Positions 1 through 64,000 of a stretch of DNA of 64,000 nucleotides are shown here, one piece after another. The stretch lies in contig NW_027362761.1 of NCBI RefSeq assembly GCF_046119375.1, positions 819,640,001 to 819,704,000 of the forward strand, given 5' to 3'. Numbering within the stretch: the stretch's first letter is position 1; each line of letters begins with the position of its first letter. The translations under genes and the position numbers were made by a program. Source of the stretch: Phyllobates terribilis (Eukaryota). The notes beneath the pieces were generated by a model. It was not told where the DNA came from. It saw only the letters and a list, made by a program, of their open reading frames with translations, and ran no database searches.

Positions 1-318
1 GGGTCCTCTATGAGAACATCATCAAAAAAAAGGAAGATTTATTTTCTGAAAGACAAGTACTGTCAGGAAGAAGCAAGATACTAGACTGAATGAAGAAGGA
101 TAAGAAAGCAAAGCTCTTCTAACCAGGGAAAACACCCACCCCGGAGGAAAAAAAAATGTATAAAGAGGGGCTGGGCCGGCACCATAAAAAATATAAAGAT
201 TTTATCTGCAGATATATGGTATCTAGAAATAAAAAGAGAGCTTACTTTTTTTTATTTATTTTTTTACCACAGTGCCTCTTGTTGGAGACAAAAAGAAGAA
301 AAAAAAAAAAAGACTAAC

Positions 319-419
319 CTCTAAAATAGATAGTACCATTGTGACATTTTCCTGTTGTTTAATGAACATTTCTGTGAACTGGACTCCCAGATCGTCTGTC
401 TGCACTTGCTGGTTCTCCT
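319..419 (-). CDS. uso1: USO1 coding exon 5 (EENQQVQTDDLGVQFTEMFIKQQENVTMVLSILE); the gene continues left of the window
   Basis: cattttacag acceptor, gttagt donor, 101 nt, phase 1/0; matches USO1 DLGxQFTExFIKQQENVT. Confidence 0.95.
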
Positions 420-851
420 CTGTAAAATGAATCAGAAACATTTTAGAAGTAAAATGGTAGAGGACTAGAATGTTTTGTTATCTGTGTTAATGGTAGAGAT
501 GGTGAACCTGAAAATGCCCTCAGTGGTTTTACCCTACAATCAGATCCTGGACATGTAAAAACAAAAATCTTGAAAATACCCAAGGTGGAACGCCAGCCTC
601 CAAAACTGGAGACAAGTAGGTCTGCATTTGAAAAGAAAAAAATTATATAATGTATTTAGTTTGGCACAGCACTATGTCTTCTATATCTTGTGCAGCTCCT
701 CTTCTCCAGCATGGTTTCGTTAAGCAGACTCATGTGACATGTCATAGCTCCTAGTCTAATTTAATAGACTGCTGATGTCTCAGATTAGGCACTAATTTAT
801 GGGAAGGTGTGTCCATTGTCAAGACACAAAATTTGGCAATATCAGTCCCTG

Positions 852-1655
852 AGGCTATGTGCCCAAGATGCAGAAATGCTCCAGATTTTTCCTGAGCGTT
901 TCTGCATCTCCCTGGCAGAAAAAACGCATGCGGATTGTACATGTGGATTGTACATGCGTTTTCCTGCCAGGTAGAAGAGTTTGTCAAGCGTTCTTCACAT
1001 GCGGGTTGACAAGTGCTTTCCAAGCGATTTTAGCATCACTTGGAAAGTGCTTGACAACTTGGTCACTCTATATAAATCCATGCAAACGGCATGGATTTAT
1101 GTACTGTGACCGAAAGAATGGTAAAAAATAAATATATACTTACCTTCTGATGGCCCCCGGTGTCTTGTTTCCCTCCGTCCAGGCTGCCGGCACATGACTA
1201 TGACATCAGAAAAGGTCCTTCAGTCCATCGCGAGCTGCCGGCAAGGGAGGAAGAGCGCACCGGGGGCCGTCAGAAGGTAAATATAATCTTTATTTTTTAT
1301 TTTATTCTTTTTTTCACAGTTTCTATGGTACCCGGATCCAGAGGAGAGTCTCCTCTTCTCCAGGCCCGGGTACCATCCGCACATTAGAACACATGGATTC
1401 CGCATGTGCTTATCTAGTGATGCGGATGTCATGCGGTCTAATGCAAGTCAATGGCAGCGAAAACGCAGCACTTCAGCAAAATAATTGGTAGTGCTGCGTT
1501 TTTTTCCGCAATGATAATCCGCAGCGGAAATTTCCGCAGCATGTGCACAGCACATGCGGATTATCATTGGGGAACATGGCAGGCCTTCTACCATGCGTTT
1601 AAGCGTTTCTGCCGCTACGGAAACGCTTAAAAAACGCATCGTGGGCACACAGCCT
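852..1655. mobile_element. Non-autonomous MITE, family also at 42279-43130 and 63703-64000
   Basis: Termini AGGCTATGTGCCCA / TGGGCACACAGCCT. Internal sequence is shared with two other copies in the window. Confidence 0.75.
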
Positions 1656-3025
1656 TACTGTACAATGGCAGCGTCATTAAAAAGTATTAGGCTGTGTGCC
1701 CACGATGCGTTTTTTAAGCGTTTCCGCAATGGCAAAAACGCAGCAGAAACGCTTAAAAAACGCATGGTAGAAGGGGTATACGCTACACGGCTGGCTTTTA
1801 CCTTCAGGTATGATAGGGCACGATTAAACTGACATATTGATTGTTGACCCCTGTCCACTCCTCCTCATGCCTAGGACATGTTGTGGCTCTGGCACCATTA
1901 GTTTTGGGGAATATGACTGCACACACTTGTGGAGTACCCTGTATGTTTCACATATATTACATGTGATATTGATATATATACTTCTATTTGGTATTTATTG
2001 TTATTGCATATATCCCTCTTTATTTATGAGGAATATGTAGATAAGGGACGTATTATGTTATTTATACACTCTTTCGTCTGGTCAATTGTTCTATGTGCCC
2101 AAATTATGAATTAATTAATATGCCAGGTTCTGCGCACGTGTTTCTCTTTTTGTGTATGGTGTACCATTTGTGCTATTTAATAAAAGGTATTTTTTCATTT
2201 TATCAATTGTTCTGCTATTCTCTATTGATCCATGGACTGTATGTTCGGTTGTTCTCCTTCTCTATGTATTTATACCGAATGGTCCGCCATTCTACGGTCC
2301 TTGCGCTGATCTCCACAGCTTGGATTTTATGCCAGAGACTGGATTCATACATTTCCATATCTGTATAGTTTTCCAGTGTTTTTTTCCTCTTTGCTCTCAG
2401 ATAAGGTAGCAAAAACCAGCTGACAGATCCCATTTAAATGTGTGACCCTGCTGTGATGCACCGAGTGGCTATACTTAGTTTGAACAGTCATTCTGTGCCG
2501 GCAGAGTCCCTTTAACCTTCTAGTATCACTTTGTGGGCACTAGATAGGCCCAATTTAATCTATGAAACAGCCTCTCTTTGTTCTTAGTATTGCAAATGTG
2601 AGGTTACTAAATTCATGATTTTTAGTGAAGCATGACTTTGGAGCTTGCTTTTAATCTGCCACCCGATCATCCAAAAAACAGTCATTTGACAAATTAAAGA
2701 CATTCCCATGTAGTAAAATTAGGCAATCGTGTATGTGTGTCTGAATTAGCTGCAATCTTACAGTATACTTTTATGCTCTGAATTGCTTACTTTAAAAGGA
2801 ACACAATGGCGCCATTAACAACAGATTCTATTCTGCTGATTTTTTCGTAAAGCTACAGAGTGGACATTTCAGTATAGTTCTAGGAATGTGTTCACATAAA
2901 AGTATAAATTAGGCATTGCTATTATTAGTAGTAGTATGTTAGTATAGATCAAATATGTCCCACATTCAGTATTATCTGGTTATTGGTCCTTTTGGAGATG
3001 CTAGAATTAGATCTTATTTAATTAA

Positions 3026-3405
3026 AGAGGACCTGTCACTAGGTGAAATGTTGTCATTTTTCCACTTATTTCATCACTGCTGTTCCCATGAATATTCCAC
3101 GTTTTTAATTTTAAAATCTGCTATAACGTTCCATAGATACGGGTCTTTTTATTTAGTGCTCATTTTTATTGTCTTTGCAAGAGGGCGTGGCTCACATACT
3201 TCTCTGGGGGTGGGGCTTTACGCTGCTCCGCATTACCCCCGTGAGCCACGCCCCCTTTCTAAAGATCATAAAAATTGGCATTAATTAAAAAAGCCTATAT
3301 CTCTGGAACTGTATGGTGGAAAGAAGAAACTGGAATATTAAGGTTAACAGTGGGAATAATATAATAGCAAAAATTGGTCACTTTTGATCTGGTGACAGGT
3401 CCTCT
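3026..3405. mobile_element. TTAA-flanked MITE (T2/Kolobok-like)
   Basis: TTAA|AGAGGACCTGTCAC...GTGACAGGTCCTCT|TTAA. Confidence 0.8.
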
Positions 3406-3409
3406 TTAA

Positions 3410-3919
3410 AGAGGATATCTGGGACTTTGTAAAAGTAAATAAAGGAGTCTAAGCCCTTACAGGCAGGTAATTGCTACTTACCTGCCAGTTGTGCTTGGCG
3501 ATGTTCTTCCCCGGCACAGAGCGGTCACAGACAGACTCAGCTGCCTCTGCTGATGTCACGTCGACACAGCGGGGGCCTTTTTTCCGCTCTGCTCTGTTGA
3601 CAGGGTGAGACTGCCAACATCATTCTGATTGATGGCCGACTCCCTGCTGCCTAACTGGGGGGAGCCGACTCCCTGCTGCCTAACTGGGGGGAGCCGACTC
3701 CCTGCTGCCTAACTGGGGGGAGCCGACTGTCAATCAGCGTGATGTTTGCAGTCCCGCCCCATCGACAGGGCAGGGCGGAAAAGAAGCGGCTGCTCTGTCG
3801 AAGTGACGTCAGCAGAGGCAGCTGAATCACGGGCAGGAGCGGTCTGTAACTGCTCTGTGCCGGGGAAGGACGCCGCCGGGCACAACAGGCAGGTAGGTAG
3901 CAAGTCCCGGATATCCCCT
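3410..3919. mobile_element. Second T2-like MITE abutting the first, with an internal 29-bp tandem repeat
   Basis: AGAGGATATCTGGGAC...GTCCCGGATATCCCCT; gactccctgctgcctaactggggggagcc occurs 3 times. Confidence 0.7.
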
Positions 3920-4256
3920 TGAACAGGGGTGAGTGATATTAGCAAGAAAAGTCTGTTTTTTTTCCCAGAACCATTGCCACTTATGTTCGTAGGCTGTGAC
4001 TGGTATTGCATTGACTTTAATAGGAGTTAAAAAGCAATGATAGACAGACAGAACCAAGACTAGAGGAAAGAAAAAGGAAATCCTTGATTCTAATACACGA
4101 CCATGAGTGAAAATGAAAAATTGCATGGAACTACTGATTATTTTCATGATTAGTTCAGTGGGGATCTACAGTACATGGGAACGGACAGAGCTGAACCAAC
4201 ACCAGTGAGGAGTATGCGGGATGAGAAGTCAACATCATGCAGACACCAATTTTTAC

Positions 4257-4268
4257 CTTCAGATTCGG
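4257..4268 (-). CDS. uso1: Probable 12-nt alternative microexon of USO1 (adds AESE)
   Basis: Minus strand: long pyrimidine tract ...ctctttctttctttcatgtctttgcag|CCGAATCTGAAG|gtaaaa. Phase 1/1 and frame-preserving between exons 4 and 5. A TGCATG motif lies about 15 nt downstream of the donor. Confidence 0.7.
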
Positions 4269-5160
4269 CTGCAAAGACATGAAAGAAAGAAAGAGAAGTT
4301 TACAACACAAGACAGATAAATGAAGGCTAGAATTTACAAGGCATACATCAGTGGTGATGGGAGCATGCCATGTTAATAAAGCAACACTGTCATATACGAC
4401 AGAGTATCGCAGAACTGCAACGGCGGAGCTCCTGGGTTACAGCAACATGACAATATTCACGCACAGCAAATGTGATAAATCCAATGTCCGACACGATGCA
4501 GCTGCGGTCAGCGAAACGCGCATGCGTGGTGGGTCACTGCACCAACAAAAGCAGCCTGTCTGTTTGCCAGAAGCAGTGTTTCCATAGGTGCTAGTTCACC
4601 TGTATCTCTGGGGAGGAGGCTCCACGAAGGGGATCGACCAACTGCATGAACAATTTCGCAAGGGAGCAAAATCAGAGTAGCAGGGAGTGAGAGGTTAATT
4701 CCTGAATTAATGAAGACTGACATAACGAAATAAGTCATACATCCTTATCAGGTCTAATGTAAACGATTAGCGACTCGAAGATGTCCTACGTGTGTGTTCA
4801 AAAGTAGCAAAGCTGGGGTGGGAAGAAAAAAAACAAACAAAAAAAAAAACCACACACCGTTCTCCAACAACTGCTATCGTGAGTAACAGTGAAGTAGAAC
4901 AACCAAAAACATGTACTCCACTAGTGATTGCCAAGAAACCACATCAAACTGTTTTACTGTCACCCTGAGGCATAAGTGCCATGTGTGAACAAAGCCTAAG
5001 AGATGTAATCTGTGCTTAAGGCCCCAACTAAAAAGATCAACCTACTGCAATTACTCAAGGCAAAGCATTATCTACGACCCCCGACTAACAGAATACGGGT
5101 TTCTGTTCTCATATAGTCCAAAAGTCCATAAAGCAACAATGTCATATACCACAGAGCGTC

Positions 5161-6367
5161 TCCCACTCACACACCACCTCCTCATTTCGCCCCCTATCTG
5201 TTGGTGTACCCCAAGGTTCAGTTCTAGGACCCCTGCTCTTTTCCTTCTACACCTTCGGCCTGGGACAGCTCATAGAGTCTCATGGCTTTCATTATCACCT
5301 CTATGCTGATGACACACAGATCTACCTCTCTGGACCTGATATCTCCTCCCTACTAACAAAAATCCCACAATGTCTGTCCGCTATTTCATCCTTCTTCTCT
5401 GCTAGATTCCTAAAACTTAATATGGAAAAAGCCGAATTCATCATCTTTCCACCATCTCACTCAACCCCCCCACCTGACCCATCTATCAAAGTCAATGGCT
5501 GCTCACTCACCCCAGTCCCACAAGCTCGCTGCCTCGGGGTAACCCTGGACTCTGAGCTCTCCTTCAAACCACATATCCAAGCCCTTTCCACTTCCTGCCG
5601 ACTCCAACTCAAAAATATCTCCCGGATCCGCACATTCCTCACCCACAAATCTGCAAAAACACTAGTACACGCCCTCATCATCTCCCGCCTCGACTACTGC
5701 AACCTCCTGCTCTGTGGCCTCCCTGCCAACACTCTCGCACCCCTCCAATCTATCCTAAACTCTGCTGCCGGACTAATCCACTGGTCACTCCTCTATTCCC
5801 CAGCCTCTCCTCGCTGTCAATCCCTTCACTGGCTCCCCATTGCCCAGAGACTCCAGTTCAAGACCCTAACCTTGGGATACAAAGCCATCCAAACCTGTCT
5901 CCCCCATACATCTGTGACCTAGTTTCCCGGTACTTACCTGCATGCAACCTCCAATCCTCACAAGATCTCCTTCTCTACTCCCCTCTTATCTCCTCCTCCC
6001 ACAATCGCATACAAGATTTCTCCCGTGCATCCCCCCTACTCTGGAAATCTCTACCCCAACATATCAGGCTCTCGCCTTCTGTGGGAACCTTCAAAAGGAA
6101 CCTGAAGACCCACCTCTTCTGACAAGCCAACAACCAGCAGTAACCATTGCTCCACCATACCGCTGCACGACTAGCTGTATCCTCACCTACTGTATCCTCA
6201 CCCATCCCTTGTAGAGTGTGAGCACTCGTGGGCAGGGTCCTCGCTCCTCCTGTACCAGTCACTGACTTCTATTGTTCAAAATTATTGTAATTGTTGGTGC
6301 TATGTATATCCCTTTCACATGTAAAGCGCCATGGAACTAATGGCGCTATAATAATAAATAACAATAA
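5161..6367 (+). mobile_element. 5'-truncated L2 (CR1 group) LINE: reverse transcriptase C-terminal half and 3' tail
   Basis: Reads [13 protein letters not shown]...LYADDTQIY...LDYCN. A 1-bp frameshift lies near 5890 and a stop follows KTHLF. It ends in a gcgccat...atggcgc stem-loop plus an (aat)n tail. Confidence 0.93.
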
Positions 6368-8274
6368 GGCCTGGCCACAATGGGAAGAAAATCATAAACC
6401 GCCACTGTAATCTCTGTGGGTCAATCCTACAACAGCCTAACAACTTTTCTCCGCTTCTCCTCCACCTTCCGCCCAGGTACTGCCACACTCAATCAGGGGA
6501 TAAGTGACCCCATTGTGCTACGGTAATGAATTCCTGCAGCGACCTGGAATTATCAGACATTTATGACATATCCCAAAGTATACAAACTAAACCATCAGCA
6601 GATGCAAAGTCCATACAGTAGTTGATAACAGGTGGCTAAAGTCCTGGTCGCTCGGGAATATATTATCACAAGGGGTAACTGACTGCAGCAGCCACATTCT
6701 ACAAGTGAATATTTACTCAAAAATCAAGTGCAATGTTTCAACACCCAAAAGGTCTCAAGTGTTTGGGGAAAGCTTTACTTTTAGGAATTTGGAATGTCAT
6801 AATCTATTCCTTCTTTTGGAGATATCCTAAAGAACATTCAAGTCTGTGAACCCAATGTAATACTCAGGGATGGACCAATTCTACTTATTAATGTGTATGG
6901 AAGTCAATATTGTCGCGAACACAAAATTGGCTCCAAGAGCAGCATCACTGGTATGTATCGAAATATATATAGTAAGTCCTCAAATAGATTTCACGTTTAT
7001 CGGTCCAACAAACCTATATTTTTAGCGCAACTTCTAATTTATATTGTCAGGCTAGTTTCACATGAGTTGTGTTCTGCTAGTTGTTTTTCCATCTGAGCAG
7101 GATACAACTGATGACAATCCTTGTGCAATGGTCTAGCGCACAAAGCCAGGCAGAGAAACACTTTATGCAACCGTTTTTCGGTCCAGCTCAGCCTGGTGCC
7201 AACAGCACAACTGATACTGCAGGGAACATAGGCGCTCCTATAGGAAACTGTAAGATCAATTGTGCCATCAGTTTCAGGGCTTGTTCACACGACTGTATTT
7301 TCAACCCGAGAGCTATCCGTAAAAAAAACAAACAGCACGAGGATCAATGTTATTCAATGAGGAAGTGCAGATGAGTGTTTCTTTTCACTGACCAAATCTG
7401 TCTGTAAAAAAGCATGCACTAGTATCTTTCATAAGCTGGATGTCCATAGCCTTTATGTGCACCCTGTCCTAACAGTCATTCAAGGTAACTATTCAGAAAC
7501 AGGCCAACAGTTTGTGAATTAGACATTTTACAATGCTCAAAAGGAACCTCTCATTTGAAATCTTAAAATCTTTTGTAGACTTTTTGTAAACACTGTCCAT
7601 CGTGTTCTGGATTAAATATAAAATGTAATAGTTCTGTTCCTTTTGTTCTGTAAATTGCACCCAAAAGTCATATGCTACCAGAAATTAAGCGCCCAGTCAG
7701 CCTGTATAAAAATGACTGGTGGTGGCAGCGAGTAGTTCTTGGGTTATCGTGGAGATAGCAGTGACAGTAACGGGGTATATATCTATTCCACGAGTTGAAA
7801 TCGGAGGTGTATATACCATACGCTCACTGTTAGTTTCCCAATAACAGGCCTATTAGTGGAGACTGCCTGCGACCTCCTCCTTTAATAGTCGGTCAATCGT
7901 GTAATTGTCTGGACGATCGGGGGCAGCAGAGAGCTGTTAGTGACAAAGAGATAACAGTGGGTGGATCTGTACGACTTCCCAGCCTGTGATATTTGATACT
8001 CAAGGTTTTATTTTATTTGTAATTCTATTCATCAGTTACTTAGTTATAACTATTTGATCATTTTCATTGATTTCTAAAATTGGCAACAGAATGTGGCAGC
8101 CATTACAGGTTATCAACTTATTGTGGCAGACCCCCAGAAACATAAACCTGCTGATTATACTTGTTTCTTTATTACTTTCTAAATTGTTTAACAGATTTGG
8201 CATCCTGGAAAACTAGGTGTGCAAGAAAAAAGGACACAGGATTATGCTATGCAATTAGGTAGCTAGTCTGTAAC

Positions 8275-8957
8275 AGACCTGGGCAACCTGCGGCCTGCAG
8301 GCCACATCCTGCCCTCTGGCTGCTCAAGTCCATGGACTCACCCGCACGCCATTCATCCGATGCTGCCGCCCATTGTCACTGTTATCTGCATCCTCAGGAT
8401 GCAGACAGCAGTGAATACATTGGTGGAGGACAGGGCCAACCGCTCCCATCTTCCACCATTCAGTGTGTGAGACAGCAGACGTGATGACATAATCTCATCA
8501 CGCTGCTGCTGAAACTCCGTGCACAAGAAACAGGAGCAGAACACCGGGGAAGCGAGAGAGAGGTGAGTATGTGTTGTTTTTTTCTTCAGGTGTATGGGAT
8601 ATTTGTATGTACATATGGAGGCTATGTGGGGCTCACACTGTGTATATGGAGGCTACGTGTGGCTCACAGTGTATATATTGTGGTTATGTGGGGTTCACAC
8701 TATATACAGAGGCTATGTGAGGGCTCACATTGTATATAGAGAGGCTATGTGAGGGCTCAAACAATGTATAGGGGGATGTCAGCATACTTAATTCTGCTCA
8801 ATATTAAGTGATACAATTAACATTAATATAAATAATTACAATTAATATGTTAATATTGAGCAGAATTAAGAATTAAAATTCAGCCTATTGGTTTGGACCT
8901 CCACAACAGTCACAGTCTCTTATGCAGCCCCTCGGGAAAATTAATTACCCACCCCTG
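8275..8957. mobile_element. hAT-like non-autonomous element
   Basis: CAGACCTGGGCAA...TTACCCACCCCTG imperfect short TIRs; degenerate internal repeats. Confidence 0.5.
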
Positions 8958-9726
8958 GTATGCAATCATAGTGGATACTTCGATCTGTGAAGGAACGCTA
9001 TGCAAAAAACGGTAGGATGCTTTCAGCTAAGACTATTTGCTAAGTTGCTTAATGTTTTCATTTTAGATGCACTGGATAACTTAATAATAGCAGCACAGGT
9101 AACTAAAAGACTATGGTAATGGCAGTTTAAGGGTATGTGCACACCTTGAGTATTTGATTGCAGAAATACGCAGCCTCAAAAAAACATTGCCTTTTTGCTG
9201 CATGTTTTGCCTGTGTTTATTCAGTGCAATTAATGGGTGAAAAACGCAGGAAAAAACGCACAGAGAACTGACATACTGCAGATTATTTTCTGCACCAAAT
9301 TTGCAAGTCAAAAATACTCCACGTGTGCATGACACTTCAGGTTTCTCACTTTGCTGGCATCAGGTTTTGTCACAAACACGCGCAGGAAAAAAAAAGCAAC
9401 AAAAACGCACCAAATCTGCAATGTGTTCACATACCCTAAAAGGTAACTACTTGTGTACATTAGGCATTTTTCACACTGATGTCATGTTCATTGAGAACAT
9501 TCCCGGTGTTTTCTGTACAAGGGATGGCAACCACAAGACTAATAATTGCACAATATATAAAGAGAACTTCTGGCTGTAAGACAGGCGCTTACTGTTAGCT
9601 GAATAATGTGAAAACATTTCAATGGATGATGATGTTATTTCTGTGAAAACGTCATTCAGATTCACAAATGGTAAGTGCAAGAGAGGAGAGTAATAAGGGA
9701 GCGTCTATGAGAGACTGGTGACTTAC

Positions 9727-9800
9727 CTGCCTCTTCTGCATCGTTAGACATGATATTGTAAAGTGTATCCAGAGCATAGCCGATTATTTCAGAATCAGCA
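9727..9800 (-). CDS. uso1: USO1 coding exon 4 (ADSEIIGYALDTLYNIMSNDAEEA)
   Basis: tctttcag acceptor, gtaagt donor, 74 nt, phase 2/1, continues exon 3 in frame. Confidence 0.96.
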
Positions 9801-11218
9801 CTGAAAGATACAATGTTCATTGAAAAAAACGTTCAGTATTATGATCGGTTAAAGTGCAAGAAGCGTAAGGGTGTGTTCACACTGCGTCTTTTTCAGCCGG
9901 TTTTGTGGAAAACACAGCAAAAAAATTACACAAAAGAATGAACATATTAATTTCTATGGAAAAAAAACTTGCTGTATATATTAAGTTATATGTTTGAGCT
10001 TCTTTCAAACGCTTTTGGCCTTCAAAAGACGCCAAGCATTTTGGCGTTTCTGTCGCAAATAACGCTACAGTTTTTTTCATTGATGGAGTTGAAATAAACA
10101 TGCCAGAAAAAGCTCAGGAAAAAAACATGCCAGAAAAAGCTCAGGAAACTACCAAGAGATACTTCAAGTTTATAAAAGTCCTTGAGAAGAGGAGAGTTTC
10201 CTGAGGAGTCTTCTGCTTGGAAAATAGACATGTTTGACTGCTGGAAAAAGACACAGTGTGAGCACATAAAATCTTTTTTTTATGCTTTTCCTCTCTTCTC
10301 AAGGCACTTTTGCCTCCGCAGGAGAACTGAAGATACGTATAGAAAGTCTCCTTGCCAGAAAAGAGGTTCTGCACAACCACTCCAAGGGCAGGTGCACACG
10401 GCCGTTCTTCTCTCCATCCGAGAAAAATGGTCGGATTACGCTGATCAGACTTTGATCAGAGTGGGATCAGTTTTTCTCAGAGGTGGAGAAAAAAAAAATT
10501 CTCCATCTTCTCCATTCTGTCAGTTTGTGATAATCAGACCACACTTGGATGTCATCCGAGTGCGGTCCAATGTTTTCCATGGTCCCATAGACTTGCATTG
10601 CCAATCTTGATTCGACACTTGGATCAAAATCGGACATGTCACTGATTTTTTTCCTCTGACCACTTAGAGGAGAATAACATGTGTATGAGTGCTATTCATG
10701 AAAACCAAGGATAGCGATCAGACATTTCCTAGCCTATAAATAGGTGATAAATATCCATGTTATGAACACATCTCCATGAAGAATTCACACATAAAATAAT
10801 ATGGAGAAGAACTGATTTGATACTTCAAAAAAAATTTCTGAAAACAATGTTAATTTGTGTGACATCAGCAACTTAGATACACAAGTGGAGGTATAGCCAC
10901 TGATTGAGGAGTCAACACTACAGTATATACAGAAGTGTCTATTTAGAAGAATGATAGCAGAAAAGAGAATGGTGTCGCCCATTGAGATCTCTGCCTTTTG
11001 CTAAATTAAAGCCAAAACATTCACTTCATGTTTGTTGCATTGTTTTCTACCCATGTGCACTAAGACAAATAAATGGAAAAAATGGGCATTAATAATTTGA
11101 ATAGAGCTATAAAGTTCAAGGTTTCTGGTAGTAATGGAAGAATAAAAAGGTTAAAATATGATGAACAAACGCCTTTTTTCAACTCTAATTTTATAAAAAA
11201 AAAGTAATTGTCCCTTAC

Positions 11219-11283
11219 CGGTCAGTCTGTAATACACTCAGCAGATGGTCCATTGCCTGGGTGCCAACCTCAAGACGGTATTT
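11219..11283 (-). CDS. uso1: USO1 coding exon 3 (KYRLEVGTQAMDHLLSVLQTDR)
   Basis: gaccag acceptor, gtaagg donor, 65 nt, phase 0/2; recognisable USO1 peptide. Confidence 0.96.
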
Positions 11284-11333
11284 CTGGTCATAGAAAGAGA
11301 AAAGAAATGTTTTTGTTGTCTTGTTAAACTATA

Positions 11334-12957
11334 CAGTACAGACCAAAAGTTTGGACACACCTTCTCATTTAGATTTTTCTGTATTTTCATGACTATGAAA
11401 ATTGTACATTCACACTGAAGGCATCAAAACTATGAATTAACACATGTGGAATTATATACTTAACAAAAAAGTGTGAATCAACTGAAAATATGTCTTATAT
11501 TCTAGGTACTTCAAAGTAGCCACCTTTTGCTTTGATGACTGCTTTGAACACTCTTGGCATTCTCTTGATGAGCTTCAAGAGGTAGTCACCGGAAATGGTC
11601 TTCCAACAATCTTGAAGGAGTTCCCAGAGATGCTTAGCACTTGTTGGCCCTTTTGCCTTCACTCTGCGGTCCAGCTCACCCCAAACCATCTCGATTGGGT
11701 TCAGGTATGGTGACTGTGGAGGCCAGGTCATCTGGCGTAGCACCCCATCACTCTCCCTCTTGGTCAAATAGCCCTTACACAGCCTGTAGGTGTGTTTGGG
11801 GTCATTGTCCTGTTGAAAAATAAATGATGGTCCAACTAAACGCAATCCCGATGGAATAGCATGCCACTGCAAGATGCTGTGGTAGCCTTGCTGGTTCAGT
11901 ATGCCTTCAATTTTGAATAAATCTCCAACAGTGTCACCAGCAAAGCACCCCCACACCATCACACCTCCTCCTCCATGCTTCACGGTGGGAACCAGGCATG
12001 TAGAGTCCATCCGTTCACCTTTTCTGCGTCGCACAAAGACACGGTGGTTGGAACCAAGGATCTCAAATTTGGACTCATCAGACCAAAGCACAGATTTCCA
12101 CTGGTCTAATGTCCATTCCTTGTGTTCTTTAGCCCAAACAAGTCTCTTCTGCTTGTTGCCTGTCCTTAGCAGTGCTTTCCTAGCAGCTATTTTACCATGA
12201 AGGCCTGCTGCACAAAGTCTCCTCTTAACAGTTGTTGAAGAGATGTGTCTGCTGCTAGAACTCTGTGTGGCATTGACCTGGTCTCTAATCAGAGCTGCTG
12301 TTAACCTGCGATTTCTGAGGCTGGTGACTCGGATAAACTTATCCTCAGAAGCAGAGGTGACTCTTGGTCTTCCTTTCCTGGGGCGGTCCTCATGTGAGCC
12401 AGTTTCTTTGTAGCGTTTGATGGTTTTTGCAACTGCACATGGGGACACTTTCAAAGTTTGCCCATTTTTTCGGACTGACTGACCTTCATTTCTTAAAGTA
12501 ATGATGGCCACTCGATTTTCTTAATTAGCTGCTTTTTTCTTGCCATAATACAAATTCTAACAGTCTATTCAGTAGGACTATCAGCTGTATATCTACCAGA
12601 CTTCTGCACAACACAACTGATGGTCCCAACCCCATTTACAAGGCAAGAAATCCCACTTATTAAACCTGACAGGGCACACCTGTGAAGTGAAAACCATTTC
12701 CGGTGACTACCTCTTGAAGCTCATCAAGAGAATGCCAAGAGTGTGCAAAGCAGTCATCAAAGCAAAAGGTGGCTACTTTGAAGATCCTAGAATATAAAAC
12801 ATATTTTCAGTTGTTTCACACTTTTTTGTTAAGTATATAATTCCACATGTGTTAATTCATAGTTTTGATGCCTTCAGTGTAAATGTACAATTTTCATAGC
12901 CATGAAAATACAGAAAAATCTTTAAATGAAGTGTGTCCAAACTTTTGGTCTGTACTG
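11334..12957 (-). mobile_element. Tc1/mariner DD38E (Intruder-type) copy 1; transposase frameshifted at about codon 9
   Basis: TA|CAGTACAGACC...GGTCTGTACTG|TA with about 266-bp TIRs. The true ATG at 12546 is 35 nt from the GTG that opens the ORF-track frame. WSDESK, QDNDPKH and NPIE give 38 residues between D and E. Confidence 0.95.
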
Positions 12958-13021
12958 TATGTGCTTCAATATAAAAACAAAGGTGTCCGGGATGCCAACC
13001 TGAGAGGACGCATGTGAGATG

Positions 13022-13348
13022 CAGGGCTGTGGAGTTGGAGTCCATTTTGGTGGAGTCGGTATAAAATGGACAGACTCCAACTCCTAAAATATATAATAAA
13101 TTGGGTACAGCAGTTCAATGCAGTTTGTGGGGAATATTTTTTCATAAGAATTTGGGAAAGTTATGAAATGTCCTATAAATGTCTGTCCTATTCCTGATCT
13201 AAGGGTCTAGACTTTTAGCTGAGATGAATCTGTGCTACAGTAAATTTATCACTTAAACATGAGCCATGTATGAGGGAGTCGGAGTCGTGGAGTCGGTGTC
13301 ATGGAAATTGAGGAGTCGGAGGTTTGGCTTACCGACTCCACAGCCCTG
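13022..13348. mobile_element. hAT-type MITE
   Basis: CAGGGCTGTGGAGT...ACTCCACAGCCCTG TIRs with internal GGAGTC(G) repeats. Confidence 0.75.
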
Positions 13349-13349
13349 G

Positions 13350-14155
13350 TGATAGGAGCACCCACCAGGTGCTGCTAAAATAACGGCTTTCCCACTAAAG
13401 CACTGGCCAGCAGATCTACCTGAATGGGCCCTGGAAGGCAAAGACCCCTGTGACCGCATGCACCACCGCAGCTGCACCGGCTACGGCATCTCGGCGCCAT
13501 CCTGGCCTATGACGGAGATGGCCTGCATTCCACACTATGGTGACTTTTGCAGGAGAGGCTCCGGTCCCTTCGAAAATGGAGAGGGAGGACCTGGCTGGGA
13601 ATCCTGGTCCCAGCTCCGAATCCGACTCCCTGCAGATGCATCGTGAGGTGGGGTTGTGTGCCCCTGGGCCTAGCTCCCAGAACAGAGGCCTGCCAGCTCA
13701 CAATGGACCTGGGCATAGAGCATACAAGGGCCTTCCTGAGTCCACCCCACAGCACTCTGGTCCTCGCACCCAGCAGCCCACCAGACCAGGGAGATCATTT
13801 TCTAAAAAGGCCCACACATATTCAGGCTATGGGAAGGTCACATACCTGGGAGAAACCCCCCTGAAACTAGGCCACACTAAGGACACAGAGGAATGGAACT
13901 CGTCCCCTGCCTCATCAGATGACGAATGGATGGAACATGAGACTCCTTCATCCTCCTCTACTTGGAAGAAGTACCCAAGTCATTTGCCCTCTAAGGAGGA
14001 CTTTAAAACTTTAAAAGAAGCTTGTAGATCTGAAATTGCATGCTTGAGAAAGCACCTCGCAGGCCAAATGGACACTCTGGAGGGGGTCCACGATGTTACC
14101 AGATCTCATGTAGCAGATCTTCAACAGTTGATAAATATCTCAAAAGAGAGCTTTA
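13350..14155 (+). mobile_element. LINE-1-like 5' fragment (5'UTR and ORF1 N-terminus), antisense in uso1 intron 2
   Basis: ORF 13537-14175 ends in LPSKEDFKTLKEACRSEIACLRKHLAGQMDTLE, which resembles the start of the amphibian L1 ORF1p coiled coil. It is cut off by a TTAA MITE at about 14155-14460. Confidence 0.65.
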
Positions 14156-15578
14156 AAAGACCTAGAGTGCTCTGAATGCTGAGCTCTGTATATCCCCGCC
14201 CACACCACTGATTGGCAGCTTTCTGTGTACTCTGTACATTGACAGAAAGCTGCTAATCAGAGATGAGGGCGGGTTACACAAAGCAGTTGACAAGAAGCAC
14301 AAGGCAGCTAGTCCTCTAGTGATAATCTCCTGCTAATAAAACATTGAATTTATTGAAACAGCAAAACACAACCCAATAAGTGACATCGCCAGAATCAGGG
14401 TCTTTGCCTCTACATTATGCTGCTCTTAGAGTACATAGCAAAACATGTTGACACATTCCTTTTAATTCCTCTGTTACAAAAAAATAGGTTGAAAGTGAAA
14501 ACAATGGTGCTTTTTATTTATTTTTTACCATTAGAAAAGTCCAAAACATGATAAAAGGTAACGTCAGAAGTTTTGATCAATGAGTGTCTGTATGCCGAGA
14601 CCCCTGCCGCTAACTAAAACAAAGGAGTGCTGCTCTCATCCAAGACAGGGTCAAAAGAAAGGCTATGAGCATCTGGATCTGCGCCAATCAATACTTTTCA
14701 CATATAATTGACCACTTTATGTTTATATTGGGTAGTTCCAATATGGGCTTTCTTATGTATATAGGCAGCTCCACTTGGATATTATGTACAAAGTAGTTAC
14801 TTACCCATATTCAGGTCTCGATGGAACTATTCTATGTATTTATATATATTTTCTCTTTATATGTGGCTTACCATTTATGTATTCAATGCTGTTTAATCAC
14901 TTTTATATGTAAATGTCTATCATACCATATACTTGATGTTGTACATCTACCTGTTGGAGCTATGTGAATAATATTTTGGTTATTCTCTATACATTGTATA
15001 GGTCCAGGTGCTCCACCTCTCTGTCATCTGTGTTGCGCCTTGTTTTTATCTTGTGCATTTTTGTCCTTTATATGTTTTCAATAAAGTCTTGGGAATTTTT
15101 AACTCAGGCCATGTAGTTAATCTTTGCTTTAGGTACATTGGTGCTGTTGATTCTTAACTGGGCCCAAATGATTTATTGGTGTTTATTTATATAATTGACC
15201 AGTGAAAAAGGATTTGGACCAAAAAGTTAAAATTACTATGTGTTTAGGAAGTCAGAGATCAGACAGTTGTCAAAGTTTGGAATAGTGACAATCAGAAGTA
15301 GTCAGAATATGTGACAGCGCATTCATGAGTGACAATATGGCTGCACTTTCCGACGTTACTTTTAATTAATGCCTCTTTCTTCGGCACTACGCAAATTTCA
15401 GACACTATTTCTAGTATTGTCTGTGGTCACACGAGAAGTAACATGCAGACAGGAAGACACAGATCGGATTGCTAATAAATTACAGGAACAGCTCACTTTT
15501 TACATCATGAGGAGTTTGCCTATATGCATATAGTACCCAGCATAGCCACATGATCCATGTTCCTAGCCAATAACATAC

Positions 15579-15665
15579 CTTGGATAAGGATTTGAGGGCT
15601 CGTACGGCATCTCTTCGGTCATCAAGTAAGGTTGATGAGGCAACTCGATCACAAAGCTTCTGGAT
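15579..15665 (-). CDS. uso1: USO1 coding exon 2 (IQKLCDRVASSTLLDDRRDAVRALKSLSK)
   Basis: ccgcag acceptor, gtatgt donor, 87 nt, phase 0/0; the peptide is the conserved USO1 head-domain start. Confidence 0.97.
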
Positions 15666-18412
15666 CTGCGGATTAATAGGGAGATCATTAATACCTATAA
15701 GTACAATAGAAAACATGAACCATAGATTAGTTAGGTAAAAATGACCATATAGTTAGCAAAGAAAGCGGTGCAGAAATCTTCATTATGACAAACACCAGTG
15801 TAGGACATTTTTTATGCCTTATGCCATATTTTAATGTTTTCACCAGCCATGCAAGGAGAACTAGAAAAACAAAACCTGACACGATATGGATCTTATACTC
15901 ACAGGAATACTTAAAGGTGGTGACCATACACATGAAACATCAACTAAATGTTGCCGATGCCTGTCAGTAATTTACTCACCTCTTCCTGCTAAGAACACAT
16001 ACACACTAGGCTGAGTCCATTGTGGCCGTTTATGGCAGAGTTGGGACACAGCCAGCAGCTAATTAATGTATATGGATTCATATCAGGTTATACATTTAGG
16101 TTTAGCGTATACGCCAAAAAGTACACGATAAACATGCCTGAGGAGCCTCATTAGTCAAATGGAGACCAAAAGAGTGTTCTTCAGACCTCCATCTGACTGG
16201 AGGAGGTCAGCGTATTACAAAAAATAAAAGGCATGGAATAGTGTAGTAGATTGTGCTATGCCATCCATAGGACTCACTTAGAAAGCAAAGGTATACTTTT
16301 TTTTCATATTGAGTCAATGGGTATGCGTTTTCATGGTGTTAAATGGATAGCATTTGATCGTATGGGTTGTCAATGCCTGTTATTGATGTCTAAGAGTGGC
16401 ATCTATCACACTAAAAGGTGTTCTCCAAGGGTAAGACATTGATGATCTATTTGTAGGATAGGTTATCAATATCAGATTGGTGGAGGTCCAACACCCAGCA
16501 CCCACCCACCTGATCACTCTGCACTAGTGATGAGCGAACGTGCTTGGATAAGGTGTTATCCGAGCAGGCTCAATTCCTAACAGAGTATCTTCAGAATGCT
16601 CGGAAAATATGTTTGCGTCGCTACGGCTGCATGTCTCGCAGCTGCTCGCCAGCCGCAACACACGAAGGGATTGCCTGTTTGTTAGGCAATCCTTCCAAGT
16701 TCGTGATTCGAACATATATTCCGAGCACTCCGAAGATACTCGGCTAGGACTAGAGCGTGCACCCAAACATTGAATGCGCAGCTCCAGTCAGTGTAGTGGC
16801 TGCACTTCAGCCATAACCTTCTGTGATCCTCCAGTGAAAGGTTTCACTTGTCCCAACAGCTGCAAGCACAAGCACACAGCCCTTCACTATGCCGAGAAAG
16901 GTCTACAGCTCTTTTTTTAATTTGTACCAAGCAGAATAACATTACAGACTATAAATACAATTACATAATGCAATCCTGCCAGAAAAAGCTTTCTTTACTG
17001 AACGAAGGCTAAGGAATGATGGCATTTGGCATCAGAATCAATAACCGTCTCCTACTGTATAAATAGGGGAAAAGCTCCAGCACTCCGCAATCACTCTACT
17101 ATAGCAATTATTATTTTTCTATTTTAAGTCCAAGAAGCTTTTTTTTTTATTCACACTTAGCCAAAAGCTAACGCCTTATGCCCATACACAATAAGCTGAT
17201 TGCTCCGCCAAGGGCTCTCTCTTCTGACCCCGGAATTCTCGGCAGAGACCTCCTGTGTCCTCTATGAGAGCGTCGTTACCTTTGACGGTGGCTTATGTCC
17301 TGAAGAACAAACGGATCGTCCAGCAGAAAATCAACGAGTCTGGATCCTTTTCCCTTCCCACCCCATATCACCTATTGATATATTATAGACGGTCAGCTGA
17401 TTCCATCAAGATCGGCAAGATTGGCTGACAAGTGTAAGAGGGCCTTTTGAGGCAGAGAATATTTTGGCCCTACGGACATTTTTTTTCCTTTTTCCTCTTT
17501 CCATTCTGACAGTTATACTCAAGATGCACTATAGGAACCATTTTTTGGTACATATACATTGATGTTTAAATAGTAACCACACTTTTTTTTTATACAACAG
17601 TAGAAGTGTTGATATTTACTACTAAAAGAAAATGTCTCTTTCTCCTCTTAACTGTCACATTTTGTCTCTAGCACTGATTCACTCTCTAAAACTACTCAAA
17701 TCTGTCTACAAATCTGTCTGCAATAAAGAATCAGATTACACTGGCTGGCTATAAAAATCTATGGAAAGGAGAAGCTGGCTGTAGACAGAAGTCACAAGAA
17801 GAAACTGCTATGACTTTTAATACAGAGGGAATAAGACCTCATACGAATGTCCATTATTCTTTCATGTGTTCCATCAGTGTTTGTCACAGATATAAGACGT
17901 ACCTGTAGCAAACTCGGACAAAGTACAGCCCATGGGTAACATGTGGCCCTAAGGATGTTCCGATGCGGCCCGCAGACGGGACAGTAAAAGGGCTGAATTC
18001 AGGAGTGCCACACACCATGCGCCGCCCCTGCTCAGTGTGTCACTTTCACTGGTATCTCCATCCTGGGAATGCAGATACCAATGAATACAATGATGGAACA
18101 GGGATCAGTCAGCTCCCTCCCCCATCACCGAGCCTCTGCAACAGAAAATGTGCACTGAAAAAAATAAAAATCAGTTTTTCAAGTATGATAAAAAAAATTA
18201 GCCTCTGAGCGATACCCGATTGTTAGAAATTTCGCATACAAGTCATATAATGGCCAGGAATATACAGAAGAAAAGCAGGTCATCTAGTTTTTTTTGTTTT
18301 CTGGCATCCACTGATCATCTTATTAGAGCCATAATCCACCACCCGATCCTTCCTACCAAAGCCATCAAGGACATCACTATACGCATGAAATGGTTGGTGG
18401 GTTAAACATGAA

Positions 18413-18733
18413 AGGGCATCTGTCAGTAGGATCAACCCTCCTAAGCCGTCTATATGGTCATGTAGGAAGCTGAATAAAAGGATATCTTGGTATCTGTAAT
18501 CCGATGTCTTATTTCAGAGAAATCCACGTTTTTCTTATTGTAAGTAAGGTGTTAAGATCAATAGGCCAAACATAGATCCTGAGAATCTGCTTCAGAAATA
18601 TAAGAAAAGGCGTAGATTTCTCTAGAATAAGACATTGGATCGCAGATTTCAAGGTATCACTTTATTCAGCTTCCTATGACCTACATGCCCATATAGATGG
18701 CTTAGAAGGGGTGATCCTACTGACAGATGCCCT
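18413..18733. mobile_element. Palindromic T2-like MITE
   Basis: AGGGCATCTGTCAGTAGGATCA...TGATCCTACTGACAGATGCCCT|TTAA. Confidence 0.8.
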
Positions 18734-18770
18734 TTAATGTATGATACCAGTCTAAAATATTTACCTTAAA

Positions 18771-19380
18771 AGGAAACCTTATCACGAGGTTTGTCCTGTA
18801 TGAAGTAAGGCCAGTACCTGCAAACCCTCATATACAGCATTCTATAATGCTGTATATAAGCCCCCAATGTGGCCTGCAAGACAAGAGAAAGTTCTTTTAT
18901 TATACTCACCTGGTCCGATGGGCGTCTTGATCCGGCGCCTCCGCTCTTCTTGCTTCGCGTAGGTGATGCTCCCTACCTCGTCCTGCATTGCCCTCCTGCA
19001 CAGGCACACTTCTCTGCCTTGTAAGGGGCAGAGCAAAGTACTGCAGTGCACATGTGCAGAAAAAGGCCACAGAGACCTGGCGCATGCGCACAGCGGTACT
19101 TTACTCTGCCCGCAACAGGGCAGAGAAGTGCGCAGGAGCACGATGCAGGACTCTGTGTGGATGACATAGGATGCATCATCCACATGAAGCAGAGGAGGAT
19201 GGCATTGCAAGAAGAGAGCCAGGACCAGCGACACCCATCAGACCCGACTGCCCCGTAGATCAGCATACTAAAAGGACTTTTTCTTGTCTTGCAGGCTGGA
19301 TTGGGGGCATATAAACAGCATTATAGATTGCTGTAAATCAGCCTTACCTCATACAGGACAAATCTAGTGATAGGTTTCCT
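18771..19380. mobile_element. Palindromic T2-like MITE
   Basis: AGGAAACCTTATCAC...GTGATAGGTTTCCT|TTAA with long imperfect inverted arms. Confidence 0.8.
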
Positions 19381-20535
19381 TTAATCGCTCTCACAAGCAA
19401 CACTGCTTATCTTGGGGAATATAGTACAATTGTATATTGATCCTGTCCGATGAGGGCAAAAAGTGTTGTGCAGAGTCGTCTGTGCAGGTCTATCTGAAGC
19501 TGGGTTACTTCTGTGCGCTGCCATATGTACAGAGCCAATCTCCTATGTAAGCAATGCTCTGATGAAGAAAAGCTCTATATACATACAGCGCCCTATAGAG
19601 AGACAAAACATGGCTTTGGTACACAATGGAAGCGCAATACGACAGTGAGTGGGAGGCCTTAAAGGGGTTGTTCAAAACCATGATATCAATGACCAAGTCA
19701 TAGTATAACATGCAAAAAGGAGAATGAACAGGCTTTTATAGGGCGCTGCTGATCACACTAAAAAGATGGAAAACATAGCAAAGAACCATAAAAAATAGGA
19801 ACTTATAATATATACGTGAGTGGCGATTCTTCATCACTCACAGAGACGCCACAAAATCAGGTTGGCCGGTTAGTTTTTCTTTATCAAGCTATTCTTGGAA
19901 GAGGTGATCCATATCAGATAAGAGAGGGTCCAAAACCCAGACCCCTATGATCACCTGCTCTCAGCTCCGGTGGTGGCCAGATGTACACAGTGAACAGAAC
20001 AGATCCCATATCCAGCACCTGGGATCAGCCACAGCAGTGACCGAAGCGGGGTCTTCTACTCTGCACACATCCAGAGCTGATGGCTAGTGCTCGGTGGGGG
20101 CAAGGTGTGGAACCCCTCAGGTCTGATAATGATGACCTATCCTAAAGGCAGGACATCGATATCGTAGTCCTGAACAACCCCTTATACTTATTGCCGGCAC
20201 AGGGGCCCCCTCTCCTCACTTTACAGTGGAACACTCTGGCATAGCCCCAACCCTAGGCCCCCAGGTAGTGAGGGATCCCCCATGTATGTGCTTGATTCCC
20301 CGCCCCTATGATGAATGACACCGTGCCAAGGCATCCGCAGTGTGGGTGAAGCTATGCAGACCCATGTACCAGCCACCCAGGCGAATACATGGGGTCTCTG
20401 ACAGAGGCAGAGTGCAGCCCCCTCAGTGCAGTGCCAGGACAAAACATGGCGGCCACACACCTCATAAAGCCGAGATCGGACACCTCCGTGACGTCATGTA
20501 ATGTATAGGAAGCAGCCACAGGCTGCAGCACTCAC

Positions 20536-20604
20536 AGTCTCGGCTCCAGACGGCTGCACCCCGGAGCTCTGCTGACCTCCCATCACTCCCCTCAGGAAAT
20601 TCAT
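20536..20604 (-). CDS. uso1: USO1/p115 coding exon 1 (MNFLRGVMGGQQSSGVQPSGAET)
   Basis: The minus strand reads ttcaccATG AAT TTC CTG AGG GGA GTG ATG GGA...GCC GAG ACT|gtgagt. This matches the vertebrate USO1 N-terminus MNFLRGVMGGQ. 69 nt, phase-0 donor. Confidence 0.97.
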
Positions 20605-20859
20605 GGTGAAGGCTGCTGTCAGGTGAGAACGTGCCGGAGGATCGGGAATACAGAGCCCCAGCACTGGACACTCAGGCCCCGGTGCTGTGAAGACGCGGCG
20701 GGGTGAAGGGTGAAGAAGGGGCGGAGGGTGATGTCAGGGTACACGGCTGAGGAGTGATGACGTGGGCATCCAGGAATGAGACCAGGAAGCGGTCGGCGAC
20801 TAGCGCATGCGCGGAGGACGTGGCGGTGACGTGTAGGGTGCAGACTTGTGTCACATGAC

Positions 20860-20912
20860 CTCTCTGTACAACACACGGCTGTGGTCCTGTAGCTCCTCTC
20901 AGTAGTGTCCAG
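20860..20912 (+). other. Putative non-coding first exon of the divergent (plus-strand) transcript; start approximate
   Basis: Lies immediately downstream of the promoter motifs and ends at the strong donor gtccag|gtaggtga. Confidence 0.55.
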
Positions 20913-21110
20913 GTAGGTGAGGGCTGCGGGACAGTCGGTCACATAGCGACATGTGTCGCTCTACGGCAATTCTCAGGAGAGCCCCACTAGTAACTAGTCA
21001 CTGGAATGGAATTACTGCAGTGAGGGGGATAACGAGGCCCAGGTATAACTGAGAATACAGCTGGTTTGTTTTCTTTAGTAGTAATTACGTTATATACTGT
21101 ATATATAGAT

Positions 21111-21155
<45 letters not shown>

Positions 21156-21536
21156 TACCAGCTTTATGATGATTTCATGGCTTTTTAATGTTTTTCTTAA
21201 TGCCTTTTTAGGGAATTGCCCAGTTTTGCACCAGTCCTGTTCGCAGCACCAACACTCAGAAGAGTGGGCGGAGCGTCGTGGGGAGAGATTTAAAAGAGCG
21301 CCCCCGACAGTCACCATAATGTATAACACAGAAGTGCTATAAATTATTACAGATGTCCGGGGTATAATTTACATCACAAAAGTGGCATAAATATGATGAT
21401 TCTGTCGGCTGCTCCGTCACTGGCACCGCCCGCTCTTCAAACTGGTGGAGCTGGCTGAGACTTGTGTATAGACACGAAAAGGTGAATTCTATCAAAAGTG
21501 AACAATCAGAGCTATGTGTAATCTTTTTATATTATA

Positions 21537-22468
21537 TATTACTGTGTTATTGTCTATAACCCCGCAGCCGTATTACTGTGTTATTGTCTATCTAATCCCG
21601 AAGCCGTATTACTGTTATTGTCTATAACCCCGCAGCCGTATTACTGTGTTATTGTCTATAACCCCGCAGCCGTATTACTGTGTTATTGTCTATCTAACCC
21701 CGCAGCCGTATTACTGTGTTATTGTCTATCTAACCCCGCAGCCGTATTACTGTGTTATTGTCTATCTAACCCCGCAGCCGTATTACTGTGTTATTGTCTA
21801 TCTAACCCCGCAGCCGTATTACTGTGTTATTGTCTATAACCCCGCAGCCGTATTACTGTGTTATTGTCTATCTAACCCCGCAGCCGTATTACTGTGTTAT
21901 TGTCTATCTAACCCCGCAGCCGTATTACTGTGTTATTGTCTATAACCCCGCAGCCGTATTACTGTGTTATTGTCTATAACCCCGCAGCTGTATTACTATG
22001 TTATTGTCTATAACCCCGCAGCCGTATTACTGTGTTATTGTCTATAACCCGCAGCCGTATTACTGTGTTATTGTCTATAACCCCGCAGCCGTATTACTGT
22101 GTTATTGTCTATAACCCCGCAGCCGTATTACTGTGTTATTGTCTATAACCCCGCAGCCGTATTACTGTGTTATTGTCTATAACCCCGCAGCCGTATTACT
22201 GTGTTATGGTCTATAACCCCGCAACCGTATTACTGTGTTGTGGTCTATAACCCGCAGCCGTATTACTGTGTTATGGTCTATAACCCCGCAGCCGTATTAC
22301 TGTGTTATTGTCTATCTAATCCCGCAGCCGTATTACTGTGTTATTGTCTATCTAATCCCGCAGCCGTATTACTGTGTTATTGTCTATCTAATCCCGCAGC
22401 CGTATTACTGTGTTATTGTCTATCTAATCCCGCAGCCATATTACTTTGTTGTCTATCTAATCCCGCAG
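21537..22468 (+). repeat. 33-36 bp minisatellite (about 26 units) made of a repeated 3' splice-site-like sequence
   Basis: Unit ccgtattactgtgttattgtctat(ct)aaccccgcag. The last unit ends at 22468, 26 nt before the ATG at 22495. Confidence 0.95.
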
Positions 22469-22494
22469 AATTCTCATCCAGTGTGAACTGCATA

Positions 22495-23955
22495 ATGGCG
22501 AGGAAAAACCCATTCAACCTTGTTGGCATAGCAGACCTACTAGTTGTAGAGTGCAGTCGCTGGTCCCGAATTCTTCCACAATGTAGCCCGTTACCAGGAG
22601 GCGCTCCCATTAATGCATGGCTCCGTGGCCTGTTGTCTCTACAGATTGGGCGAGAATTACAGCGAGAGGGAATGATTCGTGATGGAGACGTGCGTGAAGG
22701 CATTATGGCCATCAGTGCTGTAGGAGGGGCGCTAAAGATGGACCCCACTAAGTACCTTAACCAAGTGTCAGTGAATGAGCTGATCAGACAGTCAGCAGGT
22801 GCTGCCGCAGTCGCATTAGATGACATAAGTGTCCCCGTGGAGGTAGATATTTGCACCATCACAAATGCCTGGCCTGCAGACTTCCCTGTGCAACCAGTTA
22901 GCAACATCATTTCATTTGACCCTGCCCACTGGGCTGCTTGGTTACTGACTCTTGTGCCTGGAAGTACTGGATTAGTGGCCACATGTCAAGCCTCTAATGC
23001 TCCAGCCGGAATTAAACCAGTGCCTGTCAACGGGGAACTTCATCCTTGGGCAGTGGCAATGTACATTGATGTTAACATCGTGACTGGGGCAGCTATGAAA
23101 CAACGCGTTGAGGATGACTTGGCCATCTTGGAATTGTTATTGATCATTGCTCTCTTTTCCCGTCGATCGGCTGCACGTCATGGTCAGATCATCAACTTAA
23201 TAGTGTTAGGGATTACAATTGTGACCAGTGGTGGGCATATCACAAATGGACAAATTCGGAAGATTATTAAACAATCTAATGTAGATACAGTTGACTTCAC
23301 CCGAGAGATGGTCCTGAAGGGATGGGACTTTTTCTCCATGCATTGTTTGCATGGGATGACAACAGGAGATGACTTCAGACAATTGTTCCAACTGCTTGAA
23401 GCTACCGCCCGACCAATTTCCCTGTGTCTAGCATCTTTGTGCCAACAAACTGAGCTCAAGATGTTAACTCCGATTGTGACAACTGTTCGAGCGATCAAAG
23501 ATTTCCAAGACTTCCCATGGCAAGAACTCTTTGATTTGATAGTTCTTCAAACAGGGACTGATGAATTGGGACCTATTCAGCAGTATGGGGCATATATAGC
23601 CACCCCTCCATCAGCACCCCAGCCAGTCAGCACAGCTGTTACTGATGCTCCTCCTGGAGGTCACTGGGCAGGGTGGGAATTGATTCAGAGAGAGCGTCCC
23701 CAAGGCCACATGAAGATCTCCAGCTTTGTTAATAGCCTATATGCTGCCATTCAACTAACAATCCAGGTTGGTGGTAACATGGCTTTGAGACAGTATAAAG
23801 TTTTGCAGAACCATACTGTGCCACTTAAGGACATCATTGATAACTGGATTGTGCGGTATGTACAAGCTCGAGCAGTTGCTCGAGGAGTTGCTGCTGTCAG
23901 CCCTGCAGTCGCTGCTAGTGCTGGACTCCAAGCCATACGAGCTTTGCACTTGTAG
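22495..23955 (+). CDS. Intact 486-aa ORF, endogenous viral element resembling a chuvirus-like (Jingchuvirales/Mononegavirales-type) nucleoprotein
   Basis: Non-repetitive, stop-free and intronless, with Kozak cataATGG. Motifs LASLCQQTELKMLTPIVTTVRAIKDFQDFPWQEL (23428-23530) and SFVNSLYAAIQLTIQVGGNMALRQYK (23722-23799) resemble, from memory, the QQxxxxxLTxxxxIxRAIxxYPDFPW and SxxxNLxxxAxxLxxxxGxxxLxxY blocks of chuvirus N. No cellular protein is recognised. The family assignment is by motif recognition only. Confidence 0.72.
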   Translation: MARKNPFNLVGIADLLVVECSRWSRILPQCSPLPGGAPINAWLRGLLSLQIGRELQREGMIRDGDVREGIMAISAVGGALKMDPTKYLNQVSVNELIRQSAGAAAVALDDISVPVEVDICTITNAWPADFPVQPVSNIISFDPAHWAAWLLTLVPGSTGLVATCQASNAPAGIKPVPVNGELHPWAVAMYIDVNIVTGAAMKQRVEDDLAILELLLIIALFSRRSAARHGQIINLIVLGITIVTSGGHITNGQIRKIIKQSNVDTVDFTREMVLKGWDFFSMHCLHGMTTGDDFRQLFQLLEATARPISLCLASLCQQTELKMLTPIVTTVRAIKDFQDFPWQELFDLIVLQTGTDELGPIQQYGAYIATPPSAPQPVSTAVTDAPPGGHWAGWELIQRERPQGHMKISSFVNSLYAAIQLTIQVGGNMALRQYKVLQNHTVPLKDIIDNWIVRYVQARAVARGVAAVSPAVAASAGLQAIRALHL

Positions 23956-24021
23956 TGATGCAGTTACTCCTCATGCGGACTAGTTGGCATCCTGCAAGGA
24001 AATCTGTAGTCTGTGTTGGTA

Positions 24022-24206
24022 ATTAAAGAGTGTACCCAAGTGTTATCAATAGTGCCTTCTAAAGTACATAAGAGGCAGTATCTACTCACCGATGTATTTG
24101 TAAGTTATGTCATGCCCTTCTTCTCTTGTTCAAATGCATGTATTAGAAATCATACTACACCACTGCACAATTTCTGTTTTTAAGAATTTAAAAAAATAAA
24201 AAAAAA
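24022..24206 (+). terminator. Candidate poly(A) signals of the viral-like gene
   Basis: ATTAAA at 24022-24027 and AATAAA at 24195-24200 within an A-rich tract (24190-24206). Confidence 0.45.
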
Positions 24207-27200
24207 GAAGACATTGTCTGCGACTATTTTGGAATTGCAATTTGGCACAAAACCAAAAAGCTGCCAAACTGCAGACAGGTCATGTGCAACATGCGTTGAA
24301 GTCTGTGGAATCAATGACCTCCCCATTGACTAATATTAAATGATATGTTATATATGTTGCTGAATGTACGTGACTTACATTGAATTTTATCCTGGAAAGA
24401 TCGCTTGTGATCAGCGACCAAAAAGGAAGCAGGTTTTGAAAAGCTATATCTTGATCTCACTACTTTGCTTTTTAAATGGTTGTCCAGGATTAAATCAGTA
24501 TTCTTTTGGCCCTTTTTTTTGTGAATTATGATGGTGTGCGATGTGCGCACTGTCATGACTCCCCTGTATGCTCTGTGTGAGTGTGCTGCTACATGGCCGT
24601 ATTTATGCCATTTGCATTCTTGTGATCATGTGCCAATTAGTCTCATCACCCGGCTTCTCGCAATACAAGGGAATCTGTGTGACACATCCTAGTGCTGTCT
24701 GTTTTGTTTTTTCGGACAGATACTGACCCATAGAGTGTCATAAAGCCATTCACGCATCAGTTTTAAAAACAGATTCTTGTCTCCGGCCCATGAGACTTAG
24801 ACAATGTCTTGTTCTCATCCGTTTGTGGATCAGACTCCGCTAAGGGATAAAAAACGTTCAGTCTACCTGCTTCTGTGAAGGAATAGACTGCTGCAAATAA
24901 GATGATACATGAGTAAAAAATGATCAATTATTTTCTCTCAGATTGAAACAGTCATGCAGATGTGTGAATGAAGATGTTCTCCCCCATTATTCCCTGTTTG
25001 GTCCATATTTCTGATTACTGGCTACAGCATTCCTGTGTATTATATCTCTAAGGCAAGTAATTGGCTGCAGTGGTCACACATGCTGTAGTCATGACAACAA
25101 AGACCAGGGCAGCAGCAAAGACATGGGTGGGTATTGGTGTGTCTGTTATTTTCTATGGTGTTGTCAGGTCATCAAATCTGTATGCCCACTCTACAGGATA
25201 GATCATCCATAGAAGATTGATGGAAGTCCAACATCCAGCACGTCCGCCTATTTAACTGTTATTTGCTCTGACGGCTGTCAAATGGAAACACTTTGGACGG
25301 AACTCCTGCGCTGCTCCATTCATAGTGTACTGCACTGGCTGCTTCCAGTTACTGCAGCGCAGCTTCTATGTACTATTCTCAGTAGCAGTGCTGCAGCACC
25401 GAGCAAAGGCCGCTACACTTTGTACTGAACTGCGTTTAGGAATTCCATTTGGCTGATTGGTGGGGAGTCAGACCCCCACCGATGTGTTTCTGATAACCCA
25501 TCCACAGGATAGGTAATCAAATCCCTATGCCCAAAAAAAACCTTTTAAACTCGTTTTGATACCCAACATACATGTATAACACATGCTGAGTGCAGGGGTC
25601 TGGAGTAGGCTCAGGTACTCAGCCAGCTGCACACATAGCAGGCGCTGGCTAGGTTACACAGCCAGCATCCACCACTACATCAGTGAATGGATCAAGCGTC
25701 TATCGCTGCTTTTTAAACGGAACTCTGCAACTGATTCTGTTGAGGGAGGGCAATGGCCCTTCACGGTTGACCAAGTGAGTGTCAAATTATTATGTTATAA
25801 GGTTGATTGCAATCCACAGAAAACCAAACGGAGACAGTGCTCTGTATGGGAGGATTCAGAGAATCTCTAATCCCGTTTATTTCTACTTAGCATTTTATAT
25901 TGTTTTGAATATATCGATAGCCAGTCACCTACAGCCGTACTACAGTATTACAGGCTTAGGCCAATGTTAGTGCAATTATTACGGAAACACACATATGGTC
26001 ATGTATCATCGCTAGTTCGGCGCATGATGGAAATTTACAAGGTTACCCATCCTGGCTCAGACTAGTCAGATAACGGGAGCAGGGTGTCTCACAGAATGTT
26101 CTTGTGAGAAAAGGTTAGTGTGGGAAAAGATGCATGAGAAAAGAAGGAAAGAATGTATGTTATGCAAAGAGTATAATAACATGATTTTGAATCAGGCAGA
26201 CAAAATGGAGTTGCTATAGCATGAGTATCACTATGTCCTTTACAATTCTTTCTGGCAAACCCACAGGCAGCCTGAATCAGTCTGGCTGAATGACTGCTGC
26301 TGTGAATGTTTTACTCTGAAACATTGCCACATTTCAGAAAAAATATACGTTGAAAAGTCAGCCGGGGTATATGCACTTCAGATGACTAGCCCAAGACCGA
26401 ACCTTGGAGTCTTCACGTGGCCCTGCTACTTATGAGTGACAGGTCTCTCCGTATATACACAAGGAGAGACCTGTCAGTGTATGGGAGCCGGGCGGAAAGA
26501 AGCTGCTGGGGACCTCCCTTGTAATAGTCATCCGAGACACATAATCCCCAGCCAAATTTTCTCTGAATTGCTGCAATGTTTTAGAGTAAAACATACATGA
26601 CTGCCATAACGTAGCCAGCATCTCATCCATTGGACAGCATGAATCAGCTGATAGGTTATCTTCATTCTCCTTAAATGGTAGAGTCAATTACACCAGCATT
26701 TACATGGAACAACCCCCCTGGCACGCTGATGCAAGGACTCCACATACCCAATAGATTACTGGCCGATCATCAGGATACAGGTACCTCTCCTGACTACCCC
26801 ATACATATTAGACTCGACATCGCTATGTTCAGCCGACATTAGTCTGTGTATCCGGGCCTCAACCCTTGCATCTCCTATTGGTTTTAGAAAAGTGCTGTTG
26901 GGTCAGAGGACTTTCCAAGTATGGCTTTCTCTTTAAACACCGCAGGGCAGAAATCATACAGCCAGTGTCTGATGCATGCTGCTCATGGATCAGGCAGCAA
27001 GTATCTCAGGTTCACTTTAAAGTGGTTTATCAATCCCTTAAAGCACAGTTAATTGGCCCATAATGTAAAAAATTGTGTGGCTGAACGACACTCTGCGTTA
27101 TGCAATGACATTGGGAAGCAAAAGGGGGACATGATCACCAGTAACTATGGAATGGTGAAGAACTAAAAAGGCAAGTATATTATACATTTTTGTTTACAGA

Positions 27201-27464
27201 GTTGACTGTGATTTTTAGTGGTAGGTTAACCTATAATTGCAGAGTGGCGTTTTGACAGCTGCCAGCCCTTTAATTTATTCTTGCACTGTGAGCAGGTCTC
27301 GGGAAGGACTTTCTTACAAGCACGCAGCGTTCACTATTGAACTTTGCAGCGCTCGCAGTGAAATATTACGTCCTGGCCTGGATGTATTTTGTGGGCAGAG
27401 TTAGCGTGTGATGCGCTCCCATCCCTCAGAAGAACACAGCAGCGGCAGCCCTAGCGTCTCTTCC

Positions 27465-27815
27465 TGTGATGTATATACTGCAACCCCTATGTCTCCTCCT
27501 ATAATGTATATACCGCAGCCCCTATGTCTCCTCCTATAATGTATATACCTCAGCCCCTATGTCTCCTCCTATAATGTATATACCGCAGCCCCTATGTCTC
27601 CTCCTATAATGTATATACTGCAGACCCTATATCTCCTCCTATAATGTATATACTGCAAACCCTATGTCTCCTCCTATAATGTATATACTGCAGACCCTAT
27701 ATCTCCTCCTATAATGTATATACTGCAAACCCTATGTCTCCTCCTATAATGTATATACCGCAGCCCCATCTCCTCCTATAATGTATATACCGCAGCCCCA
27801 TCTCCTCCTATAATG
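27465..27815. repeat. 35-bp minisatellite grading into the adjacent 34-bp array
   Basis: Unit ctatgtctcctcctataatgtatataccgcagccc, about 10 copies. Confidence 0.9.
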
Positions 27816-28633
27816 CACATACTCCAGTCCCAGTGTATCCAATGTGATGTATATACTCCAGCCCCAGTGTATCCTGTGTGATGGATATACTCCAGTCCCA
27901 GTGTATCCATTGCGATGTATATACTCCAGCCCCAGTGTATCCTGTGTGATGGATATACTCCAGTCCCAGTGTATCCTGTGTGATGGATATACTCCAGTCC
28001 CAGTGTATCCTGTGTGATGGATATACTCCAGTCCCAGTGTATCCTGTGTGATGGATATACTCCAGTCCCAGTGTATCCTGTGTGATGGATATACTCCAGT
28101 CCCAGTGTATCCTGTGTGATGGATATACTCCAGTCCCAGTGTATCCTGTGTGATGGATATACTCCAGTCCCAGTGTATCCTGTGTGATGGATATACTCCA
28201 GTCCCAGTGTATCCTGTGTGATGGATATACTCCAGTCCCAGTGTAATCAATGTGATTTATATACTCCAGTCCCATTGTATCCAATGTGATTTATATACTC
28301 CAGTCCCATTGTATCCAATGTGATGTATATACTCCAGTCCCAGTGTATCCATTGCGATGTATATACTCCAGTCCCAGTGTATCCATTGCGATGTATATAC
28401 TCCAGCCCCAGCGCATCCTGTGTGATGTATATACTCCAGCCCCAGTGTATCCTGTGTGATGGATATACTCCAGCCCCAGTGTATCCTGTGTGATGGATAT
28501 ACTCCAGCCCCAGTGTATCCTGTGTGATGGATATACTCCAGGCCCAGTGTATCCTGTGTGATGGATATACTCCAGCGCCAGTGTATCCTGTGTGATGGAT
28601 ATACTCCAGCCCCAGTGTATCCTGTGTAATGTA

Positions 28634-30263
28634 CAGTACAGACAAAAAGTTTGGAAACACCTTCTCATTTAAAGATTTTTCTGTATTTTCATGACTATGA
28701 AAATTGTACATTCACACTGAAGGCATCAAAACTATGAATTAACACATGTGGAATTATATACTTAACAAAAAAGTGTGAAACAACTGAAAATATGTCTTAT
28801 ATTCTAGGTTCTTCAAAGTAGCCACCTTTTGCTTTGATGACTGCTTTGCACACTCTTGGCATTCTCTTGATGAGCTTCAAGAGGTAGTCATCGGAAATGG
28901 TCTTCCAACAATCTTGAAGGAGTTCCCAGAGATGCTTAGCACTTGTTAGCCCTTTTGCCTTCACTCTGCGGTCCAGCTCACCCCAAACCATCTCGATTGG
29001 GTTCAGGTCTGGTGACTGTGGAGGCCAGGTCATCTGGCGTAGCACCCCATCACTCTCCTTCTTGGTCAAATAGCCCTTACACAGCCTGGAGGTGTGTTTG
29101 GGGTCATTGTCCTTTTGAAAAATAAATGATGGTCCATCTAAACGCAAATCGGATAGAATAGCATGCCGCTGCATGATGCTGTGGTAGCCATGCTGGTTCA
29201 GTATGCCTTCAATTTTGAATAAATCCCCAACAGTGTCAACAGCAAAGCACCCCCACACCATCACACCTCCTCCTCCATGCTTCACGGTGGGAACCAGGCA
29301 TGTAGAGTCCATCCGTTCACCTTTTCTGCGTCGCACAAAGACACGGTGGTTGGAACCAAAGATCTCAAATTTGGACTCATCAGACCAAAGCACAGATTTC
29401 CACTGGTCTAATGTCCATTCCTTGTGTTCTTTAGCCCAAACAAGTCTCTTCTGCTTGTTGCCTGTCATTAGCAGTGGTTTCCTAGCAGCTATTTTGCCAT
29501 GAAGGCCTGCTGCACAAAGTCTCCTCTTAACAGTTGTTGAATAGATGTGTCTGCTGCTAGAACTCTGTGTGGCATTGACCTGGTCTCTAATCTGAGCTGC
29601 TGTTAACCTGCGATTTCTGAGGCTGATGACTCGGATAAACTTCTCCTCAGAAGCAGAGGTGACTCTTGGTCTTCCTTTCCTGGGGCGGTCCTCATGTGAG
29701 CCAGTTTCTTTGTAGCGCTTGATGGTTTTTGCAACTGTACTTGGGGACACTTTCAAAGTTTTCCCAATTTTTCAGACTGACTGACCTTCATTTCTTAAAG
29801 TAATGATGGCCACTTGTTTTTTTTTACTTAGCTGCTTTTTTCTTGCCATAATACAAATTCTAACAGTCTATTCAGTAGGACTATCAGCTGGGTATCCACC
29901 AGACTTCTGCACAACACAACTGATGGTCCCAACCCCATTTGTAAGGCAAGAAATCCCACTTATTAAACCTGACAGGGCACAGCTGTGAAGTGAAAACCAT
30001 TTCTGGTGACTACCTCTTGAAGCTCATCAAGAGAATGCCAAGACTGTGCAAAGCAGTCATCAAAGCAAAAGGTGGCTACTTTGAAGAACCTAGAATATGA
30101 GACATATTTTCAGTTGTTTCACACTTTTTTGTTAAGTATATAATTCCACATGTGTTAATTCATAGTTTTGATGCCTTCAGTGTGAATGTACAATTTTCAA
30201 AGTCATGAAAATACTGAAAAATCTTTAAATGAGAAGGTGTGTCCAAACTTTTGGTCTGTACTG
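28634..30263 (-). mobile_element. Tc1/mariner DD38E copy 2; nonsense codon at position 26
   Basis: TA-flanked with the same TIRs as copy 1. ATG at 29849, TGA at 29772-29774, remainder open (28797-29756). Confidence 0.95.
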
Positions 30264-30331
30264 TATATACTCCAGGCCCAGTGTATCCTGTGTGATGTAT
30301 ATACTCCAGCCCCAGTGTATCCTGTGTGATG

Positions 30332-33300
30332 TGTAATGCACACGCCCGGACTGACTGGCGTGTGCGTGTATATGTAGTGATTCCAATGGACCGTACCGGA
30401 GATTGAATGCCTGGAGGGGCGTAACTAAGTATCCACCCGATTTGACCAAGGTCGCACGACGGCATACGACGCCAGTGCACCAAGGAGGGACCGAGCAGAG
30501 GGACCAGGTGCTACTCCAGGTCAGTCCCTGGACACGGCTGTTGACCCACACCGGGGAATACAGGAACAGGCAGGTTAGGCTGGCACACAGACTGGTGGGT
30601 ACATGCAGACACGGCAGGTATGCAGACGGGTGGATGCTGGCAAGCACGACTGTTATGCAAACAGGGAGGTACTGGCAGGTATGCAGGCAGGTTGATGTTG
30701 GTAAGCATTACTGGTATGCAGGCAGGGAGGTACTGGCAGGTACGACAGGTTGGAGCACAGAGTGGATAGGACACAGTACAGACTGGGACTCAGGGAGAGA
30801 ACCGCAGATGCGGTGGACAAACACCAGAGGGAGGCCGTCCGGAGCGGTGAGCAAGAGCAGAGCAAGACGAGGCCACCTGGAGCAGCGAGCAAAGGGTCAG
30901 AGCAGAGCGAGACTGCCGGAGCGGCGAGCAAAGGGTCAGAGCAGAGCGAGACTGCCGGAGCGGCGAGCAAAGGGTCAGAGCAGAGCGAGACTGCCGGAGC
31001 GGCGAGCAAACGGTCAGAGCAGAGCGAGACTGCCGGAGCGGCGAGCAAAGGGTCAGAGCAGAGCGAGACTGCCGGAGCGGCGAGCAAAGGGTCAGAGCAG
31101 AGCGAGACTGCCGGAGCGGCGAGCAAAGGGTCAGAGCAGAGCGAGACTGCCGGAGCGGCGAGCAAAGGGTCAGAGCAGAGCGAGACTGCCGGAGCGGCGA
31201 GCAAAGGGTCAGAGCAGAGCGAGACTGCCGGAGCGGCGAGCAAAGGGTCAGAGCAGAGCGAGACTGCCGGAGCGGCGAGCAAAGGGTCAGAGCAGAGCGA
31301 GACTGCCGGAGCGGCGAGCAAAGGGTCAGAGCAGAGCGAGACTGCCGGAGCGGCGAGCAAAGGGTCAGAGCAGAGCGAGACTGCCGGGGCGGCGAGCAAA
31401 GGGTCAGAGCAGAGCGAGACTGCCGGGGCGGCGAGCAAAGGGTCAGAGCAGAGCGAGACTGCCGGGGCGGCGAGCAAAGGGTCAGAGCAGAGCGAGACTG
31501 CCGGGGCGGCGAGCAAAGGGTCAGAGCAGAGCGAGACTGCCGGGGCGGCGAGCAAAGGGTCAGAGCAGAGCGAGACTGCCGGGGCGGCGAGCAAAGGGTC
31601 AGAGCAGAGCGAGACTGCCGGGGCGGCGAGCAAAGGGTCAGAGCAGAGCGAGACTGCCGGGGCGGCGAGCAAAGGGTCAGAGCAGAGCGAGACTGCCGGG
31701 GCGGCGAGCAAAGGGTCAGAGCAGAGCGAGACTGCCGGGGCGGCGAGCAAAGGGTCAGAGCAGAGCGAGACTGCCGGGGCGGCGAGCAAAGGGTCAGAGC
31801 AGAGCGAGACTGCCGGGGCGGCGAGCAAAGGGTCAGAGCAGAGCGAGACTGCCGGGGCGGCGAGCAAAGGGTCAGAGCAGAGCGAGACTGCCGGGGCGGC
31901 GAGCAAAGGGTCAGAGCAGAGCGAGACTGCCGGGGCGGCGAGCAAAGGGTCAGAGCAGAGCGAGACTGCCGGGGCGGCGAGCAAAGGGTCAGAGCAGAGC
32001 GAGACTGCCGGGGCGGCGAGCAAAGGGTCAGAGCAGAGCGAGACTGCCGGGGCGGCGAGCAAAGGGTCAGAGCAGAGCGAGACTGCCGGGGCGGCGAGCA
32101 AAGGGTCAGAGCAGAGCGAGACTGCCGGGGCGGCGAGCAAAGGGTCAGAGCAGAGCGAGACTGCCGGGGCGGCGAGCAAAGGGTCAGAGCAGAGCGAGAC
32201 TGCCGGGGCGGCGAGCAAAGGGTCAGAGCAGAGCGAGACTGCCGGGGCGGCGAGCAAAGGGTCAGAGCAGAGCGAGACTGCCGGGGCGGCGAGCAAAGGG
32301 TCAGAGCAGAGCGAGACTGCCGGGGCGGCGAGCAAAGGGTCAGAGCAGAGCGAGACTGCCGGGGCGGCGAGCAAAGGGTCAGAGCAGAGCGAGACTGCCG
32401 GGGCGGCGAGCAAAGGGTCAGAGCAGAGCGAGACTGCCGGGGCGGCGAGCAAAGGGTCAGAGCAGAGCGAGACTGCCGGAGCGGCGAGCAAAGGGTCAGA
32501 GCAGAGCGAGACTGCCGGGGCGGCGAGCAAAGGGTCAGAGCAGAGCGAGACTGCCGGGGCGGCGAGCAAAGGGTCAGAGCAGAGCGAGACTGCCGGGGCG
32601 GCGAGCAAAGGGTCAGAGCAGAGCGAGACTGCCGGGGCGGCGAGCAAAGGGTCAGAGCAGAGCGAGACTGCCGGGGCGGCGAGCAAAGGGTCAGAGCAGA
32701 GCGAGACTGCCGGGGCGGCGAGCAAAGGGTCAGAGCAGAGCGAGACTGCCGGGGCGGCGAGCAAAGGGTCAGAGCAGAGCGAGACTGCCGGGGCGGCGAG
32801 CAAAGGGTCAGAGCAGAGCGAGACTGCCGGGGCGGCGAGCAAAGGGTCAGAGCAGAGCGAGACTGCCGGAGCGGCGAGCAAAGGGTCAGAGCAGAGCGAG
32901 ACTGCCGGAGCGGCGAGCAAAGGGTCAGAGCAGAGCGAGACCGCCTGGAGCGGCGAGCAAAGGCAGAGCAGGCAAGAACCGCTGGAGCGGTGAGCAAGGC
33001 AGAGCAGAGGGGACAGGGCTCTGTTAACACGGAGCAGACAGGAAGGGAAAGGCAGAACCAGATACCCACAGGGTACTTGCAGTGAAGTAGCGAGTGGACC
33101 ACAAACTCACAAACGGAAGTACAGTGACAACGAGCAAGAGTTAGGTACGAGTTCAGACTCTACAGAAAAAGGAAAGATATGGGCGTAGAGAGAAATGGGA
33201 AACAGGCTGGAAGATGGTTAGGGCAGGAACAGACACTGGGAAAGGACACAGACAACAGATCTAGGTATGCGGCCCCTAGAGGGCAGAAGGAACAGGCTAA

Positions 33301-33721
33301 GAGCGTGTTCACACGGGCCTGGAATTACAGCCTCCAGGAAAGGCAGCTGGCTAGAGTACACAGTCAGGACACAGTTCAGACACGGGAACTGATACCGCAA
33401 GGCAGGAAACATAGACAGGACCTGGCACATCAGTGACTAGACGCCAACTGATAGAACAAGATGCTCAGGCAAGGATTCCAGGGAGGAGCTGGGTTAAATA
33501 CCAGGTGACAGACACCAATAGGCTGAAGAAGCATCAGGGGTGTGTCTGCAGCAGCTACAAGAAACAGGAAGTTCAGCGGGCGTCGCCCTAAGCAGACAGA
33601 GCAGAGCAAAGCAGACCATATGGAAAGAAGCCAAAGTGATAGTCTGGACTGGAAATCAAGTGCGCGCTCTTGCACAGTGGGAGATGGACCACTATGCAAG
33701 GACGCAGCCAGGTATGTTACA
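30332..33721 (-). mobile_element. Probable solo LTR (Ty3/Gypsy-like) inflated by an internal 39-bp tandem array
   Basis: Termini TGTAAT...GTTACA; TATA-like tatttaa on the minus strand near 33495; no gag/pol; no clean TSD seen. Confidence 0.55.
30865..32980. repeat. 39-bp GC-rich minisatellite, about 54 near-identical units
   Basis: Unit gagcagagcgagactgccgg(a/g)gcggcgagcaaagggtca; source of the 747-874 aa ORFs. Confidence 0.97.
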
Positions 33722-34779
33722 TCCAGTCCCAGTGTATCCTGTGTGATGTATATACTCCAGCCGCAGTGTATCCTGTGTGATGGATATACTCCAGCCGCAG
33801 TGTATCCTGTGTGATGGATATACTCCAGCCGCAGTGTATCCTGTGTGATGGATATACTCCAGCCGCAGTGTATCCTGTGTGATGTATATACTCCAGTCCC
33901 AGTGTGTCCTGGGTGATGTATATACTCCAGTCCCAGTGTGTCCTGTGTCATGTATATACTCCAGTCCCAGTGTATCCTGTGTGATGGATATACTCCAGTC
34001 CCAGTGTATCCATTGTGATTTATGTACATCAGTCACTGCTTGAGTTCTATAAATGTAATGTGAGCAGTGATGAAATTCCCACTGTGAGGAGACCTGCAGT
34101 GTAATATACATCTGTGTTCGGTAAGACTTACTGCTGTGAGTTCTTTACAAAACTTATCATTGCAAATAGTCGCCTGCGCTCTAGACCAACGCAAATATGG
34201 AAAATCAGTTACGAGTAGCAACATCATCCATAATACCTAACATGACAGGCGCGCCAAAGAGAACCACTTCCAGCTATCACATTCGGGGTGAGTTAAATAA
34301 ATGTTTGACCAAATATAGCAGGGTAATTTTCAAGTTGATAATTTTGTACGGCCCCTGAAGGATGGAAAAAATATCCAAATGACCCTTGGCAAAAAATAGT
34401 TTCCCTACCACTGCATTAGACAGTGAAAAACAGATCACGCTAGGATACTCGTATAACATCCGTGTGCTGTCCATTTTTTTCCAGACTCATTGACTTGAGT
34501 TGGCAATTTTGATCTGCAAATTGGATCAAAATTGGATATGTAACTTTTTAGGGGAGACCAATGCTTCCAAAACAAAAAATGGACATGTGTGCAGCTCCAT
34601 AGACTATAATGGGTTTGTGAAAAAAGGATTGAATAAGTACAACAACACAAGTATAAATTAGGCCTTACTGTGAGTATGCTGTATTATTTCTTTCTTAGTA
34701 GCTAAGGACCCAGCCATCTTTTTGGCTCAATGAGCAGTTTGTACCCTGTTTAGTACTGACCTAAACAATTATTATGGTA

Positions 34780-35766
34780 CTAGATGGTTGCCCGATTCTA
34801 ACGCATCGGGTATTCTAGAATATGCCCCATGCAGGATGTGACTCCCTCCCCTTCCCCCCCCCCCCCCCATATAATGCGCCATGCAGGATGTCACATCCCC
34901 TGTCCGTTATAATGCCCCATGCTGGATGTGACACCCCCCCCCCCCCTCCCTTATAGTGCCCCATGCAGGATGTCACATCCCCCGTCCGTTATAATGCCCC
35001 ATGCAGGATGTGACATCCCCCCCCTCCCTTATAATGCCCCATGCAGGATGTCACATCCCCCCCATGGTGCCCCATGGAGGATGTCACATCCCCCTTCCCT
35101 TATAATGGCCCCTCCACGATGTCACACTTCCCCACCCCACCATTTAATGCCCTATGGCCCCATACAATAAAAAAAAATCCAATACTCACCTCACTTGTCA
35201 GCTGCTCCTCTGGACTCCAGTGTAGCCGGCATGTTCCTGCTGTGCGCTGTGACCGGTCAGGAGAGAGCGCAGTGTAAAGACGTCACCGTGCCCTCTGACC
35301 TGACACGTCACACAGCAGCAGCGGAAGGCACAGGAGCTGCTGTGCAGGCACGGGGAGGGGTAAGAATGACCCCGGGTGTCGGGGTCCAGAGTGAGCGGGG
35401 GGGGGGAGGGGAGAGGAGGAGAGGAGGGGAGGGGTAAGTATGGCGCCGGGTGCCGGGGTCCTGAGCGAGCGGGGGGAGGGACAGGAGGAGAGGAGAGGGG
35501 AGGGGCGTCACTTTTACCGTCCGGAGATAAGCGGCCGTAGCCGCTGATCTCCCGACAGTTGCCGCATGGGGGTCAGCGGCGCCTCCGGTCGGGGGACGTA
35601 TGCTGCGAGCAGCCGGCTTCATCGCCGCTCACCTCCGTGCGGCAGATCAGCCGCTAACGGCCGCCATCTTTTTGTAAAATGCCGCTCGCTGATTGCCCGC
35701 GGCCGGACCAATCAGCAACGCGGGATTTCCTGGACAGACAGACAGACGGGATAAGACAATTATATA
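34780..35766. mobile_element. Probable non-autonomous Helitron-like repeat with an internal satellite and GC-rich core
   Basis: Begins actagatggttgcccg, contains repeated atgccccatgcaggatgtcacatcccc, and ends (gaca)n...ttatata[Tc1]tagatag. The class assignment is from pattern memory. Confidence 0.4.
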
Positions 35767-37358
<1,592 letters not shown>

Positions 37359-39049
37359 TAGATAGATAGCATTGGAGCTGTTGGAATCTGTATTAGGTGA
37401 GGTCCACCTTGTGGTCGCTTTTGGAATTTATCATGAAGATATTAAAAAGTGAGACTCCTCAGTGCTTAATACCTTTTAATAGCTAACGAAAAAGATGGTA
37501 ACAAATGGCAGGCTTTGGAGTGTACTCAGGTGTCCATCAGGTAAAGATATTTTTCATGAAGTTATGTCATTTAACCCAATTCCCTGCCAATGGTTTCTTG
37601 ACAATTTGCTCCTCTACAGCCAGGACAAATAAAACCAAAGTTACTAAATAGTGATCTCGTATTAACCCCCCCCAATATCAATATAACTTCTGAAAGTACA
37701 GTAGACACCTGGCACATCGTCAAAATGCCACTCAGGCAACTTTTGTAATCTTTTATCAAAATGAAATCTTTTAATTTTTTTGTAAAAAAATATATGCTTG
37801 TGTCTAAAAGTATGGTCCCCCAAAAATTAGATACACCACAGCACTTTAAAATAAGTGTTTAATGTGCAGAGTACAAACAGTAAAATTTCTTTTTGTTGAC
37901 AGTGCCAAGTCAGCGTAAGAATACCGAGGCTATGTTCACATGCAGCGTTTTTGTAGTGTGTGTTTTTTTTTGTTTTGTTTTTTCCTGTAACCAAAATCTA
38001 CTCTCTTGGCAGAAAAAAATGCATTCCTGTCGGTGACAAAACCCCTGAAGTGATTTGCTGCAGATTTCAAAAACGCTGCCGTTCTCAAATCCAGTTAGGT
38101 AAAAAAAAATGTGTGTGCAATAATATTTCTGAGCTCATAAAATTTCCTTATTTGCCCAAAAAAAAAACGCTTCCCAAAAAACGCAGCAAAAATACTACGT
38201 GCGAACATAGCTTTAAGGTTAGGTTCCAACTTGCAGTTGTTTTTTTTTCATTGTGTTTTTGAATGCATTTTTTTTACATGCGTTTTTTTTTTTTTTTTTT
38301 GTGACGTGTTTTTACAAAACGTTCTTTTTGTGTTGGATACTTTCTGGTATTTCGTTGTGGCAAAACTTTATTGAATAGTAATGTACATATTACATGCTTT
38401 TTCAGTGCATTTCTGCAGTGGAAACACACTAAAATCGCACATGCGTTTTCTACTTGCTGGATTTTTTTCAATTAAAATGAAATTTTAGCCCAAAATTTTT
38501 CATTTTCAAAAGGAGTAAGAGTAGAAAATAATTTAATTTCTCTCAAGTACAGCAATACCATATATGTTGCATTTGCAGAGCATGTAAGTTATTATTAGTA
38601 CAGAGGAAAGGAAACCCACCAAAAGTGACCCTATTTTATCAAAAGGGGTAGCAACTATTTTAATCCTAAAAGTGTCTCCAAGAAATAAATGTGCGGTAGA
38701 TAGCAAAAAAGGTGATCATTTCACTTTTTTCTCAATTGCAGTTTATGTTCTTAATTGTACTGACCCACAAAGTAAAAATTTAACAGAATTTCAAATGTAT
38801 GTAGTTTTATTTATGTTTTCCTATATTTGCACAATAAAAATTCTTCGGGGGAAAAAAAAAACGTAATTACTTACCGGTAATTGGATTTTTCAGAACCAAT
38901 AACAGCACCACGGAGAGAGTGGATCCACCCTTCAAGGACAGGAAACCTACATGATAAAAGGGTGGTACCTCTCCCTCGCATCAGTTAGATTACAGAGCAC
39001 GAGAGGACCTCCAATAGTTATTACAACAATCCAAACACCATTACACCCT

Positions 39050-39428
39050 TAGGCTATGTGCCCACGTTGCGGAAATGAAGCAGAAAATTTCTGCTTCATT
39101 TCTGCATATCCTTTCCCGGAAAAGCCCTTGCGGAATTCCGCAAGCGTTTATCGCGTGTTTTTCGCTCGTTTTCGACATGCGGAATTGCCTTGCGTTTTTT
39201 ATTGCATTGGAAAGGCAATTCCGCATGCGGAAACGCAAGATTAATTGACATGCTGTGGATTTTTATGCGCATCAAAAACGCTGCAGAAAAATCCGCAGCA
39301 TGGGGTTAGAACTTGCGGATTCTCATTGAGGACCATGGGGTGCGGATTACCAAGCGTTTTACAAGCGTTTCCGCTGCGGAAATTCCGCATCAAATACGCT
39401 TGTAAAACGCTACGTGGGCACATACCCT
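39050..39428. mobile_element. MITE inside the DIRS remnant
   Basis: AGGCTATGTGCCCACGT...ACGTGGGCACATACCCT|TAA. Confidence 0.75.
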
Positions 39429-39429
39429 T

Positions 39430-39985
39430 AAAGAAGTTTTCCACTACTATAGAACATGCCCCCATCGATCTAAATGGAGGAAATAAGACTTTTAGCAAAT
39501 ACCTTGCACTGTCAATATTCCCTGTGAGCGGTGCTATTGCTGGCCGCTCACAGGCATCACGAGACCCCCGGCTGCAGCCTCCTCTGGCATCCGCTGATGT
39601 CATGTCAAGTCGGATGTGACCCAGTGACGCACTCCCCGCTGAATGATGGGCTGTGGGCAGGGTTTCCCCGCGCGTCACACCCAGCATCCATTGTGTGCTT
39701 TCCAAAGAATGCAGGCGAGGAAAAGCGCGCAGTGGATGCTGGGTGTGACGCGCGGGGAAACTCAGCCCATCATTCAGCGGGGAGCGAGTCACTGGGTCAC
39801 ATCTGACTTGACATAACATCAGCGGATGCCAGACGAGGCTGCAGCCAGGGGTCCCGTGATGCCTGTGAGCGGTCAGCAATAGCACCGCTCACAGGCAATA
39901 TTGACAGTGCAAGGTATTTGCTAAAAGTCTTATTTCCACCGTTTACATCGATGGGGGGCATGTTCTATAGTAGTAGACAACTTCT
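39430..39985. mobile_element. Near-perfect fold-back MITE
   Basis: agaagttttccactactatagaacatgccccc...gggggcatgttctatagtagtagacaacttct; the arms pair along most of their length. Confidence 0.8.
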
Positions 39986-39987
39986 TA

Positions 39988-40915
39988 AAGGGAACCAGTC
40001 ACGTCCTAGTTGCTATGTACACTGCCCCCATTGGTTTGTTAGTGATGTAATGTGCATCACTAACAAGCTGTTTTCATGAAAATTGGTGGTAGTATAATGA
40101 TTTTATAATGTTTTATATACTTTGTCTTACCTGCTCATATTCAGTCATAGGACTGTGATTCTCACATTCAGTCATGGCGGTCGCCGCGTTCAGTCGGTGC
40201 TGGCGCCGCCCATGACATTTGAATACTGCTCCTGGCAAGCGCTAGGTTTGAGGGACGCATGCGCATTTGCACATGTCTGGCCGCTGGTCCGGAGCGTGCG
40301 CACTGAGGCCGTGTGATCACCAACTTCAATGCGCACGCGCTGTGATCTGTGGCTGCCGGCGCGTGCACAGTCAATGTATCTTGCGGTCAACGCTGCAGTG
40401 TCACTGCGCATGCACAGGAGCTGCTGCGCGTCGCAGTGGCACAGTATTAGGAGAGGAGTGCATGTAATTATAGCGCCAAATGTACTGTGCGCACATATAA
40501 TTACATGCACTCCTCTCCTAACACTGTGCCACTGCGATGCACAGCAGCTCCTGTGCATGCGCAGTGACACTGCAGCGGTGACTGCAAGACACATTGACTG
40601 CACACGCGCCGGCAGCCACAGATCACAGCGCATGCGCATTGAAGTTGGTGATCACACAGCCTCAGTGCGCACGCGCCGGACCAGCGGCCCAACGTGTGCA
40701 AATGCGCATGAGCCCCACAAACATAGCGCTGCCAGGAGCAGTATTCAAATGTCATGGGTGGCGCCAGCACTAACTGAACGCAGTGCCCGCCCATGACTGA
40801 ATCTGAGAATCCCACCCCTATGACTGAATACGAGCAGGTAGGACAAAGTATATAAAACGTTATAAAATCATTATACTACCACCGATTTTCATGAAAACAT
40901 CTGTTCAATACAAAA
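39988..40915. mobile_element. Fold-back element with about 400-bp inverted arms
   Basis: ttttcatgaaaattggtggtagtataatg...cattatactaccaccgattttcatgaaaa. Confidence 0.7.
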
Positions 40916-42278
40916 CTGACAGTCTCCCAGGTATTTGGCAACCCTTCTTTACAAATCGCACAATTCCTGTGCTTGGACTTCGCTAAGCACTTTGTTCCCT
41001 GACAATAAAATGTCAAGAAAGGGGACCCCATTACAAAGTGAACTTTTACAAAGATAACTTAGCACTCAGAGGTAATCACGGTTACCAGATTCGGAGGAGG
41101 AACCATATCAGCTCATAGATCCCCAAACTGAAGACTGAGGATTCATCCACCTTGCTGGAGCCCTGACTCTGCTGAGTGGTTCTGCTTCTCCTTCCGTCCG
41201 AGAGGCCACTTCCGCCGCTGCCATGTCCACGACATCACTGAACTGTCTGGGAACTCCCATGCTGTTGCACCTGCTATTCTGGCTTCCGTGGCTCCATACT
41301 TCCTGGAGAGACCGCCTGAGCAAAGGGAACCGCTCTTCTGACAGTATAACCGCTTTTTAAAGCAGGACCAGCCAGCCCGTGCGTCCCTCAAGGTGCCTCT
41401 TCCGGTCGCATCTCCCGGAAGTCACTTCCGATCACATGTCTCCAGCATGCGCGTTATTAGAGTGCGCCTCCTGGCATGTCCCCGCACATACGTTGCTGGA
41501 GATGCGCAGAAACCGGCAATCCACTGAGTGTGGTGCCGCTGCTTGCGCCCACTCACACGTGAAAGCCCCACCAGACCCATTATGGCGCATCTGAGGACCC
41601 CAGCATCTGCCAAGGCAGGGAAAATATCGCTGCCTGAGCCGACCGGCCAGGCCTGGGAAGGAATGCTGCGCCGTGTTTTCTTTTCTTCAGGTATGGCCCG
41701 ATGACAGGTTCCCCTTCATCAAGGACATGAAACAAACTAATGCGAAGGAGAGGTACTGCCCTTTTATTCCGTATGTTTCCTGTCCTTGAAGGGCAGATCC
41801 CCTCTCTCCTTGGTGCTATCATGGATGAGAGAAAAATATTTTTTTGTTGTTTTTGTTGCCATATTTTGGGAGACATAACCTTTTTTATTTTTCTATTGAT
41901 GGTACTGTATGAGAACTTATTTTTTGAAGGACGAGTTGTAGTTTTGAATTATAAAGTTTTGTAGTTTTAGCTCGCCATATGACAAATGAAAATGAGTCAG
42001 GAGTGACAGCTGCAGTCAAATGCTGCCAGCTTAACCCTGATATTTCAAGACAATTTCCCAACTATAACAGCAATTCTGGGCTCATTTTGAAGCAGAAAAA
42101 CTAGGGGTACATCATGATGAATAGCAAACCACCTACCTCCATCTTTTTGGACAAAACAAATTACTACAACTTATTACTTTTTACTGGATGACCAATTTAT
42201 TAAAGACACCATTGGAGCTTCCCTCTTTACAAATTAGAAATGTGACCCTGATAAGAGTATATTTTCCAAAGATTAGTT

Positions 42279-43130
42279 TCAGGCAATGTGCCCAAGATGC
42301 TGAAATGCTCCGGATTTTTCCTGAGCGTTTCTGCATCTCCCTGGCAGAAAAAACACATGCGGATTTTACATGCGTTTTTCCTGCCAGGGACATGCGGATG
42401 TGAAGCGTTTTTGCATGCTTTTCCGCATGCGGGTTGTCAACCGCTTTCCAAGCGATTTTAGCATCACCTGGAAAGTGCTTGACAACTTGGTCACACTATA
42501 TAAATCCATGCAAACGGCATGGATTTATATAGTGTGATCGTAAAAGAATGGTAAAAAATAAATATTATACTTACCTTCTGATGGCCCCCGGTGTCCTTAG
42601 CGATGCGTCTTGGCTTGCCGGCAGCTCGCGGTGGTCTAAAAGGACCTGCCATCACATCAGTTAGTCATGTGATGGGTCACGCGACCGCCGACGTCACATG
42701 ACTAAATGACGTCATTTAGTCATGTGATGGGTCACGCGACCGCCGACGTCACATGACTAAATGACGTCATGGCAGGTCCTTTTTAGACCATTGCGAGCTG
42801 CCGGCAAGCCAGGATGGATCGCTATGGAGTCCGGGGGCCATCAGATGGTAAGTATAATGTATATTTTTTATTTTATTCTTTTTTTTCACAGGTACTATGG
42901 TACCTGGGTCCAGAGGAGAGTCTCCTCTTTTTCAAACACGGGTACCATCCGCACATTGAACCGCATGGTATCCGCATCTGCAGATGCAGTGATGCGGATG
43001 TCAGGCGGTCTAATGCGAGTCAGTGGCTGCGAAAACGCCGCGATTCCACAAAATAATTGGTAGTGCTGCGGATTTTTCCGCAATTCCGCAGACCTTCTAC
43101 CAAGCGTTTTTTAAGCGTTTCTGCAGCGGA
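42279..43130. mobile_element. Copy of the 852-1655 MITE family with an internal tandem duplication; right end truncated
   Basis: Sequence identity to 852-1560; gtcatgtgatgggtcacgcgaccgccgacgtcacatgactaaatgac occurs twice. Confidence 0.75.
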
Positions 43131-43134
43131 ATTG

Positions 43135-43502
43135 CTAGACAGCCCAGGAATTTACAGGAACTGGAGGCTTTTTGCCAAGAAGAATGGCCAGCTTTATCAT
43201 CTGAGAAAATAAAGACCTCATCCACAACTACACAAAAGACTTCAAGCTGTCATTGCTGTTAGAGGGGACAATACACGGTATTAAGAACTGGGGTATGTGA
43301 ACTTTTGATCAGGGTCATTTGGATGTTTTTAGTTGTCATTAAAATTTAAAAAGAGAAAACACAGTAGTTTGACAATCTATGGCTTCACCCAACCTATAAC
43401 CATGAAAGGAGAAAAAGTTTTTTTGTTATCATTCATATTCTCTGAAACAAGGCCAGGAAAGGAAAAATTCTGCCGGGGTATGTAAACTTTTGAGCACAAC
43501 TG
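43135..43502 (+). mobile_element. Tc1 3' fragment (end of transposase and right TIR)
   Basis: RQPRNLQELEAFCQEEW... followed by ggggtatgtaaacttttgagcacaactg|ta. Confidence 0.8.
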
Positions 43503-43798
43503 TAGGCTATAACAGGAGATGACCAGCGTTTAATGCCAGAAAGCGAAAAAAAAAAGCCAAAACCCAAGTGGGCAAAAATTGGATGTCCGAACAGTGGAAA
43601 TATTTTGCCTTCTCAGGTGAATCTAGATTTCTGTCATACCATGCTGATGCAAGAGCCAGAACTTGAAAACCGATGAATTATTAAATCCACCCTGTCAAGT
43701 GAGTGTCAACAATAGAGGTGTAGCAAGGTTGTATGGAATGTTTTCTTGACATTCAGTGAGTCCTCTGAACTATGTGGTTAAACATTAATAAATATATA

Positions 43799-43862
<64 letters not shown>

Positions 43863-44474
43863 CTTGGCAAAAATATACAATGTATGATTTTTGGAGGTGT
43901 GGTACATGCTCTTTTTTTTGCATTGCATATTCTTTCCCCTTTCTTGGACCAGTACTCCTCCCATTTGGCCCCGTGATTTTAACTAGCAGGGGACTTCAAA
44001 GAGGGTCAAGCCTATTTTCACTCTCACTTGAGAGCTTGAGGAAGGTGAGTCACAATGCTCCTTTCATGTGGAGTTGGTGTAGTGTGTTGGCCATTATTGC
44101 TGTGGTTTTGTGCTTGTAGGGCGGTGTGGTCTGGAGTCTTGGGGACTCAGTCTTGCAGCAGGGGTGCTGTGAGGCACCAGACCGTCCGCCCCGCTGCGAT
44201 GGTGGCCAGTGCACGGCGCCGCTTCTTTAAGACGACAAAAGTTAGGACCCACTAAGAGGTTCGCCGTGACGTGGCAGTGGGCTTTGTACAGTCTGATCAG
44301 AATGTTAAACTAAGAACCTCCTGTTCAGTTTGTAAATTTTTGCCGAGAGGCATTAGATCAAGGTATGATTTTTGGAGGTGCGGTCCATGCTCTTTTTTTT
44401 TTGCATATATATATTAAGGCTTAGCTAAGCATTGTGGCTAACCAATTCATCACTTCTTGGCAGCAGTGTACTAT

Positions 44475-45007
44475 TGTCACGATTCCAACCCTCAATGTGG
44501 GATGCAGTTACTAACAGCTCAGCTGTCCAATCTGGTGCATGGGCGTGCTGAAGCTGTCAATACTTTGACAGCTCAGTCGCCCAGTCTGGTGCAGGGGCGT
44601 GCTGAGTTGTCAGTGTGTTGATTGACGACTTGGTCAGCCAATCTGAGACTAGGAGGTGCGTTGCCTTCAGATGTACCTGGTCCCAGTTGATTGCCCAGCT
44701 GCTTAGCTGGGCGGTCTATCATAGATCTCTGCAAGAAGTACATTCAGCTCTGTGTGGTTTCTTTTTGTGCCTTGTGTTCTGCTTGTGGATCTTTTTGCTG
44801 CCTGACCTTGAACATGTTTCAGACATCCGTTTTGCCTACTCCCTTTGCTCTGATCCGCTTTCCTCCTGGTACTCTGACCGCAGACCGTTACCTGACTACG
44901 CCTTTGTCTTTTCCTTTGTTTTATGACGTACCCTCCTTGCTTTTGCCCTTGGACTCTTTGGCTACCCTGACTATTGGCTTGTCCTTGAGAAGTGACTCAG
45001 TGTCACA
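44475..45007. mobile_element. Solo LTR with a 5-bp target-site duplication
   Basis: ACTAT|TGTCACGA...GTGTCACA|ACTAT. Confidence 0.85.
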
Positions 45008-45026
45008 ACTATATGGCAGAGGGTTT

Positions 45027-47690
45027 ATTAACCCTTCAGGTGCTTCACAGAAATTAATGGAATGTGAAATGAAAAAATTAACATTTTAACTTTTTTTCAC
45101 TAAAAATGTATTTAGACACAAATTTTTTTTTTTCACAAGTTATGTGCCAAAAATTGCAAGGCGTACAAATTTGTTTGGCCCACCATGAGGATTACAAAAT
45201 CCTCACAATTTTTTTTTCAAAAAGTCCATTTCTGTGATGCCACTGGTGTCAAATTTGATTTCTGATTGCATCACAAAATCAGGAATCAGTGGCTCATAAT
45301 CTTCAGGGGGTGAGGTCCATACAGGGTCAGTAATGGTGGGTGCTGGTTCTGTTTTTGTCCTGGGATGTCTGCGTGGCGGTTTGGTATCACCTCAGTAGAA
45401 AGAGGAGGAGGACGAAGAGGAGTCAGTCGGAAAAATAAAGGAAGGTGGCATCCTCTCTCTCACTGTCAGTGTCGGAGACAAGGAAAGCGTATGCCTCCTC
45501 CGCTGAAAACTGGGTTTGGGACGAGCGGGACAACATTTTTTTATATGTATGTGGTGTTTCTGTGAGTACCAAATTTTACAAATTTTATTTAGTTGTGTGT
45601 GTGTGTGGGGGGGGGGGGGTGAGAGTGCTTGGTGTAAACTTTTTTTTTTTTATTTTGAAAAGAAAAAGCTAAAAGAAAAAAAGCAAGAACCGAAGGTTGA
45701 TCACTGATGTGCGTCAGTAATTAGCGCTCGAAGGCTGTAAGATGGCTGCACGGATGTAGTGCAAAAAAAGAATGAGAAAAAAAAAAAGGGAAAAAAAGTC
45801 CTTGCAAAAACAAGCACCGGTTCTAATCAGTGGTGTAAGTCTGGTCGGCGGCTGCAGGACGCACACACGGAGTGGTGAAAAGGGGTGGGTGGAGAAAAAG
45901 TAGTGAAAAAAAAACAGCGAGCACACGTGCAGATCAGTGATTTACGTCACTGATCAACGCTTGGCGGCTGTTGGATGCACAACTGGAGATGATGCAAAAG
46001 AGGGGGGGGGGAATGGACAGGGACAAAAAAAAGTGCTGGAAAACAGCGAGCACGGACGTTGATCAGTGATTTGCGTCACTGATCAGCGCTTGGCCGCTGC
46101 AGGATGCACGAAAAAAAAAACCTGCCAAAAATCGAGCGATCAAGCACTGATGAGCGCTTGGTGGCAGAAAGGGGACATGGGGGGAAGAGGGGAGAGGGGA
46201 ATTGGGGTGGATGAAGAGAGATCAGGCAAGGATCAGGGATCAAGAAATCTTATTGTCTGTCTTTTTTCTTCAGCAGCAGGAGCAGCGATTGTGGTATCAC
46301 AGGATTCTGTGACACCACAAGGCCCAGAATGGCGAACAGTGGGCCAGAGTCACTGCCCTGTACAAATCCGCAGCTACAATGTGGAAGTACAGGGTCATCA
46401 CCGCCAGGTCACAGCGCGTGTGTGCGCTGATTGGTGCGATCGATGTCATGGCACCAGCCTATGATCAGTGCTCTTACAGCACCGACCCTAGGCTGGACAT
46501 CAGTGTTACTGGCAATCAGATTACCTGAAACACTGAGAAACGCTGCCAATCAAAATGTTCGTAGTTGCGGGGGGGGGGGGGCGTCGCCACCCCCCTGGAC
46601 AACGATGCCATCTACCCTGAGGTAAGATGGCGCCGGAATTTTAATGCGATCACTGCGAAGTGCCGCAGTAAAGATGAGACGTATCCATACGTCCCTGATC
46701 AATAAGTACCAGGCCACAGGGAGGTATGTCAAAAAGGGGTTAAGAGTGGCTATCATCCATGTGTGGCTATCCTTTGTTATTTAAGAAAACAATTTTATAT
46801 TTAAAGAAAAACTTTACAGTCCTTAAACAGCCTCTGAAGGACCTGACTTTACAGCACGGCACCTTGAGTAAGAGCCATAACCCTTCACAGCAGCCCATTT
46901 TGCCAAAATACAAGATCTTGTATATTGTCTCAAGATCTCATACTTTAAACTAATAGGAAAAGCACTCCATGTGTTTACCGATCAACCAAGTGAATTATAA
47001 CAATGTGAGTGGTGCTCACCTAACGAGATTGTGGTCACCGTGCAAAACACTGGAAAGAATGTGCGAGCCCAACAGATAGCTGCTGCACCAACCGCAGGCT
47101 CCCACTGCCGAAAGCTTGAAGCTGCATTAACCCCTTAAGGACCAAGCCACGTTGTAGGTTAATGACCGGGCCAATTTTTTCAATTCTGACCATTGTCACT
47201 TTGAGGTAATAACTCTGGAACACTTCAACGGATCCCCCTGATTCTGAGATTGTTTTTTTGTGACATATTGTACTTCATGGTAGTGGTAACATTTCTTCAA
47301 TATGACTTGTGTTTTTGTAAAAAAATTAAAAAAAAATGGAAATTTTGCAAAAATGTTGCAATTTAAAAACTTTGAATTGTTATTTCCTGAAATCAGAGAG
47401 ATATGTCACCCAACACAGTTAATAAATAACATTTCACACATGTCTACTTTTATATCATCGCAATTTTGGAAAAATAAAATTGTTAGGAAGTTATAAGGGT
47501 TAAAAGTTGACCAGCGATTACTTATTTTTCCAACAAAATTTACAAAACCATTTTTTTAGGGACCACATCACATTTGAAGTGACTTTGAGGTGTCTATATG
47601 ACAGAAAATACCCAAAAGTGACACCATTCTAAAAACTGCACCCCTCAAGGTGCTCAAAACCACATTCAAGAACTTTATTAACTGTTTGTT
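45027..47690. mobile_element. Fragments of piggyBac-like non-autonomous elements
   Basis: Terminal AAGGGG|TTAA at about 46742 and TTAA|CCCCTT at about 47128; no transposase ORF. Confidence 0.5.
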
Positions 47691-49189
47691 TCACACATGC
47701 TGGATGTATGGATATTGCAGGTCTCCTGGTTGGAATCCTTTTGTTAAAGGATATGGAAGCTGGACTCTAAGCCAGGTGGGCTCACCAGCACTATTGTATG
47801 GACTTATTTTATGTTTTAACTTCTGCCGGACAAAAGCTGTATTCACGTTTTTCTGGTGACGTGATTTATGAGGACTGCAATAAACCAGCCACACTTAGAA
47901 ATGGTTCCTTTGTCTGCCTCTTTAAGAAGCCAAGTGAGTCGATCGACCACACCAGACATAATTATAATTTTAAGCTTTTTTCTATTTTTTAATTATTGCT
48001 AGTATAAGTTTTACCTGCGGTTATATAATTAGGAAGATCTTCTGAGCCTTTTTTCCCTTCCCTTGTCCTTTTTCCTTGTCCCTTCTTTTCTTACCTTTTC
48101 TTGCCATCTACTCCTCCTCCCCCTTTCCTCCTCCCTCTCCTCCTTTCCTCTTCCCTCTCCCCTCCTCCTCCTCCCCTTTTCTCCTCCTCCCCTTTTCTCA
48201 TCCTCTCCCTCCCCTTTTCTCCCCCCTCCCCCCCTTTAGATTTCTCTAAAGCAGTGTTTCCTAAACCCCGTCCTCACGGCCTCCCAACACATCATGTTTT
48301 CAGGGTTTCCTTAGTATTTCACAGGTGAGAGAATCTGTGGCAGTTTCTGATGACTTAATAATAATTCCATCACCTGTGCAATACTAAGAAAACATGAAAA
48401 TTGGTCAGGCAGGTAAACCTTAGTGTCTAGGCTCACCTTGTGAGGTGGATCCACTAAGCCTCAGGTCCAAGTTTGCACAAGTCAGTAAAGGAGTACCATC
48501 GGCACTCCTATATATTGTGCACAAGTAGGATCCTATCCCTTTTAAACAATTGAAAATAAACTTGACAGTCGTAGTAAATTGGAGAATATTTAGAATATAC
48601 ACTGCTCAAAAAAATAAAGGGAACACTTAAACAACAGAATATAACTCCAAGTAAATCAAACTTCTGTGAAATCAAACTGTCCACGTAGGAAGCATCACTG
48701 ATTGACAATCAATTTCACATGATGTTGTGCAAATGGAACAGACAATAGATGGAAATTATTGGCAATTATCAAGACACCCTCAATAAAGGAGTGGTTCTGC
48801 AGATGGGGACCACAGACCACATCTCAGTACCAATGCTTTCTGGCTGATGTTTTGGTCACTTTTGAATGTTGGTTGTGCTTTCACACTCGTGGTAGCATGA
48901 GACGGACTCTACCACCCACAGAAGTTGCTCAGGTAGTGCAGCTCATCCAGGATGGCACATCAATGCGAGCTGTGACAAGAAGGTTTGCTGTTTCTGTCAG
49001 CGTAGTGTCCAGAGGCTGGAGACGTTACCAGGAGACACGCCAGTACACCAGGATATGTGGAAGGGGCCATAGGAAGGCAACAGCCCAGCAGCAGGACCGC
49101 TACCTCCACCTTTGTGCAAGGAGGAGCAGGAGGAGCACTGCCAGAGCCCTGCAAAATGACCTCCAGCAGGCCACAAATGTGCATGTGTC

Positions 49190-49464
49190 ATATAGTTACA
49201 TAGTTTATAAGGCCGAAAAAAGACAAGCGTCCATCCAGTTCAGCCTATTTCTTGTGCACTGCAGCTATTCCGCAGCGTTGATCCAGGGGAAGGCAAAAAA
49301 AAACCATGCAGTATAGGCCAATTTACATCATTCAGGAAAAATTCACTTCCCGACTCCAATCTGGCAGTCAGATTAAATCCCTGGATTAATTAACTATCAC
49401 TAAGCATAAGATGTAATTTTATTGTTCTCAAGAAAGGCGTCCAGGCCTCTCTTGAACTCATTAA
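49190..49464 (-). mobile_element. CR1-type LINE 3' fragment inserted in the Tc1
   Basis: atagttacatag tail (reverse of ctatgtaactat); flanked by a GTGTC direct repeat. Confidence 0.65.
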
Positions 49465-50391
49465 GTGTCTACACAAACTGTTAGAAACCGACTCCATGAG
49501 GGTGGTATGAGGGCCCGACGTCCACAGCTGGGGGTTGTGCTCACAGTCCAACACTGTGCAGTACGCTTGGCATTTGCCACAGCACACCAGAATTGGCAAA
49601 GTCGCCACTGGCACCCTGTGCTCTTCACAGATTAAAGCAGGTTCACACTGAGCACATGTGACAGAGTCTGGAGACGCCGTGGAGAGCGATCTGCTGTCTG
49701 CAACATCCTTCAGCATGACCGGTTTGGCAGTGGGTCAGTAATGGTGTGGGGTGGCATTTGTTTGGAGGGCCACACAGCCCTCCATATGCTCGCCAGAGGT
49801 AGCCTGACTGCCATTAGGTACCGGGATGAGATCCTCAGACCCCTTGTGAGACCATATGCTGGTGCAGTTGGCCCTGGGTTCCTCCGAATGCAGGACAATA
49901 ACACAAAAGAGGTCTGCCGCGGCACATAACCGCCAGACAAGAAGAGATTCTGACAAGATATGAAAAAATAAAACCAATATTTATTCAGTTCAAGAATAAA
50001 AGATACATTAAAATTAGACAAGGGAAAACCTCCAAAAAATGGGGGAATGGAAAACACTAAAAGGTCCACTGCTAGCATATATAATACATGAATATGTTTA
50101 CATGATAACACACCTCATGTGGTAGAATCCAGGCAATAAAGAGATAAACTTATAAGAGGACTACAGTGTCCTAGTATAGCGCATGTGCGACAAGGGAAGT
50201 AAGTCATTACTAAATGCATCTCAGATCTCAATAAGCTCGCTGTTGCTTTGCTCTATTTAAACCTTATCATAGGTCCAGACTGTAAAGCCAAAGCAAAAAT
50301 ACTGAAGCAACGCAGGAACCTAGTAGGAAAACATGATTACCTGATTCAGGAAGTGGATCCTGGCAAGCAGAGACCAACGTGTCCTCCCCCT

Positions 50392-50439
50392 ACACCCGAC
50401 GGACGCCGTTTCGAAATGTCGCTTCTTCCGGGGGCGTGT
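50392..50439 (-). ncRNA. Mirror-image hammerhead-like fold in the left arm
   Basis: Reverse complement of the 54083-54129 motif, with the same core variant. Confidence 0.55.
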
Positions 50440-52277
50440 CATACCAGGGGAGGGTGTGTGTGGGGTATAAATGCCGTGATATAGCCAATGGGGATAGAGG
50501 AAAAGCCCACCCATCTGGCCAATGAGATCCTACAAGAGGCGGGAGTATGTGTATCATTGTCCAGCGTCATCATTGACGTCATGCAGCTCTGTCCCTCCTC
50601 CCAGCGAAAGGGACTTCCGGAATCGCGGTCCGTGAACCGCATGTGGAACGCACAGCGGTCACGTGATCGAGCACTTCCGGAAGTCGCGGAGGATTCGGAC
50701 CCAGAGCATGCGTGCTAACGCTAGACAAGCTGAAAAGATGAAAGTGTCACGGAAAAAAGATGCACAACGGGAGGCAAGAACCCCAAATATAGACTGTAAT
50801 TGCACATAACGTGTGCGGGCACTAAACTAAGTGTATACATGAGAAGAAGGGGATAATGTCGTGCAGTACAAAGTTAATCATAATAAGATGAAATACACTT
50901 GGCCAGAAATAAGTGCCCACGTCCCATATAGACAATTCACATGGAAATAGCATATGTTAATTAATATGATGTACTATCTAGGGGGCATAACAACCAGACA
51001 TAAATATTCAATGATGTTAATAAAAAAAACAACCCAAAACACAAAAACAGGGACCTTTGTTAATATGGACCCTGAATATAACAGTTAATAGTAAATGATA
51101 CATCCAGGCAAGCATATAATGCAATAAACATCATATCATAGGGTGTGATGTGCAAGGGTCGCGGATAGTAGTGAAAACTACTAAAGTGCAACGTGCCTAG
51201 GAAGAAAGAAGGATACAGAGGGACGTGTAGCTGAAATATATTTATTAAGGGGAGCATATTAAAAACATCAAAAGTGCCCAGTGCATATTATAAGGTGCTT
51301 CCTAAGCCTCCAAAAATAAGGAGGATACTGCGAAAATTCGCCTAAACAAAAAATAAGAAGTACAAATGCATATGATGCATATTACTAAACCCTGGGGTAC
51401 AAAAAGTGCAAAAGTGCTATAAAAAGCCTGGGATAAATAGGGATGTGGGGAGTGGGGGGCCAAGACCGGACAGGAAAGGGAAAGGGGACCAATAGTCCAT
51501 CGTCAGTCCATACAAGTTATTATGAGTACCACGGAAAAGGAAGACCAAGCATTCTTCCAGGGGCTGGGGGGTAAGGGGAAAAGGGGGGGGGGGGCAAAAG
51601 GGGGGGGGCTGGATTCCGTCCAAATCTAAGATGTGGAGAAGAAATTCAGGATGAAGAATTTCCCCCTCCCCCCCCCCTTTCCTCTTCCCCCCAGCCCCTC
51701 TGCCCCTGGAAGAATGCTTGGTCTTCCTTTTCCGTGGTACTCATAACTTGTATGGACTGACGACGGACTATTGGTCCCCTTTCCCTTTCCTGTCCGGTCT
51801 TGGCCCCCCACTCCCCACATCCCTATTTATCCCAGGCTTTTTATAGCACTTTTGCACTTTTTGTACCCCAGGGTTTAGTAATATGCATCATATGCATTTG
51901 TACTTCTTATTTTTTGTTTAGGCGAATTTTTGCAGTATCCTCTTTATTTTTGGAGGCTTAAGAAGCACCTTATAATATGCACTGGGCACTTTTGATGTTT
52001 TTAATATGCTCCCCTTAATAAATATATTTCAGCTACACGTCCCTTCTGTATCCTTCTTTCTTCCTAGGCACGTTGCACTTTAGTAGTTTTCACTACTATC
52101 CGCGACCCTTGCACATCACACCCTATGATATGATGTTTATTGCATTATATGCTTGCCTGGATGTATCATTTACTATTAACTGTTATATTCAGGGTCCATA
52201 TTAACAGAGATCCCTGTTTTTGTGTTTTGGGTTGTTTTTTTGTTTCTGTTTTTTTTATTAACATCATTGAATATTTA

Positions 52278-53519
52278 CAGTACAGACCAAAAGTTTGGAC
52301 ACACCTTCTCATTTAAAGATTTTTCTGTATTTTCCTGACTATGAAAATTGTACATTCACACTGAAGGCATCAAAACTATGAATTAACACATGTGGAATTA
52401 TATACTTAACAAAAAAGTGTGAAACAACTGAAAATATCTCTTATATTCTAGGTTCTTCAAAGTAGCCACCTTTTGCTTTGATGACTGCTTTGCACACAAT
52501 TGACATTCTCTTGATGAGCTTCAAGAGGTAGTCACCGGAAATGGTCTTCCAACAATCTTGAAGGAATTCCAAGAGATGCTTAGCACTTGTTGGCCCTTTT
52601 GCCTTCACTCTGTGGTCCAGCTCACCCCAAACCATCTCGATTGGGTTCAGGTCTGGTGACTGTGGAGGCCAGGTCATCTGGCGTAGCACCCCATCACTCT
52701 CCGTCTTGGTCAAATAGCCCTTACACAGCCTAGAGGTGTGTTTGGGGTCATTGTTCTGTTGAAAAATAAATGATGGTCCAACTAAACGCAAACCGGATGG
52801 AATAGCATGCCGCTGCAAGAAGCTGTGGTAGCCATGCTGGTTCACTATGCCTTCAATTTTGAATAAATCCCCAACAGTGTCACCAGCAAAGCACCCCCAC
52901 ACCATCACACCTCCTCCTCCATGCTTCACGGTGGGAACCAGGCATGTAGAGTCCATCTGTTTACCTTTTCTGCGTCGCACAAAGACACGGTGGTTGGAAC
53001 CAAAGATCTCAAATTTGGACTCATCAGACCAAAGCACAGATTTCCACTGGTCTAATGTCCATTCCTTGTGTTCTTTAGCCCAAACAAGTCTCTTCTGCTT
53101 GTTGCCTGTCTTCAGCAGTGGTTTCCTAGCAGCTATTTTACCATGAAGGCCTGCTGCACAAAGTCTCCTCTTAACAGTTGTTGAAGAGATGTGTCTGCTG
53201 CTAGAACTGTGTGGCATTGACCTGGTCTCTAATCTGAGCTGTGAAGTGAAAACCATTTCCGGTGACTACCTCTTGAAGCTCATCAAGAGAATGCCAAGAG
53301 TGTGCAAAGCAGTCATCAAAGCAAAAGGTGGCTACTTTGAAGAACCTAGAATATAAGACATATTTTCAGTGGTTTCACACTTTTTTGTTAAGTATATAAT
53401 TCCACATGTGTTAATTCATAGTTTTGATGCCTTCAGTGTGAATGTACAATTTTCATAGTCATGAAAATACAGAAAAATCTTTAAATGAGAAGGTGTGTCC
53501 AAACTTTTGGTCTGTATTG
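52278..53519 (-). mobile_element. Tc1/mariner DD38E copy 3, internally deleted, inserted in the right palindrome arm
   Basis: Same TIRs, TA-flanked. A junction at about 53238 (ctgagctg|tgaagtg) removes the start codon and DNA-binding domain. Confidence 0.93.
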
Positions 53520-54082
53520 TATGTCTGGTTGTTATGCCCCCTAGATAGTACATCATATTAATTAACATATGCTATTTCCATGTGAATTGTCTATATGGGA
53601 CGTGGGCACCTATTTCTGGCCAAGTGTATTTCATCTTATTATGATTAACTTTGTACTGCACGACATTATCCCCTTCTTCTCATGTATACACTTAGTTTAG
53701 TGCCCGCACACGTTATGTGCAATTACAGTCTATATTTGGGGTTCTTGCCTCCCGTTGTGCATCTTTTTTCCATGACACTTTCATCTTTTCAGCTTGTCCA
53801 GCGTTAGCACGCATGCGCTGGGTCCGAATCCTCCGCGACTTCCGGAAGTGCTCGATCATGTGACCGCTGTGCGTTCCACATGCGGTTCACGGAGCGCGAT
53901 TTCGGAAGTCCCTTTCGCTGGGAGGAGGGACAGGGCTGCATGACGTCAATGATGACGCTGGACAATGATACACATACTCCCGCCCCTTGTAGGATCTCAT
54001 TGGCCAGATGGGTGGGCTTTTCCTCTATCCCCACTGGCTATATCATGGCATTTATACCCCACACACACCCTCCCCTGGTATG

Positions 54083-54129
54083 ACACGCCCCGGAAGAAGC
54101 GACATTGCGAAACGGCGTCCGTCGGGTGT
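54083..54129 (+). ncRNA. Minimal type I hammerhead ribozyme-like fold (core variant CGGAAGA)
   Basis: Stem I acgccc/gggtgt, core CGGAAGA, stem II GC-gacatt-GC, GAAA, stem III ACGG-cgt-CCGT, GUC cleavage triplet ending at 54123. Confidence 0.6.
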
Positions 54130-57100
54130 AGGGGGAGGACACGTTGGTCCACTTCCTGAATCAGGTAATCATGTTTTCCTACTAGGTTCCTGCGTTGCTT
54201 CAGTATTTTTGCTTTGGCTTTACAGTCTGGACCTATGATAAGCTCGCTGTTGCTTTGCTCTATTTAAACCTTATTGAGATCTGAGATGCATTTAGTAATG
54301 ACTACTTCCCTTGTCGCACATGCGCTATACTAGGACACTGTAGTCCTCTTATAAGTATATCTCTTTATTGCCTGGATTCTACCACATGAGGTGTGTTATC
54401 CTGTAAACATATTCATGTATTATATATGCTAGCAGTGGACCTTTTAGTGTTTTCCATTCCCCCATTTTTTGGAGGTTTTCCCTTGTCTAATTTTAATGTA
54501 TCTTTTATTTTTGAACTGAATAAATATTGGTTTCATTTTTTCATATCTTGTCAGAATCTCTTCTTGTCTTGCGGTTATGTGCCGCGTCAGACCTCTTTTG
54601 TGTTATTATAGTTTGGAAGCTGTCTGACCTCATGGTTTTGGACTACATTTGAATTAATAATGCAGGACAATGCCAGACTTCATGTGACTGGAGTGTCAGC
54701 AGATCCTACAAGATGAAGGCATTGAAGCTATGGACTGGCCCGCCTGTTCCCCAGACCTGAATCCGATTGAGCACATCTGGGACATCATGTCTCGCTCCAT
54801 CCACCAACGTCATGTTGCACCACAGACTGTACAGGAGTTGGCTGATGCTTTAGTCTGGGAGGAGATCCCACAGGAGACCATCCGCAACCTCATCAGGAGC
54901 ATGCCCAGGCATTGTAGGGAGGTCATACAGGCACGTGGAGGCCACACACAATACTGAGCCTCATTTTGACTTGTTTTAAGGACATTACATGAAAGTTGGA
55001 TCAGCCTGTAGTGTTTTTCCACTTTAATTTTGGGGGTGACTCCAAATCCAGGCCTCCATTGGTTAATAAATTTGATTTCCATTGATGATTTTTGTGTGAT
55101 TTTGTTGTCAGCACATTCAACTTTGTACAGAACAAAGTATTCAATGAGAATATTTCATTCATTCAGATCTAGGATGTGTTATTTGAGTGTTCCCTTTATT
55201 TTTTTGAGCAGTGTATTTATTTAAAGTGCAGGCAATTCAAAAAGTAAAGATATTTCAGTCATCTGACCTTCATTAGTATAACAGATTGCACAAGACAGTG
55301 TCAATTTATTACGAGTGCCAAGTTTTTTTCAATTGTTTTCAGGTGGGCACATGAACCCCGGCCATTGGTGCAGAAGGCAGGAAGGCACGTTGAAAGTGAG
55401 GATTTAGCACACGCAGGAAACTCAGGGCCAGTAGAATAGGTGAAGAGGAGCAAAGTAAGGCTGAATGCAACATAAACCCAGACCAGCAGGTCTGCAGTTT
55501 TAGTGCATTTCTGCAGTGGAAACGCATCAAAAGCGCATGTAAATCGGCACATGTCTGTATCAATAAAATTTTGTCACAGCTAAATATCAGGAAGTATCAA
55601 TAACAAAACAGCTTTATTTAAAGTGTGACATAAGAAGAAACAAAAAAAAACGCATGTAAAGACGTGCAATAAAGACATAGGTGCAGAAAACCTGCAACAT
55701 CATAAACTCAATGTGGAAAAGTGGCCTAAAGAGGGGTTTTTTCGCCACTCAAGGAGGGTAATAAAGAGTGAGCACACACTGGCGTAATGGAGACCACAGC
55801 CCGTCACACAAACGATGCGCCTCATCCAGTGACCGAGGACATGGCTATTGGTCAGCGTCTGGCCTGTCCACCCTACACCCAGCTCTACACCTTCACTGTG
55901 GCCCATCCACACTACACCCAACTCTACACCTTCACTACGGCCTGTCCACACTACACCCAGTCCACACTACACCCAGCAATACACCTTCACTACGGCCTGT
56001 CCACACTACACCCAGCTCTACACCTTCACTACGGCCCGTCCACACTACACCCAGTCCACACTACACCCAGCAATACACCTTCACTACGGCCTGTCCACAC
56101 TACACCCAGCTCTACACCTTCACTACGAGCTGTCCACACTACACCCAGCTCTACATCTTCAGTACGGCCCGTCCACACTACACCCAGCAATACACCTTCA
56201 TTACAGCCCGTCCACACTACACCCAGCTCTACACCTTCACTGTGGCCCGTCCACACTACACCCAGCTCTACATCTTCAGTACGGCCCGTCCACACTACAC
56301 CCAGCAATACACCTTCATTACAGCCCGTCCACACTACACCCAGCTCTACACCTTCACTGTGGCCCGTCCACACTACACCCAGCTCTACACCTTCACTGTG
56401 GCCTGTCCACACTACACCCAGCTCTACACCTTCACTGTGGCCCGTCCACACTACACCCAGCAATACACCTTCACTACGGCCCGTCAACACTACACCCAGC
56501 TCTACACCTTCACTGTGGCCTGTCCACATTACACCCAACCCTACACCTTCACTGGGGCCTGTCCACACTACACCCAGCTCTACACCTTCACTACGGCCCC
56601 TCCACACTACACCCAGCTCTACACCTTCACTGTGGCCCGTCCACACTACACCCAACTCTACACCTTCACTGGGGCCTGTCCACACTACACCCAGCTCTAC
56701 ACCTTCACTACGAGCTGTCCACACTACACCCAGCTCTACATCTTCACTACGGCCCGTCCACACTACACCCAGCAATACACCTTCACTGTGGCCCGTCCAC
56801 GCTACACCCAGCTCTACACCTTCACTGTGGCCCGTCCACGCTACACCCAGCTCTACACCTTCACTGTGGCCCGTCCACGCTACACCCAGCTCTACACCTT
56901 CACTGTGGCCCGTCCACGCTACACCCAGCTCTACACCTTCACTGTGGCCCGTCCACGCTACACCCAGCTCTACACCTTCACTGTGGCCCGTCCACGCTAC
57001 ACCCAGCTCTACACCTTCACTGTGGCCCGTCCACGCTACACCCAGCTCTACACCTTTACTGTGGCCCGTCCACACTACACCCAGCAATACACCTTCACTA

Positions 57101-58181
57101 CGGCCCGTCAACACTACACCCAGCTCTACACCTTCACTGTGGCCTGTCCACATTACACCCAACTCTACACCTTCACTGGGGCCTGTCCACACTACACCCA
57201 GCTCTACACCTTCACTACGGCCCGTCCTCACTACACCCAGCTCTACACCTTCACTGTGGCCTGTCCACACTACACCCAGCTCTACACCTTCACTACGGCC
57301 CCTCCACACTACACCCAGCTCTACACCTTCACTGTGGCCCGTCCACACTACACCCAACTCTACACCTTCACTGGGGCCTGTCCACACTACACCCAGCTCT
57401 ACACCTTCACTACGAGCTGTCCACACTACACCCAGCTCTACATCTTCACTACGGCCCGTCCACACTACACCCAGCAATACACCTTCACTGTGGCCCGTCC
57501 ACGCTACACCCAGCTCTACACCTTCACTGTGGCCCGTCCACGCTACACCCAGCTCTACACCTTCACTGTGGCCCGTCCACGCTACACCCAGCTCTACACC
57601 TTCACTGTGGCCCGTCCACGCTACACCCAGCTCTACACCTTCACTGTGGCCCGTCCACGCTACACCCAGCTCTACACCTTCACTGTGGCCCGTCCACGCT
57701 ACACCCAGCTCTACACCTTCACTGTGGCCCGTCCACGCTACACCCAGCTCTACACCTTCACTGTGGCCCATCCACACTACACCCCGCTCTACACCTTCAC
57801 TGTGGCCCGTCCACACTACACCCCGCTCTACACCTTCACTGTGGCCCGTCCACACTACACCCCGCTCTACACTTTCACTGTGGCCCATCCACACTACACC
57901 CCGCTCTACACCTTCACTGTGGCCCGTCCACACTACACCCAGCAATACACCTTCACTGTGGCCCGTCCACACTACACCCCGCTCTACACCTTCACTGTGG
58001 CCCGTCCACACTACACCCCGCTCTACACCTTCACTGTGGCCCGTCCACACTACACCCCGCTCTACACCTTCACTGTGGCCCGTCCACACTACACCCAGCT
58101 CTACACCTTCACTGTGGCCCGTCCACACTACACCCCGCTCTACACCTTCACTGTGGCCCGTCCACACTACACCCCGCTCTA

Positions 58182-59751
58182 CAGTCATGGCCAAAAGTTT
58201 TGAGAATGACACCAAAATTATATTTTCACATGATCTGCTGGCCTCTGGTTTTTATTAGTGTTTGTCTGATGTTTATATCACATGCAGAAATATAATTGCA
58301 ATCATATTATGAGTACCAATAGGTTATATTGACAGTTAGAATGAGTTAATGCAGCAAGTCAATATTTGCAGTGTTGCCCCTTCTTCTTCAAGACCTCTGT
58401 AATTCTCCCTGGCATGCTCTCAATCAACTTTTGGACCAAATCCTGACTGATAGCAGTCCATTCTTGCATAATCAATGCTTGCATTTTGCCAGAATTTGTT
58501 GGTTTTTGTTTGTCCACCCGTCTCTTGATGATTGACCACAAGTTCTCAATGGGATTAAGATCTGGGGAGTTTCCAAGCCATGGACCCAAAATCTCTATGT
58601 TTTGTTCCATGAGCCATTTAGTTATCACCTTTGCTTTATGGCAAGGTGCTCCATCATGCTGGAAAAGGCATTGTTGGGCGCCAAACTGCTCTTGGACGGT
58701 TGGGAGAAGTTGCTCTTGGAGGACATTCTGGTACCATTCTTTATTCATGGCTGTGTTTTTAGGCAAGACTGTGAGTGAGCCGATTCCCTTGGCTGAGAAG
58801 CAACCCCACACATGAATGGTTTCAGGATGCTTTACAGTTGGCATGAGACAAGACTGGTGGTAGCGCTCACCTCTTCTTCTCCGAATAAGCTGTTTTCCAG
58901 ATGTCCCAAACAATCGAAAAGGGGATTCATCAGAGAAAATGACTTTGCCCCAGTCCTCAGAAGTCCACTCCCTGTACCTTTTGCAGAATATCAGTCGGTC
59001 CCTGATGTTTTTTCTGGAGAGAAGTGGCTTCTTTGCTGCCCTCCTTGAAACCAGCCCTTGCTCAAAGAGTCTCCACCTCACAGTGCGTGCAGAAGCACTC
59101 ACACCAGCCTGCTGCCATTCCTGAGCAAGCTCGGCACTGCTGGTAGTCCGATCCCGCAGCTGAAACAGTTTTAAGATACGGTCCTGGCGCTTGCTGGTCT
59201 TTCTTGGGCGCCCTGGAGCCTTTTTGACAACAATGGAAGCTCTCTCCTTGAAGTTCTTGATGATGCGATAGATTGTTGACTGAGGTGCAATCTTTGTAGC
59301 TGCGATACTCTTCCCTGTTAGGCCATTTTTGTGCAGTGCAATGATGGCTGCACGTGTTTCTTTAGAGATAACCATGGTTAACTGAAGAGAAACAATGATA
59401 CCAAGAACCTGCCTCCTTTTAAAGTGTCCAGTGATGTCATTCTTACTTAATCATGACTGATTGATCGCCAGCCCTGTCCTCATCAACACCCACACCTGTG
59501 TTAATGGATCAATCACTAAAACGATGTTAGCTGCTCCTTTTAAGGCAGGACTGTAATGATGTTGAAATGTGTTTTGGGGGTTAAAGTTCATTTTCTGGGC
59601 AAATATTGACTTTGCAAGTACAGTAATTGCTGTTAAGCTGATCACTCTTTGACATTCAGGAGTATATGCAAATTGCCATTACAAAAAATGAAGCAATAAA
59701 CTTTGGAAAAATTACTATTTGTCTCATTCTCAATACTTTTGGCCATGACTG
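58182..59751 (-). mobile_element. Full-length Tc1/mariner DD35E (Traveler-type) element
   Basis: TA|CAGTCATGGCCAAAAG...CTTTTGGCCATGACTG|TA. Confidence 0.96.
58359..59375 (-). CDS. Intact 338-aa DD35E transposase
   Basis: ATG start, [27 protein letters not shown] with 35-residue spacing; WLGN where WPGN is usual. Confidence 0.93.
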   Translation of the reverse strand: MVISKETRAAIIALHKNGLTGKSIAATKIAPQSTIYRIIKNFKERASIVVKKAPGRPRKTSKRQDRILKLFQLRDRTTSSAELAQEWQQAGVSASARTVRWRLFEQGLVSRRAAKKPLLSRKNIRDRLIFCKRYREWTSEDWGKVIFSDESPFRLFGTSGKQLIRRRRGERYHQSCLMPTVKHPETIHVWGCFSAKGIGSLTVLPKNTAMNKEWYQNVLQEQLLPTVQEQFGAQQCLFQHDGAPCHKAKVITKWLMEQNIEILGPWLGNSPDLNPIENLWSIIKRRVDKQKPTNSGKMQALIMQEWTAISQDLVQKLIESMPGRITEVLKKKGQHCKY

Positions 59752-60349
59752 TACACCTTCACTGTGGCCCGTCCACACTACACCCCGCTCTACACCTTCA
59801 CTGTGGCCCGTCCACACTACACCCAGCTCTACTCCTTCACTGTGGCCCGTCCACACTACACCCCGCTCTACACCTTCACTGTGGCCTGTCCACGCTACAC
59901 CCCGCTCTACACCTTCACTGTGGCCTGTCCACGCTACACCCAGCTCTACACCTTCACTGTGGCCCGTCCACACTACACCCAACTCTACACCTTCACTGTG
60001 GCCCGTCCACTCTACACCCAACTCTACACCTTCACTGTGGACCATCCACACTACACCCCGCTCTACACCTTCACTGTTGCCCGTCCACACTACACCCCGC
60101 TCTACACCTTCACTGTGGCCCGTCCACACTACACCCCGCTCTACACCTTCACTGTGGCCCGTCCACGCTACACCCAGCTCTACTCCTTCACTGTGGCCCG
60201 TCCACACTACACCCCGCTCTACACCTTCACTGTGGCCTGTCTACGCTACACCCAGCTCTACACCTTCACTGTGGCCCGTCCACGATGCACCCAGCTCTAC
60301 ATCTTCACTGTTTCCATTGTTCATTGTTTGTGGTCAATAAAGTTTTCAC

Positions 60350-60800
60350 GTGAGGCGGAAGCCTCTGCCCAGCGTCCAGCCTCGTGGATAGCGCCGCCCT
60401 AATACGCGGTGACGTCAACGGGGTGTGTCGTTTTTCCTTACAGTACGCCTGTGGGGCACGTCCTCGCGCGAAGGCTGCTGGGTTCTGATCTCACGGAGGT
60501 CGCGTAATTGACGGAACGCTGCGTCACTCTTATGACGTCACAGTCACGACACCATATTCCCCGCCCTGCAGCTGACGCCGCCCGTAACCCGAGGGTGAAC
60601 ACAACAATAACAACGTGTTTCTGTCGGCAGTTGGGGCCCGGGGCTCCTCCTGCTTCTGGGGATAGCGGCCGCGTCACCGGCTGTGGTCGAGGTTAGTGCG
60701 ACACTGGATCGCTAGCAGCGGGGAGGCCATTGTGTGCTCGGCGCTGACTGCGGCTCCCAGCGGGTGAGCTCGGGCTGTGTCCGCGGCTGTTACTGAGGGT
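60350..60800 (+). promoter_or_regulatory. CpG-island promoter and probable non-coding first exon ending at 60763 (possibly g3bp2)
   Basis: CpG-dense and not repeat-like, with two TGACGTCA CRE sites (about 60410 and 60533), a GCCATT motif and the donor cagcgg|gtgagc. Gene identity is inferred only from mammalian G3BP2-USO1 head-to-head synteny. Confidence 0.5.
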
Positions 60801-61084
60801 TACAGACTAACATGGAGCTGTGCTGGGACCTATGTCCGACACGACCTGGATATCGTACTGTCACAGGCAGTCAGCCTGCAGGTAGTGATGTCACTGGTGC
60901 CCCCCGCATGCTCAGGCTGTAGGGGGCTCATGGGGAGCTCAGTGCAGGGACCCCACAGCTCTATCAGGACTGTAGTATGGGGTGAGCTTGGGCTGAGAGC
61001 ACTCCTGTCCTGTAGATGGGTCATATATGTCTGATTGCTGGGAGACCCCTGATTACCAGAGCGGGGACCCCACTGCTCCCCCAT

Positions 61085-63150
61085 ACAGGTGTATGGCCCG
61101 AGAGCGTAGGTCCCGCTGCTCCCCCCCCCCCCATCCCCCGTACGTGTCTGAGAGCGGAGGTCTCTCTGTTTTCCCCCCGTACGTGTCTGTGGCCCAAGAG
61201 CGGAGGTCCCTCTGCTTTCCCCCCGTACGTGTCTGTGGCCCGAAAGCGGAGGTCCCTCTGCTTTCCTCCCCGTACGTGTCTGTGGCCCGAAAGCGGAGGT
61301 CCCTCTGCTTCCCCCCCCCCGTACGAGTCTGTGGCCCGAAAGCGGAGGTCCCTCTGCTTTCCCCCCCGTACGTGTCTGTGGCCCGAAAGCGGAGGTCCCT
61401 CTGCTTTCCCCCCCGTACGTGTCTGTGGCCCGAAAGCGGAGGTCCCTCTGCTTTCCCCCCCGTACGTGTCTGTGGCCCGAAAGCGGAGGTCCCTCTGCTT
61501 TCCCCCCCGTACGTGTCTGTGGCCCGAAAGCGGAGGTCCCTCTGCTCCCCCCCCCGTACGTGTCTGTGGCCCGAAAGCGGAGGTCCCTCTGCTTCCCCCC
61601 CCGTACGTGTCTGTGGCCCGAAAGCGGAGGTCCCTCTGCTTCCCCCCCCGTACGTGTCTGTGGCCCGAGAGCGGAGGTCCCTCTGCTTTCCCCCCGTACG
61701 TGTCTGTGGCCCGAGAGCGGAGGTCCCTCTGCTTTCCCCCCGTACGTGTCTGTGGCCCGAGAGCGGAGGTCCCTCTGCTTTCCCCCCGTACGTGTCTGTG
61801 GCCCGAGAGCGGAGGTCCCTCTGCTTTCCCCCCGTACGTGTCTGTGGCCCGAGAGCGGAGGTCCCTCTGCTTTCCCCCCGTACGTGTCTGTGGCCCGAGA
61901 GCGGAGGTCCCTCTGCTTTCCCCCCGTACGTGTCTGTGGCCCGAGAGCGGAGGTCCCTCTGCTTTCCCCCCGTACGTGTCTGTGGCCCGAGAGCGGAGGT
62001 CCCTCTGCTTTCCCCCCGTACGTGTCTGTGGCCCGAGAGCGGAGGTCCCTCTGCTTTCCCCCCGTACGTGTCTGTGGCCCGAGAGCGGAGGTCCCTCTGC
62101 TTTCCCCCCGTACGTGTCTGTGGCCCGAGAGCGGAGGTCCCTCTGCTTTCCCCCCGTACGTGTCTGTGGCCCGAGAGCGGAGGTCCCTCTGCTTTCCCCC
62201 CGTACGTGTCTGTGGCCCGAGAGCGGAGGTCCCTCTGCTTTCCCCCCGTACGTGTCTGTGGCCCGAGAGCGGAGGTCCCTCTGCTTTCCCCCCGTACGTG
62301 TCTGTGGCCCGAGAGCGGAGGTCCCTCTGCTTTCCCCCCGTACGTGTCTGTGGCCCGAGAGCGGAGGTCCCTCTGCTTTCCCCCCGTACGTGTCTGTGGC
62401 CCGAGAGCGGAGGTCCCTCTGCTTTCCCCCCGTACGTGTCTGTGGCCCGAGAGCGGAGGTCCCTCTGCTTTCCCCCCGTACGTGTCTGTGGCCCGAGAGC
62501 GGAGGTCCCTCTGCTTTCCCCCCGTACGTGTCTGTGGCCCGAGAGCGGAGGTCCCTCTGCTTTCCCCCCGTACGTGTCTGTGGCCCGAGAGCGGAGGTCC
62601 CTCTGCTTTCCCCCCGTACGTGTCTGTGGCCCGAGAGCGGAGGTCCCTCTGCTTTCCCCCCGTACGTGTCTGTGGCCCGAGAGCGGAGGTCCCTCTGCTT
62701 TCCCCCCGTAGGTGTCTGTGGCCCGAGAGCGGAGGTCCCTCTGCTTTCCCCCCGTACGTGTCTGTGGCCCGAGAGCGGAGGTCCCTCTGCTTTCCCCCCG
62801 TACGTGTCTGTGGCCCGAGAGCGGAGGTCCCTCTGCTTTCCCCCCGTACGTGTCTGTGGCCCGAGAGCGGAGGTCCCGCTGCTTTCCCCCCGTACGTGTC
62901 TGTGGCCCGAGAGCGGAGGTCCAGCTGCTCCCCCCCATCCCCCGTACGTGTCTGAGAGCGGAGGTCTCTCTGTTTTCCCCCCGTACGTGTCTGGCCCAAG
63001 AGCGGAGGTCCCTCTGCTTTCTCCCCCCGTACGTGTCTGTGGCCCGAGACCGGAGGTCCCTCTGCTTTCCCCCCCGTACGTGTCTATGGCCCGAGACCGG
63101 AGGTCCCTCTGCTTTTCCCCCCATACGTGTCTGTGGCCCGAGACCGGAGG
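61085..63150. repeat. 46-bp CpG-rich minisatellite, about 44 units
   Basis: Unit ccccccgtacgtgtctgtggcccga(g/a)agcggaggtccctctgcttt. Confidence 0.96.
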
Positions 63151-63702
63151 TTTGTTCTCCTTGTCTACATAGATATGAGGGGAGCTGCAGGGTGTGTCCT
63201 TGGCCGTCTTTTTATTTCCACTGCTCCTTGCTGTGGAATAACTGGGGGCTCCAGACCCCTTGCCATCAGGACAAGGGACAATGTTGAGAGCAGAATTCTG
63301 TCTGTCTCCAAAAACTGTAAGAATAAAATAAAAAAATAATTTTACTCACTTGGTTTAAGGTGACGGCACACGCTGAGGCACAGAGGAGAATGATGCGCAA
63401 ATCGAGCGGACCCCTGACATACGTTGAGCTCCTTAAGCGGTGTCCTGTCACTCAGTGAACTCAGCACAGGTCAGAGACCCGCTCGCTGCAGCGCATCATT
63501 CTTCTCTGCTCCTCAGCCTGTGCAGTCGCCTCAAGCCAGGTGAGTATAATGATTTCTTTTTATTTCATACTTTTACACTTGTTGGAGACATTGGGAGCAG
63601 ACTACTACTCTAAACACTGTCCCTTTCTCTCACTGATCGCAGCGCAAGCAGGGGACAATGATGAGCGATTCCTTCAGCACCAAATGCTTGGGAACAGCGC
63701 TA

Positions 63703-64000
63703 AGGCTGTGCGCCCACGATGCGTTTAAGCGTTTCCGCAGCGGCAAAAACACTGCAGAAACGCTTAAAACACGCATGGTAGAAGGCCTGCCATGTTCCCC
63801 AATGATAATCCGCATGTGCTTTGCACATGCTGCGGAAATTTCCACTGTGGGTTATCATTGCGGAAAAAAATGCAGCACTACCAATTATTTTGCGGAAGCG
63901 CTGCGTTTTTGCCGCCATTGACTTGCATTGAAAGCATGGATTACACATCACTGTATATGTAGATGCCCATTCCACGCATTTCAATGTGCGGATGGTACCC
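63703..64000. mobile_element. MITE of the 852-1655 family in the opposite orientation, running off the window
   Basis: Reverse complement of about 1370-1655. Confidence 0.75.

What the first reader, a model, noticed from the sequence alone, without database searches (positions are those of the whole stretch)
20750..22494. The viral-like ORF appears wired as a two-exon host gene on the uso1 bidirectional promoter
Seen in sequence: the uso1 CpG island has a plus-strand donor (CAG|GTAGGT, 20912/20913). The next strong acceptor context ends at 22468 (ttactttgttgtctatctaatcccgcag), 26 nt before a Kozak ATG (A at -3, G at +4), and poly(A) hexamers follow the stop. Established: NRF1-type CpG islands are often bidirectional, and ACGTGGC, TGACGTGG and E-box motifs are the types bound by TFE3 and CREB3/XBP1 in Golgi and ER stress. 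Inference: the viral insert captured the divergent transcript of a housekeeping secretory-pathway gene, giving broad and possibly stress-inducible expression.
Basis: partly seen in the sequence, partly recalled or inferred. Interest (0 to 1): 0.82.

Follow-up and report, generated by a model that had tools for sequence, protein, structure and literature searches.

The report
Frog gene built from viral nucleoprotein
A frog genome (likely a poison frog) holds an intact gene whose predicted fold is that of a chuvirus-like RNA virus nucleoprotein; public RNA assemblies show it spliced from the promoter island it shares head-to-head with the housekeeping gene uso1 and polyadenylated, likely by borrowing an upstream first exon of the stress-granule gene g3bp2, and it may serve as an antiviral decoy, though protein, function and stress induction are untested.

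Summary
Largely confirmed, with corrections. The 486-aa ORF (22495-23955) is single-copy and folds like a jingchuvirus (chuvirus-like) nucleoprotein (pLDDT 85; 25 viral hits at E<=0.001, 10-18% identity). Relatives occur in other poison frogs (74-81%), a tungara frog, fish, snakes and unnamed assemblies. RNA contigs from 4 of 4 runs laid cover it. They show the predicted acceptor (22468/22469), a GT-AG splice from the uso1 CpG island and poly(A) at 24213. The junction seen directly uses donor 21042, inside a dispersed repeat, not 20912. Three contig edges fit use of 20912 as well, but this is indirect. A minor cassette exon (21212-21481) exists, so it is not strictly two-exon, and 22468 is not the next acceptor. 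Only the NRF1 motif is clearly above chance; stress induction and tissue breadth are untested. Selection on the ORF is modest: intact in 3 of 5 poison-frog proteins. Closest precedent: elephant EBLN-1/2, which captured a copy of a host first exon.

The parts
20536..20782 (-). uso1 exon 1 (ATG at 20604); 5' contig ends scatter over 20729-20782
   Evidence: spliced at 20536 to the next uso1 exon (about 15662) in 4 of 4 runs
20551..21000 (.). Single-copy CpG island shared head-to-head by uso1 and the plus-strand transcript; NRF1 site 20803-20812, TGACGTGG 20758, ACGTGGC 20818, TCACATGA 20851
   Evidence: 20780-21000 matched only itself in the genome
20850..20912 (+).
   Evidence: indirect: three contig edges match the k=31 graph model only when this donor is used
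20884..21042 (+). Longer first exon ending at donor CAG|GTATAA (21042/21043); holds uATGs 20951 (69-aa frame overlapping the main ORF out of frame) and 21006 (5 aa)
   Evidence: direct: GT..AG joint to 22469 in X5 and X8; one 1904-nt contig spans 20884-24213 in X8; uORFs
21000..21534 (.). Dispersed repeat (transposon-like) that supplies donor 21042 and the cassette exon
   Evidence: 33 other matches to 21001-21090; 885 candidates, 40 scored, for 21190-21540; ends
21212..21481 (+). Minor cassette exon (270 nt)
   Evidence: joints 21042>21212 and 21481>22469 in X5 (depth 7.6 against 55.6 for skipping); pieces in X3
21537..22468 (+). 34-36-bp minisatellite, about 26 copies; each unit ends like a 3' splice site, and the last, altered unit is the acceptor used
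   Evidence: unit not found in the other fetched loci
22469..24213 (+). Terminal exon: 26-nt leader, ORF, 258-nt 3' UTR
   Evidence: covered end to end by one contig in 4 of 4 runs
22495..23955 (+). Intact 486-aa ORF, jingchuvirus (chuvirus-like) nucleoprotein fold; single copy
   Evidence: copy number; fold; sequence link
24186..24213 (+). A-rich tract holding AATAAA (24195-24200); cleavage and poly(A) at 24213; possibly the remnant of the viral mRNA tail (inferred)
   Evidence: A tail behind 24213 in X3, where the genome reads otherwise; single copy
60350..60850 (+). Second single-copy CpG island with donor-like sites, about 12 kb before the first coding exon of g3bp2; probable main g3bp2 promoter (inferred)
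   Evidence: g3bp2 coding exon at L002:9037-9155, 9 kb past the window end

Best explanation
A nucleoprotein gene predicted to come from a divergent chuvirus-like RNA virus sits 1.6 kb downstream of the uso1 CpG island and is transcribed from that island as a spliced, polyadenylated mRNA, likely as an alternative last exon that traps an upstream non-coding first exon of g3bp2, and it is likely kept as a protein that would act as a decoy nucleoprotein against related viruses. Shown: intact single-copy ORF; GT-AG splicing from the island to 22469; poly(A) at 24213; g3bp2 downstream on the same strand. Predicted: the nucleoprotein fold. Inferred: (1) insertion as a reverse-transcribed viral mRNA (no intron in the ORF, A-rich tract at the 3' end; no target-site duplication found) in an ancestor of poison frogs; (2) donor 20912 gives a short leader with no frame overlapping the ORF, while the repeat-derived donor 21042 adds an overlapping upstream frame that would damp translation; (3) the first exon is g3bp2's upstream exon; (4) weak purifying selection; (5) the antiviral role, by analogy with squirrel itEBLN. 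My odds: transcribed and spliced from the island 0.95; donor 20912 used 0.8; shared with g3bp2 0.5; protein made and selected 0.65; antiviral decoy 0.35; stress-inducible 0.35.
For: RNA: one contig covers 22466/7-24212+ in 4 of 4 runs while most intronic bins have no depth; joint 21042>22469 GT..AG in 2 of 4; A tail at 24213 in 1 of 4. Donor 20912: contigs start at exactly 20884 in X5 and X8 although uso1 5' ends scatter over 53 nt; X3 contigs carry 1 and 2 unmatched letters before the two acceptors; the graph model gives these edges (159-nt piece 20884-21042, CCAG-led starts) only with 20912. Viral origin: model pLDDT 85, pTM 0.81; 25 BFVD hits at E<=0.001, of which 10 are named chu-like/mivirus nucleoproteins, 11 are other viruses I recall as Jingchuvirales, 1 is qin-related, 3 unnamed; the top 11 solved-structure matches are all mononegavirus nucleoproteins, best Borna disease virus N Z 8.3, rmsd 5.5, 261 aligned; sequence chain window > P0037 (E 5e-5) > Mos8Chu0 chuvirus protein (49%). 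Age and retention: 5 poison-frog proteins form one clade (100/99), 71-91% alike; about 8 stops expected if the 150 changes among the 3 full-length copies were neutral, 0 seen (P about 3e-4); family-conserved columns change less (19 of 101 against 104 of 336, Fisher P 0.017; 0.05 within residue type). g3bp2: same strand, with a separate unique CpG island near its coding exon; G3BP2 is listed as gaining an 81-kb 5' extension to a bidirectional promoter in cow (PMC2688522 section 7; partner not named there) and has two alternative promoters in human data (PMC13024974 passages).
Against: No contig shows 20912>22469 directly, and I saw only the number of unmatched letters in X3, not the letters. 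X1 and X3 hold no first-exon contig at all; that tip clipping removed them is my inference from recalled assembler behaviour. The g3bp2 test failed to resolve the 5' exon because its contigs break where g3bp1 shares words. 2 of 5 poison-frog proteins (R. imitator, Anomaloglossus) stop at about residue 300, so the stop-count test is conditioned on the survivors; on the window's branch alone P is 0.09. The conserved-column test is not significant at the looser cut-off (37 of 154 against 86 of 283, P 0.18). Four of 14 alignable family-wide basic positions are not K/R in the window protein and one more is deleted. Orthology among the frogs is inferred from the tree, not from synteny. The directly seen isoform carries an upstream frame that overlaps the start codon. 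No protein data. The runs are not on record as RNA.
Confidence: 0.6

Rival explanations
1. One reading: the insert captured a plain, unstable divergent (promoter-upstream) transcript of uso1, with no link to g3bp2, and inherits stress induction from uso1's Golgi/ER elements.
For: Transcript starts within about 150 nt of uso1's 5' end; ACGTGGC is the GASE consensus (PMC11926408 passage); USO1 is named as CREB3-regulated (PMC6616197 passage); g3bp2 has its own likely promoter at 60350-60850; head-to-head promoter sharing is known for retrocopies (PMC4772013 passages).
Against: A strong donor in unique island sequence, on the g3bp2 strand, fits a pre-existing exon; mammalian G3BP2 has a far upstream 5' exon at a bidirectional promoter. 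Stress motifs are only weakly above chance. No induction data.
Confidence: 0.3
2. A transcribed but functionless viral fossil: it is expressed because it landed behind an active promoter, and the open frame is luck or slowly decaying.
For: Truncated in 2 of 5 poison-frog proteins; about 20% protein divergence between close genera; weak column-conservation signal; overlapping upstream frame in the directly seen isoform; splice sites partly supplied by a repeat and a minisatellite.
Against: No stop in 3 full-length copies where about 8 are expected; gaps among them keep the frame (protein level); strong start context; both truncations fall at about the same place, after the N-terminal lobe.
Confidence: 0.3
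3. The protein was co-opted for a cellular, non-antiviral job (as suggested for elephant EBLNs), or the locus works through its RNA, by diverting upstream g3bp2 transcripts to an early poly(A) site.
For: Loss of several family-wide basic residues; tolerance of C-terminal loss in two species; afrotherian EBLNs moved to the rough ER (PMC4982594 abstract and passages); an efficient poly(A) site 49 kb before the g3bp2 coding exon would end such transcripts.
Against: No localisation or partner data; the whole two-lobed fold is predicted with high confidence (this reflects the family alignment as much as this copy).
Confidence: 0.2

Closest known systems
Afrotherian laEBLN-1/2 (endogenous bornavirus-like nucleoprotein; PMC4982594, abstract and passages read)
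   Same: Nucleoprotein of a negative-strand RNA virus kept as an ORF in the last or second exon, transcribed through a host non-coding exon 1 and its donor, with splice variants.
   Different: The elephant genes use a duplicated copy of the TMEM106B promoter and exon 1, are bornaviral, show target-site duplications, and have protein and selection data. Here the promoter is the live uso1 island, the virus is chuvirus-like, no duplication was found, and protein is unshown.
Vertebrate chuvirus nucleoprotein EVEs (PMC11521997 passages and supplement file 10 in part; PMC11089739 passages)
   Same: Chuvirus-like N inserts are reported in teleosts, amphibians, squamates and marsupials, some with ORFs over 400 aa.
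   Different: The rows I read have piscichuvirus N as best hit. This protein is only 16% identical to Wenling fish chuvirus N, and no named piscichuvirus N came up among the 35 hits (25 looked up by name or source). No poison-frog or Engystomops row was found. No promoter wiring is described in the passages read.
Squirrel itEBLN (cited in PMC11521997 and PMC4982594 passages)
   Same: Full-length endogenous N proposed to block its cognate virus; model for the decoy role.
   Different: itEBLN is 77% identical to a living virus and was tested; here the nearest non-frog relatives are 28-41% identical and nothing is tested.
Retrocopies and domesticated retroelement genes that piggyback on neighbours (PMC4772013, PMC3670739; passages)
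   Same: Gain of expression by splicing to upstream host exons or by sharing a head-to-head CpG promoter within 2 kb, with new 5' untranslated exons; about 11% of expressed retrocopies in that study.
   Different: Those derive from host mRNAs or retroelements in mammals, not from a non-retroviral RNA virus in an amphibian.

Membership tests
Jingchuvirales (chuvirus-like) nucleoprotein | Two-lobed helical N fold closest to chuvirus N | tested here: met
   best E 7e-8, TM 0.4-0.5, chu-like N at the top; mononegavirus N, Z up to 8.3
Jingchuvirales (chuvirus-like) nucleoprotein | Sequence homology to a named chuvirus protein | tested here: inconclusive
   only through one intermediate, over 66 residues (E 5e-5), then 49% to a Mos8Chu0 chuvirus protein; no Pfam or PDB sequence hit
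Jingchuvirales (chuvirus-like) nucleoprotein | Placement of the source virus by its polymerase | not testable with these tools
   the insert holds N only; the long unnamed contigs that encode relatives could not be read
Genus Piscichuvirus (described vertebrate chuviruses) | N closely similar to piscichuvirus N | tested here: inconclusive
   16% identity by structure to Wenling fish chuvirus N; none named among the hits looked up; no tree with piscichuvirus N was built
Non-retroviral EVE made from viral mRNA by LINE-1 | Integrated, single viral gene, host flanks | tested here: met
   between uso1 and g3bp2 on a 1.24-Gb contig; single copy
Non-retroviral EVE made from viral mRNA by LINE-1 | Poly(A) remnant and target-site duplication | tested here: inconclusive
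   A-rich tract 24190-24206; best direct repeat 7 of 8 nt, chance level
Co-opted (domesticated) viral gene | Processed host mRNA | tested here: met
   spliced, polyadenylated contigs
Co-opted (domesticated) viral gene | Purifying selection on orthologous copies | tested here: inconclusive
   protein-level tests only: stop deficit P 3e-4 among survivors, column test P 0.02-0.2, 2 of 5 truncated; no DNA of relatives, no synteny
Co-opted (domesticated) viral gene | Protein made, with a function | not testable with these tools
   no proteomic or functional data
Bidirectional promoter | Two divergent 5' ends within 1 kb on a CpG island | tested here: met
   uso1 contigs reach 20782, plus-strand contigs reach 20884; NRF1 site between them; exact start sites unmapped
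Alternative last exon of g3bp2 | First exon also spliced to the g3bp2 coding exon | tested here: inconclusive
   g3bp2 contigs begin at 9063-9064, where g3bp1 shares words; no upstream exon was shown
Golgi/ER stress-response target (TFE3-GASE, CREB3/XBP1-UPRE) | Element present and induction by stress | tested here: inconclusive
   one ACGTGGC (P 0.09) and one TGACGTGG (P 0.03); induction not testable here

The most novel reading that the evidence does not exclude
Poison frogs domesticated the nucleoprotein of an undescribed vertebrate jingchuvirus lineage by making it an alternative last exon of g3bp2's upstream promoter, so that one switch at the uso1 island chooses between a stress-granule scaffold and a viral decoy nucleoprotein. 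Repeated intact inserts in frogs, fish and snakes would mark a widespread virus group that current EVE screens miss.
Probability: 0.2. Interest if true: 0.85.

Novelty: new variant of a known kind. Interest (0 to 1): 0.66.

Why it matters
It is a rare case where the route by which a non-retroviral viral gene became a host gene can be read base by base: a live bidirectional housekeeping promoter, one strong donor in the island, a second donor and a cassette exon from a transposon, an acceptor from a minisatellite, and a poly(A) signal in an A-rich tract. It would be a candidate co-opted chuvirus-like nucleoprotein in an amphibian, with natural truncations in related frogs as built-in comparisons. 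The protein family also points to a jingchuvirus lineage of fish, frogs and snakes that is only 10-18% identical to the described nucleoproteins it matched. If the first exon is shared with g3bp2, the insert also changes an antiviral stress-granule gene.

Tried and rejected
Pfam and PDB sequence searches with the ORF: 0 hits; with 10 relatives, one weak BDV_P40 hit (E 0.014, under cut-off); profile against PDB sequences: nothing meaningful. Fold from 6 sequences failed (pLDDT 34); 39 sequences worked. Foldseek on PDB gave no hit at E<=0.001, though paramyxo- and pneumovirus N led the list. ESM Atlas: no usable hit for the ORF or P0012. IMG/VR scan: 0 loci. A second homolog search with the 14-row alignment returned only the same 6 proteins. 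No RNA holder is on record as RNA; I judged them RNA from joints, tail and empty introns. Laying reads on the g3bp2 coding exon did not show its 5' exon. Contig depths were not used to rank uso1, g3bp2 and the ORF. No target-site duplication. The N-terminal extension of the R. imitator X1 model matches a repeat at window 5444, not the first exons here. 'Transcript starts inside the repeat' rejected: contigs reach 20884, 116 nt upstream of it. 'Internal priming at the A tract' rejected: the tail starts after 24213, past the tract. Proximal signal 24022: no contig end there. Donor 20916 does not give the 20884 edge in the model. Earlier scan findings: none in three look-ups.

Full report
Scope. 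The finding claims that a viral-like ORF is wired as a two-exon host gene on the uso1 bidirectional promoter. I checked the sequence, laid public RNA contigs on it, identified the protein, and read the neighbourhood beyond the window. The genome has 10.6 Gb; the closest relatives of the ORF are in Dendrobates, Ranitomeya and Anomaloglossus, so it is likely a poison frog.

The sequence. uso1 exon 1 is on the minus strand (ATG 20604; next exon near 15662), in a CpG island of about 20551-21000. CAG|GTAGGT at 20912/20913 is the best-scoring plus-strand donor nearby. The acceptor ending at 22468, the 26-nt gap and the start context are as written, and the ORF runs 22495-23955, 486 aa. But 22468 is the last unit of a 34-36-bp minisatellite (21537-22450, 26.4 copies) with 24 near-identical CGCAG contexts upstream, and a good acceptor lies earlier at 21211/21212. 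Of the motifs, NRF1 (20803) is clearly above chance (P 0.001 in 3000 shuffles); TGACGTGG, TCACATGA and ACGTGGC are marginal (P 0.03, 0.04, 0.09, uncorrected); there is no CACGTG.

RNA, direct. Eight runs from two studies hold the ORF; none is on record as RNA. I laid 4 of the 8 on 17500-27000. In all 4, one contig covers the ORF from 22466/22467 to 24212 or beyond, uso1 is spliced at 20536, and most intronic bins are empty, so these are RNA assemblies. X5 and X8 show a GT..AG joint from 21042 to 22469; in X8 a single 1904-nt contig runs 20884-21042 plus 22469-24213. X5 also shows a minor cassette exon 21212-21481, with pieces in X3. Contigs end at 24212-24213 in three runs, with a non-templated A tail in X3, 13 nt after AATAAA 24195; X5 runs on to 24294. 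Strand comes from the GT..AG ends and the tail.

RNA, indirect: donor 20912. No joint from 20912 was listed. Yet contigs start at exactly 20884 in both X5 and X8, while uso1 5' ends scatter from 20729 to 20782, and X3 contigs carry one unmatched letter before 22466 and two before 21210. A k=31 graph model of candidate isoforms gives a 159-nt piece 20884-21042 only when 20912 is spliced to an exon starting with G (the cassette), and gives pieces led by CCAG at either acceptor only when both donors feed it. Donor 20916 or a g3bp2 join alone would give 20887 or 20883. The short upstream pieces would have been clipped as tips (recalled assembler behaviour). I saw the count of unmatched letters, not the letters. 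I put use of 20912 at 0.8.

Where the splice sites come from. 21000-21534 is a dispersed repeat (33 other matches for its left end; 885 candidates for its right part; ends). Donor 21042 and the cassette lie in it; 20780-21000 is single copy. So 20912 is probably the old donor and 21042 a later one. The leaders differ: via 20912 at most one 16-aa upstream frame that ends before the ORF; via 21042 a 69-aa frame from 20951 overlaps the start codon out of frame, which would lower translation. In R. imitator the two annotated models diverge five residues before the Met, near a second AG at 22480-22481 here, which hints that the older acceptor lay 13 nt further down; this is a guess from protein models.

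The first coding exon of g3bp2 lies on the plus strand 9 kb past the window (L002:9037-9155). A second single-copy CpG island at 60350-60850 is its probable main promoter. G3BP2 is listed among genes whose long 5' extension (81 kb in cow) reaches a bidirectional promoter (PMC2688522, section 7 read; partner gene not named there), and human data show two alternative promoters (PMC13024974, passages). I recall that the human upstream start lies next to USO1. The ORF would then sit in the first intron of the long g3bp2 form and act as an early last exon. Laying X3, X5, X7 and X8 on the g3bp2 exon did not settle it: its contigs break at 9063-9064, where g3bp1 shares words. Odds 0.5.

The protein. 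No Pfam or PDB sequence match. A full search gave 35 proteins: poison frogs, Engystomops (41%), loach, hake, grouper, garter snake, cobra, and unnamed assemblies, two on contigs of 10.9 and 12.1 kb, lengths that fit whole jingchuvirus genomes (recalled range; contigs not read). A 39-row alignment gave a confident model (pLDDT 85, pTM 0.81). Its 25 viral matches at E<=0.001 are 10 named chu-like or mivirus nucleoproteins, 11 viruses I recall as Jingchuvirales, 1 qin-related and 3 unnamed, at 10-18% identity. The 11 best solved structures are all mononegavirus nucleoproteins (best Z 8.3, rmsd 5.5, 261 aligned). A weak sequence chain leads to a Mos8Chu0 chuvirus protein. The gene is single copy. 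In a tree of 15 of the proteins (fragments left out), five poison-frog copies form a clade (100/99) with Engystomops as sister (100/99); whether Engystomops is the same insertion is open. If the five are orthologous the insert predates the aromobatid-dendrobatid split, about 40 million years by recall; synteny was not testable.

Selection. Three of five poison-frog proteins are full length; R. imitator and Anomaloglossus stop near residue 300. Among the three, 150 changes would bring about 8 stops if neutral (P about 3e-4), but this conditions on survivors, and on the window's branch alone P is 0.09. Columns conserved in distant relatives change less at a 75% cut-off (19 of 101 against 104 of 336; P 0.017, 0.05 within residue type) but not at 60% (P 0.18). 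Of 15 family-wide basic columns the window keeps K/R at 10, differs at 4 and lacks 1. This is weak to modest constraint.

Mechanism. Shown: insertion, intact frame, splicing from the island, poly(A). Predicted: N fold. Inferred: retro-insertion of a viral mRNA (A-rich tract at 24190-24206; no target-site duplication); capture of g3bp2's upstream exon; translation mainly from the short leader; a decoy role like squirrel itEBLN (cited). Stress induction is plausible, since ACGTGGC is the GASE consensus (PMC11926408 passage) and USO1 is named as CREB3-regulated (PMC6616197 passage), but it rests on motifs. Breadth of expression is unknown.

What is known. Chuvirus N inserts in vertebrates, amphibians included, are published (PMC11521997 and PMC11089739, passages; also bioRxiv 2024.11.25.625296, passages). 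Capture of a host first exon by a viral N is published for elephant EBLNs (PMC4982594, abstract and passages), and promoter piggybacking for retrocopies and domesticated elements (PMC4772013, PMC3670739, passages). I found no report of this locus in searches or in the supplements searched. Files 9 and 12 of PMC11521997 were not searched, and the full EVE table of PMC11089739 is held outside the files I could read; that paper names a filovirus-derived element in R. imitator, and I cannot exclude that it is this locus under another label.

Verdict. A real, spliced, polyadenylated gene of viral origin on the uso1 island: a new variant of a known kind. Interest 0.66.

Noticed in passing
window 21537-22468: Each minisatellite unit ends in a branch-point-like CTAAC/ATAAC and CCCGCAG, so the intron ends in about 25 tandem splice-acceptor look-alikes, yet contigs use the last. 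X1's contig starts at CAG (22466), which fits some molecules reading in from the array.
   Followed up: partly
P0003/P0008 (R. imitator) and P0004 (Anomaloglossus): Both truncated copies end within a few residues of each other (about residue 300), leaving the N-terminal lobe; R. variabilis, 91% identical to R. imitator, is full length.
   Followed up: partly
P0006, P0010, P0011, P0015, P0020, P0024: Unnamed 'uncharacterized' genes in loach, tungara frog, hake, garter snake, grouper and cobra belong to the same nucleoprotein family; several are near full length.
   Followed up: partly
P0012, P0013, P0014: Unnamed relatives on contigs of 12.1, 4.7 and 10.9 kb; may be living viruses of this lineage; contigs not read.
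   Followed up: no
window 5422-5922: A LINE-like reverse-transcriptase fragment; its antisense strand matches the N-terminal extension of the R. imitator X1 model, so that species seems to use a repeat-derived upstream exon.
   Followed up: partly
window 11495-12010, 28797-29468, 35972-37003, 52441-53256, 58359-59375: Several Tc1/mariner-like transposase frames, two of about 340 aa that look intact (named from recall).
   Followed up: no
window 30634-33027, 55787-58258, 59656-60353, 60830-63172: Long GC-rich minisatellites that give stop-free frames of 600-800 codons; the last lies just behind the probable g3bp2 promoter.
   Followed up: no
G000:C5:74.1-74.55 Mb: Several identical-scoring copies of the 21000-21534 repeat spaced about 50-70 kb apart, suggesting a large tandem segmental array.
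   Followed up: no

What the first reader, a model, noticed from the sequence alone, without database searches (positions are those of the whole stretch)
22495..23955. Intact chuvirus-like nucleoprotein gene: candidate domesticated RNA-virus element in an amphibian genome
Seen in sequence: 486 uninterrupted non-repetitive codons in a region where most surrounding elements carry frameshifts, stops or insertions; no introns; no transposon motifs. Established: negative-strand RNA viruses have no DNA stage, yet their N genes can be endogenised (bornavirus EBLN, filovirus NP-like), and chuviruses (Piscichuvirus) infect fish and reptiles. Inference: the QQ...LT...RAI..F.DFPW block and the downstream NSL...GxxxLRQY block place this protein with Jingchuvirales nucleoproteins, making it both a molecular fossil of an amphibian chu-like virus and a possible co-opted gene, such as a dominant-negative restriction factor or RNA-binding protein. 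I do not know of a description of this locus.
Basis: partly seen in the sequence, partly recalled or inferred. Interest (0 to 1): 0.95.

Follow-up and report, generated by a model that had tools for sequence, protein, structure and literature searches.

The report
Chu-like virus nucleoprotein gene in frogs
A poison-frog chromosome carries an intact gene copied long ago from the nucleoprotein of a chu-like (Jingchuvirales) RNA virus, shared at the same spot by four frog species and kept readable by selection for most of about 40 million years; the kind of element is known, this locus apparently is not.

Summary
Window 22495-23955 (+) is an uninterrupted, non-repetitive 486-codon ORF with a strong start context.

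The viral reading also holds:
- A confident AlphaFold model (pLDDT 85) matches almost only Jingchuvirales nucleoproteins in BFVD.
- Sequence relatives lie upstream of L (after the putative G) on three complete-looking 11-12 kb mononegavirus-type RNA contigs, one from lungfish RNA-seq. Their polymerase is nearest a classified jingchuvirus.
- Only the N gene is present in the window, as expected for an mRNA-derived endogenous viral element.

The copy is orthologous, head-to-head with uso1, in Dendrobates tinctorius (intact), Ranitomeya imitator and Anomaloglossus baeobatrachus (one in-frame stop each, no frameshifts). The insertion therefore predates the poison-frog radiation (about 36-43 Ma).

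Whole-tree dN/dS is 0.44 (0.35-0.54). About 34 stops are expected under neutrality and 2 are seen, so protein-level selection acted for much of its history. The recent branches are relaxed (0.58-0.78, intervals reach 1), so present function in this species is unproven.

Chuvirus N-like EVEs in amphibians are already published as a class. This is a new, unusually well-preserved member from a divergent lineage. An antiviral decoy role is inference only.

The parts
22495..23955 (+). Intact ORF (486 aa plus stop) derived from a jingchuvirus-like nucleoprotein (N) gene: the endogenous viral element proper.
   Evidence: ORF. Confident model, pLDDT 85.3, pTM 0.84. BFVD top hits are Jingchuvirales N. 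tblastn of N from viral-type contigs L006 and L007 hits only 22513-23862 (34% and 27% identity, E 8e-71 and 5e-45). Keeps 33 of 34 residues invariant among 7 distant relatives.
22451..22494 (+). Short conserved 5' leader. It includes a candidate splice acceptor (AG at 22480-22481) and the conserved start context.
   Evidence: Four-species alignment A4. The exon boundary of the annotated R. imitator model maps here. Its use as an acceptor in this species is inferred, not shown.
23956..24206 (+). 3' untranslated tail. About 190 nt after the stop are alignable in all four species. It has an AATTAAA-type signal at 24021-24027 and an A-rich tract at 24190-24206 (containing AATAAA) shared with D. 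tinctorius. This is a possible remnant of the viral mRNA 3' end and poly(A).
   Evidence: Alignment A5 and blastn. The poly(A)-remnant reading is inference. No target-site duplication was sought.
21537..22450 (.). 34-bp tandem satellite (26 copies) abutting the 5' end of the element. It lies inside the presumed intron or upstream region.
   Evidence: The same array is present in D. tinctorius and has grown to tens of kb in R. imitator. Only about two degenerate units are present in Anomaloglossus.
20640..20960 (.). Highly conserved CpG-rich uso1 promoter region and candidate bidirectional promoter for the element. A plus-strand CAG|GT donor (exon would end at 20912) is conserved in the three dendrobatids.
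   Evidence: Alignment A3. The annotated R. imitator gene range starts about 250 bp from the uso1 5' end. Promoter sharing and the non-coding first exon are inferred.
20512..20604 (-). Coding part of uso1 exon 1 (host neighbour, head-to-head with the element, about 1.9 kb from its ATG).
   Evidence: The window's own translation matches the annotated Uso1 CDS starts in L002 (97%) and L005 (86%). Those neighbours carry Pfam Uso1_p115_head.

Best explanation
The ORF is a non-retroviral endogenous viral element: a DNA copy of the nucleoprotein mRNA of an extinct or unsampled jingchuvirus-like (chu-like) negative-strand RNA virus. It entered the germ line, presumably through host retrotransposon reverse transcriptase (inferred), just upstream of uso1 in the common ancestor of Dendrobatidae and Aromobatidae. 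It has since been kept as a protein-coding host gene for much of its history, which is shown by selection on the reading frame and on amino-acid changes. It is probably transcribed from, or next to, the uso1 CpG-island promoter through a short non-coding first exon spliced to an acceptor 13 nt before the ATG (inferred from the R. imitator annotation and conserved splice signals). The product keeps the fold and the family-invariant residues of a viral N protein. The most likely activity is that of an N-like RNA- or N-binding protein that interferes with nucleocapsid assembly of related viruses, by analogy with bornavirus-like N elements. That step is inference only. Constraint looks weaker on the recent branches, and the gene has acquired one stop in each of two lineages, so it may be on its way to loss in parts of the clade.
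For: Intact 486-aa ORF. Fold: model pLDDT 85.3; 24 BFVD hits at E<=0.001, nearly all N of Chuviridae and other Jingchuvirales, for example Wenling crustacean virus 14 (4e-8), Genoa virus, Wenling fish chuvirus-like virus (1.2e-7); the best PDB neighbours, though weak, are paramyxo- and pneumovirus N. Relatives from the profile search (71 hits) sit after a large first ORF (putative G) and upstream of an L with Mononeg_RNA_pol, mRNAcap and methyltransferase domains, in the order G, (extra ORF), N, small ORF, L, on contigs of 12.1, 10.9 and 11.9 kb. One contig comes from African lungfish skin RNA-seq. The nearest named relative of that L is Wenzhou crab virus 3, Jingchuvirales. Only N matches the window. 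Orthology: the same position and orientation next to uso1 in three other species. Selection: pairwise dN/dS 0.37-0.68; whole tree 0.44 [0.35-0.54], deep branches 0.19 and 0.33. 3.9% of single-base changes would give a stop, so about 34 stops are expected over a tree of dS length 0.60; 2 are seen and there are no frameshifts. dS (0.18-0.20) agrees with flank divergence. 33 of 34 family-invariant residues are retained. Start context conserved. NCBI annotates a protein-coding gene here in three species.
Against: R. imitator and A. baeobatrachus each carry one in-frame stop. Terminal-branch dN/dS is 0.58-0.78 with bootstrap intervals reaching or passing 1. No expression, translation or activity data could be consulted. 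No sequence-only method names the family: Pfam has no match and PDB has none by sequence, so naming rests on fold and genome linkage. Target-site duplications were not sought, so the integration mechanism is inferred. The family within Jingchuvirales is unresolved: L identity to the nearest named virus is only 25%.
Confidence: 0.75

Rival explanations
1. A neutral fossil. The element is an old EVE that is simply decaying, and the open frame in this species and in D. tinctorius is luck.
For: One premature stop in each of two of the four species. Terminal-branch dN/dS intervals include 1. Most published chuvirus N-like EVE orthogroups showed no significant purifying selection (PMC11521997).
Against: Whole-tree dN/dS is 0.44 with an upper bound of 0.54, and the deep branches are 0.19-0.33. 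About 34 stops are expected and 2 observed, with no frameshift in about 1.46 kb across four lineages. Even for the window's own tip (dS 0.072), about 4 stops are expected, P(0) about 0.02. The halves of the gene show equally low dN/dS in comparisons with the stop-bearing species, so those stops look recent, polymorphic or erroneous.
Confidence: 0.15
2. The locus acts as RNA rather than protein, for example as a source of small or antisense RNAs against related viruses, and the ORF is incidental.
For: Small-RNA-based use of EVEs is well documented in arthropods (abstracts listed). No protein evidence is available here.
Against: Selection is specifically on amino-acid-changing sites relative to synonymous ones, and on the frame. 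Family-invariant residues are retained. The start context is conserved.
Confidence: 0.05
3. Not viral. It is a fast-evolving host or transposon gene that viruses captured, or an assembly contaminant.
For: No Pfam family and no sequence hit in PDB. Database names are all 'uncharacterized protein'.
Against: The vertebrate distribution is patchy and the looked-up copies lie at unrelated loci: next to CTP synthase in a loach, and in Engystomops with no annotated neighbour and no similarity to the uso1 locus; further homologues occur in snakes and a hake. Relatives are embedded in three full viral-type genomes with L. The fold matches viral N only. There is host flank on both sides and synteny in four independent assemblies.
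Confidence: 0.02

Closest known systems
Chuvirus (Jingchuvirales) nucleoprotein-like EVEs of vertebrates, as catalogued in PMC11521997 (92 N-like EVEs in teleosts, amphibians, squamates and marsupials) and PMC11089739 (9 chuvirus EVEs in Amphibia, for example Nanorana parkeri)
   Same: Same kind of element: a single N gene of a chu-like virus in a vertebrate chromosome, apparently mRNA-derived. Some catalogued examples also have ORFs above 400 aa.
   Different: I found no mention of Ranitomeya, Dendrobates or Engystomops in the held supplementary text of those papers, but those files are incomplete. The published chuvirus orthogroups were in fish and snakes, and only a chuvirus L (Poecilia) showed significant purifying selection. 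Here an amphibian N orthogroup of four species has dN/dS 0.44. The sequence is far from the named query viruses: 14% identity to Wenling fish chuvirus-like virus N in the structural alignment.
Endogenous bornavirus-like nucleoprotein elements (EBLN)
   Same: An N gene of a negative-strand RNA virus, endogenised as a single gene. Some copies keep long ORFs for tens of millions of years under purifying selection, and one inhibits the cognate virus (as summarised in PMC11521997).
   Different: A different virus order (Jingchuvirales, not Bornaviridae/Mononegavirales) and a different host class. No expression or activity data exist for the frog gene.
Nucleoproteins of exogenous jingchuviruses (Chuviridae such as Mivirus, Chuvivirus, Piscichuvirus; Natareviridae)
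   Same: The predicted fold matches them first. Close sequence relatives sit upstream of L, after the putative G, in a G-N-L gene order. From my own knowledge, this order is a rotation of the L-G-N order typical of chuviruses.
   Different: It is a host chromosomal gene without G or L. It shares only 10-17% identity with named N proteins over the significant structural alignments. Its closest exogenous-looking relatives are unnamed contigs, one from lungfish RNA-seq (33-37% identity by different alignments).

Membership tests
Jingchuvirales nucleoprotein (N) | Detectable homology to N proteins of classified jingchuviruses | tested here: met
   Foldseek against BFVD gave 24 hits at E<=0.001. 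Ranks 1-31 are almost all N of Chuviridae or chu-related viruses, with taxonomy checked for two. By sequence alone no named viral protein was recovered.
Jingchuvirales nucleoprotein (N) | Relatives occupy the N gene position of a genome that also encodes a mononegavirus-type L and a glycoprotein | tested here: met
   L006 has ORFs of 631, 305, 509 (N-like), 85 and 2188 aa (L). L007 has 605, 463 (N-like), 86 and 2159 aa (L). L009 has a G with Pfam Monjiviricetes_fusion, then 426 (N-like), 156 and 2257 aa (L). The first ORFs of L006 and L007 have no Pfam hit, so they are called G by position only.
Jingchuvirales nucleoprotein (N) | The linked polymerase groups with Jingchuvirales rather than with Mononegavirales families | tested here: inconclusive
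   The only named hit of the L006 polymerase is Wenzhou crab virus 3 (25% identity, E 3e-58), in Jingchuvirales, Natareviridae. No phylogeny was made and the search tool is word-limited, so the order-level call is likely but the family is open.
Jingchuvirales nucleoprotein (N) | Two-lobed helical N fold shared with mononegavirus nucleoproteins | tested here: inconclusive
   The model is mostly helical. The best PDB neighbours are morbillivirus, Nipah and metapneumovirus N, but only at E 0.09-0.6 and TM 0.28-0.44. Lobes were not inspected directly.
Non-retroviral endogenous viral element (mRNA-derived) | Lies in host chromosomal DNA, between host sequences, at an orthologous site in related species | tested here: met
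   It lies head-to-head with uso1 in the window and in D. tinctorius, R. imitator and A. baeobatrachus.
Non-retroviral endogenous viral element (mRNA-derived) | A single viral gene, not a genome | tested here: met
   Of all ORFs of L006 and L007, only N matches the window.
Non-retroviral endogenous viral element (mRNA-derived) | Poly(A) remnant and target-site duplication from retrotransposon-mediated integration | tested here: inconclusive
   An A-rich tract at 24190-24206, about 250 nt after the stop, is shared with D. tinctorius. The 5' flank is occupied by a satellite. Duplications were not sought.
Co-opted (domesticated) EVE gene | Reading frame kept longer than neutrality allows | tested here: met
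   About 34 stops are expected over the four-species tree and 2 are seen, with 0 frameshifts.
Co-opted (domesticated) EVE gene | dN/dS significantly below 1 | tested here: met
   Whole tree 0.44 [0.35-0.54]. Pairwise values are 0.37-0.68. It is not significant on the single terminal branches.
Co-opted (domesticated) EVE gene | Transcribed and translated in the host | not testable with these tools
   Only indirect evidence: NCBI gene models exist in three species and one is spliced.
Co-opted (domesticated) EVE gene | Demonstrated host function | not testable with these tools
   No data.

The most novel reading that the evidence does not exclude
Poison frogs have kept a chu-like virus nucleoprotein as a working protein-coding gene for roughly 40 million years, expressed from the uso1 promoter region. 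This would be the first amphibian non-retroviral EVE with evidence of protein-level selection. It descends from an unclassified vertebrate-associated jingchuvirus lineage whose living relatives infect lungfish and other lower vertebrates. Its role would be protection against such viruses, or a new cellular RNA-binding function.
Probability: 0.3. Interest if true: 0.7.

Novelty: new member of a known kind. Interest (0 to 1): 0.5.

Why it matters
It dates chu-like virus infection of frogs to before the split of Dendrobatidae and Aromobatidae (about 36-43 Ma, PMC2653552). It adds an amphibian case to the short list of RNA-virus nucleoprotein genes that hosts have kept under selection. It also links that fossil to a divergent, still unnamed group of jingchuvirus-like genomes visible in public RNA-seq data from lungfish and other samples. 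The pattern of two intact orthologues and two with a single, apparently recent stop gives a natural comparison for studying gain and loss of such genes by descriptive means.

Tried and rejected
- Pfam on the ORF and on ten relatives found nothing meaningful.
- PDB by sequence, with the single protein and with a 38-sequence profile, found nothing.
- AlphaFold with only six sequences gave pLDDT 34 and was unusable. Only the 38-sequence alignment gave a usable model.
- The word-indexed protein search with the deep alignment added nothing new.
- Database names for 20 relatives were all 'uncharacterized' or absent.
- Orthology with the Engystomops copy was rejected: no uso1 and no nucleotide similarity within 10 kb.
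- The 584-codon frame from 22201 was rejected as the gene, because the extra codons are satellite read-through.
- The other large ORFs in the window were rejected as genes; they are satellites.
- Pfam on the first ORFs of L006 and L007 gave no glycoprotein family.
- Target-site duplications and g3bp2 were not examined.

Two slips to own up to.
1. These letters were never sent to a tool. The uso1 call in this report rests only.
2. While reasoning I worked out roughly where the two premature stops lie and which codon might be involved. Those places are not given here.

Full report
**1. Observation**

The window has an ATG at 22495 followed by 486 sense codons and a stop ending at 23955.

The mechanical ORF list extends the frame to 22201. 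Those extra codons are read-through of a 34-bp tandem array (21537-22450, 26 copies).

The start codon has A at -3 and G at +4, and this context is identical in four frog species.

The other very long 'ORFs' in the window are open in several frames on both strands. They coincide with 39- and 46-bp GC-rich satellites. The ORFs of 270-343 aa are Tc1/mariner transposases. This ORF is therefore the one long, non-repetitive, non-transposon reading frame in the window and is far beyond chance. Pfam finds nothing in it.

**2. What it is**

Sequence searches first found only 'uncharacterized' proteins:
- Dendrobates tinctorius: 78% identity, full length.
- Ranitomeya imitator and Anomaloglossus baeobatrachus: shorter annotated products.
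- A loach, and one RNA-seq contig: 38% identity.

An exhaustive profile search gave 71 relatives. They include predicted proteins of Engystomops pustulosus, Thamnophis sirtalis, Naja naja and Merluccius merluccius.

Three relatives lie on contigs of 12.1, 10.9 and 11.9 kb with the same layout: a large first ORF, the N-like ORF, a small ORF, and a 2,160-2,260-aa polymerase (the 12.1-kb contig has an extra 305-aa ORF after the first). The polymerase carries the Mononeg_RNA_pol and Mononeg_mRNAcap domains; in L006 and L007 also the methyltransferase domains. In the third contig the first ORF carries the Monjiviricetes fusion-glycoprotein domain. One of these contigs comes from African lungfish skin RNA-seq.

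The polymerase of that contig has a single named relative, Wenzhou crab virus 3 (25% identity). NCBI taxonomy places it in Jingchuvirales, Natareviridae.

With a 38-sequence alignment, AlphaFold gave a confident model (pLDDT 85.3, pTM 0.84). Foldseek against predicted viral structures returned 24 hits at E<=0.001. Ranks 1-31 are almost exclusively nucleoproteins of Chuviridae and chu-related viruses, followed at much weaker scores by paramyxo- and rhabdovirus N. In the PDB the best but non-significant neighbours are morbillivirus, Nipah and metapneumovirus N.

Of all ORFs of the two closest viral-type contigs, only N matches the window.

The ORF is therefore a single-gene endogenous copy of a jingchuvirus-like nucleoprotein. 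It retains 33 of the 34 residues that are invariant among seven distant full-length relatives.

**3. Age and orthology**

In D. tinctorius, R. imitator and A. baeobatrachus the homologue lies on the opposite strand just upstream of a gene with Uso1 domains.

The window has the same arrangement. uso1 exon 1 is at 20604-20512 on the minus strand, confirmed by matching the window's own translation to the annotated CDS starts. A highly conserved CpG-rich promoter follows, and the flanks are alignable on both sides.

The insertion therefore predates the split of Dendrobatidae and Aromobatidae. [quoted passage not shown]

The copies in a loach (next to CTP synthase) and in Engystomops (no uso1, no nucleotide similarity) are separate insertions. 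Engystomops is the nearest relative (41% identity), which hints at a frog-associated viral lineage.

**4. State of the copies**

| Species | In-frame stops | Frameshifts | Notes |
|---|---|---|---|
| Window species | 0 | 0 | intact |
| D. tinctorius | 0 | 0 | a few in-frame length differences |
| R. imitator | 1 | 0 | |
| A. baeobatrachus | 1 | 0 | |

The two stops are at different but nearby codons, and each arose independently.

**5. Selection**

Nei-Gojobori estimates, skipping gapped and stop codons:
- Pairwise dN/dS is 0.37-0.68. Bootstrap intervals are below 1 for five of six pairs.
- On the four-taxon tree, overall dN/dS is 0.44 (0.35-0.54).
- The deep branches are 0.19 and 0.33.
- The three dendrobatid tips are 0.58-0.78, with intervals that reach or pass 1. 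The window's tip is 0.63 (0.37-1.31).

Synonymous divergence (0.18-0.20 between the window species and the other two dendrobatids) agrees with the divergence of the 3' flank.

In the window ORF, 3.9% of possible single-base changes create a stop. Over a tree of synonymous length 0.60, about 34 stops would be expected under neutrality, against 2 observed. For the window's own tip, about 4 are expected against 0, P about 0.02.

The two halves of the gene have similarly low dN/dS even in comparisons with the stop-bearing species. Their stops therefore look recent, polymorphic or erroneous.

Conclusion: protein-level purifying selection acted for much of the element's history. Current constraint is weaker or uncertain.

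**6. Likely gene anatomy and mechanism (inferred)**

The annotated R. imitator gene range begins about 250 bp from the uso1 5' end. It contains a coding exon derived from a repeat that is absent from this position in the window; a related copy lies at 5328-5444 on the minus strand. It then enters the viral exon at a boundary that maps 13 nt before the ATG. An AG is conserved there in all four species.

A plus-strand CAG|GT donor next to the uso1 promoter is conserved in the three dendrobatids.

I therefore propose transcription from the shared CpG promoter and a short non-coding exon. An intron containing the satellite follows, then one coding exon with a 3' tail of about 250 nt ending in an A-rich tract.

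The integration route (reverse transcription of viral mRNA by host retroelements) and the activity (an N-like protein that binds RNA or viral N and disturbs nucleocapsid assembly) follow established knowledge of such elements, as summarised in PMC11089739 and PMC11521997. They were not tested.

**7. Comparison with what is known**

Chuvirus N-like EVEs in amphibians are published as a class:
- 92 N-like EVEs across teleosts, amphibians, squamates and marsupials; chuvirus orthogroups only in fish and snakes; purifying selection only for a chuvirus L (PMC11521997).
- Nine chuvirus EVEs in Amphibia (PMC11089739).

I found no mention of dendrobatid loci in the text or in the held supplementary files, but those files are incomplete.

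This is a new member of a known kind. It is notable for a four-species amphibian orthogroup, an intact 486-aa ORF, dN/dS of 0.44, and great distance from named chuviruses.

**8. Slips**

See Tried and rejected.

**Verdict**

Viral (Jingchuvirales N) origin is strongly supported. Domestication is supported historically but unproven at present. Interest is moderate.

Noticed in passing
window 21537-22450; L004 about 10.5-38 kb; L002 about 7.7-9.9 kb; L005 just upstream of 10001: The 34-bp satellite abutting the element's 5' end is shared by the three dendrobatids and has expanded to tens of kb in R. imitator. Anomaloglossus has only about two degenerate units, so the array seems to have grown from sequence next to the insertion.
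   Followed up: partly
L006 (Logan SRR6291330_333, 12,116 nt), L007 (SRR2029383_663, 10,918 nt), L009/L010 (SRR14381421 and SRR14381420, about 11.9 kb): These are complete-looking jingchuvirus-type genomes, with the N-like ORF upstream of L and after the putative G, in public RNA-seq assemblies. L006 is from African lungfish (Protopterus dolloi) skin. Their polymerases share only 25% identity with the nearest named virus, so they may be an undescribed vertebrate-associated lineage.
   Followed up: partly
L004 39162-39278 and 62482-62640; window 5328-5444 (-): The N-terminal extension of the annotated R. imitator protein is encoded by an exon that is a copy of a dispersed repeat. The window has a 51%-identical copy far from the element, on the other side of uso1 exon 1.
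   Followed up: partly
window 30885-33009, 55860-58183, 59752-60311, 61150-63151: Large GC-rich, strand-skewed tandem arrays (39-, 39-, 39- and 46-bp units, 14-60 copies, 90-99% matches) create spurious multi-frame ORFs of 640-870 aa. The 30.9-33.0 kb array is flanked on both sides by a different 34-bp array (28000-28631 and 33722-34034).
   Followed up: partly
window 11498-12511, 28800-29756, 35975-37003, 52444-53256, 58362-59375 (all -): Five Tc1/mariner-type transposase ORFs (HTH_Tnp_Tc3_2 plus DDE_3; two also have the Sleeping Beauty HTH) of 271-343 aa, all on the minus strand.
   Followed up: partly
window 20640-20960: The uso1 promoter is very highly conserved across four poison-frog species, including a GCGCATGCGC palindrome and TGACGTG motifs.
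   Followed up: no
L002 between 11437 and 11669; L004 between 56081 and 56378: D. tinctorius and R. imitator each have an insertion of about 230-300 bp immediately after the element's stop codon that the window and Anomaloglossus lack. The R. imitator one resembles a repeat also found at window 13022-13343.
   Followed up: no
L003 (Paramisgurnus dabryanus), L008 (Engystomops pustulosus); proteins P0008, P0011, P0018: Independent intact or long N-like ORFs of the same family occur in a loach (455 aa), a túngara frog (501 aa), a garter snake (457 aa), a cobra and a hake. Long-ORF retention is therefore recurrent for this viral lineage.
   Followed up: partly
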